Shown piece by piece: positions 1 through 36,982 of a stretch of DNA of 36,982 nucleotides. The notes below the pieces were generated by a model. It was not told the origin of the DNA, made no database searches, and saw nothing but the letters and a program-made list of their open reading frames with translations. The stretch comes from an uncultured Bacteroidaceae bacterium (GTDB taxonomy: Bacteria > Bacillota > Clostridia > Christensenellales > CAG-917). A program made the position numbers and the translations under genes. The stretch's first letter is position 1. Every line of letters begins with the position of its first letter. The stretch spans positions 1-36,982 of the forward strand of contig CAYIYN010000002.1 in assembly GCA_964367645.1 (NCBI GenBank). Direction: 5' to 3'.

Positions 1-373
1 CGGCAGGAACGATAAACGAAGTCAGCGTAGAAGTGCTGGCGGGGTCGTTGTAAACCACGTTTACTGCCGGCGCGCCCGGCAGCGACATCCACTCGGCTAT
101 CGTATCTTCAAATGCGGTACGCGAGGAAATGTAGCAAAAATAATCGTAAGAATCTTCGCCTTTAAGTTTGATGTTTACAGTGTATGAGCCCTCAATAAAC
201 AGAGTGTCTACTTTGCCGCCAAGATACATGCTTTTCAGACTGTCGCTGTTGGCGTCGGAACTGATATAAGGCACTTCTTTGGGGCCGGTCAGGCTGACTG
301 CTAATATGATTGCCAAAATGATAAGCAGAGCAACCGCTATGATTATGATAATTCTTCGTGTAGATGGTTTCAT
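1..373 (-). CDS. membrane-anchored protein, N-terminal part only (gene runs off the left edge)
   Basis: The minus-strand frame is open from 373 down to position 2, with no TTA/CTA/TCA triplets in that frame on the plus strand. ATG at 373-371 has GGAGG (378-382, minus) 4 nt upstream. The N-terminus MKPSTRRIIIIIAVALLIILAIILAVSL is a signal-anchor helix. It is absent from the supplied ORF track because it is truncated. Confidence 0.6.
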   Translation of the reverse strand, partial: MKPSTRRIIIIIAVALLIILAIILAVSLTGPKEVPYISSDANSDSLKSMYLGGKVDTLFIEGSYTVNIKLKGEDSYDYFCYISSRTAFEDTIAEWMSLPGAPAVNVVYNDPASTSTLTSFIVPA

Positions 374-665
374 TCTTCCTCCGAGGATAACCGCTATAAA
401 TGCGGTAAGTTTTGCGTTGGTGGTACTTGTGAGTTTAGAGTATTGCGCCTTCAAGCGTTCTGAACGTTTTTGAACGTTTTTTCGCGTTTTGAGCGTGCTT
501 TTTATAAAAATGCGCTCTTGCGCACTTTGTATAATATGTTCTAATATTATAAAGAGTAAACGCAAAAAAGTCAACGACAGAATATCCTACCGATGAGCAG
601 GTTTCTGCCGCGATGACCAAGCGGTGTTTTTATTGTCAATATAAATTAAGAAGATTAAAAACCGA

Positions 666-1163
666 TTAAACCGTGCGCATATTTCCAATAAAACTCTCAA
701 CGGCACATTTTATCACAACAGAAAGTTTATTTGCCATTTCTTGCACTTTAAGTGTGCTTGCGGACAACAACGCCGCATAGTGGTCACCTTCACGCGATCC
801 GACTATCCCCAAAATTCCAACGTCCCCCACTCTGGCTTTTTTGCCGCCGACCGCCGCCGGACACACTCCGTCTGACCTAATCGAATATGAACCGATTTTT
901 CCTTTATCTCCAAGTCCCGCGTCAACCGCAAGCAAGAGTGCCCCGTCGTGGGCGCACTTTATGAAATTCATATAGTCGTCCATGTTCTTTGCAGTTACGG
1001 GGCGATTAAGCGTTCCGTAAACAAAACAAGGTGCGCCGCGCTCAATTAGAGCACTGCCCGTAAGAGGGCCGAGAGAATCGCCCGCAACCGTCGGTGTTCC
1101 GAAGCAAATAACGACGATTTGATATAAAGGCCATTGTTCAGTTTGTATAAGTCCGTTTTTCAC
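666..1163 (-). CDS. yyaC: sporulation protein YyaC (GPR-like spore protease family)
   Basis: 165-aa ORF. CFGTPTVAGDSLGPLTG resembles the YyaC/GPR signature (IGTDRxTGDxLGPLxG). The start is GTG with no clear SD, so the start is uncertain. Confidence 0.65.
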   Translation of the reverse strand: MKNGLIQTEQWPLYQIVVICFGTPTVAGDSLGPLTGSALIERGAPCFVYGTLNRPVTAKNMDDYMNFIKCAHDGALLLAVDAGLGDKGKIGSYSIRSDGVCPAAVGGKKARVGDVGILGIVGSREGDHYAALLSASTLKVQEMANKLSVVIKCAVESFIGNMRTV

Positions 1164-1230
1164 GATGAAATTGTTGCCACATCTTCACAATTTATTCACC
1201 TTGAACTCATACCTAAGAATAATTTGCCAC

Positions 1231-1259
1231 TTGCAATATCGCGCGCGTCAAACTATAAT
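1231..1259 (+). promoter_or_regulatory. sigma-A type promoter for the cvpA-like / giant protein operon
   Basis: TTGCAA (1231-1236), 17-bp spacer, TATAAT (1254-1259). AAGGAG lies at 1276-1281 and the ATG at 1293. Confidence 0.6.
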
Positions 1260-1292
1260 ATAATGTACGAGAGTTAAGGAGTTTTACATAAT

Positions 1293-2039
1293 ATGCTTAC
1301 GACGGTGTTATCTGCAACAACTTGGTATGCCGACGTCGCACTGATTGCGGTGCTGGCGCTGTTTTTGCTGGGCGGAATAATAAGAGGCTTGGGGAAGTCG
1401 TTGAACGGCATCTTTTTGACCATTTGTATTATTCTCGTTTCTGTGCTTTGCGCAGGATTGCTACACGAAACGGTGTTAAACTCCAACATCGGCACGTCGC
1501 TTCAAAGCACCCTATCTTCGGCTTCCGACGGTTGGGGCGTCGCTTTTACCGGCGAGGTTTATAATGTAGACGGAACGTTCAAAATATTTTCAGACGGCGA
1601 ATACACCGTATTAGCCGAGGCAGACGGACCGATAAAAGGCAAAATCGCAGACTGGCTTGCGGGCAAATTTATATCCGAAGACGGCCAATCTGTGGCTGAA
1701 GTCTGTGTGTACAATTTGACAAGTCTTATCATATTTGCAGGCTTGATAATTGCGTGTGCAGTCGTATTGTCTATCGTTTTTGCATTCATACGCAGTTTCA
1801 CAAAAGGTATGCATAAAAGTGAAAAAAAGGCCGTCAGAGTCATCGACAGAATTTTGGGCGGTATCGCAGGCCTTGTGCTCGGTGCTACCTCCGTTTTTCT
1901 TGTTCTTGCAATTTTGGTTTCGTTCAAAGACAAAGCGCCCTCTATCATTACCTACATAAACGAATCCACTATTTGCAAATTCTTCTATGATTTGAACCCC
2001 ATCGGCGCGGCTTTTGAAAAGATTTTTACTCGCGGATAA
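1293..2039 (+). CDS. CvpA-family (colicin V production-like) integral membrane protein with an inserted extracytoplasmic loop
   Basis: 248-aa ORF with an SD. The N-terminal DVALIAVLALFLLGGIIRGLGK and C-terminal VIDRILGGIAGLVLGATSVFLVLAIL match the CvpA pattern (D-x-hydrophobic...RG; DRxLG...G). It has several TM helices. Confidence 0.6.
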   Translation: MLTTVLSATTWYADVALIAVLALFLLGGIIRGLGKSLNGIFLTICIILVSVLCAGLLHETVLNSNIGTSLQSTLSSASDGWGVAFTGEVYNVDGTFKIFSDGEYTVLAEADGPIKGKIADWLAGKFISEDGQSVAEVCVYNLTSLIIFAGLIIACAVVLSIVFAFIRSFTKGMHKSEKKAVRVIDRILGGIAGLVLGATSVFLVLAILVSFKDKAPSIITYINESTICKFFYDLNPIGAAFEKIFTRG

Positions 2040-2086
2040 TATTCCGCTGTGGTGGCAGGCGGATTTTCCCGCCGTAAGGAGCGACT

Positions 2087-5000
2087 ATGAAAATTTTGAG
2101 AGGCACTCTTACTTTCGTACTCGGCATGGTTATGGGCGTCATTTTGTTTATCGCGGCAATCGCGGGGACAATCTATGCCGTGGCGACAAGCATTTCGGTA
2201 GGTCAACTGCAAGAAACCGTCGGAGTCCAGATTTTCGACGATAAAAACGAAATAAACGACAAGACGCTTTGGGATATAGGCACTCAGCTTATCAACGACG
2301 TTCCCAATTTGATGTCGCTGTCGCTTAACGAAATTGCGGCCAAATACGGCTTAAAAACCAAACTGGACGGATTGTCCGATATCAGCGGAATTGATATTTC
2401 GCCAATCTTCGACGTTCCTCTAAGTGAAATTACAGGCAGCCTAAACAAGATTGTCGAAGGCATAACGCTTGAAGATGTCGGCGAACTGGCTGGCATTGAT
2501 TTCGGCGAATACGGTTTGCCTATTTTGGAGCGCAATCTTTATAACAGCGTCACGAAGGCACTCGACGAAATTATGAGTTCTATCGGAGGCGACAATCTGT
2601 CACTAAGACAAATCGAAAACAATTTCGGCATTACTCTTGGCGAAAACATTTTGTTTGATATGGTCAAGGACGTACCGCTTTCATCTTTCGGCACGGTAAT
2701 TAACTCTATAAAAATCGGAACCGTTATCGACGTCAACTGTGACGGCTTTATTGTTCAGGGCGAAAACGCCATATTTGTCAGAACAGATACATACGAGCCG
2801 TTGAGCCAAAGCAATCTGCTAACCGAAAAAGACGGCGCGTCGAAGTTTGTTTACGGAACGGATGAAAACGACAATTTGATTTATAAAGAATTGCGCTACA
2901 AGGTGAAAACCACAGCGGTAAAGAACGAAGAAACGGGCGAAATCACACAAGAACCCGTACTTGACGAAGAGGAAAATCCTGTTTACGTAGTGGACAACTC
3001 CTGCTATGACGAAGGCTACGTTGCCGATGAAGACGACACCGTGTACTATCGCTATTTAGAGTATTCCGCTTACGACGCTTTGTCTGATTATGCAATAGAT
3101 ACCGAATATTTTGTTCCGCTATATTTGAACTTCTACGAAAATGACGATACGTCATACTCGCTGACGCAGAAAGGATACATTTCACTGAAAAATTTATTCT
3201 CCGACCAGGCTATGACCGCATTATACAACGATTCGGTTTCTGGTTCTACCATAACGATAAACGGCGGGTATTATGCCTTCTATGAAACCGAGGGAGGTTC
3301 TGCAACCGCCGAAATAATGGAAAGTTACGGCGTGAATGCCGAAATCTTAATCAACACCGATTCCAAAATGGAATTAGGGGGCGAGCAAGATAAACACTTA
3401 AAGGTGCGGACGGGCACTTCCGATGCCGCAATTCAAGCCATTTCCCAAATCACGGTCAAAGGGTTGAACAATGCCACGGATTCCCTTATGGATGTAAAAC
3501 TCGGCGATTTGATTGAAGTGACGGACGAGAGCACCGCCATTTTGAAGGCTTTGAAAGACACTCGCTTGAAGGATTTAAGCAACAGCATTGATTCTCTCAC
3601 ACTTTCGGATGTCATTGACATAAAGACGGCATTTTACGCTCCGAATCCAAACGGCGATTATGTGTTCACCGCCACCCTATTTGCTTATACGGCTTACGAC
3701 CCTGTGCTGCACTCGGGATTGACGCGCTACAATCTTAACTACACTGCCGACGAGGACGGAGAATATGCCCAAATAGAGGGCGTATGGTATCTCTACGACG
3801 CCGACGATGACCGCATGGAAGACGTGACGCGCTATAATCGCACATACAGTGAAGAGGTTCCCGGTGACGATGGCGAATATGTTCAGATTGAAAAGGGCGG
3901 CTATTATTCGCTGTATAATGCCGCAGTGCACGAAGGTTTTGTACGATATAGCCCTGTCAAATCCGCTTTGAACAATGACTATATCCTTGCATCGTCCATT
4001 CAAATTGAATTGGGCACGGCTCTTTACTATTGGAACGGAACGGCAATGACCGCCGCCGACGCTGCTTATATCGCGGCAAACCCCGACGCAAAATTTTACG
4101 TCGAAGGCGACGCGTCCGCAAAAGTGCTTCAACGCCTGGCGTTTGCCACTATCGAGGGTTTCAGTGAAGCGTTTGATAATATTGCCCTAGGCGACGCTAT
4201 GGATATACAAATCGATATATATGCGACGGTTGACGCCGCCTATATCGCCGCCAATCCTTATGATGATTATTATTACTACGAAGACAAACTCTTCTTGGGA
4301 GCAGACGCTGCTTATATCGCGGCAAATCCCGATGCAACTATTTACCGCGTTGCGGTAAAGGGCAATGGTAACGCCGTTCTCAAGCGTCTTGTGTACACCA
4401 CTATTGAAGAAGTCGCCAACAAAATGAATATGGTTATTGACGACACGTCTTTATCAGATGTGGTTGACATTACGTCCGATTTCTTCCACGAAGACGCAAA
4501 CGGAATCTACGTTTATGTTCCTCAAGGCAAGTACTATACGCTTTATAACGCCGCCTTACACGGTGAGTTGTACGCGCGTTTCTCTCTCTACACAGAAACC
4601 GCGGGATTGGACACCATTCACTATATCGCCGCAACGGCGGAACAGATTGCTTTGGGCACAGACCTCTATTATTGGAACGGAACCGCTATGGCCGTCGCAG
4701 ACTCGGTTTATATCGAGGCAAATCCCGAAGCGGAATTGTACGTTCAAGGTTCGCCTTCTTCCAGAACGCTGCAACGCTTTGTAAACGTAAAGATTGGCAA
4801 ATTCAGCGACGAATTCAAAAATCTGTTGCTTTGCGACGTAATTGATATAAACGGCGACATATTTACAATCGCAGACGACGAGTATATCGCGGCAAATCCG
4901 GACGGCATCTATTATGTCTATGCAGACGCTCTGTATTCAGAGCCGCAAACTCCCCCCGTCATCGGCGATGATGTGGATTATTACAGGGTTGCGATAAGCG

Positions 5001-6451
5001 GTTCTTCTCACATAGTTTTGAAGAAAATGGCTTTCTTGAAAGTGGACGAACTCGGCGCGCGCATGGGCGAAATAATAAACAGCCTATACTTGTCGGACTT
5101 GGTGGAAATCAATGAATATAATGCAGTTGCACCTTTCGACGGAGCCGACGAGGATCCAAATGCCAGATGGATTATTTCTCCCGATGAAACCTTTACCGAG
5201 GTAGTGGGCGATGACACCTATAGATATACCTTTGTATACGATGCAAACGGCAAATATTACAGAAAAGACATCGATTATGTCGAACTGTCGGCATCTCAAC
5301 TTGCTTCTCTTGAAAACGGCACGGGCGTAAGTTATTCCTATGTTGCTATTCCCGATATGCTTACACTTACTACTTTGACTGCTGCCGGCAACACATATTT
5401 TTATTACTTTGACGACAAGGGAACGGTGGGTACCGAGGACGACGAATATATTTTGTCGACTGCGCTTGCGCTCTATCTTTCGCTCCATGGCGAATTTGAA
5501 AACCTATATTACAGAGATGCTACGGGAACGGATGTTACAAATCAGCAAGCGTGGCTGGAGTGCGGAAATCTTTTCGTTGACTTTATGGGCGAATACGTTC
5601 TCTATGATGCGGACAATCCCGCGCATGTCGAACTTGATAAATATTTCCTTCTCGAAGACGGTTATTATCTTGTTGGCGAAGTGCCGTCAGGACAAACGGC
5701 ATATTACTACAACACCACCACCGACGTATTTAGCACTACCCCGCCTACCCCGCAATCCAACTCACTGTTCTTCATTCAAATACCTGCCGATTCTGACGGA
5801 AAATATTATTTTGTCAAACGTGACTCCGATTTTGAAGCGGCAAAGAAACTCGGCAATACACCCGTAACCTATTCAAAACAAAACTGCGAAACAATATATG
5901 TTGAGTCATTAACCGGCATATTGGTTTTCTACAATGGCGGTTATGTTTCGTTTGAAGAGGCAAATCCCGAACACGAGAGTCTTATACGTTATGACATAGT
6001 GATTGGATATCTCGCTACAATAAACGAAACGGCGAACTATGACGGCGTTTCATATCAAAACTTTTTGTCCACGAACAAGGTGAGTATCACAAAAGCAAAG
6101 AGCGCGCCCGTGCTTGAAGCGTTTGCGCGCGATAAAGTCAAGATTTCGACACTTGACAGCTCGCTCAAAAATTTCACCATTGGGGATCTTATGGAAATCA
6201 CGCCCGACAGCATGTTTGATGATCCTAGCCTCAAAGCGGCAACAATAGATTCGCTTTCAACAATTTTTGTTGAAAAAATGCAGCAGATGACAATCGAAGA
6301 ACTATTAGGCTGGGGCAACATTTCTTCTCTCGACCCCAAAGTTTTGGCCATCATCGGCGGAAACACCCTTGAAGATTTCTTTGGCTCGCTGGTTTATGAA
6401 AACGGCGCAATCTCTGTAAATATGAAAAAATTGTACGGCATAGAATCATAA
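2087..6451 (+). CDS. giant (1454 aa) membrane-anchored acidic Tyr/Asp-rich repeat protein, function unknown
   Basis: Long uninterrupted ORF with AAGGAG (2076-2081) 5 nt upstream. There is a single N-terminal TM helix (LTFVLGMVMGVILFIAAIAGTIYAV). The remainder is acidic, with internal modules and five copies of an (A/D)xxYI(A/E)ANP(D/E) motif. I could not recognise any catalytic motif. Confidence 0.85.
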   Translation: MKILRGTLTFVLGMVMGVILFIAAIAGTIYAVATSISVGQLQETVGVQIFDDKNEINDKTLWDIGTQLINDVPNLMSLSLNEIAAKYGLKTKLDGLSDISGIDISPIFDVPLSEITGSLNKIVEGITLEDVGELAGIDFGEYGLPILERNLYNSVTKALDEIMSSIGGDNLSLRQIENNFGITLGENILFDMVKDVPLSSFGTVINSIKIGTVIDVNCDGFIVQGENAIFVRTDTYEPLSQSNLLTEKDGASKFVYGTDENDNLIYKELRYKVKTTAVKNEETGEITQEPVLDEEENPVYVVDNSCYDEGYVADEDDTVYYRYLEYSAYDALSDYAIDTEYFVPLYLNFYENDDTSYSLTQKGYISLKNLFSDQAMTALYNDSVSGSTITINGGYYAFYETEGGSATAEIMESYGVNAEILINTDSKMELGGEQDKHLKVRTGTSDAAIQAISQITVKGLNNATDSLMDVKLGDLIEVTDESTAILKALKDTRLKDLSNSIDSLTLSDVIDIKTAFYAPNPNGDYVFTATLFAYTAYDPVLHSGLTRYNLNYTADEDGEYAQIEGVWYLYDADDDRMEDVTRYNRTYSEEVPGDDGEYVQIEKGGYYSLYNAAVHEGFVRYSPVKSALNNDYILASSIQIELGTALYYWNGTAMTAADAAYIAANPDAKFYVEGDASAKVLQRLAFATIEGFSEAFDNIALGDAMDIQIDIYATVDAAYIAANPYDDYYYYEDKLFLGADAAYIAANPDATIYRVAVKGNGNAVLKRLVYTTIEEVANKMNMVIDDTSLSDVVDITSDFFHEDANGIYVYVPQGKYYTLYNAALHGELYARFSLYTETAGLDTIHYIAATAEQIALGTDLYYWNGTAMAVADSVYIEANPEAELYVQGSPSSRTLQRFVNVKIGKFSDEFKNLLLCDVIDINGDIFTIADDEYIAANPDGIYYVYADALYSEPQTPPVIGDDVDYYRVAISGSSHIVLKKMAFLKVDELGARMGEIINSLYLSDLVEINEYNAVAPFDGADEDPNARWIISPDETFTEVVGDDTYRYTFVYDANGKYYRKDIDYVELSASQLASLENGTGVSYSYVAIPDMLTLTTLTAAGNTYFYYFDDKGTVGTEDDEYILSTALALYLSLHGEFENLYYRDATGTDVTNQQAWLECGNLFVDFMGEYVLYDADNPAHVELDKYFLLEDGYYLVGEVPSGQTAYYYNTTTDVFSTTPPTPQSNSLFFIQIPADSDGKYYFVKRDSDFEAAKKLGNTPVTYSKQNCETIYVESLTGILVFYNGGYVSFEEANPEHESLIRYDIVIGYLATINETANYDGVSYQNFLSTNKVSITKAKSAPVLEAFARDKVKISTLDSSLKNFTIGDLMEITPDSMFDDPSLKAATIDSLSTIFVEKMQQMTIEELLGWGNISSLDPKVLAIIGGNTLEDFFGSLVYENGAISVNMKKLYGIES
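3602..5089 (+). repeat. intragenic duplicated module of the giant protein (aa 506-788 and 789-1001)
   Basis: Both modules start with LSDV(I/V)DI. Both contain YY(S/T)LYNAA(V/L)HGE, LYYWNGTAM, YI(A/E)ANP(D/E)A..Y(V)(E/Q)G, xxLQR(L/F) and YRVA(V/I)xG...VLK(R/K). The next LSDLVEI boundary is at nt 5090. At the DNA level 4058-4090 and 4304-4336 agree at 31 of 33 positions. Confidence 0.8.
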
Positions 6452-6483
6452 GAAAAGAGCGCACTGAGCCTTTAGAGGTAATT

Positions 6484-7035
6484 ATGACAATAAGACCATA
6501 TCAGACAAAAGATCGCGAAAACTGCCGCAAAATATGCCATATTACCGCGACTGCTCCGGCTTATGTAAAAAATCCGGAGCTTGTCGCAACTCTTTACTGC
6601 GACTATTACATCGATAAAGAGCCTGATAACTGCTTTGTATTGACAGACGAATTTGACAATGCGGTTGGTTACATACTCTGCGCGGAAAACGAGGTGGATT
6701 TTGAAGTGGGATATAAGCCGTATCTTGACAAAGCCGGCAAAATGTCACTTTCAAACAAAATCGGCTGTATGGCGGATTCATTTTTCAACAGAAAGTTGTA
6801 CAAAGATTATCCCGCTCATCTGCACATCGATATTTTGCCCGCATTTCAGGGCAAAGGTTCGGGTAAGCAACTGATTTCAACGCTTGAAGCGCACCTCAGA
6901 TCAAAAAACGTCAAAGGAGTGCATCTGGGAGTCGGAGGCGACAATAAGCGCGCTCACAAGTTCTACGAAAAAGCCGACTATATCCTGCTTCGCAACTGGG
7001 GTTCTTTGGGGAAAATTTACGGCAAAAAACTCTAG
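6484..7035 (+). CDS. GNAT-family N-acetyltransferase
   Basis: 183-aa ORF 33 nt after the giant gene. It carries the acetyl-CoA binding motif A, LHIDILPAFQGKGSGKQLISTLEAHL (Q/R-x-x-G-x-G/A), and ends with AHKFYEKADY. Confidence 0.75.
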   Translation: MTIRPYQTKDRENCRKICHITATAPAYVKNPELVATLYCDYYIDKEPDNCFVLTDEFDNAVGYILCAENEVDFEVGYKPYLDKAGKMSLSNKIGCMADSFFNRKLYKDYPAHLHIDILPAFQGKGSGKQLISTLEAHLRSKNVKGVHLGVGGDNKRAHKFYEKADYILLRNWGSLGKIYGKKL

Positions 7036-7213
7036 GCTGTGTCGGCAAGATACAAACCGAGCGTGTCTTTTGAAACTCACCATAGGTGCGTTGTTTGCAA
7101 AATAATCATTTATGGATTTTTCCGCCTTTTCGTTGCTTTCAAAGGTGTTTCCAATACTGATACGTTTAAGGTCAGGGGTGTGTTTGATAATTTTTTTTAA
7201 ACCTCAAAAATGA

Positions 7214-7242
7214 TTGACAAATCTGCCCGCGAATATTATTAT
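7214..7242 (+). promoter_or_regulatory. sigma-A type promoter of tRNA-Asn
   Basis: TTGACA (7214-7219), 17-bp spacer, TATTAT (7237-7242), about 55 nt upstream of the mature tRNA 5' end. Confidence 0.6.
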
Positions 7243-7302
7243 AAACAAGCATTGTGCAAGGGATATAAGTCAAAAATCGCCTAGCACAAAATCCAATAGA
7301 GT

Positions 7303-7378
7303 GCCTGTTTAGCTCAGTCGGTAGAGCATGCGGCTGTTAACCGCAGTGTCGGGGGTTCGAGTCCCTCAACAGGCGCCA
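7303..7378 (+). tRNA. tRNA-Asn (anticodon GUU), CCA encoded
   Basis: Hand-folded cloverleaf. Acceptor stem GCCTGTT/AACAGGC. D arm GCTC-AGTCGGTA-GAGC. Anticodon stem TGCGG/CCGCA with loop CTGTTAA (GTT at 7336-7338). T arm GGGGG-TTCGAGT-CCCTC. Discriminator G followed by CCA. Confidence 0.95.
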
Positions 7379-7383
7379 AAAAA

Positions 7384-7414
7384 AGCACAACCAATTATGG
7401 CTGTGCTTTTTTTT
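7384..7414 (+). terminator. intrinsic terminator of tRNA-Asn
   Basis: Stem AGCACAACC (7384-7392) / GGCTGTGCT (7399-7407) with one mismatch and loop AATTAT, followed by a T8 tract. Confidence 0.75.
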
Positions 7415-7711
7415 GCGCCTTTTAAGGGCTCAAATCCCCAGCGGTGTACAACACCGCGTGGGCTTTGCCCACAGACACTGCTTTTCGCAGTGAACGCTCG
7501 CTCTCGCAAGTAAACTTGCTCCGCTCACTATTCCGTCGCTTCGCTCCTTACGGGGGTTCATTGACTGCAGTCCAAAGTTCATTTCGCCGTTTCGGTTACG
7601 TACGCTATGTACGCGCCCTCGCTTCTCAACAAAAAAGCGCAATCTCATCTATCCCGCGCTTTTTGCCAGTGCTTTTTTATAGGTTTAGACTTTCAATCCT
7701 AATGAGATGTT
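7411..7711. repeat. 301-bp tandem repeat, copy 1 (hairpin-rich, terminator plus promoter-like 3' end)
   Basis: Aligns base for base with 7712-8012 at an offset of 301. The only difference I see is G7688 versus T7989. Details are in the findings. Confidence 0.95.
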
Positions 7712-8012
7712 TTTTGCGCCTTTTAAGGGCTCAAATCCCCAGCGGTGTACAACACCGCGTGGGCTTTGCCCACAGACACTGCTTTTCGCAGTGAACGCTC
7801 GCTCTCGCAAGTAAACTTGCTCCGCTCACTATTCCGTCGCTTCGCTCCTTACGGGGGTTCATTGACTGCAGTCCAAAGTTCATTTCGCCGTTTCGGTTAC
7901 GTACGCTATGTACGCGCCCTCGCTTCTCAACAAAAAAGCGCAATCTCATCTATCCCGCGCTTTTTGCCAGTGCTTTTTTATAGGTTTATACTTTCAATCC
8001 TAATGAGATGTT
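7712..8012. repeat. 301-bp tandem repeat, copy 2
   Basis: Same as copy 1. The repeat continues for about 5 nt (TTTTG) into a third unit and then diverges (GTGAC versus GCGCC). Confidence 0.95.
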
Positions 8013-8054
8013 TTTTGTGACATAACGTTGTCATTCTTTGGTTTTGCAAAATAA

Positions 8055-8082
8055 AAAACGAACTTCGGTTGAAGTTCGTTTT
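8055..8082 (-). terminator. strong bidirectional intrinsic terminator (serves the GPH symporter gene)
   Basis: Perfect 12-bp stem AAAACGAACTTC / GAAGTTCGTTTT with loop GGTT. An A-tract lies upstream on the plus strand, which gives a U-tract for minus-strand transcripts. T residues lie downstream on the plus strand. Confidence 0.8.
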
Positions 8083-8168
8083 GTTACTTTGTTTATATTT
8101 AGTTTTTTGTGTATTACACTGATAACTTGAATGTTTTTTCCTTCAAATATGTTTTATCTGCTGTTTTT

Positions 8169-9692
8169 TTACTTTGAAATCGTTTCGTCGGTTTCACTGG
8201 GCGCGTCAGACGGCACTTGATTTAATTCGCTTGCGTCGATTGATACGCCGTCGGGGGTGGCGAGAGCGGCTGCCCCTCGCATTTGCTTTAAGCCTTCAAT
8301 CATTTCCTGTTTTTTCTTGCCGACTAGATCGTATTTGAAAATCGGAATACAACTTAGCAAATAGCAGATGCCCGGGAAGCCCGCAAAGGCGAAGTACACC
8401 CAGTTTTGGGTTTCTCTCGATATATCTTTTAGCAGTGAGCCCGAAACGTAACCGCTGCGGCTAATAAACGCAAGCGAAACCGCCGTCACCATTGCCATCG
8501 TTATTTTTATTGCAAAGGAATTGACCGAATAAGATATACCTTCCGTGCGCTTGCCCGTCTTAAATTCATAATAATCCACAGCGTCCGCTATCATGAGCAT
8601 AGGCAGAATGTAATATGCGCCGCAACCCAAGCCTCTAAAGAACAAGAGCACGTATGCGATGTAAATTTTCCAGCCGTCATAGCCGATGGTAAAAGACACG
8701 GCGATACAAATCGCCGATAAAACGAAGTGATAAGTGGACATTCCGATAAAGGTCTTTCTCTCGTCGAATTTTTTAACAAGAATAGGCGATACAATCATTG
8801 AAATCATTCCGCCGATTGCCGTGGATAAACCGACGATTGCCGATTGTCCTTCGTCACCAAGCAGAGCACCGGCGGTCTGCGTGGGGATTGGCACTGCGCC
8901 CATACGCCCGAAACCAATGATATATGAGAGGAAAATCAACATAAGATATTTGTTGTTTTTGATTGCTTTTCCCATTTCTTTTAGGGAGTTTTTCTCGGCG
9001 TGATATACCACCCTTTCCTTGTTGAAAATCGGAATAAGTGCAAAACAACCGCAGCCGATTATTACGCATGCAATAGCGGATATAAGATATTCCAGTTCAT
9101 TAAATCCGCCCGCATTTTCAGAAAACGGTGTGTTTCCGCCCGGCACGCACCAGCACACAACCGGCATAATTACGGCAGGCATAACAAGACCGACAGTCTT
9201 AAAAGTGCTTGAAAGCGTGATTGCCGCATCGCGCTCTTTATTGTCCGTGGTTATAACGGCTGACATTGCTTGCGACGGTATATCACCAAGAGTCATGGCT
9301 ATGCACCACAAGAAATAAGTGATGAATATGTAAAAATACAGCACGGGATCGCTTGCCGATTTAAGTGACTCAAAAGGTGAAAAGATAATTATCGTAAAAA
9401 TTATCAAAGCGGGAATCGAATACCACATAAAGGGCTTCAATTTTCCGATTTTACTCTTGGTGCGGTCGATGAGGTTGCCTATGGCAGGGTCAAAAACTGC
9501 GCTTATAAGTTTGCAAACGAGCAAAATCGTGCCGACGATTGCAAAGTCCGCTCCCATTATTTTGTTGAAAAAACTCGCTTGGTACGAAGTCAGATAACCA
9601 ACTATAATTTGAAATCCGAACAAACCGAAAGCGTAGGCAAACAATTCCTTTTTGGACATTAGCCTGTTCGTGATTGCCGCTTTTTTTGCCAT
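8169..9692 (-). CDS. glycoside-pentoside-hexuronide (GPH):cation symporter family transporter
   Basis: 507-aa polytopic ORF. GGAGGGGG SD. GNLIDRTKSKIGKLKPFM matches the GPH/MelB signature D-R-T-x-S-x-x-G-K-x-K-P. Confidence 0.8.
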   Translation of the reverse strand: MAKKAAITNRLMSKKELFAYAFGLFGFQIIVGYLTSYQASFFNKIMGADFAIVGTILLVCKLISAVFDPAIGNLIDRTKSKIGKLKPFMWYSIPALIIFTIIIFSPFESLKSASDPVLYFYIFITYFLWCIAMTLGDIPSQAMSAVITTDNKERDAAITLSSTFKTVGLVMPAVIMPVVCWCVPGGNTPFSENAGGFNELEYLISAIACVIIGCGCFALIPIFNKERVVYHAEKNSLKEMGKAIKNNKYLMLIFLSYIIGFGRMGAVPIPTQTAGALLGDEGQSAIVGLSTAIGGMISMIVSPILVKKFDERKTFIGMSTYHFVLSAICIAVSFTIGYDGWKIYIAYVLLFFRGLGCGAYYILPMLMIADAVDYYEFKTGKRTEGISYSVNSFAIKITMAMVTAVSLAFISRSGYVSGSLLKDISRETQNWVYFAFAGFPGICYLLSCIPIFKYDLVGKKKQEMIEGLKQMRGAAALATPDGVSIDASELNQVPSDAPSETDETISK

Positions 9693-9717
9693 AATACCCC
9701 CTCCCCGCTAGTATACA

Positions 9718-10698
9718 TTAAACCATATATTCGCCCGTAAACGCAAGCATCTCTTTTTTGTATGCTTCAGTGTTTTTAAAATAACTCTGTCCGTGCCCCG
9801 TGTTTTCGTACAGCACCAGTTTTTTAGGACTTCCGCAAGCGTTATAACAAGCCTCTCCCATAGAATAAGGCACTGTGGCGTCCTTTTTGCCGTGGACAAA
9901 CATAATCGGCACCTTGCTGTTCTTTACCGATTCAAGCGCGCTGACGCCGTTTAAATCAAACTTTGCAATCGCTTTGCAGAAAAACCCGATGATGTTGAGT
10001 ATCGGAAAAGTTGGGACATGAAACATATTTTTCATCTGATATTCCAATTCCTCTTTCGTTGAGGTAAATCCGCAGTCGGAAATTATGCACTTTACGTTTT
10101 GCGGCAAATCAAGACACGACGCTTCCATAACCGCCGCCGCGCCCATAGAATTGCCTTGCATAACGATTTTATAATCGGGATTTTTATTTACAATTAATTC
10201 CAGCCATTTGAGCAAATCTTTGCCCTCCAACTGAGCAAATCCCGAATAAGCACCTTCGCTTTGTTCATGCGCGCGGTGATTTATCATAAACACGTCAAAA
10301 CCGCTTTCAAGATAAAATCTCGCCTGTGCCGGATATGTATTGTAACAAGTGGAGTTAAATCCGTGCGAAAGCAAAACCGCTTTGTCGGTATCCTTGCCGC
10401 ATTTGTAGAAATATCCGCTCAGTGTAAGACCGTCGTCGGAACGCACGGTTATTCTTTCACTTGGCAACTTTTTTAATTCGACAAGGTTGTCTGCATTAAA
10501 TTTGTTGAGATTGTCAAGTTCTTTCCCCATCATTTTGTAGGTGATGGCATTGGGTTTGTAAACGGCCTTGGGACGAGCAAACAATCTTTTAAAAACCAAA
10601 AGCGACGCTAAAACTAAAAGTAACACCAAACCGAGCACAACACCAAAAACGGTAATAACGATGTCGGTCGTGCTCATTGCTGATAGTATAGAGGTCAT
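9718..10698 (-). CDS. membrane-anchored alpha/beta-fold serine hydrolase
   Basis: 326-aa ORF with an AAGGAGA SD. N-terminal TM helix. HGFNS oxyanion-type motif, nucleophile elbow GNSMGA, and later HGKKDATVP and GHG, consistent with a Ser-Asp-His triad. Confidence 0.75.
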   Translation of the reverse strand: MTSILSAMSTTDIVITVFGVVLGLVLLLVLASLLVFKRLFARPKAVYKPNAITYKMMGKELDNLNKFNADNLVELKKLPSERITVRSDDGLTLSGYFYKCGKDTDKAVLLSHGFNSTCYNTYPAQARFYLESGFDVFMINHRAHEQSEGAYSGFAQLEGKDLLKWLELIVNKNPDYKIVMQGNSMGAAAVMEASCLDLPQNVKCIISDCGFTSTKEELEYQMKNMFHVPTFPILNIIGFFCKAIAKFDLNGVSALESVKNSKVPIMFVHGKKDATVPYSMGEACYNACGSPKKLVLYENTGHGQSYFKNTEAYKKEMLAFTGEYMV

Positions 10699-11068
10699 AA
10701 TAATCTCCTTTAAATCTATCTTTATGTGGATATTTATCGCACGCTTGTTGCGTGCTTAATTGGAATTGTAAATTAATTTGTTTTGGCGGCGTCTTTTCCT
10801 TTAGCCTAAAACTGCTAACGATTGAGAAAAGATTGCCGACTCAACATAATGTAAAAGTTCCGATAAAACGGCGACAAGCCATCTTTGTTACACTTTTAAC
10901 AAGTTATATTAGGCTCGCTTTTACACATTTCACCGAATATGTTATCAAAAAAACGCGCCAGATGGAAGAGAAAAGCCAAAATTCATAAAATTGGCTAATC
11001 ATCCAAACGTTTGCCTGCGTAATTTTTGAAGCCTTTCTCGGTTTTTATGCCCCGTCTTCTCTCTTTGA

Positions 11069-11389
11069 TTATTTGTCCGTATCTTTATTCTCTTCTATTT
11101 CTTTCGGGCTTTTGCACGGAGATTTTTTAACTCCGAAAAAGATTATCGCCACCATAAATGCCGCTATCGAAAAGAAAAGCAACAGCGTTGCAAGTTGCCC
11201 CATAATGTCAGTAATAAAGGGCTTTCTCACAGTCGCGGAATATTCTGCAAACATGAAGGATATTCCGTTAGCTCTGTCGTCGGCGGCATAGTGGAAAAAC
11301 ACATAATTCAACCCGTACATAATGCCGGAAGCGACAAGATTTATCAGTGACAGTAGGTACAGCTTCTTTTTTACAACCTGTTTATCCAT
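11069..11389 (-). CDS. small membrane protein (2-3 TM), unknown function
   Basis: 106-aa ORF starting 4 nt after the stop of the upstream dehydrogenase gene. GAGGA lies 11 nt upstream. It has hydrophobic segments and a charged C-tail. Confidence 0.55.
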   Translation of the reverse strand: MDKQVVKKKLYLLSLINLVASGIMYGLNYVFFHYAADDRANGISFMFAEYSATVRKPFITDIMGQLATLLLFFSIAAFMVAIIFFGVKKSPCKSPKEIEENKDTDK

Positions 11390-11393
11390 GATT

Positions 11394-12332
11394 TTATTTG
11401 TCCTCTTTTATTGCTTTCATGACTTTGATGACTTTCATATTTCTCTTGGCCTGAAGTTCCGCTCTTTCTTGACCGGTATAGTCTTTAAATCCTTTACCTG
11501 ATTTTATGCCGAGTCTTCCCTCTTTTATCATTTCCCCTGCTAATTTCGACGGTGTCATCTTTCTGCTAAGGAAAGGATAAAGCAGTCTTCCTACCTTTGC
11601 GGCAACGTCCCATCCGATATAATCCATAAGTTCAAGCGGACCTTCAAAAGGTGCTTTTAAACCTTGATTGCAGGTGAAAGCGGTGTCCACGTCTTCCATT
11701 GTCACCCAGCCTTTTTCCACCATGTAACTTGCTTCTCTAAGCAGCGCTGCAGTCATGCGGTTGACGATAAATCCGGGTACGTATTTGTTCAAGACGGCAG
11801 GTTTTTTGCCGATTTTTTCCATCAGCGCTCGTATATCCGTGACAAGTTCGGGCGCGGTGCAAGGTCCGCAAACTACCTCCACCAACGGTACGATATGCGA
11901 CGGATTGTTGAAGTGCGTGATTATAACTCTTTCGGGGTGGCTGACTTTTACGACTCCGAAAACGTTCATTGCAGAAGTTGTGCTGGATAGCACGCAGTCA
12001 GGACGGCAAACTTTGTCAAGAGTTGCAAACACCGACGCTTTTATTGCCTTAACTTCAGGCACGGCTTCAATGACCAAATCAGCGTCTTTTGCGGCATCGT
12101 AACTGTCGGAATAGGACAAATGTTTTTCGGTGTTCGCCGCTTGTTCTTCGGTTATAAAATTCTGCTCCAGCATAACGCGCACGTTTGCGGCAACCAGTTT
12201 CTTTGCCGTTTCCAAAGCCTCTTTTTTTACATCTATAACTATTGTATCGTAACCGAATGAGGCAAACGTTTGGGCAATTCCGTGGCCCATTGTGCCTGAA
12301 CCTATTACGGCTATGTTTTTGAATTCTCTCAT
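11394..12332 (-). CDS. NAD-dependent 3-hydroxyacyl-CoA dehydrogenase-fold enzyme (Hbd / L-carnitine dehydrogenase / CRYL1 superfamily)
   Basis: Rossmann motif IAVIGSGTMGHGIAQ. Catalytic-type residues STTS, THFNNPSHIVPLVEV (His, Glu) and GFIVNR. The start is moved to ATG 12332 (MREFKN), 5 nt downstream of AAGGAGA. The TTG at 12347 used by the ORF track lies inside that SD. Confidence 0.8.
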   Translation of the reverse strand: MREFKNIAVIGSGTMGHGIAQTFASFGYDTIVIDVKKEALETAKKLVAANVRVMLEQNFITEEQAANTEKHLSYSDSYDAAKDADLVIEAVPEVKAIKASVFATLDKVCRPDCVLSSTTSAMNVFGVVKVSHPERVIITHFNNPSHIVPLVEVVCGPCTAPELVTDIRALMEKIGKKPAVLNKYVPGFIVNRMTAALLREASYMVEKGWVTMEDVDTAFTCNQGLKAPFEGPLELMDYIGWDVAAKVGRLLYPFLSRKMTPSKLAGEMIKEGRLGIKSGKGFKDYTGQERAELQAKRNMKVIKVMKAIKEDK

Positions 12333-12350
12333 CTTATCTCCTTTCAAAGT

Positions 12351-12387
12351 TTAATTTCTCCGAGAGAATTTTTTTCGGAGAAATTAA
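12351..12387 (-). other. 13-bp stem-loop immediately upstream of the dehydrogenase SD
   Basis: TTAATTTCTCCGA (12351-12363) pairs with TCGGAGAAATTAA (12375-12387). No U-tract follows on the minus strand. It may be an mRNA processing, stability or attenuation element. Confidence 0.5.
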
Positions 12388-12433
12388 CTTGTAGTGCACC
12401 GTTACAGCGTGCGCGCGATACGCGCGCGCGCCG

Positions 12434-12467
12434 AAAATCGGTTTGCCCGATAAGGCAAACCGATTTT
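12434..12467 (-). terminator. intrinsic terminator-like hairpin directly after the ThDP-enzyme stop codon
   Basis: Perfect 14-bp stem AAAATCGGTTTGCC / GGCAAACCGATTTT with loop CGATAA. The stem ends in TTTT on the minus strand. A third GC hairpin (GCGCGCG-ATA-CGCGCGC, about 12410-12426) lies between the two. Confidence 0.55.
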
Positions 12468-12469
12468 AA

Positions 12470-14113
12470 CTAGAATGCGAAGCCTATCTTGACGTCCGTC
12501 ATTACGTTGACAACGGAAGGCTTGTCTTGTGCAAGGGCTCTGTCAATTGCTGCGCCGATGTCTTCAGGTTTGGTTACATATTCGCCGTAACCGCCCAAAT
12601 CTTCAATGACCTTGTCATATCTTACGTCGCGCAGATAAAGTCCGATAAATTCTTTGCCGGGAGCGGCTTTCTTCGCTTCGGAGTTCTTTATCATGCCCCA
12701 GCAGCTGTCGTTTAGAATCACTGTTGTAATCTTGATACCGTAACGCAAGCAGGTGTCATATTCCATTGCACCGTAGCCGAATGCGCCGTCGCCGGTCAGA
12801 AGTATAACTTTTTTGTCGGGGTGAGCCAGTTTTGCGGCTATTGCATAAGGAACGCCCACGCCAAGAGGTCCGAAGCTGCCGTTTGCAATGGTTAACAGTT
12901 GTCCGGGTCCCATTGCGGGCAGAGTCATATTGCCCCAAGATGCGGTGTCGCCGCCGTCTATAACAACAATCGTGTCTTTGTCAATGCGCTTTCTGAGTTC
13001 TGCGCAAAGACGGACGGGGTGAATCGGGATTTGAGGAGAGGTAAATGCCTGTCCCATGAACATCATCATTTGTCCAAGACTGTCTTTGAGCATTCCAATC
13101 CATTCGGTGTGTTTGGCGGGCTTGACTGCGGAAATGAGTTGCTTGAGTATTTCTTTTGCATCGCCCACGACGCCGTGCTTGATGTCAAGCTGGTCAGAAA
13201 TTGCCGCTCCGGCGATGTCTATACGGAGGATAGGTGCGCCCTTCGGGAAAGAGTTTTTGGGAAGGGTGTAACCGGTTCTTGTTCCGAGGACTATGATAAG
13301 GTCGGAGTTATCAATGGCTGCTTGGCAAACGGGGTGTTTGCTTGAACCTATGCAGATTGAGAGCGGGTGAGTGTCAGGAACTATGCCGCGTCCTGCGTTT
13401 CTTGTGAAAATCGGGCAATCGACTTTTTCGATGAATTCGGTCAGTTCTTTTGCCGCATCTGCCCAAAACGCACCGCTGCCCGCGATGACGATAGGGCTCT
13501 TTGCCGCGTCGATAAGTTCTGCCGCTTTTTTGATGTCTTCTGAATTGCCGGCGGGCTTGCCTCTGAAGCGCCAAGTGTCTTGCAGTTCGACTTTGGATTC
13601 GTCATACGCGACCGCTTCCATTTTGTCACGAGGAACTTCAAGGTACACCGGGCCCGGACGATCGTTCATTGTTTCGGCGATAGCTCTGCCGAAATACTCG
13701 GGTATTCTCATTCCGTCGGGAATTTGTCTTGCGTGTTTGCACATGTCGCCAACGAGCGGCATTTGATTGAAGTCTTGAAGTTCGTTGCGATCGAACTCTG
13801 AAACCTTTGCCTTGCCGCCTACGCAAAGAAGCGGAACTTGGTTGCAACTGGCGTTTGCGACACCGGTAATAAGGTTTGTAAATCCGGGGCCTGCCGTGCC
13901 GGTGCACACACCGGTTTTGCCGGTTGTGAGAGCCCAGCCTTCAGCCATGAACGCTGCGTTCATTTCGTGACGGCAACTGATAAATTTAATTCCTGCGTCG
14001 TTGCACGCTTCTACCATAGGATAAATATGTCCGCCGGGAAGTCCGAAGATATATTTTATCCCTTCTTTGGAAAATACTTTTTCTATTAGTTGTCCACCGT
14101 TTAATAATGCCAT
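12470..14113 (-). CDS. thiamine-diphosphate enzyme of the acetolactate synthase / oxalyl-CoA decarboxylase / 2-hydroxyacyl-CoA lyase superfamily
   Basis: 547-aa ORF with an AGGAGG SD. Catalytic-Glu context CRHEMNAAFMAEGW. GTAGPGFTN. ThDP-binding motif GDGAFGYGAMEYDTCLRYGIKITTVILND. NELQDFNQ sits where ALS enzymes have DAFQE and OXC/HACL have DYEELDQ. Confidence 0.8.
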   Translation of the reverse strand: MALLNGGQLIEKVFSKEGIKYIFGLPGGHIYPMVEACNDAGIKFISCRHEMNAAFMAEGWALTTGKTGVCTGTAGPGFTNLITGVANASCNQVPLLCVGGKAKVSEFDRNELQDFNQMPLVGDMCKHARQIPDGMRIPEYFGRAIAETMNDRPGPVYLEVPRDKMEAVAYDESKVELQDTWRFRGKPAGNSEDIKKAAELIDAAKSPIVIAGSGAFWADAAKELTEFIEKVDCPIFTRNAGRGIVPDTHPLSICIGSSKHPVCQAAIDNSDLIIVLGTRTGYTLPKNSFPKGAPILRIDIAGAAISDQLDIKHGVVGDAKEILKQLISAVKPAKHTEWIGMLKDSLGQMMMFMGQAFTSPQIPIHPVRLCAELRKRIDKDTIVVIDGGDTASWGNMTLPAMGPGQLLTIANGSFGPLGVGVPYAIAAKLAHPDKKVILLTGDGAFGYGAMEYDTCLRYGIKITTVILNDSCWGMIKNSEAKKAAPGKEFIGLYLRDVRYDKVIEDLGGYGEYVTKPEDIGAAIDRALAQDKPSVVNVMTDVKIGFAF

Positions 14114-14140
14114 AATTATGCCTCCTATTTGGGATTTTGG

Positions 14141-15874
14141 TTACCAATTACGATAATCGAGATGTTTGTACTTTTCCAGATGTCTTACCGGCAAGTTTAG
14201 CGCGTCGCGTCTGAACGGAGGTGCAAGCTGTGTGCCGTCAACCTCAAATTGAATGACTGTCGGGCGATTGGACGCTATTGCGGATTTAATCGCGGGACCA
14301 ACGTCTTCGGGTTTGTCAACGAATATACCGTTTGCGCCCATAGATTTTGCAACTTCTGCAAAGTTGGGAGCCTCAATATCAACGCCTATAAAGCGGTTGT
14401 CATAGAAATCAATCTGGTTTTTCTTTTCTGCGCACCAGGCGGTGTTGTGGAACACGCAAGATACCGTGGGAATATTTTCTTGAACTGCGGTTGACACTTC
14501 GTGCAAACTCATGCCCCATGCGCCGTCGCCGACGATGTTGATGACCGGGCAGTCGGGACGTGCAAGTTTTGCACCAAGACCGGCAGGATACGAGAATCCG
14601 GTGTTGCCGAAAGTCAAAGCCGCGATGTGCTTTTTGCCTTCGTTGAAGTTGAAATAAGTGTTTGCCGTGGATGCAACGTTTCCGATATCCGTGGCAACTA
14701 TCGTGTTTTCAGGGATTGCTTTTGAGATTTCAAGCAACACTCTGCGGGGATTCATAGGTTTGCCGGGAACCATCGCCAGGTCAACAATTTCTTTTGCAAA
14801 ATCATCTTTTTCCTTTTTGATTTCTGCCAAACGGTCATTATCTATCTTTCGTGTGCCGATTTTTGCTTCGAGCAGTTTCAAAATTTCTATGGAAGCCGCT
14901 TTCGCGTCGCCGATTATACCGACTTCGACAGGGTGCGTACGCGCAATGTTGAGCGGGTTGATGTCGATTTGAATGATTTTTGCCGTTTCCGGGAAATAAT
15001 CGATGTCAAATTGAGGAAGTGTGCCGAAAACCGACAAGCGTGTGCCGATTGCAAGCACGACGTCAGCCTGCGCCATAAGTTTCATGGCCGCTTTGCTGCC
15101 CATATAACCGATAGGGCCTGCCCAAAGAGGATGGTTTTTGGGGAATGCGTCGTTATGAAGGTAAGTGCAAGCAACGGGTGCGGTCAACAGTTCTGCGATT
15201 TTTGCTACGATATCCTGACAATCGGTGTCGACTACGCCGCGTCCCGACACAATAACGGGTTTTTTTGCGCTTGCAAGTATTTCTACCGCTCTTTTTAGCG
15301 ATTCGGGAGCTCCACAACCGCGATCATCGACGCGGTATTGGTGAGGTTCAAGTATATAATCTTCAACTTCGCCGTAGAAATAATCTCTCGGTATGTCCAA
15401 AAGCACCGGCCCGCGAAGTGCATATGCCATGCGGAATGCCGTTCTTGTGCAGTCTGCAGCGCGGGAAGGATGAGGAATTCTGATTGTCGCTTTGGTTATC
15501 GCTTTGAAAACCGAAACCTGATCGCATTCTTGGAAACCGTCCCAACCCACGGATTTTGTTCCTGCCGAGGGAGATATGACTACCATAGGGGTATGTCCCA
15601 TATTCGCGGCCGCAACGGACGTCACCATATTTGTGATTCCGGGACCGTTCTGTCCGATGACGACGCCGGCCTTGCCGCTAATTCTTGAATAGGCGTCTTC
15701 CATGTGAGCTGCGCTCTGTTCATGACGCACGGGGATAAATCTTATACCCGCGGCAGGAAACAGATCCAGCAAATCCATGAATGCCGAACCGACGATACCG
15801 GATACGTGATCAATTCCCTCTGCTACCAGCGTTTCACAAATTGCTTCGCTGGCAATCATTTTTAATTTTTGCAT
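14141..15874 (-). CDS. xsc: sulfoacetaldehyde acetyltransferase-like ThDP enzyme (Xsc, EC 2.3.3.15 candidate)
   Basis: 577-aa ORF with an AAGGAGG SD. Long stretches match my memory of characterised Xsc proteins. These include [73 protein letters not shown]...[25 protein letters not shown], and the C-terminal APPFRRDAL. Confidence 0.7.
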
Positions 15875-15929
15875 TTTGTTGCCTCCTTAAGGTACATTAA
15901 TTGTAATTATATTTTTTTTCTTTCCATAA

Positions 15930-15967
15930 TTTAAGCCCTCGCGCGCTCTGCGCACGTTGGGCTTAAA
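15930..15967 (-). other. intercistronic stem-loop between the symporter and xsc
   Basis: TTTAAGCCC (15930-15938) pairs with GGGCTTAAA (15959-15967), with an inner GCGC/GCGC pairing. No clean U-tract follows on the minus strand, so it is not called a terminator. Confidence 0.45.
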
Positions 15968-15979
15968 GTGTTTGGTCTA

Positions 15980-17545
15980 TCATTCAGCCGAAGTGCCTTC
16001 AGCCAATTCGCCGTAGTCGGACGCTTCCACCGTTTCCGCGACTCCGTCCAAATCCGATGTATCGCCGTCTTGTGCAACATTAATTCCCTTTTTAATTTTT
16101 ATTAGACGCGATATATCGTCGCGGCGAATAAGCCCATACAACACACAAAACAGAACTGTGAATATCACCAGTCCAATTGCAAGTTTTGTATAACTTGCGG
16201 CGACAAACGTCATGAGCAGCATAATCGGCGCGCCCAAAACCAAGGAGTACAAAGTTTGGAAAACCATGTTGTTACAAGCAGGTGTTTTGAAATCAGGATC
16301 GATCTCGCGCAACAAAATTATGCCCGTACTTGCCGTGCCGGTGAGCATTCCGTACATGCAAAGGAAGGATTCTTCATAATAGCCGTCTTTTGCGTACAGG
16401 TGCTTACAAACGTGTTTAACATAGAAATAAGATGCCACACATCCGACCACGGACATTAAAACGAGAGGCACGATAAATTCAGTACGCGCAAATGCAGTGA
16501 GGTCGATTGCACCGAGTGCGGCTACAACCATTACGTCAAAGAACATACCGGACATTCTGTCCAAGAGATAGTTGTTGGTATATTGTTTTTTAACAATTCC
16601 TTTTTTGGTAAGTTTTTTCAAAATGAATTTGAAGAGCATTGCAATTCCGGTGCCGATTATGAAGTTGAATCCCCAAAAGAGCGGTTTTACGGTATTTATC
16701 AAAAAATTAATTCCACTGGCATCGCAGCCCTTACTTATTCCGTATATGAGTGCAAACGACACTGCGTATGCAAGCAATACAAGTCCGAGTTGTACACTGA
16801 ATTTGTCAACGGTTTGTGAAGACGGAATTTCATTTTCGTCAGTAAATGTTTTGACTGTGACTGTTTCTTTGTCTGTATCAACTTTGTCAACAAACTTGAC
16901 GTTCCCCTTTCTGCGCTCTTTATTGAGGTAAATTACGCCACCGATACTCGCCGACACAAAGCCCATAGCGGCAATAGTCAGACCGAAGCTCTTTCCTCCT
17001 GCGAAGGCGCCGAACTCGCTGCTAATCATATTTTCGTAATTCATTCCCCAGTTGAATGCTTGTCCGGGTCCTTGACCGAAACCCATCGGCAAAAGCATTC
17101 CCGATGCCGCCCAACTGCCGATAGCAAAAGAAAGTATTAAGGATATTATCAATCCTAATATACCTTGCATAAGATACGAAGATACCGTAATAAGCGAACT
17201 GTTAAATATTGCTTTCTGCGCTTTCTTGCCGCTTAACTTCTCTTGTGATTTAAGAGCAACGGCAATAAAACCCATTCCCAAGCAGTGGTAAGTCAGCATT
17301 TCCAAAATAAACGTATTGAAAAGCGGTTTTCCTGCGATTGACTGATAAACAGCTAATACGGCTAGCAAAATAAATCCGCCTAAGACCGGACTGGGAATGA
17401 GTGCTTTACGTAGTGGTTTAATCATTTTTATAAGCGCGTTTGCGATGAGCAAGACAACAAAAATGGCTGTCATAACTAGAACAAACGCCCAAAAATTAAG
17501 ATCATCAAATTGCATAGTAATATATGCATTATAGAATTCTTGCAT
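15980..17545 (-). CDS. GltS/ESS-family sodium:solute symporter homologue (521 aa)
   Basis: Polytopic ORF with an AAGGGGGA SD. IPSPVLGGFILLAVLAV resembles E. coli GltS IPEPVAGGLLVAL. YGMLTGTASTGIILLREIDPDF resembles GltS GHCGFGLGATPTAIANMQAI. It has a longer central loop and an acidic C-tail. Confidence 0.65.
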   Translation of the reverse strand: MQEFYNAYITMQFDDLNFWAFVLVMTAIFVVLLIANALIKMIKPLRKALIPSPVLGGFILLAVLAVYQSIAGKPLFNTFILEMLTYHCLGMGFIAVALKSQEKLSGKKAQKAIFNSSLITVSSYLMQGILGLIISLILSFAIGSWAASGMLLPMGFGQGPGQAFNWGMNYENMISSEFGAFAGGKSFGLTIAAMGFVSASIGGVIYLNKERRKGNVKFVDKVDTDKETVTVKTFTDENEIPSSQTVDKFSVQLGLVLLAYAVSFALIYGISKGCDASGINFLINTVKPLFWGFNFIIGTGIAMLFKFILKKLTKKGIVKKQYTNNYLLDRMSGMFFDVMVVAALGAIDLTAFARTEFIVPLVLMSVVGCVASYFYVKHVCKHLYAKDGYYEESFLCMYGMLTGTASTGIILLREIDPDFKTPACNNMVFQTLYSLVLGAPIMLLMTFVAASYTKLAIGLVIFTVLFCVLYGLIRRDDISRLIKIKKGINVAQDGDTSDLDGVAETVEASDYGELAEGTSAE

Positions 17546-17569
17546 AATGAGTCCCCCTTATTTCGTCAT

Positions 17570-17600
17570 CATTATAACACGCTCCAGATTATAATGTAAA
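17570..17600 (-). promoter_or_regulatory. promoter of the symporter-xsc operon overlapped by a 27-bp palindrome
   Basis: Read on the minus strand: TTTACA (17595-17600), 18-bp spacer, TATAAT (17571-17576). The palindrome CATTATAA-N11-TTATAATG (17570-17596) covers the -10 box and the spacer and runs 2 nt into the -35 box. A third CATTATAAT copy lies at 17620-17628. Confidence 0.5.
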
Positions 17601-17669
17601 GTATGCCTTTTGTTAAGAACATTATAATCAAAAGCTAATATTTGAGCTTAAAAAAACCAAAATTTTGTT

Positions 17670-17700
17670 GAAAAAGCGGTGCTTTTTTTACGACACCGCT
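17670..17700 (-). terminator. intrinsic terminator of the LysR-type regulator gene
   Basis: Minus strand: AGCGGTG-(12-nt loop)-CACCGCT followed by TTTTT. Stem arms are at 17675-17681 and 17694-17700. Confidence 0.7.
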
Positions 17701-17727
17701 ATGTTTTTCATTGTAAATACGTTAATA

Positions 17728-18615
17728 TCAACTTTCGCGCCTTGAGCTGTCGTAGCACGCTTTTACAAACCTTTTCATTGAATTAGTAAAGTATTTATCT
17801 TTGTGATATATAAGTTTGAACGATCTTGTGAGTTTTGCGTCGCTTATTCCGCACATCCAAAGTTCGCCTTTTTCCACGTCTTCTTCGACAAGTTTTTCAG
17901 ATATAACCGTTACCCCAAGGTTTTCTTTAACTGCTTTAATAACTATATCGGTGCTGCAACAACTCCATCTGACCTTTGCGCGATATCCGGCTCCTTCAAG
18001 CTGTTCAAGAAATTGAACTCTCGTGCCGCTGCCCTCTTCTCTTAAAACAAGAGGAATATTGTCGAGATCTCTAAGCGATATGGATTCGCGCCCGTAAAAA
18101 GCGTGTTTTGGAGAACAGGCAAGGACAAGTTTGTCATCGATAATTATCTCGGAGCGCAAATCGTCGCTTGTTATTTCACCCTCTACATAACCTATATCCA
18201 AGTCGTTTGATAAGATCTTTTTTTCTATAAGCCGAGTGTTTCCTATTAGTACAGAATAATTAAAATATTGGTCGCTTGCCGATAGTTCGGCAACCATCTT
18301 TTTTAAAAGCGATGCGCCCACGGTGACTGACGTGCCTATCCTAATTCGCGCATTTCTCGAATCGTGCATAAGAGTGCTGCGCATCTCCGTCTCCAAATTG
18401 AGGATATTTCTGGCGTATGATATAACGTCACTTCCCACTGCGGTCAAATGCAAACCGTTTTTGAGTCTGTCAAAGAGCAACACACCGTATTCCTTTTCAA
18501 TATCAGAAACCGTCTGGCTGACAGAAGACTGTGTTATGTTGAGTTTTGCGGCCGCTTTGCTCATGTTTCCGCACTCTACAATTGCCATAAGTATCTCTAA
18601 ACTTCTTATTGTCAT
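17728..18615 (-). CDS. LysR-type transcriptional regulator
   Basis: N-terminal wHTH MTIRSLEILMAIVECGNMSKAAAKLNITQSSVSQTVSDIEKEYGVLLFDR plus a C-terminal substrate-binding domain. The start is moved to ATG 18615, downstream of AGGAGG. The upstream 20 codons in the ORF track have no SD. Confidence 0.85.
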   Translation of the reverse strand: MTIRSLEILMAIVECGNMSKAAAKLNITQSSVSQTVSDIEKEYGVLLFDRLKNGLHLTAVGSDVISYARNILNLETEMRSTLMHDSRNARIRIGTSVTVGASLLKKMVAELSASDQYFNYSVLIGNTRLIEKKILSNDLDIGYVEGEITSDDLRSEIIIDDKLVLACSPKHAFYGRESISLRDLDNIPLVLREEGSGTRVQFLEQLEGAGYRAKVRWSCCSTDIVIKAVKENLGVTVISEKLVEEDVEKGELWMCGISDAKLTRSFKLIYHKDKYFTNSMKRFVKACYDSSRRES

Positions 18616-18680
18616 TTGGACACCTCCTTTCCAAATTTTAATGTAAATACAACAAAGTGTCAATGCAATTTTCAACTATC

Positions 18681-18698
18681 CATAAGGAAAAACTTATG
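18681..18698. promoter_or_regulatory. inverted repeat CATAAG-N6-CTTATG, candidate LysR recognition site
   Basis: Perfect 6-bp arms at 18681-18686 and 18693-18698. The centre lies about 66 bp upstream of the TSS predicted from the asr promoter. Confidence 0.4.
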
Positions 18699-18720
18699 AA
18701 GCCTTTAGGATTTTTCGTAC

Positions 18721-18749
18721 TTTACACTTCGACACGACAAAGTTATACT
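18721..18749 (+). promoter_or_regulatory. sigma-A type promoter of the asr operon
   Basis: TTTACA (18721-18726), 17-bp spacer, TATACT (18744-18749). This implies a leader of about 130 nt before ATG 18887. Confidence 0.5.
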
Positions 18750-18886
18750 ACTTTTAGATATGCAATACGGGCATAAAGAAAACAACAGCAACAAATAAAG
18801 AAGGATTGAACCAAATTTGAAAAGCCATGAGATTGATTTTTGGGCGTTTCACGATTTGGCGCATCCTAAGTTAAAAGGAGGAAAAT

Positions 18887-19207
18887 ATGAATTTTTTGAC
18901 AGGAAAGTGGAAAATCGTTGCTCATTCGCCGCTTGGTGACATGGCTCTCACGGCCGACTTCGTGGTTGACGAAAGCACATCCACGTTTACAGGATCCGTC
19001 TATGACGAAGGCAACAAGAAGACTTACGGGGTCTCAAACGGTGTAATAAACGACCATCACATTTCCTACGATATGCTCATCAAATTCGGCCTTATCCCGT
19101 TCAGCTTCCATCTTGAAGGCGACTTCAAAGATGACGGAACTTGCACGGGCGAAGCCAAAGCTATGAAGATGACGGGCACTTACGAAGGCTACAAAGTTGT
19201 CGAATAA
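18887..19207 (+). CDS. small soluble protein (106 aa), possible calycin/lipocalin-like beta-barrel, unknown function
   Basis: Strong AAGGAGG SD. N-terminal GKWKI (G-x-W, as in calycins), then alternating beta-strand-like pattern. It is the first gene of the asr transcription unit, 18 nt before asrA. Confidence 0.6.
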   Translation: MNFLTGKWKIVAHSPLGDMALTADFVVDESTSTFTGSVYDEGNKKTYGVSNGVINDHHISYDMLIKFGLIPFSFHLEGDFKDDGTCTGEAKAMKMTGTYEGYKVVE

Positions 19208-19225
19208 CTTTTAAAGGAGAAAGAC

Positions 19226-20254
19226 ATGGGTTATAAGTTTTCCGAAGCCAAATCCAAAGAGTTGTTCTCTAAGCTTGCGGAGCGTTATGACATTTATGCG
19301 CCAAAACGCTTCCCTTGTGCAGGACGCTATTCGGATACGGACATCATCAAATATGACAAAATTTCCTCTTTTGACGAAATAGTCACTTCCGAGAAGTCGA
19401 CTTATCCTATGAAAGAGGTCTTGTCACCGATACAGCAGGCTCTGTTCTATTTCACCGAGGACGAATACCGCGAGAGCAAATGCTCAACAAAGCCGATGCT
19501 CGTTTTTGCTCGTCCTTGCGATATCAACGCCATGCAAGTGCAGGCTCGCATCTATGCGGGAAACGGCGGCTTTACAGATATGTATTACGAGCGCATGCGT
19601 GAGCGCGTTCACTATGCATTATTGGAATGCCACGGCGACGACGATACTTGTTTTTGCGTCAGCATGGGAACAAACACAACCGACGATTACTCTGTTGCTT
19701 TCCACTTTGAAAACGGCGAAGTTGTTGTAAAGCCCAACTGCAAAGAGATTGAAGAACTGTTTGCGGACGGTGAAAAATGCGATTATGAACCTAAATTCAT
19801 CACCGAAAACATCACCAAAGTCACAGTGCCCGAAATCGACAGCAAAGAAGTGCTCAACAAACTCAAAGCGCATCCTATGTGGAAAGAATTTGACGGGCGC
19901 TGCATTTCATGCGGAGCATGCACGGTCGCTTGCTCCACTTGCACTTGCTTCACCACCCGCGACATTATATACGGGGACAACCCCGAAGTGGGCGAAAGAC
20001 GCCGAGTGACATCTTCTTGTCAAGTTGACGGATTTTCCACAATGGCAGGCGGCGCGTCTTTCAGAAAGACGGCAGGCGAAAAAATGCGCTTCAAAATGCT
20101 ACATAAATTCCACGACTATAAGGCTCGCTTCGGCGATATGCATATGTGCGTTGGCTGTGGACGGTGCACTCACCGCTGTCCCGAACTCATCTCGATAACC
20201 GCTACGCTTGGAAAAATGGCGGCGGCTGTCGAAGAAATCAAAAAAGAGTGTTAG
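19226..20254 (+). CDS. asrA: anaerobic sulfite reductase subunit A (ferredoxin-like, two 4Fe-4S motifs)
   Basis: 342 aa with an AAGGAGA SD. Cluster motifs CISCGACTVACSTCTC and CVGCGRCTHRCP. Size and gene order (A-B-C) match Salmonella AsrA. Confidence 0.8.
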   Translation: MGYKFSEAKSKELFSKLAERYDIYAPKRFPCAGRYSDTDIIKYDKISSFDEIVTSEKSTYPMKEVLSPIQQALFYFTEDEYRESKCSTKPMLVFARPCDINAMQVQARIYAGNGGFTDMYYERMRERVHYALLECHGDDDTCFCVSMGTNTTDDYSVAFHFENGEVVVKPNCKEIEELFADGEKCDYEPKFITENITKVTVPEIDSKEVLNKLKAHPMWKEFDGRCISCGACTVACSTCTCFTTRDIIYGDNPEVGERRRVTSSCQVDGFSTMAGGASFRKTAGEKMRFKMLHKFHDYKARFGDMHMCVGCGRCTHRCPELISITATLGKMAAAVEEIKKEC

Positions 20255-20266
20255 GAGGGCGATATA

Positions 20267-21058
20267 ATGTATAATCCCATTCAACCCGTACCCTGCAAAA
20301 TTCTTGATGTCAGACACGAAACTCATTTGGAGTATACCTTCAGAGTGGAAACAGACATTAAACCCCAGCACGGGCAATTTGTACAACTTTCCATTCCGAA
20401 GATCGGCGAAGCCCCCATTTCCGTTTCCGAACAAGGCGACGGTTGGCTTGAATTTACAATCAGGAAAGTCGGCAAAGTTACAAACGTCATTTTTGACAAA
20501 CAAGCCGGCGACACTCTGTTTTTGAGAGGACCTTACGGAAAAGGCTGGCCCATGGAGCAATTCAAGGGCAAACACCTCGTTGTTATCGCGGGCGGCACCG
20601 GCGTATCTCCGGTCAGAAGTTTACTTAACTACTGCTGCAAGAACAAAGGCTTTGTTCAAAGCGTTAATCTGGTTTGCGGTTTCAAAAACGCAGACTGTGT
20701 GCTGTTTGAGAACGACTTGGCAAATTGGAACAAAGGCTTTGACACCACGTTCTGTCTTGATAACGAAGAAAAATGCGGCTTCAAGAAAGGAATGGTCACC
20801 ACAGTCATAAAAGATATCCCTCTTAAGGATTTCGGTGAAGATTACGCAGTCGTCGTCGTCGGACCTCCGATTATGATGAAGTGTGTCGGACTTGAATTGC
20901 TCAAGTGCGGATTTGACGAAAGCAAAATTTGGATGTCTTTTGAAAGAAAGATGTCCTGCGCCATAGGCAAATGCGGACATTGCCGTATAGACGAAGTTTA
21001 CGTCTGTCTCGACGGACCCGTATTCCCCTACACCGTCGCCAAAAACTTGGTGGACTAG
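20267..21058 (+). CDS. asrB: anaerobic sulfite reductase subunit B (FAD/NAD(P)-binding, 2Fe-2S)
   Basis: 263 aa with an AGGAGG SD. Ferredoxin-reductase-type domains (RKVGKVT, VVIAGGTGVSP) and a C-terminal cluster motif CAIGKCGHCRI...C. Confidence 0.8.
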   Translation: MYNPIQPVPCKILDVRHETHLEYTFRVETDIKPQHGQFVQLSIPKIGEAPISVSEQGDGWLEFTIRKVGKVTNVIFDKQAGDTLFLRGPYGKGWPMEQFKGKHLVVIAGGTGVSPVRSLLNYCCKNKGFVQSVNLVCGFKNADCVLFENDLANWNKGFDTTFCLDNEEKCGFKKGMVTTVIKDIPLKDFGEDYAVVVVGPPIMMKCVGLELLKCGFDESKIWMSFERKMSCAIGKCGHCRIDEVYVCLDGPVFPYTVAKNLVD

Positions 21059-21068
21059 GAGGTAGAAT

Positions 21069-22136
21069 ATGAATCACGATATATACATCAAAAAAGTTAG
21101 ATTAAATTGCTTCCGCGAGTCCAAAATTCCCGGAGAATTTATGTTGCAGATGAGAGTCCCCGGCGGTATGGTTGACGCAAAATATCTTGCACATGTACAA
21201 CATATAGCCAAAACTTGGGGCGATGGCAATTTCCACTTCGGCACACGTCAGGCGTTTGAAATTTGCCGCATAAAATATGAAGATATTCCCGCCGTCAATG
21301 AGTATTTGGAAACATATATCAAAGAAGTTGAAACAGACCTCTGCGGCGTTGATATGGAATCCATCGCGGGCGAAAAAGCCAAGTGGTACCCAAAGAGCGG
21401 ATATCCCACAATCGGTGCGAGAAATATTTCGGCGTGCATCGGCAACTACCATTGCATTTGCGGAAACGTCGATACGTTTGCTCTTGCAAGAAAAATCGAG
21501 CCGCTGATTTTCCCCAGCCATTATCACATCAAGATAAATATCGCAGGTTGCGCAAACGACTGCAACAAAGCTCATCTTTGCGACTTCGGTATCATAGGCG
21601 AAGCGCTTCTGGACTACCATTCTGAACGTTGCATAGGCTGCGGACTTTGCGCCAAAACTTGCGAACACCATGCAACAAGAGTGCTCTCGTTGAACGAGGA
21701 AACAGGCAAAATCGATAAGGATCCTTGCTGCTGCGTCGGCTGCGCCGAATGCGCTCGCCACTGCCCCACTTCGGCTTGGACAAGAAATCCTCAAAAGTTC
21801 TACAAAGTTATCTTGGGCGGCAGAACCGGACGTCAAACTCCTCGAACCGGCAAGATGTTCTTGAACTGGGCAACCGAAGAAACCATTCTCGCCGTTCTTG
21901 GAAACTGGCAAAAATTCTCTGCGTGGGTTATGGACTACAAGCCCGAATACCTGCACGGCGGACACCTTATCGACAGAGCCGGATACAAGAAATTCAAAGA
22001 GCTTATGCTTGATGGCATAACACTAAATCCGGAATGCTTGGTGGCTGAGGATATCTACTGGCACGAAACCGAATACAGAAGCAACTTCAATGTAAAAGAC
22101 CTAAAATTGCACCACACGGCAGGCCCTCAAAAATAG
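21069..22136 (+). CDS. asrC: anaerobic sulfite reductase subunit C (siroheme / 4Fe-4S catalytic subunit)
   Basis: 355 aa with an AGGAGG SD. Sulfite/nitrite reductase cluster-siroheme motif C-x5-C (CIGNYHC) ... C-x3-C (CANDC), plus an inserted 2x[4Fe-4S] ferredoxin domain (CIGCGLCAKTCE, CVGCAECARHCP). Confidence 0.85.
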   Translation: MNHDIYIKKVRLNCFRESKIPGEFMLQMRVPGGMVDAKYLAHVQHIAKTWGDGNFHFGTRQAFEICRIKYEDIPAVNEYLETYIKEVETDLCGVDMESIAGEKAKWYPKSGYPTIGARNISACIGNYHCICGNVDTFALARKIEPLIFPSHYHIKINIAGCANDCNKAHLCDFGIIGEALLDYHSERCIGCGLCAKTCEHHATRVLSLNEETGKIDKDPCCCVGCAECARHCPTSAWTRNPQKFYKVILGGRTGRQTPRTGKMFLNWATEETILAVLGNWQKFSAWVMDYKPEYLHGGHLIDRAGYKKFKELMLDGITLNPECLVAEDIYWHETEYRSNFNVKDLKLHHTAGPQK

Positions 22137-22153
22137 TGGTGCTCCTCCTATAC

Positions 22154-22186
22154 GGCGAGCGGTGATAATCCCGTTCGCCGTTTTTG
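22154..22186 (+). terminator. intrinsic terminator of the asr operon
   Basis: Stem GGCGAGCGG (22154-22162) / CCGTTCGCC (22171-22179, one G-U pair) followed by GTTTTT. Confidence 0.65.
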
Positions 22187-22191
22187 CAGAT

Positions 22192-23169
22192 ATGAAACGT
22201 ATACTATTGCACAATAAAGCTCTTTTGTTCACTTTGGCGTTTATTATGACGCTCCTTCTTTTCGTACCACTTTTTTCTGCTTGCAACCCTAAAAGCGATT
22301 TGAACGCAGGCGACATTTCTGTGACGGACAGCACAGGCTATTCCGTTGCGTTTGATTTTACGCCAACGCGCGTGGTTGCCTTGCAAGCCTCCGTTGCGGA
22401 CGTTTGGCTGCTTGCCGGCGGAAACATTGTCGGCGTTTCTGACGATTATCTTGATTACGGCCTTATGGTCGAGAACGTTACCGTTATTGGCGAAACTCAT
22501 TACACCAATGAAGAATACATCATCAGTTTAAATCCCGATTTGGTTATATATTCAGCAAAACACGACAAAACTGTTGTTGACGAATTAAAAGCCGTGGGGA
22601 TAAAAACTTTTGGCGCGGAAGTCGAAAATTTTTCGGATTATTTGTTCGTTCTTGGTCAATTCTGCAAACTGACCGGAAGAGATGATTTATATCAGTCAAA
22701 CGGATTGGACGTTAAAGAAGAAATTGATACGATAATTTCAACTGTGCCTCAAAACGAATCTTCTTCGGTGCTGTTTTTAAGAACCCGCTCCGCGGGCGCG
22801 CCTACCGTGATTGCCGGCGGACACTTTGTTTGTGAACTGATTAAGGACTTGGGGGCGACAAACGTCGCGGCAACCGATTCAAATGAAGGCAATCTCACGT
22901 TCTCTATGGAAGAGGTCATAAATCAAAATCCCGATTTCATTCTCATTACATTTATGGGTGTCAACAATGTCACCAAGTCAAAACAATGGCTTGAAGACAA
23001 TATATTTTCCAGCACGACGTGGCAATCACTTGATGCCGTAAAAAACGACAAGGTAGTATATTTGTACGACGAAGAAAATTTGGACCGCGCGCATCTTTTC
23101 CAATACAAACCAAATGCAAGATGGGCAGAATCCTATCAATACCTCTACGATGTCCTCTATCCAGCATAA
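22192..23169 (+). CDS. ABC transporter substrate-binding lipoprotein (Fe-siderophore/heme/cobalamin-type, PBP cluster A)
   Basis: Start set at ATG 22192 (MKRILL...LFSAC lipobox), because the GTG at 22162 lies inside the asr terminator stem. RVVALQASVADVWLLAGGNIVGVSDD is typical of the FecB/BtuF fold family. Confidence 0.75.
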   Translation: MKRILLHNKALLFTLAFIMTLLLFVPLFSACNPKSDLNAGDISVTDSTGYSVAFDFTPTRVVALQASVADVWLLAGGNIVGVSDDYLDYGLMVENVTVIGETHYTNEEYIISLNPDLVIYSAKHDKTVVDELKAVGIKTFGAEVENFSDYLFVLGQFCKLTGRDDLYQSNGLDVKEEIDTIISTVPQNESSSVLFLRTRSAGAPTVIAGGHFVCELIKDLGATNVAATDSNEGNLTFSMEEVINQNPDFILITFMGVNNVTKSKQWLEDNIFSSTTWQSLDAVKNDKVVYLYDEENLDRAHLFQYKPNARWAESYQYLYDVLYPA

Positions 23170-24160
23170 AAAATTATTGCCTTATCTGATTCCGGCACTT
23201 CTGATAATTACAGTCGTGCTGTTTTTTGCAAGCCTTGCAATAGGCGCGGTTAAGATACCCTTTGCCGACGTCTTTAAGGCTCTTGGCGACCCTTCTTCTT
23301 CGGAGTATATCATCATTGTGCATTTACGTTTGCCGCGCGCCGCTGCGTGCGTTTTGGTCGGCGCGGCTCTTGCGTGTTCCGGACTTATACTTCAAACAAT
23401 GCTCAACAATTCTCTGGCAAGCCCCGGCATCATCGGAATAAACTCCGGCGCGGGACTCGCTGTAGTGATGTTTTCGGTATGGTTTTCAGGCTCTCTTATC
23501 GGACAGACAATCGGCACTTTTTTGGGCGCGTTTTTGTCTGCAATGCTCATTTATGCCATCGGCCGTTTCAGCGGCGCATCTCGAAATAAACTTATCTTGG
23601 CAGGCATAGCCATATCTCGTCTTTTTGCCGCGCTTATAGACGCCATAGTTTTATTAAATCCCGACGTCATGCCCGACCGCATAGCCTTTCAACTGGGCAC
23701 TCTTTCAAAAATCAGTCTGACAAGTCTGTCATTCGGAGGTCCCGTCATTATAATCGGACTTATCGGCGCGCTCATAATGTCCAAATATCTTGGCGTTTTA
23801 AGCTTGGGTGATGAGGTTGCAACTTCGCTTGGAATGAACGTAAAACTGTACAGATTTTTCTGTCTGTTCTTTGTGGCGCTGCTTTCGGGCGGTGCGGTAT
23901 CTATGTGCGGACTGCTTAGTTTTTTGGGACTTATCGCGCCGCATATCGTAAGACGCATCATCGGTGTTTCAAATTATTTTAGGCTTACAATATTGACCGC
24001 TCTCTTCGGCGCTTTCTTGACACTCTTGTGCGATTTAATTGCCCGCACCATTGCGGCTCCTTTCGAGTTGCCCGTTGGCATAATTATGGCAATTTTAGGT
24101 GTGCCTTTCTTCCTCTTCCTCATCTTCGACAAAGGAGGGCGTCGCATTGCTTCAAATTGA
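23114..24160 (+). CDS. ABC transporter permease, FecCD/BtuC family
   Basis: RLPRAAACVLVGAALACSGLILQTMLNNSLASPGIIGINSGAGLA is the FecCD signature region. There are about 9-10 TM helices. The start is uncertain (ATG 23114 or ATG 23150) and neither has a good SD. It overlaps the end of the binding-protein gene. Confidence 0.8.
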   Translation: MQDGQNPINTSTMSSIQHKKLLPYLIPALLIITVVLFFASLAIGAVKIPFADVFKALGDPSSSEYIIIVHLRLPRAAACVLVGAALACSGLILQTMLNNSLASPGIIGINSGAGLAVVMFSVWFSGSLIGQTIGTFLGAFLSAMLIYAIGRFSGASRNKLILAGIAISRLFAALIDAIVLLNPDVMPDRIAFQLGTLSKISLTSLSFGGPVIIIGLIGALIMSKYLGVLSLGDEVATSLGMNVKLYRFFCLFFVALLSGGAVSMCGLLSFLGLIAPHIVRRIIGVSNYFRLTILTALFGAFLTLLCDLIARTIAAPFELPVGIIMAILGVPFFLFLIFDKGGRRIASN

Positions 24161-24929
24161 CAATCTCAGCGTTAATATAGGCGAAAAGAATATATTAAAC
24201 CGTGTTTGTGCTATTTTAGACAGCGGTTCGATAACCTGTATTTTAGGCCCTAACGGAAGCGGAAAAACCACACTTTTGCGTGCTGTGGACGGGATTATCA
24301 AGTGCGAAGGAACGGTCTTATATAACGGCGAAGACGTGCTTGCTTTGCCCGTTAAAGAGCGTGCAAAGTTAATTGCGTTTCTGCCGCAAAATCGCCCTGT
24401 ACTCCAAATTGAAGGGGGGTTGCTCATTGAACACGGAAGATTTCCGCATATGAGTTTTATGAAGAAACTGGGCGAGAAAGACCATCTTGCCATCGAGAAT
24501 GCAATAAAACTTACGGAAACTGAACACCTTGTGGCCAAACCTCTTGGCAAAATGTCGGGAGGCGAACAACAGCGTATCTATATTGCATGCGCGCTTGCCC
24601 AAGAAACGGACGTTCTCCTTTTGGACGAGCCTACCACGCACCTTGACCTTCAAAGCCAAATTGAAATTTTGGAACTGATGAAAAAACTTAAAGCCGCAGG
24701 GAAAACCGTTGTTGCTGTTTTGCATGATCTTGCACAAGCTTTTTCTGTCGCCGATAAAATTTTGCTTTTGCAAAGCGGTTCGGCTGTCGACTGCGGCGCT
24801 CCCGACGAGCTTATCGAGAGGGGAAAAATCAAAGAGGCTTTTGGATACAATCTTATAAAAGACGATTCGCCAAACGCCCTCTACCCATTCAAATTGCTAA
24901 ATTTAAGCGAAGAAAATCAAACTGATTAA
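24147..24929 (+). CDS. ABC transporter ATP-binding protein
   Basis: Walker A GPNGSGKTT, signature MSGGEQQR, Walker B LLLDEPTTHLD. The start is moved to TTG 24147, 7 nt after AGGAGG, overlapping the permease stop by 14 nt. The Ser-rich extension in the ORF track is rejected. Confidence 0.8.
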   Translation: MLQIDNLSVNIGEKNILNRVCAILDSGSITCILGPNGSGKTTLLRAVDGIIKCEGTVLYNGEDVLALPVKERAKLIAFLPQNRPVLQIEGGLLIEHGRFPHMSFMKKLGEKDHLAIENAIKLTETEHLVAKPLGKMSGGEQQRIYIACALAQETDVLLLDEPTTHLDLQSQIEILELMKKLKAAGKTVVAVLHDLAQAFSVADKILLLQSGSAVDCGAPDELIERGKIKEAFGYNLIKDDSPNALYPFKLLNLSEENQTD

Positions 24930-25069
24930 GATATTTAAAAAATACGACGATTTTTGCTTTATTCGTGTGTTTTTTTGATTTTTGCCATTCATTTTGTCGC
25001 ACTTTTAAACATTTGGCAGAATGCGCTTTCTCAATATTTATGATTTCGATAATTAAGCAACAAAATTGT

Positions 25070-25936
25070 TCATTCACCGCGTTCTTTCTTTCGCTTCTCC
25101 ATTAACTCCAGGAAAAAATCCACTGTTTTTGGGTCGCGGTGGTCATAAAACATACTCTTTCCCGTGTCCAATGTGGCAATTTTTTGCATATCTTCTTCCG
25201 TTAGCGAAAAATCCAAAACGTCAAAATTTTCCTTCATCCTATCTTTGTTCGTTGTTTTTGAGATTGCGACTATGTCACGCTCCAAAAGCCATCTCAATAT
25301 CACTTGAGGAATCTTTTTGCCGTACTTCTCTCCTATTTCTTTCAGTACGGGATTTGAAAACATTCCGTTCTTTCCTTCACCAAACGGCGCCCAGGCTTCT
25401 GCCACAATATTATGACGGCGCATATTTTCCACAGCGTCTGCTTGCTGGAAAAACGGATTGATTTCAATTTGATTTACCATTGGCGGTATTTCATTGAACG
25501 CGCATATATCGCTCAGCCTGTCCGGATAAAAATTGCTGACGCCTATTGCGCGAATTTTGCCGTCTTTATGCCACTTTTCAAGCGCGCGGTATGCACCGTA
25601 ATAATCATTGAACGGATGATGAATAAGCACCAAATCCAAATAATCGGTTTGCAGTGCGTCAAATGATTTTTCGAGGCTTATGTTTGCCTTTTCATAACCA
25701 AAGCAGTCAATCCATACTTTGGTGGTAAGAAAAAATTCCTTTCTGTTTATGCCGCTGTTTTTTATCGCTGCGCCGACTTCGCTTTCGTTTGCGTAAGCCG
25801 TGGCGGTGTCTATGTGACGGTATCCGACATCAATCGCATCACTTAAACAGCTATATGTCATGTCTTTTGGGATTTGATAAACTCCGTATCCCAAAGCAGG
25901 AATTTTCACTCCGTTGTACAAAACATCGTATTTCAT
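25070..25936 (-). CDS. aldo/keto reductase
   Basis: 288 aa. AKR catalytic tetrad context GYRHIDTATAYANE (Asp, Tyr), LTTKVW (Lys), LVLIHHP (His). Confidence 0.8.
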   Translation of the reverse strand: MKYDVLYNGVKIPALGYGVYQIPKDMTYSCLSDAIDVGYRHIDTATAYANESEVGAAIKNSGINRKEFFLTTKVWIDCFGYEKANISLEKSFDALQTDYLDLVLIHHPFNDYYGAYRALEKWHKDGKIRAIGVSNFYPDRLSDICAFNEIPPMVNQIEINPFFQQADAVENMRRHNIVAEAWAPFGEGKNGMFSNPVLKEIGEKYGKKIPQVILRWLLERDIVAISKTTNKDRMKENFDVLDFSLTEEDMQKIATLDTGKSMFYDHRDPKTVDFFLELMEKRKKERGE

Positions 25937-26080
25937 TATATCCTCACCAAAATTTTATCTTCTGCCATAATTGTGGCATTTTTTTATTGTTTTTCAACTT
26001 TTGTCCATCAATTTTATTTGCAAGTTCAATTTTAACGCCGCGCAAATTAACGGACAGTGCTTGCGTTTGAGCAAGGCGTT

Positions 26081-27151
26081 TTACTGCTTACTTGGCAAAC
26101 ACTCAATTAGCGTTGCATTCGTCTTTGAAGTCACGCTGAATTTGCCCTCGGCGCAGTATGGCAGATAAAAATAGTCGCCGCGCTTTATTGCTTTCAGATA
26201 GTTTTTGCCGACAATTTCCGCCTCTCCGTCGATAAGGATAAAGACAGACGGCGCGTAGTCCATAACAAAAGAACCGCCGCCGTTTAGTGTGTGTCTAACT
26301 TCGGAAAAACAAGGTGTGTCGTCGTAACTGACGAGAATTTCTTTTTTGTAGCCGTATTCGTCTATTACGGTCTTGGGGTTAAGCGACGCATATTTTTTTG
26401 CCGCCTCGCCGTAAATATCGAAATTTATGGCGTTTAAAGCAGTGCCCTTGTCAAGTCCGATGTACTCTTCGCGGTTGCTTATATGGTAGTCGCCGCACCA
26501 TCTTTCGGGCTGAATTGTAAAGTCCGTCGGCTCCTGCACTTCGATTATCGTACAGCCTGCGCCGATTGCGTGAATAAGTCCTGCGCGTATCAGCCACAGA
26601 TCGCCCACTTTGACGTCAACTCCTGCCAAAAGCGTCCCCATGATGTCCTTTTCGGTTTCACTGCGCTCCTCAAAAGCCGACAGCTCTTCCTTTGTTATTT
26701 TGTCTTTAAATCCGAAATAAAGTTTTGCATTTGGGCGGGTTGCGATAACAAGCCATGCTTCGGTTTTGCCGTATTCGGAATTGAAATGCTTCTTTGAAAA
26801 TTCTTTGGTGGGATGCACCTGAAAAGGCAACCTAACCGCGCTGTCCAAAAACTTTACAAGGCAATCGTATTTTCTATCGCCCAACAATTCTTCTTTGTGG
26901 TCTTCTAAAAGATCGTCGAAAAATATGGTTGTGTCTTTAACAACGGACACACCGTCGCGCTCGCCAAAATATTTTGGATTGATTGCCCTAACTTTGCTTG
27001 CGACCCACTCTTCGGGGAAAAGATTATCCGTGCCGTCGTCATAATCACCGGCAAAAATTTCTCTAAACGGCTTTCCTCCGTGATAAATCCTAAAAACTCT
27101 GTTACGTTCAAAAAAAACAGGTTCTTTTACAAGTTGTTTAATATCTTTCAT
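26081..27151 (-). CDS. manA: class I mannose-6-phosphate isomerase (cupin)
   Basis: 356 aa. Zinc and active-site motifs align with B. subtilis ManA: LPFQVHPTKEF, GKTEAWLVI, VGDLWLIRAGLIHAIGAG. Confidence 0.75.
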   Translation of the reverse strand: MKDIKQLVKEPVFFERNRVFRIYHGGKPFREIFAGDYDDGTDNLFPEEWVASKVRAINPKYFGERDGVSVVKDTTIFFDDLLEDHKEELLGDRKYDCLVKFLDSAVRLPFQVHPTKEFSKKHFNSEYGKTEAWLVIATRPNAKLYFGFKDKITKEELSAFEERSETEKDIMGTLLAGVDVKVGDLWLIRAGLIHAIGAGCTIIEVQEPTDFTIQPERWCGDYHISNREEYIGLDKGTALNAINFDIYGEAAKKYASLNPKTVIDEYGYKKEILVSYDDTPCFSEVRHTLNGGGSFVMDYAPSVFILIDGEAEIVGKNYLKAIKRGDYFYLPYCAEGKFSVTSKTNATLIECLPSKQ

Positions 27152-27180
27152 AATTATCCTTGGACGAATTACCGCCGTTT

Positions 27181-27600
27181 TTACAAGTTTTTGTTTTTAT
27201 TTTCACCGTCGTCTTTGCCCGATTCAAATTTGCCCTCGGCGATTTGCTTTTCTATGCCCTTTGCCTTATAAAGCATTAGTTTCAATTTTTTTATGGTGCG
27301 CGCGTTCATTATCAAAACCGAAGTTACAATAAATGCTCCCACCAAAATGAGTGGAATGCCCGCGGCAATAATATTCGCCAAAGCAAGTGCCAATATACCT
27401 GCAATCAGCACAATAGCACCTTCAAGAATCACAATAGCAGCAATTAACTGCTGTTTTTTGATTTGTGCGGCAACTTTTGCTTCGGTTTGTTTTGCAGAAA
27501 ACAATAACGCCGCGTTCATATCAAACCCGCCGTCGGGGGCTGCGGATTTGCTGTCTGACATTTTGTTTTGCTCTGATATTGAAATCTTTTCTTCTTCCAT
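27181..27600 (-). CDS. small membrane protein (2 TM), unknown function
   Basis: 139-aa ORF. Acidic or polar N-terminus, two long hydrophobic helices, Lys-rich C-tail. It lies 29 nt upstream of manA on the same strand. Confidence 0.5.
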   Translation of the reverse strand: MEEEKISISEQNKMSDSKSAAPDGGFDMNAALLFSAKQTEAKVAAQIKKQQLIAAIVILEGAIVLIAGILALALANIIAAGIPLILVGAFIVTSVLIMNARTIKKLKLMLYKAKGIEKQIAEGKFESGKDDGENKNKNL

Positions 27601-27681
27601 TTTGCACCCTCAACAATGTTATCATTAAGGAAAGACTATGTCAATCTTGACAAGAGAGCAATAGGGTGAAATAATTGTATT

Positions 27682-28161
27682 ATGAAAAAGTTTTTAAGGC
27701 TAACTTCGTTGGTTTTGATGCTTGGGCTGCTGTGCGGTGTGCTTTATGCGTGCGTAGGCACAGGGGACGTTTATGCCGTTCCGATTGATGCTGAAATAGC
27801 CCGAATTCAAATGTACCGTCCCGACAAAAATTTAGACGTCATTTTGGAGGGAGAGGATTTTGTTTCTGTTGTTGACGAATTGAAAAGCGTGCCTAAACTG
27901 GCATATGAGCAAGATTTTTCACTGGATTTTTATAATTATTGTTTTACCATAACGTTGACTGACGGCAAAAAACACCATGAGGCGACTTACCGCGTTTATA
28001 TTTGCATTTATTCGGCATCCGCCTTGTATACCGACAAAGACGAATTTGTGACGTCGGCAAAATTTGTCATTTCGCGCGATAATTACACGGGAACCGTCGA
28101 CGCGGACTTTATGAACTTGCTTGAAACAATTTGCCAAAAATATGCAGGAGAGCAGATATGA
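27682..28161 (+). CDS. lipoprotein, unknown function
   Basis: 159 aa. Signal peptide with lipobox (LLCGVLYAC). Its stop overlaps the next start (ATGA at 28158-28161). Confidence 0.6.
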   Translation: MKKFLRLTSLVLMLGLLCGVLYACVGTGDVYAVPIDAEIARIQMYRPDKNLDVILEGEDFVSVVDELKSVPKLAYEQDFSLDFYNYCFTITLTDGKKHHEATYRVYICIYSASALYTDKDEFVTSAKFVISRDNYTGTVDADFMNLLETICQKYAGEQI

Positions 28162-29141
28162 CTGAATTTAGATGGCTGGTTATCGGCACGGGAAGAATTG
28201 CCACTACAGTCATGAGAGAGATAACAAAAACTGGCAGACACAGCGTTTCTGCGGTTTTTTCACGCACAAAGAACAAGGCTCAAAAGTTTGCCGACCGTTT
28301 CGGCGCGGAGGTCGAAATCAATATTGATTCCGCCCTAAAAAGAAAAGATATTGACGGCGTTTATATCGCCACTCCTCATTCTGTTCACTACCAGTATCTG
28401 ATCAAATGCATTGACGCGGGTGTTCCCGTCCTTTGCGAAAAAGCCTTCACGGTTAATCGCGAACAGGCAAAAGCCGTTTTAGACAGAGCGGAAGAAAAAG
28501 ACGTTTACGTATTGGAGGGCATGTGGACGAGGTTTAATCCCGTAATCCGCCAAATTTGCGATTGGGTTAAAAGCGGAAAAATCGGCGATATTAAATTTAT
28601 TAGTGCGAATTTCTGCCTGCCTGTAAAAATTGCAAAACCTTTTATGTCCGATCGCGTGTGGAAACCTGAGTATGCTGGCGGAGCACTGCTTGACCTGGGT
28701 GTATACCCCATCGCTTATGCGCATATGCTGCTTGGCAATCCTTCATTTCTAACATGCACGGCAAGACTTGAAGACGGTGTGGATTATGACGATAGTATAG
28801 TCTTAAAATACGAAAATCCCGAAGCTACTTGTCGCCTTAACTGCTCTTTTGACGGACTAAAAACCTATCGTTCAAAAATCGTTGGCACGAAAGGATATAT
28901 CAAATCCAATATGTTCTATAAGCCCACCCGCGCAACGCTGTTTGCAGACGGAAATCGCGAAACGGTGCGTTGCAAACGCGGTTATATATATGAATTTGAC
29001 GCCTTTGCTTCAGACGTGCGCGAAGGCAAAAAGCAAAATGAATTTATGCCGCATTCCGCCACGTTAGACGTTATGGCTATGCTGGATTTATGCCGTGCCC
29101 AAAACCACTTTGAATACCCCGAAAATATAGAAAAGATATAA
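28158..29141 (+). CDS. Gfo/Idh/MocA-family NAD(P)-dependent oxidoreductase
   Basis: Start set at ATG 28158 (MTEFRWLVIGTGRIA Rossmann motif) after AGGAGAG. It carries the EKAF variant of the EKP motif (VLCEKAFTVN). Confidence 0.8.
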   Translation: MTEFRWLVIGTGRIATTVMREITKTGRHSVSAVFSRTKNKAQKFADRFGAEVEINIDSALKRKDIDGVYIATPHSVHYQYLIKCIDAGVPVLCEKAFTVNREQAKAVLDRAEEKDVYVLEGMWTRFNPVIRQICDWVKSGKIGDIKFISANFCLPVKIAKPFMSDRVWKPEYAGGALLDLGVYPIAYAHMLLGNPSFLTCTARLEDGVDYDDSIVLKYENPEATCRLNCSFDGLKTYRSKIVGTKGYIKSNMFYKPTRATLFADGNRETVRCKRGYIYEFDAFASDVREGKKQNEFMPHSATLDVMAMLDLCRAQNHFEYPENIEKI

Positions 29142-29167
29142 AATATGAACTTCAACAGTCTAATGGC

Positions 29168-29212
29168 GAGAGAGCCAAAATACTCTTGCTCCAAAATGCT
29201 CTCTCTTTTGAT
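29168..29212 (+). terminator. intrinsic terminator of the oxidoreductase gene
   Basis: GAGAGAGC (29168-29175) / GCTCTCTC (29198-29205) followed by TTTTGATTTT. The loop is long, at 22 nt. Confidence 0.5.
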
Positions 29213-29284
29213 TTTCAACTATTACTGATTTTCCATTGCACAAAAACATATTCGGTAAACAACTTCATAAATTATTAACCAGCA

Positions 29285-29314
29285 GAAAACGCGAACTCTG
29301 CAATTCGCGTTTTC
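29285..29314. terminator. symmetric 11-bp hairpin (possible bidirectional terminator)
   Basis: GAAAACGCGAA (29285-29295) / TTCGCGTTTTC (29304-29314) with loop CTCTGCAA. It sits between the convergent genes, on the far side of the 17-bp array from the minus-strand gene. Confidence 0.5.
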
Positions 29315-29337
29315 CGCTAAATAAAATAAATATAAAT

Positions 29338-29471
29338 TTTGAGGGATTGTAAAGTTTGGAGGATTGCAAAATTTGGAGGATTGCAAAATTTGGAGGATTG
29401 CAAAATTTGGAGGATTGAAAGTTTTAGGGATTGTAAATTTTGAGGGCTTGAAAGTGTTGGGGGTTGCAAAG
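29338..29471. repeat. tandem array of eight 16-17-bp units (consensus TTTGGAGGATTGCAAAA)
   Basis: Units start at 29338, 29355, 29372, 29389, 29406, 29423, 29439 and 29456. The three central units (29355-29405) are identical and the flanking units are progressively degenerate. An AT-rich tract (29315-29340) lies immediately 5'. Confidence 0.95.
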
Positions 29472-29500
29472 GGGGCTTTTTGCCTAAAAGCACCCTTTGC
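29466..29500. other. strong hairpin (8 bp + mismatch + 6 bp) whose left arm is the last repeat unit
   Basis: GCAAAGGG-G-GCTTTT / loop TGCCT / AAAAGC-A-CCCTTTGC. It lies 33 nt downstream of the stop of the minus-strand 29533 gene. There is no U-tract on either side. Confidence 0.6.
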
Positions 29501-29532
29501 TCTTCAATAAAAATTCTTTGTTTAATAACTTG

Positions 29533-31338
29533 TCACACGAGTACGTAGATGACAAAGGCGGCAGAGCAAAAGAGGGCGGCAAGCAGTCCGGTGCGTTCCA
29601 AAGATGAGCGTTGCTTTTTTGTCATAGGCGGAATATCCGCTGCCATTTCTTCGTACTCGACGTAGGCTTTCATATATTGTTCTCTGGCAAGAACCGCGTA
29701 GGGGTAACGACGGATAAGTGCGGCTATCACAAACGCAATCATTGTAAAGAGCGCGGGGATAAGATTTGAAGTGCCTGAGTAAAGCACAACGTATCCCACA
29801 ACATCGAGAGTTATAGTGATTGCATAAACGATAAACGATAATGACGATGATTTCTTCAAAAACTTTGCAAGGTTAAGTTCCTTGATTTCATTTTCCAAAA
29901 GTACGTTTTCATTTCCTTTGGGCTTAATTTCGTCCAAGAAAATGCCGGCGGTCTTTCCTGCATAGCGCGCATAGACGACGATTAGAAGGACGGTTGCGGC
30001 AAGCGTTGCGTACTGAATATAGGAATAAATAAGATAATTTGCCGTTGCGGAAACGACGTTTATAGAGCCGCTCCAAACAAACGAGAACGCCACCCCAAAC
30101 GCGCCCATCGACAAAGCGGACAACTTTGGAAGAATATTTGACGTGCCGTTTGTCACGCTGTGGATTACGTTATAAGCTATGTTTGAGCCCAATGATATAA
30201 CTGTATTAAAAATCAACGACCAAACAAAGAACATACTTATGCCGAGCAGTATATATGCCTTGCGGCGGGTGCTTTTGGGGGAGAGAAGAACTTTTTTCTC
30301 GTCACGGTATTTGGGCATTTTGTCGCTGTTTGCGGCGACAGAATAAATCTGCAACGGAACAGCGATAAACGTTCCGCTGTAAAGCATCTTTATACTGTCG
30401 TAATTTGGAATCATCTTTGACACTATTATGCAAAACAAACAGAAAATAAGGATTGTCAGTCCTGCGTTTATTAAAGAAAACATAAAGGATTTTTTTAATA
30501 TTTTTTCGTTGTATTCGCCGTAAGAGCGAAACGCAAAGACCAGATACGCCGCCGAACTTAATACCATAGCCGCCAAAAGAACGCCTGCGATAAATCTTAA
30601 CAAAAAGATGTCCGTCAAAAATGTGTTAACAGAAAATAGCTCGCCAATGAGTTTTGCACCGTATACAGTCGAATAATTATCGCCGTTTATCTGCAAAAAC
30701 GGGGTGTAAAGCAACACTATCAGAGAGATAAACGTGCATATTGCATAAAAAGGAACGTACGCAAGGCGATAGTTAAGCGGGGTTTTTACATTCTTTTTGC
30801 TCTTTGCCACTTCACTCGGCTTTGTGATTTTTATGTCTTCAAGCAGTTCGCTTTCGCACTCAATATCCGCCCATTTTATCCACTTTAAATCTTCGTCTTT
30901 TGCCGCGGGGACGGCGTTTTGCGGCTCTTTGGAATTTTGATATGCAACCGCCTCAAATGTAATTTGCGCTTCGGCTCTGTGTTCGCTATCGCCATGCGCA
31001 TTGCCAAACACGAAACTGCTGTCGCCGATTTGTTCTTCGTGCTTTTTTGCGACGTTATCACGAGAGGTTTTAGTTTTTTCTAACGCATTGTATAGATTGG
31101 TTTTTAAATCTTGTTTTGGTTCGGGCACAGAATTATCCAATTCGGCCGTAATAATCTCATCGCCCGAATATAGTTGTTCTCTGGGCATGCCGGCATCGGT
31201 TTCAGACGAGTTTTGTTTGTCGTCGATATTATGTATTTTGATTTTTATGGCAGAACGGCAAACCTCGCAAATCAGCGATTTTTCGCTTTCGTTAAATCGA
31301 ATGACGTTTCCGCAAATAGGGCAAAGAACTTTTCTCAT
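29533..31338 (-). CDS. zinc-ribbon-headed polytopic membrane protein (about 10 TM), unknown function
   Basis: Start set at ATG 31338 (MRKVLCPICGN...CEVCRS, a C-x2-C...C-x2-C zinc ribbon). Next comes an acidic linker of about 170 aa, then many TM helices. The TTG at 31374 used by the ORF track lies inside the -35 box of a consensus promoter. Confidence 0.75.
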   Translation of the reverse strand: MRKVLCPICGNVIRFNESEKSLICEVCRSAIKIKIHNIDDKQNSSETDAGMPREQLYSGDEIITAELDNSVPEPKQDLKTNLYNALEKTKTSRDNVAKKHEEQIGDSSFVFGNAHGDSEHRAEAQITFEAVAYQNSKEPQNAVPAAKDEDLKWIKWADIECESELLEDIKITKPSEVAKSKKNVKTPLNYRLAYVPFYAICTFISLIVLLYTPFLQINGDNYSTVYGAKLIGELFSVNTFLTDIFLLRFIAGVLLAAMVLSSAAYLVFAFRSYGEYNEKILKKSFMFSLINAGLTILIFCLFCIIVSKMIPNYDSIKMLYSGTFIAVPLQIYSVAANSDKMPKYRDEKKVLLSPKSTRRKAYILLGISMFFVWSLIFNTVISLGSNIAYNVIHSVTNGTSNILPKLSALSMGAFGVAFSFVWSGSINVVSATANYLIYSYIQYATLAATVLLIVVYARYAGKTAGIFLDEIKPKGNENVLLENEIKELNLAKFLKKSSSLSFIVYAITITLDVVGYVVLYSGTSNLIPALFTMIAFVIAALIRRYPYAVLAREQYMKAYVEYEEMAADIPPMTKKQRSSLERTGLLAALFCSAAFVIYVLV

Positions 31339-31345
31339 AACAGAA

Positions 31346-31374
31346 ATTATACCTTGACACTCCCAACTTGTCAA
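31346..31374 (-). promoter_or_regulatory. consensus sigma-A promoter abutting the start codon (leaderless transcript predicted)
   Basis: Minus strand: TTGACA (31369-31374), exactly 17 bp, TATAAT (31346-31351), then TTCTGTT, then ATG (31338). Confidence 0.65.
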
Positions 31375-31406
31375 AGAAAGAATTGCTCGAAAATTGGCAT
31401 TAAATT

Positions 31407-32432
31407 TTATATGGGGAGCGCGTCAAAATTGAATATTGCAGACACAATGTAGGCTACGGCGACTGACACTAAAAACATTGTCAAAAGTATTGTTAAATTT
31501 TCTTTTATTGCCTTGATATTTCTGAACAGCACCGTAAACGCAATTCCTGCATTCATACAAAGTCCGCCGACGGTCGCGCCGACTCCAAGCCCTCCTATAA
31601 GATAGAGGTTGCTCAGCACTACCGAAGATGCGCAGTTGGGTATCATTCCGATAATAACAGCGTATAATGGCGCTACGTATTTGCTCGCTTTCAAAAATTC
31701 TAAAATTTTATTTTCACCGACACTGTATATCACAATGCCAAAAATTATATTAATGACAAGAATATACGCGAAAATTTTCAATGAATGAACGAGCGGATGA
31801 ACAAGATATTGCTTTATCTTTGCCTTTTTTTCGGCGCGGTGCGCATCCTCTGTATCTTTGCACAAATCGCTTCCGCTCACTACATCACAACATTTTTCAT
31901 CATCAACAACATTGGCTATGCGTTCTTCGTCATTCCCATTGTGGTTATGGCAGTCATCTTCTTTTTTACTCTCAATTTCATGTCCGCAACACCCGATATG
32001 AATTTCGGGCTCATGTTCGCATTTGTTGGAATGTTCATCAACCGTGTGTGCGCTTTTTTTATATATTAAATCCGCTGAATAGCCCACAGCAAGCCCAATC
32101 AAAAACTTCATTGCAAGTATGGGAAGTATATGCAGTGCCTTTTCGGGATCGGCAAGAAATATCGGCAGAGCCTCGTCGGAGGTTGCCAGATAAATGCCAA
32201 GCAACGTGCCTATGCTTATATGCCTTTTTTGATACAAGTCCGTTGCCACTACGCTGAATCCGCACTGAGGCAACAAGCCCAAACTGACGCCCACAAGCGT
32301 GGCGTATTTGCCTTTAAGTTTGATTTTTCCGGCAAGTTTCGGCTCTAACGCGGAAAACAAAAAATTGACGACGACGAGCACCGCCAACACCTTAAGGCTG
32401 TCTATAAAAGCGTCCAAAAAAACTTCAGCCAT
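31407..32432 (-). CDS. putative 10-TM metal(loid) permease (ArsP_2/DUF2899-like) with His/Cys/Asp-rich central loop
   Basis: Start set at ATG 32432 (GAAAGGTG upstream). The two halves each carry a P-(Q/N)-C-(G/A)-(F/S)-S-V motif (LLPQCGFSVV, MIPNCASSVV). Loop: HSNKCEHEPEIHIGCCGHEIESKKEDDCHNHNGNDEE...KCCD. The family assignment is from memory. Confidence 0.6.
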   Translation of the reverse strand: MAEVFLDAFIDSLKVLAVLVVVNFLFSALEPKLAGKIKLKGKYATLVGVSLGLLPQCGFSVVATDLYQKRHISIGTLLGIYLATSDEALPIFLADPEKALHILPILAMKFLIGLAVGYSADLIYKKSAHTVDEHSNKCEHEPEIHIGCCGHEIESKKEDDCHNHNGNDEERIANVVDDEKCCDVVSGSDLCKDTEDAHRAEKKAKIKQYLVHPLVHSLKIFAYILVINIIFGIVIYSVGENKILEFLKASKYVAPLYAVIIGMIPNCASSVVLSNLYLIGGLGVGATVGGLCMNAGIAFTVLFRNIKAIKENLTILLTMFLVSVAVAYIVSAIFNFDALPI

Positions 32433-33516
32433 CACACCTTTCAATTCTGCCCGCATGAACTTTAAATATCGCCGCTGGGACAGTTGTTTTTTCAAATTCC
32501 GTGCATGTTAGGAGCGTTTGATACTTCGATGCAGCCCTAAGCAGCACCGCCCTGCGTTTTTCGTCAAGTTCGCTTAGCACATCGTCTAGCAGCAAAACCG
32601 GAGCATCGCCCACCTCTTCAAGGTACAACTCAACTTCGGCAAGTTTCATAGACAGAGCAATGGTTCTCTGCTGACCTTGCGAGGCAAATTTCCTGCTGTC
32701 GCGCCCATTTATCTCGATTTTTATATCGTCACGGTGAGGCCCAACCGTGCAAAATCCCAGTTCCTTGTCTTTTTCGCGGCTTCGCGCTATCGCGTTTTCC
32801 AAATTTTTTCTTATGTCGCCGTCTGTTTGGATATCGCTCTCGTACTGAAGTTTCAACTCCTCTTTTTCTTCACTTAGTTCAGAATGGACTTTTTCCGCGT
32901 TTTTTAATAAAGAATCGACAAATTCCATCCTCTTTTTAATTATGAGCGCTCCATGCTCGGCAAGGCCCACATCCCATACATCCAACATTTCGTCAAGATT
33001 CTTCGCGTTTCGACTTTCTTTTAAAAGGTTGTTTTTCTGCTTCAAAATCTTGTTATATCTTTGCAGTGCCAAAAAATAACTTCTTTGTTGCTGTGACAAT
33101 CCTACGTCTAAAAATCTTCTTCGCTCAATGGGCGATTCCTTCACAAGTTTTAATTCGTCCGGTGAAAAGAACACCACTCCCAAAACCCCAAGCAGTTCCC
33201 CGGCGCGCTGCACGGGAATACCGTCAATCAGCACTCTTTTTTTGCCCTGCGAATCAATCTGCATATCAATGGTGTGTTTTCTAAACCGCTTTTCAACAAC
33301 AACGCGAATGACCGCCTTATCTGCGCCCAATCGTATCAGTTCTTTATCTTTTGTTGTCCTAGGAGAGCGAAAAACCGAACATATAAAAACACTTTCAAGC
33401 AGATTTGTCTTTCCGCTTGCATTTTCGCCGTACAACACGTTCAATCCGCCGGCAAACTTCACTGTTTGCGATTCGTAATTGCGAAAATTATTGAGTTGTA
33501 CTTGCCTTATCTCCAT
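32425..33516 (-). CDS. recF: DNA replication and repair protein RecF
   Basis: Start set at MEIRQVQLNNFRNY (the typical RecF N-terminus). Walker A GENASGKTNLLE, signature ASQGQQRT, Walker B LLLDDVLSELD. The start could instead be ATG 33537 or 33549. Confidence 0.85.
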   Translation of the reverse strand: MEIRQVQLNNFRNYESQTVKFAGGLNVLYGENASGKTNLLESVFICSVFRSPRTTKDKELIRLGADKAVIRVVVEKRFRKHTIDMQIDSQGKKRVLIDGIPVQRAGELLGVLGVVFFSPDELKLVKESPIERRRFLDVGLSQQQRSYFLALQRYNKILKQKNNLLKESRNAKNLDEMLDVWDVGLAEHGALIIKKRMEFVDSLLKNAEKVHSELSEEKEELKLQYESDIQTDGDIRKNLENAIARSREKDKELGFCTVGPHRDDIKIEINGRDSRKFASQGQQRTIALSMKLAEVELYLEEVGDAPVLLLDDVLSELDEKRRAVLLRAASKYQTLLTCTEFEKTTVPAAIFKVHAGRIERCDG

Positions 33517-33785
33517 AGTTTTACTATTATACCCCATTCTCCGCTTCATACAAAGCGGTTTTTATGGATTGTTTTTGGTTTGATTTCAGTCAACGGTGTT
33601 TTGCCAAAAGGCCCCTTGACAAACCCCAAAACTTTTATGCAACCGAAAGTGAGAATTTATAAATTTCACGCTTTCGGTTGATTTTATGGTTTTTGTGGGA
33701 GTGTGAATATATCTTTTGGGAAGATTTTACTGTGTTTTTGCTATTCTTCGGTCAATGAAAAGGACGGAGGTTGCCTTCCTTCTTT

Positions 33786-34682
33786 TTATAGTTTTTCGTT
33801 AAACTTCAAAATCTGTACAAGAGCGTGGATACGCTCAAGGTCGTCGGCGTTGAAATAGTCGATGGATATGCGTCCTTTTTGGTCGTTCCCAACCAGTTTG
33901 ACTTTGGTGGCAAACACGCGCTTCATATCGCCCACAAGGTCTTTAAGTTCAAGAGAAAGCGGCTCTTTGCGTCTTGGTCCGGTTTGGATTTCACGTCTTG
34001 CAAAATACAATCTGACACGGTTTTCAAGGTCGCGAACAGTAAGTTTGTTTTCTATGGTTTGCTTTGCCAATAGCACTAGATATTCTTTGTCGTCAACGGT
34101 GATCAATGTGCGTGCATGCCCGGGCGTCAATGCTCCGCTCCGTACCATTTCTAGCACCTCGTCGGGGAGTTGCAACAGTCTGAGTATATTTGTAACGTAC
34201 GGGCGCGATTTTCCGATGCGTCCCGCAACGCCGTCTTGTGTAAGACCGTGCTTGTCCATAAGTTCTTTCATGGCTTCGGCGGCTTCGATGGCGTTTAGAT
34301 CTTCTCGCTGCAAGTTTTCAATCAAAGAAATTTCCGCTATCTGCTGAGGAGTGAATTCTCTGATGATAGCCGGCACGCTTTTTAACCCTGCCATATACGC
34401 TGCACGGAAACGGCGCTCTCCTGCGATTATCATAAATCTGCCAATCGAAGTTTTGACCAATATAAGCGGTTGCAGAACTCCGTATGTGGCGATTGACGCA
34501 GCCATTTCTTTCAGCGATTCTTCAGAAAAACTTTTTCTTGGCTGATTGGGGTTTCGGTCGATAAGCGTCATATCGATATTTGAAGTGGGAATTTCGGGAA
34601 TATCCACTTTCACGTTTTCCTCGTGGTCTGTAAATAGAGCATTAACGCCTCTGCCTCCGAGTCCGCCTATAGTCTTTGCCAT
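33786..34682 (-). CDS. parB: chromosome partitioning protein ParB/Spo0J
   Basis: 298 aa. ParB box GERRFRAA, HTH region, N-terminal NPNQPRK motif. It starts 13 nt after the parA stop. Confidence 0.9.
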   Translation of the reverse strand: MAKTIGGLGGRGVNALFTDHEENVKVDIPEIPTSNIDMTLIDRNPNQPRKSFSEESLKEMAASIATYGVLQPLILVKTSIGRFMIIAGERRFRAAYMAGLKSVPAIIREFTPQQIAEISLIENLQREDLNAIEAAEAMKELMDKHGLTQDGVAGRIGKSRPYVTNILRLLQLPDEVLEMVRSGALTPGHARTLITVDDKEYLVLLAKQTIENKLTVRDLENRVRLYFARREIQTGPRRKEPLSLELKDLVGDMKRVFATKVKLVGNDQKGRISIDYFNADDLERIHALVQILKFNEKL

Positions 34683-34694
34683 TGTCCTGTCCCC

Positions 34695-35462
34695 CTAGTT
34701 TATTTTCTTTATAAATTCTTCCGCAAGGGAAGCGTATGCCGATGCTCCGGCGCATCTTTTGTCATAAATCGCAACGGGTTTTCCGTAACTCGGAGCCTCG
34801 GCAAGCCTTATATTTCTGGGTATTTTTGCACCAAAAACCTTTTCTCCGAAAATCTTTTCTATCTCTCCCAACACACCTTGCGACAGTTTGCTTCGCCCAT
34901 CATAAAGAGTGATTACAACTCCTTCAACTTCAATGCGCGGATTCAGATATTTTTTTACAAGTTTTACCGTGTTCATAAGTTGTGACAAGCCTTCCAGCGC
35001 AAAATATTCACATTGTATCGGCACAACCACACTGTCCGCCGCCGTCAACGCGTTCACCGTTAAAAGTCCTAAAGCCGGCGGGCAATCTATAAATATATAA
35101 TCAAATTCTTTTTCAACGCCCTTAAGTTTTTCTTCAAAAACGCGTTCCCTGCCGATTGATACTTTGGCGAGTTCCATTTCCGCTCCGGCAAGGTCTTTTG
35201 AGGCGGGAAGCAGTTTTAATCCTTCAATTTCCGTGTCGTGAATAGCGTCTTTAATTTTCAATTCATCGCAAAGCACTTTATATAAAGAGTTATCTTGGCG
35301 ATTTTCAAACATTCCCAATCCACTTGAAGCGTTACCTTGCGGATCCATATCGCAAACTAGCACTTTTTTGCCCAACAGAGCGATATAGGCGCCCAAATTT
35401 ATACACGTTGTTGTCTTGCCAACTCCGCCTTTTTGATTTGAAAAAGCAACAATCTTTGCCAT
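34695..35462 (-). CDS. parA: chromosome partitioning ATPase ParA/Soj
   Basis: 255 aa with the deviant Walker A SNQKGGVGKTTT. It also has DMDPQGN and FIDCPP motifs. Confidence 0.9.
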   Translation of the reverse strand: MAKIVAFSNQKGGVGKTTTCINLGAYIALLGKKVLVCDMDPQGNASSGLGMFENRQDNSLYKVLCDELKIKDAIHDTEIEGLKLLPASKDLAGAEMELAKVSIGRERVFEEKLKGVEKEFDYIFIDCPPALGLLTVNALTAADSVVVPIQCEYFALEGLSQLMNTVKLVKKYLNPRIEVEGVVITLYDGRSKLSQGVLGEIEKIFGEKVFGAKIPRNIRLAEAPSYGKPVAIYDKRCAGASAYASLAEEFIKKIN

Positions 35463-35666
35463 GCCTTGATATTATCTTATTTTAATTAAACAATCAAGCG
35501 TGTTTCACAAACAGTTTCACATTTTAATAAGTTTTTTTGTTTTATTAAGTTGTTTTAAATTGTTTCATCATAAATAATAATTATCTGTTTGTTAATTGTT
35601 CAACATAAACTCAACTTTTAACAACATTATAAATTTTTCAAACTAAAAATATTTTCAAAAAATTAA

Positions 35667-35709
35667 AAATCCCGCGATAGGAAACTATTAGTTTTCTCTC
35701 ACGGGATTT
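35667..35709 (-). terminator. intrinsic terminator of dnaN
   Basis: AAATCCCG (35667-35674) / CGGGATTT (35702-35709) with an internally paired loop. On the minus strand it is followed by TTTTAATTTTTT. Confidence 0.65.
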
Positions 35710-35733
35710 GTTTTTTGGTTTCGTTGCGAATTA

Positions 35734-36834
35734 TTAACCGATAACACGCAGAGGCAAAATAAGATACAGCCAATTATCCTGCTCACCTTTTATGATGCCG
35801 GGGGCGGTTGACGATGTAAAGTTAAGTGTAATGAAAGGTTCAGTTATTGCGCGCATACAGTCTATTATATATTTGCTGTTAAATCCAATCGTCAAGTCTT
35901 TACCTTTCAAACCGATTGTCAGTTTTTCATTAACTTCACCGTCTTCACTGCGCGCGTTAAGGCTTATATTGTCCTCTTTAATTTCCATTTTAACGTACGC
36001 TTTTTTCTCACTTCTGTTCATAAGCGCGACGCGGTCGATGCTGTTTTCAAACTGTTTTTTATCAATTGTTATTTCTGTAGTAAATACGTTTGGAATAATC
36101 TTTTCATAATTTATATAATCTTCGGCTATAAGTCTGGTCATTATTTTTGTGTGGAATAAATCAACTAACACATAACTGCGATCAAGATATACCGTCATTG
36201 TTTCATCTTCGTCGTCGATAAGACGGCTAAGTTCCAACATGCTCTTGGCAGGAACTACAATTTTGTCAATAATTCCGTTGTTTTGAATTGGCATTCTGCT
36301 TAATGCAAGTCTATATCCATCGGATGCAACACCTTCGATTTCATTCTCTTTGATATTTAAACAAACACCTTTCAAAGAAGGTCTTGCTTCGTCTGTTGCA
36401 ACGTTAAATATAACTTTTCCAATAAGTTCCTTCAAATCCTTTTTCAAAATAATGAAGGAATTTTGTCTTTCTATCTCTTTGTAAACAGGATACTCTTCAA
36501 CTGCATAGCATTTTATATCGATTTTGCCGTCCAAAAACTTTATTGTGAGTTTTCCTTCGGCAGTGCCATCAAGTTCTATTTGTTCTTCTTCTATTTTTTT
36601 TGCATAATCGGCAAATAATTTGCCGGGAACGACGATTTCTCCTTCGACTTTAACTTCCGCATTGATTTTTTTCTCAATGGCAAGCTCTAAATCCGTTGCA
36701 AAAATAGAAAGAGTATCGCCGTCTGCAACAAGTTTAACACACTCTAAAATCGGGTTGCTTCTTTTTATAGGTAACGCTTTAACTACCTTTTGCAGAGCAT
36801 CGCTTAATTCCAAACCGCCGCAAATTACTTTCAT
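35734..36834 (-). CDS. dnaN: DNA polymerase III beta sliding clamp
   Basis: Start set at ATG 36834 (MKVICGGLELSDALQKV, a typical DnaN N-terminus) after GGAGA. The length of 366 aa is typical, and it ends ...LYLILPLRV. The 25-codon upstream extension in the ORF track is rejected. Confidence 0.9.
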   Translation of the reverse strand: MKVICGGLELSDALQKVVKALPIKRSNPILECVKLVADGDTLSIFATDLELAIEKKINAEVKVEGEIVVPGKLFADYAKKIEEEQIELDGTAEGKLTIKFLDGKIDIKCYAVEEYPVYKEIERQNSFIILKKDLKELIGKVIFNVATDEARPSLKGVCLNIKENEIEGVASDGYRLALSRMPIQNNGIIDKIVVPAKSMLELSRLIDDEDETMTVYLDRSYVLVDLFHTKIMTRLIAEDYINYEKIIPNVFTTEITIDKKQFENSIDRVALMNRSEKKAYVKMEIKEDNISLNARSEDGEVNEKLTIGLKGKDLTIGFNSKYIIDCMRAITEPFITLNFTSSTAPGIIKGEQDNWLYLILPLRVIG

Positions 36835-36982
36835 ATTTATCTCCATTTTCCATTTATGGTTATTGTTTTTATCTTTAATAATAATATCATATATAAGCAC
36901 CATTGACAAGTGGAAAAACTAAAAACAACCACAATAGGTAGCGAGTTACTATTCTATAAAACCTCTATATGTACCAAAATAT

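Follow-up and report, generated by a model that had tools for sequence, protein, structure and literature searches.

A 301-bp block of DNA that stands twice, head to tail and almost unchanged, immediately behind a tRNA-Asn gene raises the question of whether it is a working genetic unit or the remains of something that settled at the tRNA. The block lies in a stretch of 36,982 nucleotides (hereafter the window; positions 1 to 36,982 of contig CAYIYN010000002.1, assembly GCA_964367645.1) from an uncultured bacterium of the order Christensenellales, whose genome is referred to as G000. An earlier note on this DNA had described a cassette made of a promoter, a structured RNA and a terminator, and had offered three alternatives, namely an undescribed small structured RNA, a mosaic element of palindromic units and a very recent duplication. 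The second and the third of these fit the data presented here, while the first finds little support. In particular, the repeat appears to have arisen by recent local duplication, and what was duplicated seems to be non-coding debris from small mobile elements that insert at tRNA genes in these gut bacteria.

Positions 7411-7711 and 7712-8012 are head-to-tail copies that agree, on direct comparison, at 300 of 301 positions, the sole mismatch being G7688 in copy 1 against T7989 in copy 2, and Tandem Repeats Finder places the repeat at 7409-8017 (period 301, 2.0 copies, 99% matches, no indels). The near-perfect duplication and the single-base difference claimed in the earlier note are therefore borne out, as is the start of the repeat within the T-tract of the tRNA-Asn terminator. 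Identity between the copies runs past the borders by 2 nt on the left and 5 nt on the right, and the 7-nt microhomology TTTTTTG is present at all three boundaries (7409-7415, 7710-7716 and 8011-8017), as would follow from recombination between two T-tracts. In other words, the short homology expected of slipped or unequal recombination was found at both ends of the repeat and at its junction. Elsewhere in the window no further exact repeat of 40 nt or more was found, except a short repeat with an offset of 17 nt near 29355. No gene lies between 7379 and 8168, hence the element contains no integrase gene; no recombinase was found near the repeat within the window, and blastn of phage and plasmid collections gave no match. 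The 301-bp duplication is an ordinary recent local event, and it probably has no function of its own. The locus is composed of the following parts.

7214-7242: promoter-like site of tRNA-Asn, TTGACA-17-TATTAT (promoter scan).
7303-7378, plus strand: tRNA-Asn(GTT), the anchor of the locus (ARAGORN; Rfam tRNA, 70 bits).
7384-7416, plus strand: terminator hairpin and T-tract of tRNA-Asn, read from the sequence, with the left TTTTTTG at 7409-7415.
7411-7711, plus strand: copy 1 of the 301-bp unit (Tandem Repeats Finder and direct comparison).
7712-8012, plus strand: copy 2 of the unit, different from copy 1 at T7989 only.
7441-7457, 7458-7472 and 7476-7492, strand-neutral: hairpins HP1, HP2 and HP3 of the predicted fold, repeated at 7742-7793.
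7492-7551, plus strand: module A, made up of GAACGC, an inserted hairpin GCAAGTAAACTTGC (7506-7519) and the core CTATTCCGTCGCTTCGCTCCTTAC (7528-7551), repeated at 7793-7852.
7551-7559, plus strand: CGGGGGTTC, a 9-nt remnant of the tRNA-Asn T-arm joined directly behind module A, with a second occurrence at 7852-7860.
7581-7662, plus strand: module B, a further dispersed repeat containing GTTACGTACGC..GTACGCGCCCTC and AATCTCATC as motifs; its counterpart in copy 2 is at 7882-7963.
7663-7691, plus strand: promoter-like TTGCCA-17-TAGACT, which in copy 2 (7964-7992) ends in TATACT (promoter scan).
7697-7716, plus strand: TCCTAATGAGATGTTTTTTG, paralogous to the 3′ half of the tRNA terminator but decayed, with a second occurrence at 7998-8017.
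8055-8082, both strands: bidirectional terminator hairpin of 12 bp, outside the repeat.

The composition of the unit, as judged by comparison of sequences, is that of a mosaic of repeat modules widespread in related gut Clostridia, and not of a unique cassette. The two copies of TCCTAATGAGATGTTTTTTG hold the middle and the right TTTTTTG, and this sequence aligns with CCCTAATGGGTTGTGTTTTTTT of G009, the nearest species, which in turn matches the G009 tRNA terminator TTTTGGGTTGTGTTTTTTTT. Elsewhere in G000 only sub-pieces of the unit recur, both adjoining tRNA-Ser genes, so that the loci number three in total. Specifically, module B is 81% identical to a sequence directly after tRNA-Ser(TGA) (G000:C3:25679-25764), and module A matches the copy at tRNA-Ser(CGA) (G000:C13:1722-1780) with 93% identity over 59 nt. 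In genus g2, copies of module B stand away from tRNAs. The module A of the Asn locus is nearer to the Ser(CGA) copy than to its G009 orthologue, a similarity that points to exchange between the two loci.

Module A has a near-invariant core, CTATTCCGTCGC-NNN-GCTCCTTAC, which is present in 67 of 108 genomes of the family and in 27 of 301 genomes sampled across the order; the reversed pattern, run as a control for these counts, gave zero hits. At least 120 public contigs match the module. The patchy distribution across families, combined with the near invariance of a core of 24 nt, looks like the outcome of horizontal spread. Among 203 distinct copies of module A, 63 have a tRNA gene on the same strand within 1.5 kb upstream, belonging to 15 amino-acid species, and one tmRNA gene is also followed by such a unit. 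When the match to the tRNA extends over at least 10 nt, the junction in 30 of 37 copies lies in the T-loop, at a distance of exactly 21 nt from the 3′ end of the tRNA, and the remaining junctions likewise follow ..TC in the tRNA (GTTC, TGTC). Identity to the tRNA often runs on through the terminator, over at least 46 nt; a retro-copy of the mature tRNA is ruled out by this passage beyond CCA. Tandem arrays of module A units behind tRNAs, often with units of 125-190 bp, are seen directly. Among the 36 tRNAs of G000, the last 18 nt recur downstream of 5 and upstream of none. G086 and G012 also have mosaic clusters in intergenic regions at a distance from tRNAs; in G086 (genus g15) 34 copies of module A are embedded in mosaic repeats of 300-700 bp that do not adjoin tRNAs, which means that integration at tRNAs cannot be the whole story.

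At the tRNA-Asn gene itself, arrays of units also occur in three relatives, G009, G011 and G020. The first has a partial second unit and the second has 2.5 units, while G020 carries a clean unit of 200 bp in which 28 nt of the tRNA-Asn 3′ end are reproduced with a few base changes, together with the terminator. This 28-nt copy sits where the window keeps only the 9 nt of CGGGGGTTC after module A. The one syntenic relative compared, G009, carries the unit too, that is, its locus is not an empty site.

Module A is, in addition, the closing element of much larger structures, namely defence islands of 7-16 kb bounded by a tRNA and a displaced tRNA 3′ fragment. The island L161 (6.8 kb) ends in module A and a displaced tRNA fragment and has no recombinase, and the islands of G124 (13.7 kb) and G119 (15.8 kb) show an exact 20-nt direct repeat of the end of tRNA-Leu(CAG). 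In the G124 island, the annotated one of these two, the only recombinase found is a large serine recombinase, encoded at L237 17640-19200, and at the loci L104 and L152 an enzyme of this type is encoded immediately upstream of module A. Of the two large serine recombinases that G000 encodes, on contigs C65 and C16, neither has a module A beside it. The few recombinase loci that do have it fail to group as one clade when compared by sequence identity, and a single recombinase clade that always carries module A is ruled out, with 28 of 30 related recombinase loci devoid of the module.

On this basis, we consider it rather probable that a decayed stack of miniature attachment-junction units without cargo lies on the 3′ side of tRNA-Asn, and that its last block was recently duplicated. 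Comparison across the group gives a recurrent pattern in which a few hairpins are followed by a module A ending in TTAC, by a copy of the tRNA 3′ end, which usually begins in the T-loop, and by a terminator. Such units would be the attachment-site junctions of elements that integrate into the tRNA T-arm and restore the gene. The mover would be a site-specific recombinase, for which the large serine recombinase, the only candidate seen, may be proposed with less assurance. In the window, the tRNA-Asn unit would have lost most of its tRNA copy and gained module B; the 301-bp block, comprising hairpins, module A, tRNA remnant, module B and a degenerate terminator, would then have been duplicated head to tail through slipped or unequal recombination, the partners being the T-tract of the tRNA terminator and that of the terminator's degenerate paralogue at the end of the block, and the G/T difference would have arisen after the duplication. 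Against the junction reading it must be said that the 9 nt of tRNA copy in the window are, alone, weak evidence. Double-stranded circles of 125-190 bp are also physically awkward as intermediates. Moreover, the covarying hairpins, present in module A as well as in HP1 and HP2, are not explained by a recombinase half-site alone.

A wider and more tentative proposal, which we regard as possible and not as likely, is that module A and its sister end-modules (..CTAC|GA and ..GGTCAAGCGGAGC|RA) are the cis-acting ends of an undescribed integrative family in gut Clostridia. Its members would use the T-arm attachment sites of essentially any tRNA or tmRNA gene, would be moved by large serine recombinases and would range from defence islands of 7-16 kb to cargo-less mini-elements of 125-300 bp; the repeat of the window would be a member that has decayed and been amplified anew. 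In tandem stacks of the mini-elements, each insertion would regenerate an attB-like and an attP-like site, and for this reason the DNA behind tRNA genes would offer reusable landing pads.

The cassette of the earlier note would operate differently: the copy-1 promoter would direct a structured RNA of about 270 nt from copy 2, and the copy-2 promoter a short RNA up to the hairpin at 8055-8082. The stem-loops on which it was built (7441-7457, 7458-7472, 7476-7492, 7506-7519 and 7599-7613) are all recovered in the predicted fold, and compared with shuffled controls the unit has the better fold (z = -2.3). Compensatory changes, which the note had named as a check, were found between species in HP1 and HP2, whose stems vary in sequence across 7 homologous tRNA-Asn units without loss of pairing in any; in HP3 (CACTGC..GCAGTG) the sequence itself is conserved. 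The minus strand, however, folds equally well (likewise z = -2.3), and the stems are almost wholly Watson-Crick on either strand, with hardly any G-T or A-C pairs. In helix P2 of module A, for example, about 490 pair positions (7 positions in 70 copies) include 10 G-T and 20 A-C cases, 13 of the latter at the seventh position, which does not pair. Strand-specific covariation in the stems, that is, G-U pairs on one strand, was looked for and not seen; as both strands are Watson-Crick in their stems and fold equally, no RNA strand is indicated. The promoter-like hexamers exist as described, with 9 of 12 matches for TTGCCA-17-TAGACT and 10 of 12 for the TATACT version, and the only substitution between the copies does fall in the -10 hexamer and improves its match; yet selection cannot be shown from one substitution, and the homologous unit of G009 lacks the promoter stretch, as do the units of G011 and G020, which are also without module B. 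A search of Rfam with the window and 10 related loci returned tRNAs only, with no family at the repeat even at E<=10, and the modules recur separately in other contexts. As for the strong terminator pointed out beyond copy 2, the hairpin is real, but it is most simply taken as the terminator of the convergent GPH-type symporter gene (8169-9692, minus strand), about 90 nt past the stop of that gene. The open reading frames were rightly taken as non-coding, none having a Pfam match. Altogether, a working cassette is improbable, and its promoter and terminator look-alikes would be by-products of AT-rich terminator debris rather than parts of a designed small-RNA gene. Even less probable is that a metagenome assembler wrote a single unit with a G/T strain polymorphism twice. 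The genome is a metagenome-assembled one in 145 contigs, the two-copy state comes from that assembly, and one base separates the copies; an independent assembly of the same species was not found, since two neighbouring proteins looked up in other assemblies gave no record and an exact 31-mer scan of metagenome contigs for the locus gave no match. The head-to-tail junction (...GAGATGTTTTTTGCGCCTTTT...), on the other hand, has only 7-9 nt in common with either flank, far below any assembler word size, so that reads spanning it would have to exist, and at such loci many independent assemblies show tandem units as a rule, those of G009 and G011 at the same tRNA among them.

Two further explanations concern the modules rather than the duplication. 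The units could be structural repeats domesticated by the host in the manner of REP/BIME or BOX sequences, for example acting behind strongly transcribed tRNA genes as additional terminators or insulators, blocking 3′ exonucleases or binding nucleoid proteins, with tandems formed by ordinary recombination and no integrative link. The modular mosaic architecture with covarying stems, the intergenic clusters of G086 and G012 and the terminator at the end of every unit would agree with this; what it leaves unexplained is the exact fusion at position 21 from the 3′ end in 15 tRNA species and the closing of tRNA-bounded defence islands by module A, and neither the apparent horizontal spread nor the presence of just three loci in G000 is in its favour. 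We judge it unlikely, although slightly less so than the cassette. Alternatively, the units could be miniature derivatives of HUH elements (IS200/IS605-type) moving as single strands, with module A as right end, cleavage at TTAC and the GTTC of the T-loop as surrogate left site, which would account for the capture of tRNA 3′ ends and for head-to-tail arrays. The target of IS608 is TTAC, and GCGNAGC sequences form very stable DNA mini-hairpins; accordingly, the geometry at the end of module A (hairpin, linker of about 14 nt, TTAC), the position of the alternative junctions after ..TC and the GCGNAGC read on the minus strand of the core all count for such a mechanism. Nevertheless, the Y1 transposase is absent from G000, G009, the copy-rich G025, G065-G067, G102 and G103, its presence (PF01797 in 34 of 108 genomes) does not track the copy number of module A, and no transposase gene adjoins any of the copies examined, leaving this explanation with the slimmest chance of these four. 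A TnpB/Cas12-type guide RNA, with a scaffold and a tRNA-derived 3′ guide, is a possibility only in a remote sense, as no effector gene stands beside the copies examined and the G086 blocks have no open reading frame. Coding of a small protein by the core's minus strand (R-K-E-R-S-D-G-I) was rejected: the spacing from GACG to the core varies by non-multiples of three (16, 19, 20, 25... nt), core variants that change residues of the frame keep the pairing, and there is no Pfam family. Several core variants are synonymous in this frame.

The attachment-junction reading invites comparison with known systems. Islands found by the Islander principle lie in a tRNA or tmRNA gene, between the regenerated gene and a displaced 3′ fragment, and sometimes form tandem arrays; according to the same work, only tyrosine integrases are known to target tRNA genes (PMC4383910). 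Module A loci in general resemble them in having, behind an intact tRNA and oriented like it, a copy of the 3′ end from the T-arm region, and in forming arrays at a single tRNA, with the full-size L161, G124 and G119 being defence islands bounded in this way. They differ in that most units are geneless and of 125-301 bp, far under the 2-kb floor for islands, in that one conserved structured end module is present whichever tRNA is used, in that the tRNA fragment goes down to 9 nt in the window, and in that the only recombinase seen is a large serine recombinase. A literature search on serine integrases at tRNA genes and on tyrT-type repeats returned general Islander/TIGER papers only.

A second precedent is the tyrT operon of E. 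coli, where 178-bp repeats, the source of RtT RNA (RF00391), form tandem units directly behind the tRNA, each with a copy of the tRNA 3′ end. The arrangement is the same as in the units described here, but the sequence is unrelated (the RF00391 covariance model had no match in the window at E<=10), and here many tRNAs, many genera and a link to islands are involved. Composite SCC and SCCmec arrays, in turn, are built at orfX/rlmH by the large serine recombinases CcrAB and CcrC; serial stacking at one site, reiterated attachment junctions and some elements without a recombinase of their own are shared features, whereas the target here is the tRNA T-arm, the units go down to about 125 bp and recombination is proposed from sequence. 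Finally, the REP/BIME elements of enterobacteria and the BOX elements of pneumococci are mosaic intergenic repeats, comparable in their short hairpin modules, variable order, intergenic position and several module types per cluster. The precise fusion to tRNA 3′ ends sets the present units apart from these mosaic repeats, as do the very low copy number in G000 (three loci) and the lack of a RAYT-type Y1 gene (PF01797) in that genome.

The value of the repeat resides in its building blocks, that is, in a near-invariant structured module of 24 nt that is absent from Rfam, widespread in the order and fused with single-base precision to copies of the 3′ ends of many tRNAs. If the large serine recombinase is the integrase, the targeting of tRNA genes, classically a property of tyrosine integrases (PMC4383910), would extend to serine integrases in gut Firmicutes, and would involve self-regenerating attachment sites of the kind sought for genome engineering. 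The same building blocks explain the tRNA 3′ fragments and tandem repeats that litter the tRNA loci of these small genomes, and they bear on the annotation of tRNA genes and genomic islands in metagenome-assembled genomes.

A single tandem array occupies positions 7409-8017 of the window, with a period of 301, 2.0 copies, 99% matches and zero indels according to Tandem Repeats Finder. Comparing 7411-7711 base by base with 7712-8012 returned G7688 versus T7989 as the sole mismatch, thereby upholding the earlier note, which described two head-to-tail units that differ at one base. Its placement of the repeat start was also correct, as this lies inside the T-tract of the terminator of tRNA-Asn(GTT). 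Identity between the units extends 2 nt beyond the left border and 5 nt beyond the right one and, accordingly, TTTTTTG marks both outer borders of the repeat as well as the junction. The window is an entire contig of a 1.46-Mb metagenome-assembled genome in 145 contigs. As the repeat junction has only 7-9 nt in common with either flank, a word-graph assembler should not have been able to create it alone, and spanning reads would have been needed. Beyond this array, exact repetition of words of at least 40 nt is confined in the window to a short direct repeat at 29355-29417, with an offset of 17 nt.

Features of the tRNA-Asn locus, in forward-strand coordinates of the window
7303-7378, tRNA-Asn(GTT)
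7492-7551, module A, a dispersed repeat, with its near-invariant core CTATTCCGTCGCTTCGCTCCTTAC at 7528-7551
7581-7662, module B, a second dispersed repeat, present also at G000:C3:25679-25764 (same genome) and at loci L248-L250 of genome G012

The 301-bp unit is a mosaic and not a unique cassette. Within the same genome, nothing but sub-pieces of it is found again: positions 84-142 of the unit are 93% identical to G000:C13:1722-1780, which lies about 110 nt 3′ of tRNA-Ser(CGA), and positions 171-252 match the second module B copy at 81%, about 35 nt 3′ of tRNA-Ser(TGA). Across 60 relatives, fragments of the unit turn up many times and are often regularly spaced. The motifs conserved in module B are GTTACGTACGC..GTACGCGCCCTC and AATCTCATC, and the G012 copies of this module sit within a longer hairpin, away from tRNAs.

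The core of module A, searched as a pattern with at most 2 mismatches, was found in 67 of 108 family genomes, as many as 34 times in a single genome. Of 301 genomes sampled from the order as a whole, 27 carry the core, and these fall in several families. The reversed control pattern gave no matches in either set. An exact-match scan of public genomes placed the core in at least 120 contigs; among the matches listed, most derive from uncultured Clostridia MAGs, and some are labelled Christensenella, Christensenellaceae, Candidatus Coproplasma or Candidatus Scatosoma. Rfam holds no family for module A, the phage and plasmid collections gave no match, and no effector gene lies beside the copies examined. 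Y1/HUH transposases were considered as movers and rejected, their presence not tracking the repeat.

From 189 distinct copies, the layout of module A reads, 5′ to 3′, GACG, an optional helix P2, CTATTC, CGTC, a GC-NNN-GC hairpin and TCCTTAC. Helix P2 (CGATTG ... CAATCG) is capped by a hairpin of any length and covaries (GCTATTG/CAATAGC, GCAATTG/CAATTGC, GCGTTTTG/CAAAACGC, GCGATCG/CGATCGC), with a Watson-Crick fraction of 0.72, whereas none of 1000 shuffles exceeded 0.65. Likewise, the GC-NNN-GC hairpin shows pairing-preserving double changes, such as GTCAC-TTC-GTTCC and GTCGT-TAC-ACTCC. Since G-T and A-C pairs are scarce on both strands, no RNA strand can be inferred for the module. A coding function was rejected because insert lengths differ by non-multiples of three; local ORFs gave no Pfam match. 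In genome G086 (L061-L080), 34 copies lie in non-coding mosaic blocks 300-700 bp in length; these blocks lie apart from tRNAs and contain several more hairpin modules with compensatory stem changes.

A same-strand tRNA gene lies within 1.5 kb upstream of 63 of the 203 distinct module A copies, involving 15 amino-acid species. Specifically, in 30 of the 37 copies with at least 10 nt matching, TTAC is followed by the last 21 nt of the upstream tRNA, beginning at the C of the T-loop (GGTTC/RARTCC...CCA, slash at the joint). The joint lies 29 nt from the tRNA end for tRNA-Asn (GTGTC/GGGGGTTCG...) and 11 nt from it for tRNA-Leu(AAG). Identity often runs beyond CCA through the terminator, over at least 46 nt, which excludes copying from mature tRNA and therefore points to an event at the DNA level. 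The resulting units of 125-190 bp are frequently present in two to five repeats. In the genome of the window, one or two copies of the last 18 nt lie within 1.5 kb downstream of 5 of 36 tRNA genes (C9 Leu CAG, C13 Ser CGA, C56 Ser GGA, C72 Val GAC and C99 Lys TTT), and upstream of none of the 36. As these copies follow either module A or other end motifs (..CTAC/GA, ..GGTCAAGCGGAGC/RA), several sister end-modules exist. A module A copy joined to a tmRNA 3′-end copy was also observed 3′ of a tmRNA gene (L103, 2198-2750). A shared terminator hairpin, AATAATACGAAC..GTTCGTATTATT, is found 3′ of different tRNAs (Leu-CAG, Ser-GGA, Ser-TGA; L237 5598, L238, L161 929, L195 4088, G000:C9), and in L195 it directly follows the joint between module A and the tRNA fragment, an attP-like arrangement in the chromosome.

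The tRNA-Asn locus of relatives carries the same kind of unit. In G020 it is a clean 200-bp block composed of terminator, three hairpins, module A, a 28-nt tRNA-Asn 3′-end copy with a few base changes, and a terminator copy; G011, which belongs to the window's genus, carries about 2.5 units, each roughly 175 bp long. In G009, the sole syntenic species found, a single unit is homologous to the full 301-bp block, with about 70% identity, and behind it lies a second unit that is partial and diverged. Among the seven tRNA-Asn units compared, the stems of the first two hairpins (7441-7457 and 7458-7472 in the window) differ in sequence and keep their pairing, and the third (7476-7492) is conserved in sequence. 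In the window, CGGGGGTTC alone is left of the tRNA-Asn copy after module A, and the block closes with CCTAATG..GTTTTTT, a paralogue of the tRNA terminator that has decayed. Module A of the window is nearer to the Ser(CGA)-locus copies of its own genome and of G009 than to the Asn-locus copy of G009, a similarity that indicates exchange between loci. Although G009, the nearest relative, shares its genus with this Clostridia genome, the public record of its contig CAYJCS010000108.1 (C108, L084) is titled 'uncultured Bacteroidaceae bacterium', a label that is probably wrong.

The earlier note had read the duplication as assembling a small-RNA cassette of promoter, structured RNA and terminator. 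Its short stem-loops are indeed present in the predicted fold, and both hexamer pairs, TTGCCA-17-TAGACT and TTGCCA-17-TATACT, were found. The cassette itself is not favoured and keeps a low probability: the promoter-like stretch is absent from G009 and from the other Asn units, the fold is equally good on both strands, a strand-specific pairing signal is absent, and the strong terminator at 8055-8082 lies 3′ of the stop of a convergent symporter gene.

Module A also closes full-size islands. In L161 (833-7810), 6.8 kb with restriction-modification and other defence-type genes and without a recombinase separate tRNA-Ser(GGA) from module A and GAATCCCTCT; the content includes two DNA methylases, an IceA-like nuclease, an AAA ATPase with DUF6414 and an HTH protein. 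In G124 and G119, module A lies 13.7 and 15.8 kb after tRNA-Leu(CAG), joined to an exact 20-nt tRNA-end copy. The G124 island (L237 = G124:C1, 5505-19301) carries a type I restriction-modification system together with an AbiU2-like HEPN gene and one recombinase. The latter is a large serine recombinase, its gene ending immediately before module A, and the island yielded no tyrosine integrase. A large serine recombinase also lies directly 5′ of module A in L104 and L152, with the TGA of TGACGC as its stop codon in L104. The link is not exclusive: module A is missing from 28 of 30 homologous recombinase loci, and neither of the two serine recombinases of the window's genome adjoins one. Several large serine recombinase genes (L207, L209-L212, L222, L223, L152) end, inside the coding sequence and before a terminator, in a tRNA-like GTTCG-N(21-24)-CCA. 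This stretch exceeds a real tRNA 3′ end by about 5 nt and could be a built-in attachment half-site. The Islander paper (PMC4383910) names tyrosine integrases as the only kind known to target tRNA genes. In Islander, a tRNA and its displaced fragment delimit integrated islands, and the islands closed by module A bear the same signature.

Taken from sequence comparison, the history of the locus would begin with an old stack of miniature attachment-junction units behind tRNA-Asn, one of which would have decayed and gained module B. Later than the split from G009, an unequal or slipped recombination event involving both paralogous T-tracts would then have duplicated everything from the hairpins through the degenerate terminator. 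Given one difference in 301 positions between the copies, versus about 30% divergence from G009, this duplication dates as recent.

Follow-up and report, generated by a model that had tools for sequence, protein, structure and literature searches.

Organization of the locus

The window analysed here, a stretch of 36,982 nt, carries two gene units arranged around a gene for a LysR-type regulator. The regulator gene and the xsc operon lie on the minus strand, and the asr unit lies on the plus strand. An earlier note on this DNA had described this divergent geometry, with the regulator between the units and xsc about 3 kb from asr; the start of xsc is indeed 3.35 kb from that of asrA, and every open reading frame that it named is found at its position. 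Four further genes in the same range were left unmentioned: those of a transporter (15980–17545, minus strand), a ThDP enzyme of 547 residues (ThDP547; 12470–14113, minus strand), a 3HCDH-like dehydrogenase (HCDH; 11394–12332, minus strand) and a small protein, s106b (18887–19207, plus strand).

The xsc operon consists of the transporter gene, xsc (14141–15874, minus strand), the ThDP547 and HCDH genes and a last small gene, separated by 105, 27, 137 and 4 nt, respectively. The first product is a polytopic membrane protein of 521 residues, an ESS/GltS-like Na+ symporter with a weak match to Pfam Glt_symporter; its translation is hydrophobic and multi-pass, and some sources name its homologues 'ESS family glutamate:Na+ symporter'. 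Orthologues with 47–66% identity occupy the same position at eight homologous loci (L004, L005, L008, L009, L010, L013, L086 and L095), and we propose that the protein is an organosulfonate importer. HCDH, with approximately 312 residues, belongs to the 3-hydroxyacyl-CoA dehydrogenase family of NAD(H) enzymes (Pfam 3HCDH_N and 3HCDH), and the correct start codon of its gene is at 12332 (ATG), preceded by AAAGGAG. No NCBIfam model matches HCDH above its cutoff, the best being FHMPC dehydrogenase (230 bits; cutoff 500) and 3-hydroxyacyl-CoA dehydrogenase (226 bits), and the closest PDB entry is 4om8. The last gene (11069–11389, minus strand) encodes, as judged from its translation, a two-helix membrane protein of 106 residues that is conserved in L001 (91%) and L010 (35%) only. 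Beyond a gap of 370 nt, family matches identify an alpha/beta hydrolase (9718–10698) and a GPH-family symporter (8169–9692), both on the minus strand, whose position is kept in L001 (93–94%) and L010 (58–59%). The two may serve the system as a pair for uptake and hydrolysis, although whether they belong to it is uncertain.

The unit divergent from lysR begins with s106b, followed by asrA, asrB, asrC and an ABC importer, with spacers of 10–25 nt; asrA starts 18 nt past s106b. The three subunits of anaerobic sulfite reductase each exceed the equivalog cutoff over the full length of the model, in agreement with the complete asrABC operon of the earlier note: the Fe–S subunit AsrA (19226–20254; TIGR02910, 404.5 bits, cutoff 323.15; Fer4_22), the FAD/NAD(H)-binding subunit AsrB (20267–21058; TIGR02911, 341.2 bits, cutoff 288.6; NAD_binding_1 and DHODB_Fe-S_bind) and the catalytic NIR_SIR-type subunit AsrC (21069–22136; TIGR02912, 338.8 bits, cutoff 324.1; NIR_SIR, NIR_SIR_ferr and Fer4), all on the plus strand. 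Family matches assign the genes at 22162–24929 (plus strand) to a FecB/FecCD/FecE-type importer with binding protein, permease and ATPase. It starts 25 nt past asrC, is probably co-transcribed with it, and also lies directly downstream of asrC in L008, L010 and L013. The soluble 106-residue protein s106b has no match in NCBIfam or Pfam profile searches. Its AlphaFold2 model (pLDDT 91.5) predicts an eight-stranded β-barrel, for which Foldseek gives the Cap15 β-barrel 7n34 as the top match (E = 4.8e-4), followed by FABP/calycin-type barrels; a ligand-binding role is possible.

Identity of the two ThDP enzymes

The 577-residue product of xsc contains three ThDP domains, an architecture that is generic, and such proteins frequently carry the automatic label 'acetolactate synthase'. 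An assignment to acetolactate synthase, or to any ThDP enzyme other than Xsc, is, however, effectively refuted by the profile scores. TIGR03457, 'sulfoacetaldehyde acetyltransferase', matches with 823.8 bits (cutoff 676.4) over positions 1–579 of 579, and NF005713 with 840.5 bits (cutoff 620), whereas the best acetolactate synthase model reaches 389.5 bits (cutoff 538). The protein also groups with Xsc, not with acetolactate synthases, and is 70–87% identical to Xsc homologues from several phyla (Syntrophomonadaceae, Desulfitobacterium, Bacillus/Peribacillus and Smithellaceae). Glu483 lies six residues past the asparagine that closes the ThDP-binding motif, a spacing that we take to be that of the Glu473-type residue of PDC. 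The residue table of PMC13327070 lists the corresponding glutamate of Xsc as E510. By these sequence criteria, the protein is a genuine sulfoacetaldehyde acetyltransferase, as the earlier note had read it.

ThDP547 is a three-domain enzyme of the POX/HACL/OXC superfamily that falls below every family cutoff. Its top NCBIfam match is PRK05858 (403 bits; cutoff 587), and it scores lower with HACL (317; cutoff 600), OXC (244–268; cutoffs 739 and 557), acetolactate synthase (314; cutoff 538) and Xsc (287; cutoff 676). Among solved structures, it is closest to HACL/OXC (284 bits) and benzaldehyde lyase/formolase (209 bits), and its homologues are labelled 'thiamine pyrophosphate-binding protein' or, automatically, acetolactate synthase, and nothing else. 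The ThDP motif is GDG441...ND469, and Gln113 is invariant. A difference from PDC, HACL and Xsc is that these have a protonating glutamate, whereas ThDP547 has Ile475 at this position, so the mechanism of aldehyde release is not obvious. OXC, BFDC and BAL resemble ThDP547 in having no such glutamate, according to the table in PMC13327070.

Regulator and control regions

The lysR gene (17728–18618, minus strand; HTH_1 and LysR_substrate) lies within a longer open reading frame that extends to 18675. Translation probably starts at 18618, with an ATG preceded by GGAGG, since all of the NCBIfam alignments begin at residue 20–21 of the long frame. At L004, L005, L008, L010, L013, L086 and L095, an orthologue of the regulator gene precedes that of the transporter. 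Past the 3′ end of lysR, the sequence reads as a terminator-like hairpin (GCGGTG...CACCGC followed by TTTTTC; 17670–17699, minus strand), by which lysR would be transcribed separately from the xsc operon; comparable hairpins lie downstream of lysR in L004, L005, L008 and L095.

Promoter-proximal palindromes had been claimed for both units, and the claim holds for one of them. Upstream of the xsc operon, promoter-like hexamers (17571–17629, minus strand) are overlapped by a perfect 11-nt inverted repeat, GATTATAATGT-N21-ACATTATAATC, with arms at 17587–17597 and 17619–17629; this repeat is not conserved among the homologous loci inspected. In the divergent region, the repeat finder gave no inverted repeat, and the region holds instead a shorter 5 + 5 dyad, ATAAG-GAAAAA-CTTAT (18682–18697), which resembles an LTTR box and is the sole exact match to ATARG-N6-CYTAT in the window. 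It is flanked by promoter-like sites for lysR (18663–18635, minus strand) and for s106b/asr (18721–18749, plus strand), and boxes of this type also occur in the intergenic regions beside lysR at L004, L005, L008, L086 and L095. From this arrangement we infer that the xsc/asr island is under LysR control.

Conservation of the gene neighbourhood

We compared the surroundings of ThDP547 orthologues at 25 non-redundant loci whose flanks each span 3 kb or more. A transporter gene is present at 24 of these and a 3HCDH-like gene at 23, followed by Xsc (17), AsrABC (four), DsrC (four), Zn-ADH (three) and the combination of an aldehyde dehydrogenase, a SucCD-like ligase and a DASS exporter (one). The trio of transporter, dehydrogenase and ThDP enzyme is conserved across Firmicutes and Spirochaetes, and its downstream partner is Xsc, Zn-ADH, or an acylating sulfoacetaldehyde dehydrogenase resembling SauS that is accompanied by an ADP-forming CoA ligase. 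Sulfoacetaldehyde has three known fates, namely Xsc, SauS with a ligase, and alcohol dehydrogenase; because the partners match these fates, gene context indicates that the trio most likely makes sulfoacetaldehyde. At the Spirochaete-type locus L086, the aldehyde dehydrogenase is best matched by NF047625, 'acylating sulfoacetaldehyde dehydrogenase SauS' (532 bits; next family 403). Its Aldedh plus PF08442/PF02629 architecture is the same as that of HpfX/HpfYZ, presented in PMC11489063 as the counterpart of SqwD/SqwKL. An analogous module occurs in another phylum: the Smithellaceae locus L031 has the order DsrK/O/P-like genes, ackA, xsc, SDR, ThDP585, MFS and Zn-ADH, in which ThDP585 matches ThDP547 in its NCBIfam profile and is 38% identical to it, the dehydrogenase is not an orthologue of HCDH, and acetate kinase adjoins xsc.

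These counts bear on a simpler reading, in which the module comprises Xsc and AsrABC alone. Sulfoacetaldehyde would then be supplied from taurine or isethionate by enzymes encoded elsewhere, and ThDP547 and the 3HCDH-like enzyme would have no part in it and belong, for example, to 2-hydroxyacyl-CoA or branched-chain metabolism. The closest characterised relatives of both enzymes do act on CoA esters, four loci (L088, L114, L125 and L131) have just the trio and no gene recognisably linked to sulfonates in their surroundings, and the Syntrophomonadaceae cluster additionally has a class-III aminotransferase and an SDR that could feed Xsc from taurine or isethionate. However, the ThDP547 gene is tightly packed with xsc in one operon, and Xsc is present at 17 of the 25 ThDP547 loci, with the SauS-like enzyme in its place at others. 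Xsc-type clusters also have no CoA-activating enzyme, and that of the window, despite the CoA-ester relatives, encodes no CoA ligase or transferase. It encodes neither an aminotransferase nor an isethionate dehydrogenase, which would leave Xsc with no substrate source in its own regulon. We therefore consider this reading unlikely. The Xsc and AsrABC interpretation of the earlier note is itself supported, and was incomplete in naming no source of sulfoacetaldehyde and in overlooking the conserved co-operonic enzymes.

Five other genomes have a complete asrABC no more than 10 kb from xsc. Three of their loci (L008, L010 and L013) share the divergent layout of the window, and in L004 and L005 asrCBA is convergent, downstream of the xsc operon. 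The linkage, whose conservation had been in question, is kept despite rearrangement, which argues for function and not for inherited synteny. It is limited to one clade, and asr is absent from the surroundings of most Xsc loci, including those of Bacillus, Peribacillus and Desulfitobacterium. In addition, s106b homologues are divergent from lysR in loci without asr (L086, L090–L092, L095 and L096; at L089 the homologue is present with no lysR match), so asr looks like a later addition to the divergent unit. Both observations would suit an Asr that serves general sulfite respiration or detoxification beside a sulfonate operon, with no functional coupling. Three points make this quite improbable: the linkage is kept in two arrangements, asrA immediately follows s106b within a lysR-divergent unit carrying the LTTR-like box, and sister lineages have Dsr-complex genes, DsrC or NrfHA beside the same cassette (in Syntrophomonadaceae loci, DsrMK-type genes, DsrC and NrfHA), which indicates repeated selection for Xsc next to a sulfite reductase. 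The pairing had been called much less explored, which is overstated, as genome-level co-occurrence of xsc and asr was already proposed in metagenomic surveys (PMC9016944, PMC12019592).

Proposed pathway and comparison with known systems

On balance, we think it probable that the locus is a LysR-controlled organosulfonate-to-sulfide catabolic island of an uncultured anaerobic Firmicute. What the sequence shows directly is the identity of Xsc, AsrABC and the regulator, how the operons are laid out and which neighbourhoods are conserved; the steps that would make sulfoacetaldehyde, their substrate and the electron donor are inferred. The ESS-like symporter would take up a hydroxy-sulfonate, most likely 3-sulfolactate, and HCDH, the proposed 3-sulfolactate dehydrogenase, would oxidize the secondary alcohol β to the sulfonate with NAD+, giving 3-sulfopyruvate. 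ThDP547, which is related to oxalyl-CoA decarboxylase and 2-hydroxyacyl-CoA lyase, is proposed to be the sulfopyruvate decarboxylase that forms sulfoacetaldehyde and CO2. To a decarboxylase, oxalyl-CoA (CoA-S-CO-COO−) and sulfopyruvate (−O3S-CH2-CO-COO−) are close analogues. We know of no enzyme activity established for ThDP547 or the 3HCDH-family dehydrogenase. Xsc would then convert sulfoacetaldehyde and Pi to acetyl phosphate and sulfite, and AsrABC would reduce the sulfite to sulfide, presumably with NADH. The window contains no pta and no ackA, so the ATP-yielding step from acetyl phosphate would rest on an acetate kinase encoded outside it. The net reaction would be sulfolactate + 2 NADH + ADP + Pi → acetate + CO2 + HS− + ATP + 2 NAD+, yielding one substrate-level ATP and an electron sink for fermentation.

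The sequence does not separate sulfolactate from DHPS or another β-hydroxy sulfonate. The same genes might oxidize such a substrate to a β-keto sulfonate, for example 3-hydroxy-2-oxopropanesulfonate, which ThDP547 would cleave as a HACL- or benzaldehyde-lyase-type C–C lyase to sulfoacetaldehyde and a C1 or C2 fragment instead of CO2. The structures nearest to ThDP547 include those lyases, secondary alcohols are typical substrates of 3HCDH and SDR enzymes, and two minimal loci have a class II aldolase and a transaldolase in their vicinity. To our knowledge, though, no natural enzyme cleaves the DHPS-derived ketone in this way. The cleavage would release formaldehyde, and no cluster has a gene for its detoxification. 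The Zn-ADH-type loci fit a redox-neutral conversion of sulfolactate to isethionate and CO2, and a hydroxy-acid substrate would fit the MFS partners, whose families are those of organic-acid symporters (D-galactonate and aromatic-acid types). Further points in favour of a lyase are Gln113, which takes the place of Glu121 of OXC as in benzaldehyde lyase (motif comparison and the residue table of PMC13327070), and the DHPS-2-dehydrogenases HpsO and HpsP, known from PMC12330013. We regard this chemistry as rather doubtful and prefer decarboxylation of sulfopyruvate.

If the sulfolactate route is correct, an uncultured gut-type Firmicute should hold organosulfonate import, two uncharacterised feeder enzymes, Xsc and AsrABC in one regulated cluster, a candidate for a new way of forming H2S in bacteria lacking the classical Dsr system. 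Degradation of sulfolactate via sulfopyruvate and sulfoacetaldehyde to the Xsc reaction is in itself an established route, carried out by other enzymes. It is summarised in figure legends of PMC12330013 and in the discussion of PMC11489063. Our literature search found no publication on a sulfonate route via HCDH, ThDP547, Xsc and AsrABC. The two routes would share their intermediates and differ in the enzymes that supply sulfoacetaldehyde: the known one uses SlcD or ComC and then ComDE, whereas the one proposed here would use a 3HCDH-family enzyme and then ThDP547.

Organization of the region

The ORF list of the window places two divergent transcription units around a LysR regulator gene (17728-18618, minus strand), whose product carries the Pfam domains HTH_1 and LysR_substrate. 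The long ORF of lysR extends to 18675; every family alignment begins at residue 20-21 of this ORF, where an ATG lies behind a GGAGG, so the start is probably at 18618. Ribosome-binding sites in the window are of the GGAGG type. lysR is followed by its own terminator-like hairpin (17670-17699, minus strand). The xsc operon consists of five minus-strand genes: a 521-aa membrane protein, an ESS-like transporter (15980-17545); the 577-aa ThDP enzyme Xsc (14141-15874); a second ThDP enzyme of 547 aa, ThDP547 (12470-14113); a 3HCDH-family dehydrogenase, HCDH (11394-12332, start refined); and a 106-aa membrane protein with two helices (11069-11389). On the plus strand, the divergent unit opens with s106b, a 106-aa gene (18887-19207), followed by asrA, asrB and asrC (19226-22136) with gaps of 12 and 10 nt between them. 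A FecB/FecCD/FecE-type ABC importer (binding protein, permease and ATPase; 22162-24929, plus strand) starts 25 nt past asrC. This gap, and the same placement directly after asrC in three homologous loci from other genomes (L008, L010 and L013), indicate that the importer is probably co-transcribed with asr; more speculatively, it may supply iron, haem or corrinoid for the Fe-S/sirohaem enzyme.

Three hairpins, including a GC-rich CGCGCGCG palindrome, lie in the 137-nt spacer between ThDP547 and HCDH (12333-12469) and could be processing or attenuation sites inside the operon. Rfam and tRNA scans gave a single match, tRNA-Asn at 7303-7378, with neither a riboswitch nor any further RNA element in the region. 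Downstream of the xsc operon lie an alpha/beta hydrolase and a GPH-family (MFS_2) symporter (8169-10698, minus strand). Their position is conserved in L001 and L010, and they might take up and hydrolyse a conjugate, thereby freeing the sulfonate. The ORFs at 2087-6451 (plus strand, 1454 aa) and 29533-31374 (minus strand, 613 aa) have no Pfam or NCBIfam match whatsoever. Genes for dnaN, parA, parB and a recF-like ATPase occupy 32425-36909, all on the minus strand and with parAB between dnaN and recF; from these genes we infer that the contig adjoins the chromosomal replication origin. The cumulative GC skew declines over nearly the whole window, without a lasting switch. From end to end, the window appears to be a single metagenomic contig of 36,982 bp.

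Identity of Xsc and AsrABC

The 577-aa protein scores 823.8 bits against the Xsc equivalog TIGR03457 (cutoff 676.4), covering model positions 1-579 of 579, and 840.5 bits against NF005713 (cutoff 620), compared with 389.5 bits for the best acetolactate synthase model (cutoff 538). The N, M and C domains of ThDP enzymes are all found by Pfam. Glu483 lies six residues past the asparagine that ends the ThDP motif; by motif spacing, not direct alignment, it is equated with E510 of Q84H41, the active-site helix glutamate of Xsc in a survey of the pyruvate-oxidase family (PMC13327070). By family assignment, the protein is sulfoacetaldehyde acetyltransferase. An exact-sequence look-up of this protein returned no record.

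The three asr products all exceed their equivalog cutoffs end to end, with 404.5 bits for AsrA (cutoff 323.15), 341.2 for AsrB (288.6) and 338.8 for AsrC (324.1). Their Pfam cofactor domains are Fer4_22 in AsrA, NAD_binding_1 and DHODB_Fe-S_bind in AsrB, and NIR_SIR, NIR_SIR_ferr and Fer4 in AsrC. The earlier note had read the 577-aa protein as Xsc, the three adjoining genes as a complete asrABC operon, and the xsc and asr units as divergent around LysR. The family scores uphold the first reading over acetolactate synthase, the cutoffs and expected cofactor domains the second, and the ORF layout and LysR domains bear out the geometry.

Conservation of the xsc-asr linkage

A scan of one genome per species gave 80 loci with an Xsc 70-98% identical to that of the window, and these were searched with all window proteins. 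Three of them, in Bacillales and Clostridia MAGs, share the layout of the window, with the ABC importer, asrCBA and s106b followed by lysR, the transporter, xsc, ThDP547 and HCDH (L008, contig JACKCW010000002; L010, JAKSOR010000011, from horse faeces; L013, DBYK01000001). Two further loci from Firmicutes/Bacillota MAGs (L004, HGW-Firmicutes-16, and L005) carry asrCBA in a convergent orientation, downstream of HCDH. No asr gene lies within 10 kb of xsc in the Bacillus, Peribacillus, Desulfitobacterium and Smithellaceae loci. The physical linkage proposed in the earlier note therefore recurs in five loci and two gene arrangements: it is real, confined to one clade and kept through a rearrangement. 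Locus L001 (CAYJCS010000019.1) shows 91-98% protein identity to the window for all shared genes other than the partial transporter, which is at 83%; its bin label 'uncultured Bacteroidaceae' is probably wrong, since gene content and relatives indicate a Firmicute.

Other lineages repeat the logic of xsc beside a reductase with a different reductase. In Syntrophomonadaceae loci the xsc cassette adjoins DsrMK-type genes, DsrC and NrfHA. The Smithellaceae locus L031 (4640-17835) contains, in this order, DsrK/O/P-like genes, acetate kinase, xsc, an SDR, a ThDP enzyme, an MFS transporter, a Zn-dependent alcohol dehydrogenase (ADH) and TetR; here the ATP-yielding acetate kinase, a step postulated in the earlier note, is encoded beside xsc. 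About 20 Smithella/Syntrophaceae loci have an L031-type ThDP homologue approximately 2.6 kb downstream of the xsc start.

Regulatory region and s106b

In the promoter region of the xsc operon, two 11-nt arms that form a perfect inverted repeat around a 21-nt spacer overlap two strong promoter-like matches; the counts of the promoter and terminator scan equal the shuffled expectation, so individual sites are taken as consistent with the model and not as evidence for it. As a conserved operator the inverted repeat was rejected, because it is not conserved in L004, L005, L008, L010, L013, L086 and L095. Between the promoter-like sites of lysR and s106b lies a short dyad, ATAAG-N6-CTTAT (18682-18697), which has no second exact match anywhere in the 37-kb window. 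In L004, L005, L008, L086 and L095, the intergenic regions that flank lysR contain boxes fitting ATA[AG]G-N5/6-C[CT]TAT; a rough estimate puts the expected occurrences of such a pattern well below one in the ~3.5 kb of intergenic sequence covered. These occurrences suggest ATAAG-N6-CTTAT as a candidate LysR operator, a kind of site that usually takes the form of a T-N11-A-type dyad between the regulator gene and its divergent target. Thus, the palindromes previously described at both promoters are only partly sustained: the repeat at xsc exists and is not conserved, and the divergent region has a short 5+5 dyad.

The s106b product has no family match. Its predicted structure is an eight-stranded beta-barrel (pLDDT 91.5) resembling Cap15 and the ligand-binding barrels of the FABP/calycin type, and it is predicted to be a generic beta-barrel of the small-ligand-binding type. 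Homologues of s106b are also divergent from lysR in loci without asr (L086, L090-L092, L095 and L096). Since s106b stands opposite lysR even where asr is absent, the two genes probably form an ancestral divergent pair, to which asrABC and the ABC importer would have been appended in this clade.

Family position of ThDP547 and HCDH

ThDP547 is only 28% identical to the adjoining Xsc and falls under every curated family cutoff. It scores 403.4 bits against the acetolactate synthase-type model PRK05858 (cutoff 587), 316.8 against the HACL model NF058623 (600), 314.2 against the ALS model TIGR00118 (538), 287 against the Xsc model (676), and 267.6 and 243.7 against the OXC models NF006721 (557) and TIGR03254 (739.4). 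Among solved structures, those closest to ThDP547 belong to 2-hydroxyacyl-CoA lyases and oxalyl-CoA decarboxylases (PDB 8vzc, 7pt1 and 2c31). Active-site positions were matched by motif spacing and by what we take to be the OXC sequence motif, not by structural superposition; on this basis, Ile475 occupies the position of the glutamate of PDC, AcHACL and Xsc (AcHACL E493 type), and Gln113, invariant in the family alignment, stands where OXC has E121. The reference residues AcHACL E493 and OXC E121 are from PMC13327070. On family scores and active-site positions, the readings of ThDP547 as a second Xsc, an ALS or an OXC/HACL were rejected.

A ComDE identity was likewise rejected. ThDP547 contains all three POX-type domains including TPP_enzyme_M, and ComD and ComE models are absent from its best 25 NCBIfam matches, which are to ALS, HACL, OXC, POX and Xsc. 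ComDE consists of two small subunits or a fusion, is related to phosphonopyruvate decarboxylase and has no central TPP_enzyme_M domain. If ThDP547 has sulfopyruvate decarboxylase activity, it would therefore be a non-orthologous replacement of ComDE. At least 120 database homologues share at least 56% identity with ThDP547, and are labelled only 'thiamine pyrophosphate-binding protein' or, automatically, acetolactate synthase.

HCDH has the Pfam domains 3HCDH_N (E 7e-52) and 3HCDH (E 3.2e-21). The functional subfamilies weighed were Hbd, PaaH, FadB, carnitine dehydrogenase and FHMPC dehydrogenase; the best scores of 230 (cutoff 500), 226 (508) and 219 (429) did not pass. HCDH is thus a member of the 3-hydroxyacyl-CoA dehydrogenase superfamily only, outside the defined subfamilies. 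Homologues of the ESS-like transporter at ~50% identity gave no substrate clues, being stand-alone Clostridia genes with uninformative neighbours.

Neighbourhoods of ThDP547 orthologues

Three fates of sulfoacetaldehyde are known: Xsc can desulfonate it, oxidation turns it into sulfoacetate with a gain of ATP, and reduction gives isethionate. From genomes, exact-protein look-ups and a metagenome scan, we compared 25 non-redundant loci in which a ThDP547 orthologue has 3 kb or more of sequence on either side. A 3HCDH-like gene lies within 4 kb in 23 of the 25 and a transporter is near in 24 (6 ESS-like, 18 MFS). Xsc is found near the orthologue in 17/25 loci, AsrABC and DsrC in four each, and a Zn-dependent alcohol dehydrogenase in three. 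One cluster of the 25, comprising four near-identical loci, combines an aldehyde dehydrogenase, a SucCD-like ADP-forming ligase and a DASS transporter. In this Spirochaete-labelled type (L086, 6516-17052; also L090-L092), LysR, an ESS-like transporter, the ThDP547 orthologue and 3HCDH are followed by a SauS-like acylating aldehyde dehydrogenase, the ligase and the DASS transporter, without Xsc. The best family of the aldehyde dehydrogenase, by a wide margin, is SauS, at 532 bits just under the SauS cutoff of 600, and the next family scores 403. The architecture has also been published for HpfX/HpfYZ, which PMC11489063 presents as the counterpart of SqwD/SqwKL. The locus resembles a fermentative variant in which sulfoacetate is excreted and ATP gained.

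Because the downstream partners match the three fates of sulfoacetaldehyde, the transporter, HCDH and ThDP547 would form a feeder module that yields this compound. The simplest reading of the neighbourhoods is that ThDP547 and HCDH, which the earlier note does not mention, are parts of this module, not passengers, and that its product is sulfoacetaldehyde. Smithellaceae have an analogous set of SDR, ThDP585 and MFS transporter beside xsc, in which ThDP585 is 38% identical to ThDP547 and matches the same family profile; the dehydrogenase was apparently swapped non-orthologously and the logic retained.

Proposed pathway and substrate

We infer that the substrate is 3-sulfolactate, converted via 3-sulfopyruvate to sulfoacetaldehyde and CO2, since a secondary-alcohol dehydrogenase followed by a sulfoacetaldehyde-forming ThDP enzyme fits this sequence of steps. 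In aerobes, the same conversion is carried out by SlcD or ComC and then ComDE (PMC12330013; PMC11489063). The hydroxyl group of sulfolactate is beta to the sulfonate, in analogy to the beta-hydroxy-acid substrates of 3HCDH-family enzymes, and sulfopyruvate closely resembles oxalyl-CoA. The organic-acid-type MFS partners and the redox-neutral ADH variant (sulfolactate to isethionate and CO2) agree with this assignment. Against it, ThDP547 lacks the carbanion-protonating glutamate of PDC, AcHACL and Xsc (Ile475) and has Gln113 for OXC Glu121, the closest relatives of both HCDH and ThDP547 use CoA esters, and certain minimal ThDP547 loci have no other sulfonate gene; ThDP547 may instead catalyse a lyase-type reaction on oxidised DHPS or another hydroxy-sulfonate. 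A CoA-dependent, HACL-like route (sulfolactyl-CoA to formyl-CoA and sulfoacetaldehyde) is chemically attractive, but was rejected because no Xsc-type cluster contains a CoA ligase or transferase.

On the sulfolactate reading, HCDH would oxidize sulfolactate with NAD+ to sulfopyruvate and NADH, and ThDP547 would decarboxylate sulfopyruvate to sulfoacetaldehyde and CO2. Xsc would convert sulfoacetaldehyde and Pi to acetyl phosphate and sulfite, an acetate kinase encoded outside the window would form acetate and ATP from acetyl phosphate and ADP, and AsrABC would reduce sulfite to sulfide with 3 NADH. Each sulfonate would thus yield one ATP and, on balance, serve to reoxidise two NADH, which would suit a fermentative gut anaerobe without Dsr.

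At slightly less than an even chance, we propose an undescribed and widespread two-enzyme route to sulfoacetaldehyde in anaerobes. It would comprise a 3HCDH-family dehydrogenase of sulfolactate (or another beta-hydroxy-sulfonate) and a POX/HACL-type ThDP decarboxylase or lyase, always with their own transporter, and would lead to interchangeable fates through Xsc, SauS with an ADP-forming ligase (sulfoacetate and ATP) or an alcohol dehydrogenase (isethionate). Placed under one LysR with AsrABC in this gut-type Firmicute, it would constitute a Dsr-independent, fermentative sulfonate-to-H2S pathway that would escape current marker-gene surveys of dsrAB, islA, suyAB and hpsG.

Significance

It is established that Xsc acts as a hub, that Asr occurs in Clostridia and Enterobacteria, and that sulfite released from sulfonates serves as an electron acceptor (PMC6453916), and genome-level co-occurrence of xsc and asr has already been suggested from metagenomes (PMC9016944; PMC12019592). 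Full-text literature outside subscription journals gave no description of the ThDP547/3HCDH route or of a physical xsc-asr cluster. The novelty appears to lie in the operon-level organization and co-regulation of the Xsc-AsrABC island and, above all, in the uncharacterised feeder enzymes. Dsr-carrying Desulfovibrionaceae with glycyl radical sulfo-lyases are the usual explanation for H2S formed from dietary and host sulfonates. A self-contained Xsc and AsrABC island would make Clostridia-type bacteria of herbivore guts, of digesters and of groundwater a second class of H2S producers, to which the standard marker genes are blind, and H2S producers may be under-counted. The conserved ThDP547/3HCDH/transporter trio offers a specific enzymological hypothesis, in which C3 sulfonates reach sulfoacetaldehyde through non-orthologous enzymes. 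The Xsc, SauS-ligase and ADH variants would show one feeder coupled, depending on the anaerobe, to desulfonation, ATP-yielding oxidation or redox-balancing reduction. A functional name would reach more than 100 database proteins now labelled generically as ThDP-binding or acetolactate synthase. We consider the interest for the sulfonate and gut-H2S field to be moderate to high.

Comparison with known systems

The bifurcated sulfolactate pathway of Roseovarius nubinhibens and related aerobes, reportedly described by Denger et al. in 2009, comprises SlcD or ComC, ComDE, Xsc and Pta. Its enzymes are given in PMC12330013. The proposed chemistry is alike (sulfolactate to sulfopyruvate, sulfoacetaldehyde, and acetyl phosphate plus sulfite), with Xsc as the hub in both. 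However, the dehydrogenase here is of the 3HCDH family, where the aerobes have an enzyme of Ldh_2 or FMN type; in place of the two-subunit ComDE, the putative decarboxylase is one polypeptide of 547 aa with the three domains of POX/HACL-type enzymes; and the host is an anaerobic Firmicute whose sulfite would pass to the linked AsrABC, whereas theirs is exported or oxidised. ThDP547 belongs to the same three-domain fold family as OXC and HACL, but has no CoA-activating partner enzyme. Sulfoacetaldehyde oxidation modules are represented by SqwD/SqwKL, SauS/SauCD and the analogous HpfX/HpfYZ (PMC11489063, PMC10413351). A branch of this kind, with a SauS-like aldehyde dehydrogenase, follows the ThDP547/HCDH pair in the Spirochaete-type sister loci, and the window has Xsc in its place.

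Desulfonispora thiosulfatigenes, which ferments taurine with Xsc (Denger et al. 2001, as cited in PMC6453916), is likewise a strictly anaerobic Gram-positive that gains ATP via acetyl phosphate. Its pathway starts at taurine and ends in thiosulfate, and is not known to have been described with linked Asr, ThDP547 or 3HCDH enzymes. AsrABC resembles the Salmonella and Clostridium systems (TIGR02910-02912) in the gene order asrA-asrB-asrC and in domain content, but lies here in a LysR-divergent unit, with a beta-barrel gene before it, a FecBCD-type importer after it and a sulfonate operon linked to it. Sulfonate respiration in Bilophila wadsworthia and Desulfovibrio uses Tpa/SarD/IslAB or SuyAB together with DsrAB (PMC6386719, PMC6453916). 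Intracellular desulfonation and sulfite as the electron acceptor leading to H2S are common to these systems and the pathway proposed here. In contrast, C-S cleavage here would be carried out by the oxygen-tolerant, ThDP-dependent Xsc and not by a glycyl radical enzyme, the reductase would be a cytoplasmic NADH-linked AsrABC in place of the membrane-coupled DsrAB/DsrMKJOP, and ATP would come from acetyl phosphate.

Follow-up and report, generated by a model that had tools for sequence, protein, structure and literature searches.

Which enzymes supply the acetyltransferase Xsc with sulfoacetaldehyde is the question raised by a locus of an uncultured Bacteroidaceae bacterium (GCA_964367645.1, contig CAYIYN010000002.1, positions 1-36,982 of the forward strand; this whole stretch of 36,982 nt is called the window below). 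An operon-like row on its minus strand comprises genes for a LysR regulator, a novel transporter, Xsc, a 547-aa ThDP enzyme and a 3HCDH-fold dehydrogenase, and it diverges from the genes of the anaerobic sulfite reductase AsrABC (Table 1). The preferred answer, with a probability of roughly 0.6, is that the dehydrogenase and the ThDP enzyme would form a CoA-independent two-step feeder turning an imported sulfonate of the type Z-CH(OH)-CH2-SO3- into sulfoacetaldehyde. From gene context and sequence comparison we infer what the two enzymes catalyse, in which order they act and on which substrate.

Table 1. Features of the row and its surroundings, in window coordinates.
Feature	Position	Strand	Basis and remarks
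NAD-dependent 3HCDH-fold dehydrogenase	11394..12332	-	PF02737 and PF00725; ORF extends to TTG at 12347
Structured spacer between ThDP and dehydrogenase genes	12333..12469	-	three stable hairpins
547-aa ThDP enzyme, pyruvate-oxidase superfamily	12470..14113	-	PF02776, PF00205, PF02775
Sulfoacetaldehyde acetyltransferase Xsc	14141..15874	-	NCBIfam PRK07525 and TIGR03457 above cut-off
521-aa polytopic membrane protein (T521)	15980..17545	-	distantly GltS/ESS-like; sub-threshold match to Pfam Glt_symporter
Two overlapping sigma-70-like promoter matches	17571..17616	-	upstream of the transporter gene; consensus match only
LysR-family regulator	17728..18675	-	PF00126 and PF03466; head of the row
Conserved 106-aa protein (s106)	18887..19207	+	divergent from the LysR gene; no family
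AsrA, AsrB, AsrC	19226-20254, 20267-21058, 21069-22136 (whole 19226..22136)	+	TIGR02910, TIGR02911, TIGR02912

The consuming end of the route is clear. [quoted passage not shown] It carries a Glu at the position aligned with E510, a residue reported for Xsc (PMC13327070). The Asr subunits reach 404, 341 and 339 bits in their respective models (cut-offs 323, 289 and 324), and AsrABC serves as sink for the sulfite set free by Xsc. The divergent arrangement recurs in L007-L010, and AsrABC adjoins the module in the window, in L007-L010 and in L015; in Syntrophomonadaceae, DsrMKJOP, DsrC and DsrN are the neighbours.

At the head of the row, the family matches of the LysR regulator begin only at residue 20-21, so its true start probably lies later than the TTG chosen by the ORF finder. 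Homologues occupy the same position in L006-L012, L015 and L017. T521, the presumed importer of the sulfonate, scores 20 bits against Glt_symporter (cut-off 26) and has no match in the NCBIfam scan. Eight of 30 related loci have it in the corresponding place, and elsewhere AAHS-type MFS or DASS transporters substitute for it. The promoter matches, TTAACA-17-TATAAT and TTTACA-18-TATAAT (the latter with a TG extension), agree with the consensus at 11 of 12 positions each, in a region where the number of sigma-70-like sites is not above that of shuffled sequence.

On the supply side, the original prediction that the window holds no other route to sulfoacetaldehyde stands: Pfam and NCBIfam scans of its ORFs of at least 100 aa revealed no aminotransferase, Fe-ADH, SDR or aldehyde dehydrogenase, and no ComDE-type enzyme or transketolase. 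The predicted layout was likewise borne out, the ThDP and dehydrogenase ORFs (12470-14113 and 11394-12347) lying on the same strand directly 3' of xsc. Only 27 nt, with an AGGAGG ribosome-binding site, separate the xsc stop from the ThDP start. Neither protein of the pair belongs to an assigned family, as had been supposed, every curated NCBIfam model scoring below its cut-off.

The ThDP enzyme contains the motifs first noticed in it, GDGAFGYGAMEYDTCLRYGIKITTVILND and NELQDFNQ (residues 110-117). Its nearest solved structures are 2-hydroxyacyl-CoA lyases (HACL/HACS), oxalyl-CoA decarboxylase (OXC) and benzaldehyde lyase. HACL/HACS give the top matches (284 and 244 bits) and share the three-domain ThDP fold with a TM-score of 0.88-0.89, although the enzyme is just 26-30% identical to them. 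The substrate-positioning residues H44, T88, L127 and Q128 of the actinobacterial lyase AcHACL correspond to the invariant H29, T73, L112 and Q113. The residues that bind acyl-CoA, in contrast, are lost: S258 and N395 occupy the positions of R260 and R400 of ApbHACS (R273 and R417 of AcHACL), and the family alignment has no conserved Arg at either position. The long C-terminal lid of AcHACL has no counterpart, the chain ending 11 residues after position 536. The CoA- and ADP-binding residues of OXC are not conserved either, nor, in the comparison with HACL/HACS, is the ADP-binding Arg (R152 here). By alignment, the enzyme is thus placed in a HACL/OXC-related clade without CoA-binding features. 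The absence of the arginines is suggestive of CoA independence and not proof of it, because a Dehalococcoidia clade flanked by CoA-transferases lacks both as well. Family-III CoA-transferases flank the ThDP gene in eight loci of a distant clade.

This kinship with HACL/HACS and OXC, which are among the best solved and NCBIfam relatives, speaks for a scheme raised earlier in which a genuine 2-hydroxyacyl-CoA lyase would cleave a sulfo-2-hydroxyacyl-CoA (e.g., sulfolactyl-CoA) to formyl-CoA and sulfoacetaldehyde. The Dehalococcoidia sequences, and relatives of the dehydrogenase that occur in CoA contexts, are compatible with it. However, the scheme is disfavoured, and very improbable, because the CoA-binding arginines and the lid are lost and CoA-activating genes are absent beside the ThDP gene. 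In none of 39 related loci does a CoA ligase, CoA transferase or formyl-CoA-handling enzyme lie within 9 kb of it, the one AMP-ligase-like match (L026) being 9 kb off. The scores of 317 bits for HACL (cut-off 600) and of 268 and 244 bits for the OXC models (cut-offs 557 and 739) are far too low, and the tightly linked dehydrogenase would be left without a role.

The ThDP enzyme is proposed instead to cleave a beta-keto-sulfonate and release sulfoacetaldehyde. As in HACL/HACS, cleavage would take place next to a ThDP-activated carbonyl and be followed by protonation of the carbanion. The Glu that protonates the carbanion in AcHACL (E493) and in Xsc is missing, and Ile occupies this position (I475); E479 is a candidate proton donor. 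The replacement of Glu bears on a difficulty of the two-step feeder, in which elimination of sulfite from the same intermediate as in Xsc must be avoided.

The partner enzyme consists of a 3HCDH_N and a 3HCDH C-terminal domain and contains NPSHIVPLVEVV. The full ORF encodes 317 aa; translation probably begins at the ATG at 12332, downstream of an AAAGGAG ribosome-binding site, and the protein then has 312 aa. The original prediction likened a segment of it to the free-acid branch of its family, and this is partly right. In a tree it clusters with the CoA-independent FHMPC dehydrogenase, apart from Hbd and PaaH. The two share the motif NP[SP]HI[VI]P[LM][VI]EV (NPAPVMKLVEV in Hbd) and a Lys at position 226 that is Pro in Hbd, and the catalytic Ser/His/Glu/Asn are invariant. 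FHMPC_DH is also the top NCBIfam match, although at 230 bits it stays under the equivalog cut-off of 500, and the best solved relative is the FHMPC dehydrogenase 4om8 (195 bits). The substrate and pathway of that enzyme, in vitamin B6 breakdown, are unrelated. On the other side, whole-protein scores for carnitine dehydrogenase (122 bits) and lambda-crystallin (106-113 bits) fall below those for Hbd (about 170-226 bits). The closest relatives outside the module (43-49% identity) adjoin AMP-dependent ligases, and two of the three have CoA-transferases as neighbours too. Because of these neighbours the free-acid label holds only in part, and CoA esters may also be substrates. The proposed activity is that of a beta-hydroxy-sulfonate dehydrogenase. 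The CoA contexts of these relatives count against the feeder, as does the split of the dehydrogenases adjoining ThDP genes into two separate clades of their own in the tree.

A further point against it is the spacer, which could uncouple expression of the dehydrogenase in the window. Its RNA fold has an energy of -60.1 kcal/mol, compared with -33.4 +/- 3.8 in shuffled sequences (z = -7.1), and the gap between the two genes is only 12-61 nt in relatives. The first hairpin resembles a terminator, but just four U follow it. The spacer may terminate transcription in part or stabilise the mRNA; given three such strong hairpins, transcription of the dehydrogenase may be attenuated here.

The association of the three genes was followed across 30 non-redundant loci from several phyla whose ThDP proteins are at least 47% identical. 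A dehydrogenase gene lies within 6 kb of the ThDP gene in 26 of them and an Xsc gene (at least 60% identity) in 20, several of the remainder being cut by contig ends. Among 42 non-redundant distant loci with full-length ThDP proteins (at most 42% identity), none has either gene; a tblastn recount of the distant set gave as positives only L046 and L050 (dehydrogenase-like) and the truncated close-family fragments L047 and L069. The identities of the ThDP enzyme and the dehydrogenase to the window proteins co-vary (r = 0.87, n = 23). The minimal clusters of L008 and L010 comprise just LysR, transporter, Xsc, ThDP enzyme and dehydrogenase, adjoining AsrABC. Dozens of unrelated contigs show this arrangement, which is therefore more than chance.

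Two Spirochaete loci (L006, L014) have the pair without Xsc. Downstream of the dehydrogenase they carry an acylating sulfoacetaldehyde dehydrogenase that resembles SauS (532 bits to NF047625, E 1e-159), together with an ADP-forming ligase similar to SucCD and a DASS transporter. This set matches the SqwD/SqwKL branch described in PMC12890257. Two different sulfoacetaldehyde consumers thus stand behind the same pair, which points to sulfoacetaldehyde as its likely product. Together with the counts above, this replacement of Xsc ties the pair to sulfoacetaldehyde metabolism, as originally proposed.

The linkage also bears on the possibility that the pair has no part in supplying sulfoacetaldehyde. 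The dehydrogenase alone could be an isethionate dehydrogenase, with the ThDP enzyme in a separate task (carboligation, or detoxification of sulfoacetaldehyde or acetaldehyde), or the pair could use a non-sulfonate co-substrate. Isethionate is a beta-hydroxy-sulfonate and, according to the literature, dominated among the products that rumen microcosms formed from sulfoquinovose. Where AcHACL has I492/E493, the ThDP enzyme shares Met/Ile with acetolactate synthases, and all functions of the pair are inferred. Yet the linkage between the two genes is tighter than that of either with Xsc (26 versus 20 of 30, with co-varying identities), and the pair stays in place when SauS and a ligase replace Xsc. 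A ThDP enzyme would be superfluous in an isethionate route, and no ilv or acetoin genes lie beside the pair in related loci. This explanation is considered improbable.

According to the two-step feeder, then, the sulfonate would be imported by T521 here and by AAHS-type MFS or DASS transporters in other lineages. The 3HCDH-fold enzyme would oxidise the substrate with NAD+ at its beta-hydroxyl, the sulfonate group sitting where a 3-hydroxy acid has its acyl carbonyl, and yield the beta-keto-sulfonate Z-CO-CH2-SO3-. ThDP would attack the keto carbonyl, the Z-C bond would be cleaved, and protonation of the remaining adduct would free sulfoacetaldehyde. Xsc would convert this to acetyl phosphate and sulfite, to be reduced to sulfide by AsrABC or, in other lineages, by Dsr; in Spirochaetes it would be oxidised to sulfoacetate with a gain of ATP. 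The departing group Z would define the substrate. Sulfolactate (loss of CO2) and DHPS, 2,3-dihydroxypropanesulfonate (loss of formaldehyde), are about equally likely, and a longer or other Z is unlikely.

If Z is carboxylate, the dehydrogenase would convert 3-sulfolactate to 3-sulfopyruvate, and the ThDP enzyme would be a sulfopyruvate decarboxylase unrelated to ComDE, expelling CO2 in the manner of OXC. This scheme, put forward originally, is tentatively kept as one of two leading versions. It would amount to a non-orthologous replacement of the SlcD/ComC, ComDE and Xsc route. Sulfopyruvate decarboxylation by ComDE that feeds Xsc is established and known in Roseovarius nubinhibens. With CO2 as sole by-product, the minimal clusters would need no additional enzyme; GltS-like and DASS transporters usually take dianions such as dicarboxylates; and the Spirochaete variant would be a clean ATP-yielding fermentation to sulfoacetate. 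The extra SDR of several loci could handle the opposite enantiomer, and a decarboxylase, OXC, is found in the same ThDP subfamily. However, the His/Thr/Gln active-site set is of the lyase type of AcHACL, unlike that of known decarboxylases of the superfamily; benzaldehyde lyase has it too. In seven related loci the operon of the pair also includes a sphingosine-1-phosphate-lyase-like PLP enzyme, which suggests that the skeleton is a hydroxy-amine or a diol and not cysteate or sulfolactate. Sulfolactate was undetected in rumen microcosms (literature), and the module occurs in anoxic habitats (herbivore guts, digesters), in which one would expect reduced products.

A version missed earlier, equally tentative, fits about as well. 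Here Z would be CH2OH or CH(OH)R. The dehydrogenase would oxidise C2 of DHPS, giving 3-hydroxy-2-oxopropane-1-sulfonate, or of a longer 2,3-diol sulfonate, and a CoA-independent HACL-type lyase would release formaldehyde (or R-CHO) and sulfoacetaldehyde. This is the exact analogue of the cleavage of glycolyl-CoA to formaldehyde and formyl-CoA by HACL/HACS, with -CH2-SO3- in place of -S-CoA, and it agrees with the retention of the four positioning residues of AcHACL. The operon frequently includes genes for aldehyde-handling enzymes, with AFOR in about 9 loci and Zn-ADH in several, and the sphingosine-1-phosphate-lyase-like enzyme would suit amino analogues, e.g., cysteinolate or capnine. In a Desulfobacterota clade, SDRs partner the ThDP enzyme, and known SDRs (HpsO/HpsP) carry out the C2 oxidation of DHPS. 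Against this version, acyloin cleavage is thermodynamically uphill unless pulled, and formaldehyde is toxic while the minimal clusters encode no genes for its removal. A dianion would also be better suited to GltS-like or DASS transporters. In the literature, DHPS is a major anaerobic sulfoquinovose product in human and mouse guts, but it was undetected in cow-rumen microcosms.

Known systems resemble the module in part. OXC decarboxylates a 2-oxo group bearing an activating substituent, a formal analogue of sulfopyruvate decarboxylation. The ComDE route with SlcC/SlcD/ComC leads from sulfolactate through sulfopyruvate and sulfoacetaldehyde to Xsc, and the module may perform the same overall conversion. 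However, ComDE, also ThDP-dependent, consists of two subunits and lacks the central domain, whereas the enzyme of the window is a single chain with PF00205, and known sulfolactate dehydrogenases have folds other than 3HCDH. The sulfo-transketolase SqwGH also releases sulfoacetaldehyde with ThDP in strict anaerobes, but its reaction depends on a sugar phosphate as acceptor, and its substrates are sulfofructose or sulfoerythrulose; scans of the window and related loci found no transketolase, isomerase or sulfoquinovosidase in module loci. No description of the module was found in the literature searched. The widely conserved pair most likely provides bacteria with a so far undescribed way into sulfonate breakdown and the production of hydrogen sulfide, and two cultured carriers of the module, Desulfitobacterium sp. 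THU1 and Desulfosporosinus fructosivorans 63.6F, make the proposal testable.

A minor feature of the locus is s106, for which profile scans gave neither a Pfam nor an NCBIfam family. Its single-sequence structure model is all-beta at low confidence (pLDDT 60). The protein is 45-71% identical in L006-L009, L011-L013 and L016, including Spirochaete loci without Asr.

The xsc gene of this contig belongs to a row of five genes on the reverse strand, which extends from about 18.7 to 11.4 kb and is headed by the gene for a LysR-type regulator. A conserved 106-aa open reading frame (ORF), here called s106, and the genes for AsrA, AsrB and AsrC diverge from this row. The start of the last gene of the row, encoding a dehydrogenase, is most likely the ATG at position 12332, judging from the ribosome-binding site AAAGGAG ahead of it. 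The gap between xsc and the gene for the ThDP enzyme is 27 nt long and contains a ribosome-binding site. The following gap, which separates the ThDP gene from the dehydrogenase gene, is occupied by three very stable hairpins (−60 kcal/mol, z = −7) that may attenuate read-through into the dehydrogenase gene on this contig. In relatives, this gap measures only 12–61 nt and the hairpin spacer is absent. The original prediction held that several known routes to sulfoacetaldehyde are missing from the window, and it quoted motifs for the two enzymes found downstream of xsc instead. These motifs are present, and profile scans of the window ORFs agree on the missing routes, detecting no taurine aminotransferase, Fe-ADH or SDR isethionate dehydrogenase, SauS, ComDE or transketolase; the observation is thus confirmed.

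Features of the window and of homologous loci (L numbers) in other genomes and metagenomes; scores are in bits, with cut-offs after "vs"
Feature	Locus	Coordinates	Strand	Remarks
ORF, 1454 aa	window	2087-6451	+	zero Pfam matches
106-aa membrane ORF, alpha/beta hydrolase (326 aa), GPH/MFS_2 transporter (507 aa)	window	8169-11389	-	3' of dehydrogenase
Dehydrogenase, 3HCDH fold	window	11394-12347	-	PF02737 + PF00725
ThDP-dehydrogenase gap	window	12333-12469	-	three hairpins
ThDP enzyme, three domains, 547 aa	window	12470-14113	-	PF02776 + PF00205 + PF02775
Xsc (sulfoacetaldehyde acetyltransferase)	window	14141-15874	-	840 vs 620; 824 vs 676
T521, polytopic membrane protein, 521 aa	window	15980-17545	-	sole Pfam match GltS-like, sub-threshold
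LysR-type regulator	window	17728-18675	-	head of the five-gene row
s106, 106 aa	window	18887-19207	+	divergent from the five-gene row
AsrA, AsrB, AsrC	window		+	divergent; each over its equivalog cut-off (404 vs 323, 341 vs 289, 339 vs 324)
FecCD-type ABC transporter (binding protein, permease, ATPase)	window	22162-24929	+	3' of asrC
ORF, 613 aa	window	29533-31374	-	zero Pfam matches
RecF-like protein	window	32425-33549
ParB, ParA/Soj, DNA polymerase III beta subunit	window	33786-36909	-	right end
Paralogous module	L013	2386-6702		directly upstream of main module
Paralogous module	L016	2132-6428		directly upstream of main module
Asr genes, hemA, hemC, fused cobA/hemD	L015	15908-19554
Sphingosine-1-phosphate-lyase-family enzyme, soluble	L022	7311-8639		same operon as MFS transporter, dehydrogenase and ThDP enzyme
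Fe-ADH	L032/L033	14146-15351		after Xsc

Homologous loci were gathered from one genome per species and from metagenomic contexts, with ORFs called anew and a tblastn recount. The close set comprises 30 non-redundant loci in which the ThDP protein shares 47% identity or more with that of the window. The dehydrogenase gene is at most 6 kb away from the ThDP gene in 26 of them, and an Xsc of 60% identity or more occurs in 20, several of the others stopping at a contig edge. Neither dehydrogenase nor Xsc is found in 42 non-redundant, full-length distant loci (at most 42% identity); the sole positives of the recount in the distant index range are L046 and L050, which are dehydrogenase-like, and L047 and L069, which are truncated fragments of the close family. 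The identities of the ThDP enzyme and the dehydrogenase to their counterparts in the window co-vary (r = 0.87). Co-occurrence across genomes was a check named in the original prediction; by these counts, the two genes form a conserved unit linked to sulfoacetaldehyde.

The carriers include Clostridia and Peptococcaceae of herbivore guts, Syntrophomonadaceae of digesters, Coriobacteriia of termite guts, and Spirochaetes. Cultured representatives are Desulfitobacterium sp. THU1 and Desulfosporosinus fructosivorans 63.6F, in which the module would be directly testable. The smallest cluster (L008/L010) consists of the genes for LysR, the transporter, Xsc, the ThDP enzyme and the dehydrogenase next to asrABC, with unrelated genes beyond. 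In Syntrophomonadaceae, the module lies 3' of dsrMKJOP-dsrC-dsrN. The most informative variant comes from two Spirochaete loci that lack Xsc. Behind the pair, they encode an acylating sulfoacetaldehyde dehydrogenase of the SauS type (NF047625, 532 bits, with the next model far behind), an ADP-forming CoA ligase resembling SucCD, and a DASS transporter. These genes match the known SqwD/SqwKL branch, which converts sulfoacetaldehyde to sulfoacetate with a gain of ATP (PMC12890257). That the same pair precedes two different consumers of sulfoacetaldehyde, Xsc and the SauS route, argues for this compound as its product.

The neighbourhoods of T521, the presumed sulfonate importer, are uninformative about the substrate, since homologues of about 50% identity stand alone among unrelated genes. 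The glycyl-radical enzyme of L016, considered as an isethionate or DHPS lyase, is the choline TMA-lyase CutC (1669 bits) with a microcompartment shell and is unrelated. An extra SDR, considered as the sulfoacetaldehyde reductase IsfD, gives only generic matches among solved structures, e.g., 2,3-butanediol dehydrogenase with 108 bits. In two Peptococcaceae loci from ruminant hindguts (L013 and L016), the main module is preceded by a second, paralogous one, which suggests two related substrates. It encodes a LysR regulator, a DASS/CitMHS transporter, and a dehydrogenase and a ThDP enzyme of 35% and 50% identity, respectively; there is no Xsc within 10 kb. The Desulfitobacterium loci L032/L033 carry a small SCP2-domain protein between the ThDP gene and Xsc, and the Fe-ADH encoded after Xsc matches lactaldehyde reductase best (313 bits; SarD model, 219 bits). 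From its sequence, it may be an isethionate dehydrogenase and thus a second feeder for those strains.

The ThDP enzyme has the three-domain fold of the pyruvate oxidase type and the ThDP-binding GDG...N motif, and all its NCBIfam scores remain under the cut-offs. The best is PRK05858 "acetolactate synthase" (403 vs 587), and TIGR00118 reaches 314 vs 538; the 2-hydroxyacyl-CoA lyase (HACL) model NF058623 gives 317 vs 600, the oxalyl-CoA decarboxylase (OXC) models PRK09259 and TIGR03254 give 268 vs 557 and 244 vs 739, and the Xsc model gives 288 vs 620. An acetolactate synthase large subunit is rejected on these scores and on the genomic context, no locus containing a small subunit, ilv or acetoin genes. 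The dehydrogenase behaves alike: its best model is FHMPC_DH (230 vs 500), followed by Hbd-type models (226 vs 508, 219 vs 429 and 209 vs 408). Homologues of both enzymes in a large protein database bear generic names only. By these profile scores, both enzymes fall outside the curated families.

The nearest solved relatives of the ThDP enzyme are HACL/HACS, AcHACL, OXC and benzaldehyde lyase (BAL), with 26–30% identity and TM scores of 0.85–0.91. A Foldseek search with the confidently predicted model (pLDDT 85) ranks HACS, OXC, Gcl, BAL and AHAS as near-equal (TM 0.85–0.91; 0.87–0.91 for HACS, AcHACL and BAL), so the fold alone has no discriminating power. ComDE, the known sulfopyruvate decarboxylase, consists of two small subunits (or a fusion) with N- and C-terminal ThDP domains only and no central domain, whereas the ThDP enzyme has one 547-aa chain that includes a central PF00205 domain (109 bits). 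The residues H44, T88, L127 and Q128, which position the substrate in AcHACL, correspond to the invariant H29, T73, L112 and Q113 of the ThDP enzyme. The carbanion-protonating E493 of AcHACL is replaced by I475, while Xsc has Glu at this position in 24 of 24 sequences, in agreement with the literature (PMC13327070). A second Xsc is thus rejected both by score and by Ile475, the neighbouring xsc product satisfying both criteria.

One of the two schemes of the original prediction was a CoA-thioester lyase releasing formyl-CoA and sulfoacetaldehyde. CoA is contacted by R260 and R400 in ApbHACS (PMC11271303) and by Q255, R273, S274, R362, R417, D561 and K564 in AcHACL (PMC8760513). These residues were mapped by direct alignment, with numbering offsets set by matching the named residues. 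The arginines R260/R400 of ApbHACS, equivalent to R273/R417 of AcHACL, fall on S258 and N395 of the ThDP enzyme, and Arg is not conserved at either position among 40 family members; the ADP-binding Arg is variable in the family. Past aligned position 536, about 45 more residues follow in AcHACL, D561 and K564 among them, but only 11 in the ThDP enzyme. The ThDP enzyme therefore lacks the C-terminal lid with which HACL covers the bound CoA ester. Among the 39 related loci, no family-III CoA-transferase occurs, and in none does the ThDP gene have a CoA ligase or transferase closer than 9 kb. The sole AMP-ligase-like match, in L026, is 9 kb away, and the SucCD-like ligase is restricted to Spirochaete loci, where it is placed after SauS. 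Eight distant-clade loci (those of Dehalococcoidia and L041) present the opposite context, with CoA-transferase genes flanking the ThDP gene and a MaoC protein alongside in most. This clade also lacks the two arginines, which makes the residue test alone suggestive rather than conclusive. Taken together with the context, and given that the dehydrogenase would be left without a function, the missing arginines and lid make the CoA-thioester scheme unlikely. The Dehalococcoidia clade (L060, L061, L064, L067, L074, L077 and L078; 35–37% identity), in several loci of which two family-III CoA-transferases flank the ThDP gene and in most of which a MaoC-like protein is encoded, probably represents a true lyase system that depends on CoA.

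In the original prediction, a segment of the dehydrogenase was likened to the free-acid branch (L-carnitine dehydrogenase, L-gulonate 3-dehydrogenase) more than to Hbd. Its NPxH..PLVE segment taken alone presumably does resemble the carnitine dehydrogenase/lambda-crystallin family. Over the whole protein, this comparison fails: carnitine dehydrogenase models give 122–123 bits against cut-offs of 414 and 592, and lambda-crystallin structures give 106–113 bits, under Hbd. The likeness to enzymes that do not use CoA persists at the level of FHMPC dehydrogenase, which shares NP[SP]HI[VI]P[LM][VI]EV and Lys226 with the module dehydrogenases. Where Hbd has NPAPVMKLVEV and GANHPMGP, the module dehydrogenase has NPSHIVPLVEV and GLKAPFEGP, like FHMPC dehydrogenase. 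The catalytic residues S120, H140, E152 and N191 are all invariant. A neighbour-joining tree divides the module dehydrogenases into two clades, both inside a supergroup that resembles FHMPC dehydrogenase and away from Hbd and PaaH. Membership of the HAD/Hbd family is rejected by this separate branching, the scores under the cut-offs and the absence of the signature segments. The module itself comes without a CoA-activating gene. Sister dehydrogenases outside it (43–49% identity), however, adjoin AMP-dependent ligases and CoA-transferases, so that the module dehydrogenase may, judging from sequence, use CoA.

A three-step scheme is the common denominator that fits all data. The dehydrogenase would oxidise the hydroxyl group beta to the sulfonate in Z-CH(OH)-CH2-SO3-, ThDP would attack the new carbonyl with cleavage of the Z-C bond, and sulfoacetaldehyde would be released. 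Two versions stand out. If Z is COO-, sulfolactate would be converted via sulfopyruvate to sulfoacetaldehyde and CO2, as the other original scheme proposed; the pair would then be a non-orthologous counterpart of the ComDE route, by functional analogy only. This version leaves the minimal clusters complete without a further enzyme, accords with GltS- and DASS-type transporters, whose usual cargo is dianions, and would make the Spirochaete pathway a clean fermentation. If Z is CH2OH, DHPS would be converted via 3-hydroxy-2-oxopropane-1-sulfonate to sulfoacetaldehyde and formaldehyde, the sulfonate counterpart of what HACL/HACS catalyse. DHPS or a longer diol is favoured by the lyase-type active-site residues, by the AFOR and Zn-ADH genes frequent in the operons, by the SDR partners of the ThDP enzyme in Desulfobacterota, and by a sphingosine-1-phosphate-lyase-family PLP enzyme encoded in the same operon in seven related loci (L022, L023, L024, L026, L027, L030 and L031) and three distant ones (L066, L075 and L085). 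This family cleaves 2-amino-3-hydroxy skeletons. The two substrates are tied on computational grounds: sulfolactate keeps its place as a leading version, and DHPS or a longer diol stands level with it.

The PLP enzyme of L022–L031 is not an MfnA-like decarboxylase (128 bits, vs 430 to PDB 3mad of the sphingosine-1-phosphate lyase family) and hints at the catabolism of amino-hydroxy-sulfonates, e.g., cysteinolate or capnine-type sulfonolipid bases. The Desulfobacterota clade (L054, L059, L063, L066, L072, L073, L075, L076, L079, L080, L082, L085 and L086; 36–40% identity) pairs the ThDP enzyme with an SDR and often a Zn-ADH, and has transporters of the T521, DASS, SBF or MFS types. An Xsc-like gene with Xsc signature residues lies nearby in L080 and L082, and Dsr genes occur in L072. 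This clade may use the same pathway with a different dehydrogenase, extending the sulfonate role beyond the close clade.

A bolder reading, with a probability of roughly one in four, is that the ThDP enzyme is a CoA-independent relative of HACL that splits an alpha-hydroxy-ketone sulfonate into sulfoacetaldehyde and formaldehyde or another aldehyde. Its substrate would be either 3-hydroxy-2-oxopropane-1-sulfonate, which the 3HCDH-fold or SDR dehydrogenase would make from DHPS, or some longer homologue, and in some lineages the PLP enzyme would take the amino analogues (cysteinolate or capnine-type bases). There is a substantial, if minority, chance that the ThDP step represents new chemistry.

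In guts, digesters and sediments, much of the sulfur for hydrogen sulfide production comes from sulfonates, such as taurine, sulfonolipids and the products of sulfoquinovose. The known anaerobic routes rely mainly on the glycyl-radical enzymes of Desulfovibrionaceae or on SuyAB. The enzyme pair is not described in the literature covered by full-text searches or in the 2026 reviews of sulfoquinovose and sulfonate catabolism; its members would be new enzyme families that supply a desulfonation hub already known. If the assignment is true, the module would give Firmicutes, Coriobacteriia and Spirochaetes an entry of their own to the Xsc (or SauS) hub, two sizeable clades now labelled "acetolactate synthase" and "3-hydroxybutyryl-CoA dehydrogenase" would gain a function, an enzyme of the HACL/OXC type would be shown to act without CoA, and sulfonate-driven sulfidogenesis would gain marker genes that are overlooked by current surveys. 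The lyase reading, if true, would in addition provide a third anaerobic DHPS route, requiring neither oxygen nor a glycyl radical and spanning Clostridia, Peptococcaceae, Syntrophomonadaceae, Coriobacteriia, Spirochaetes and probably Desulfobacterota.

Several further genes surround the module. s106 is without a family assignment; its homologues (45–71% identity) adjoin the LysR gene wherever T521 is used and are also kept in Spirochaete loci without sulfite reductase. Its predicted structure is all-beta, at low confidence (single-sequence model, pLDDT 60). The alpha/beta hydrolase and GPH transporter may be accessories for using a sulfonate in conjugated or glycosidic form. They are common only to the window and its closest relative, L009, and the smallest cluster lacks them, so neither is core. 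The Asr genes of L015 are followed by hem and cobA genes, consistent with sirohaem cofactor supply for the sulfite reductase. The FecCD-type transporter genes come after asrC in L007/L008 as well. The window appears to be an entire metagenomic contig, since in the protein index the longest contig with the right-end proteins measures 36982 bases. The ParB, ParA/Soj, DNA polymerase III beta subunit and RecF-like genes indicate that the contig adjoins the chromosomal replication origin.
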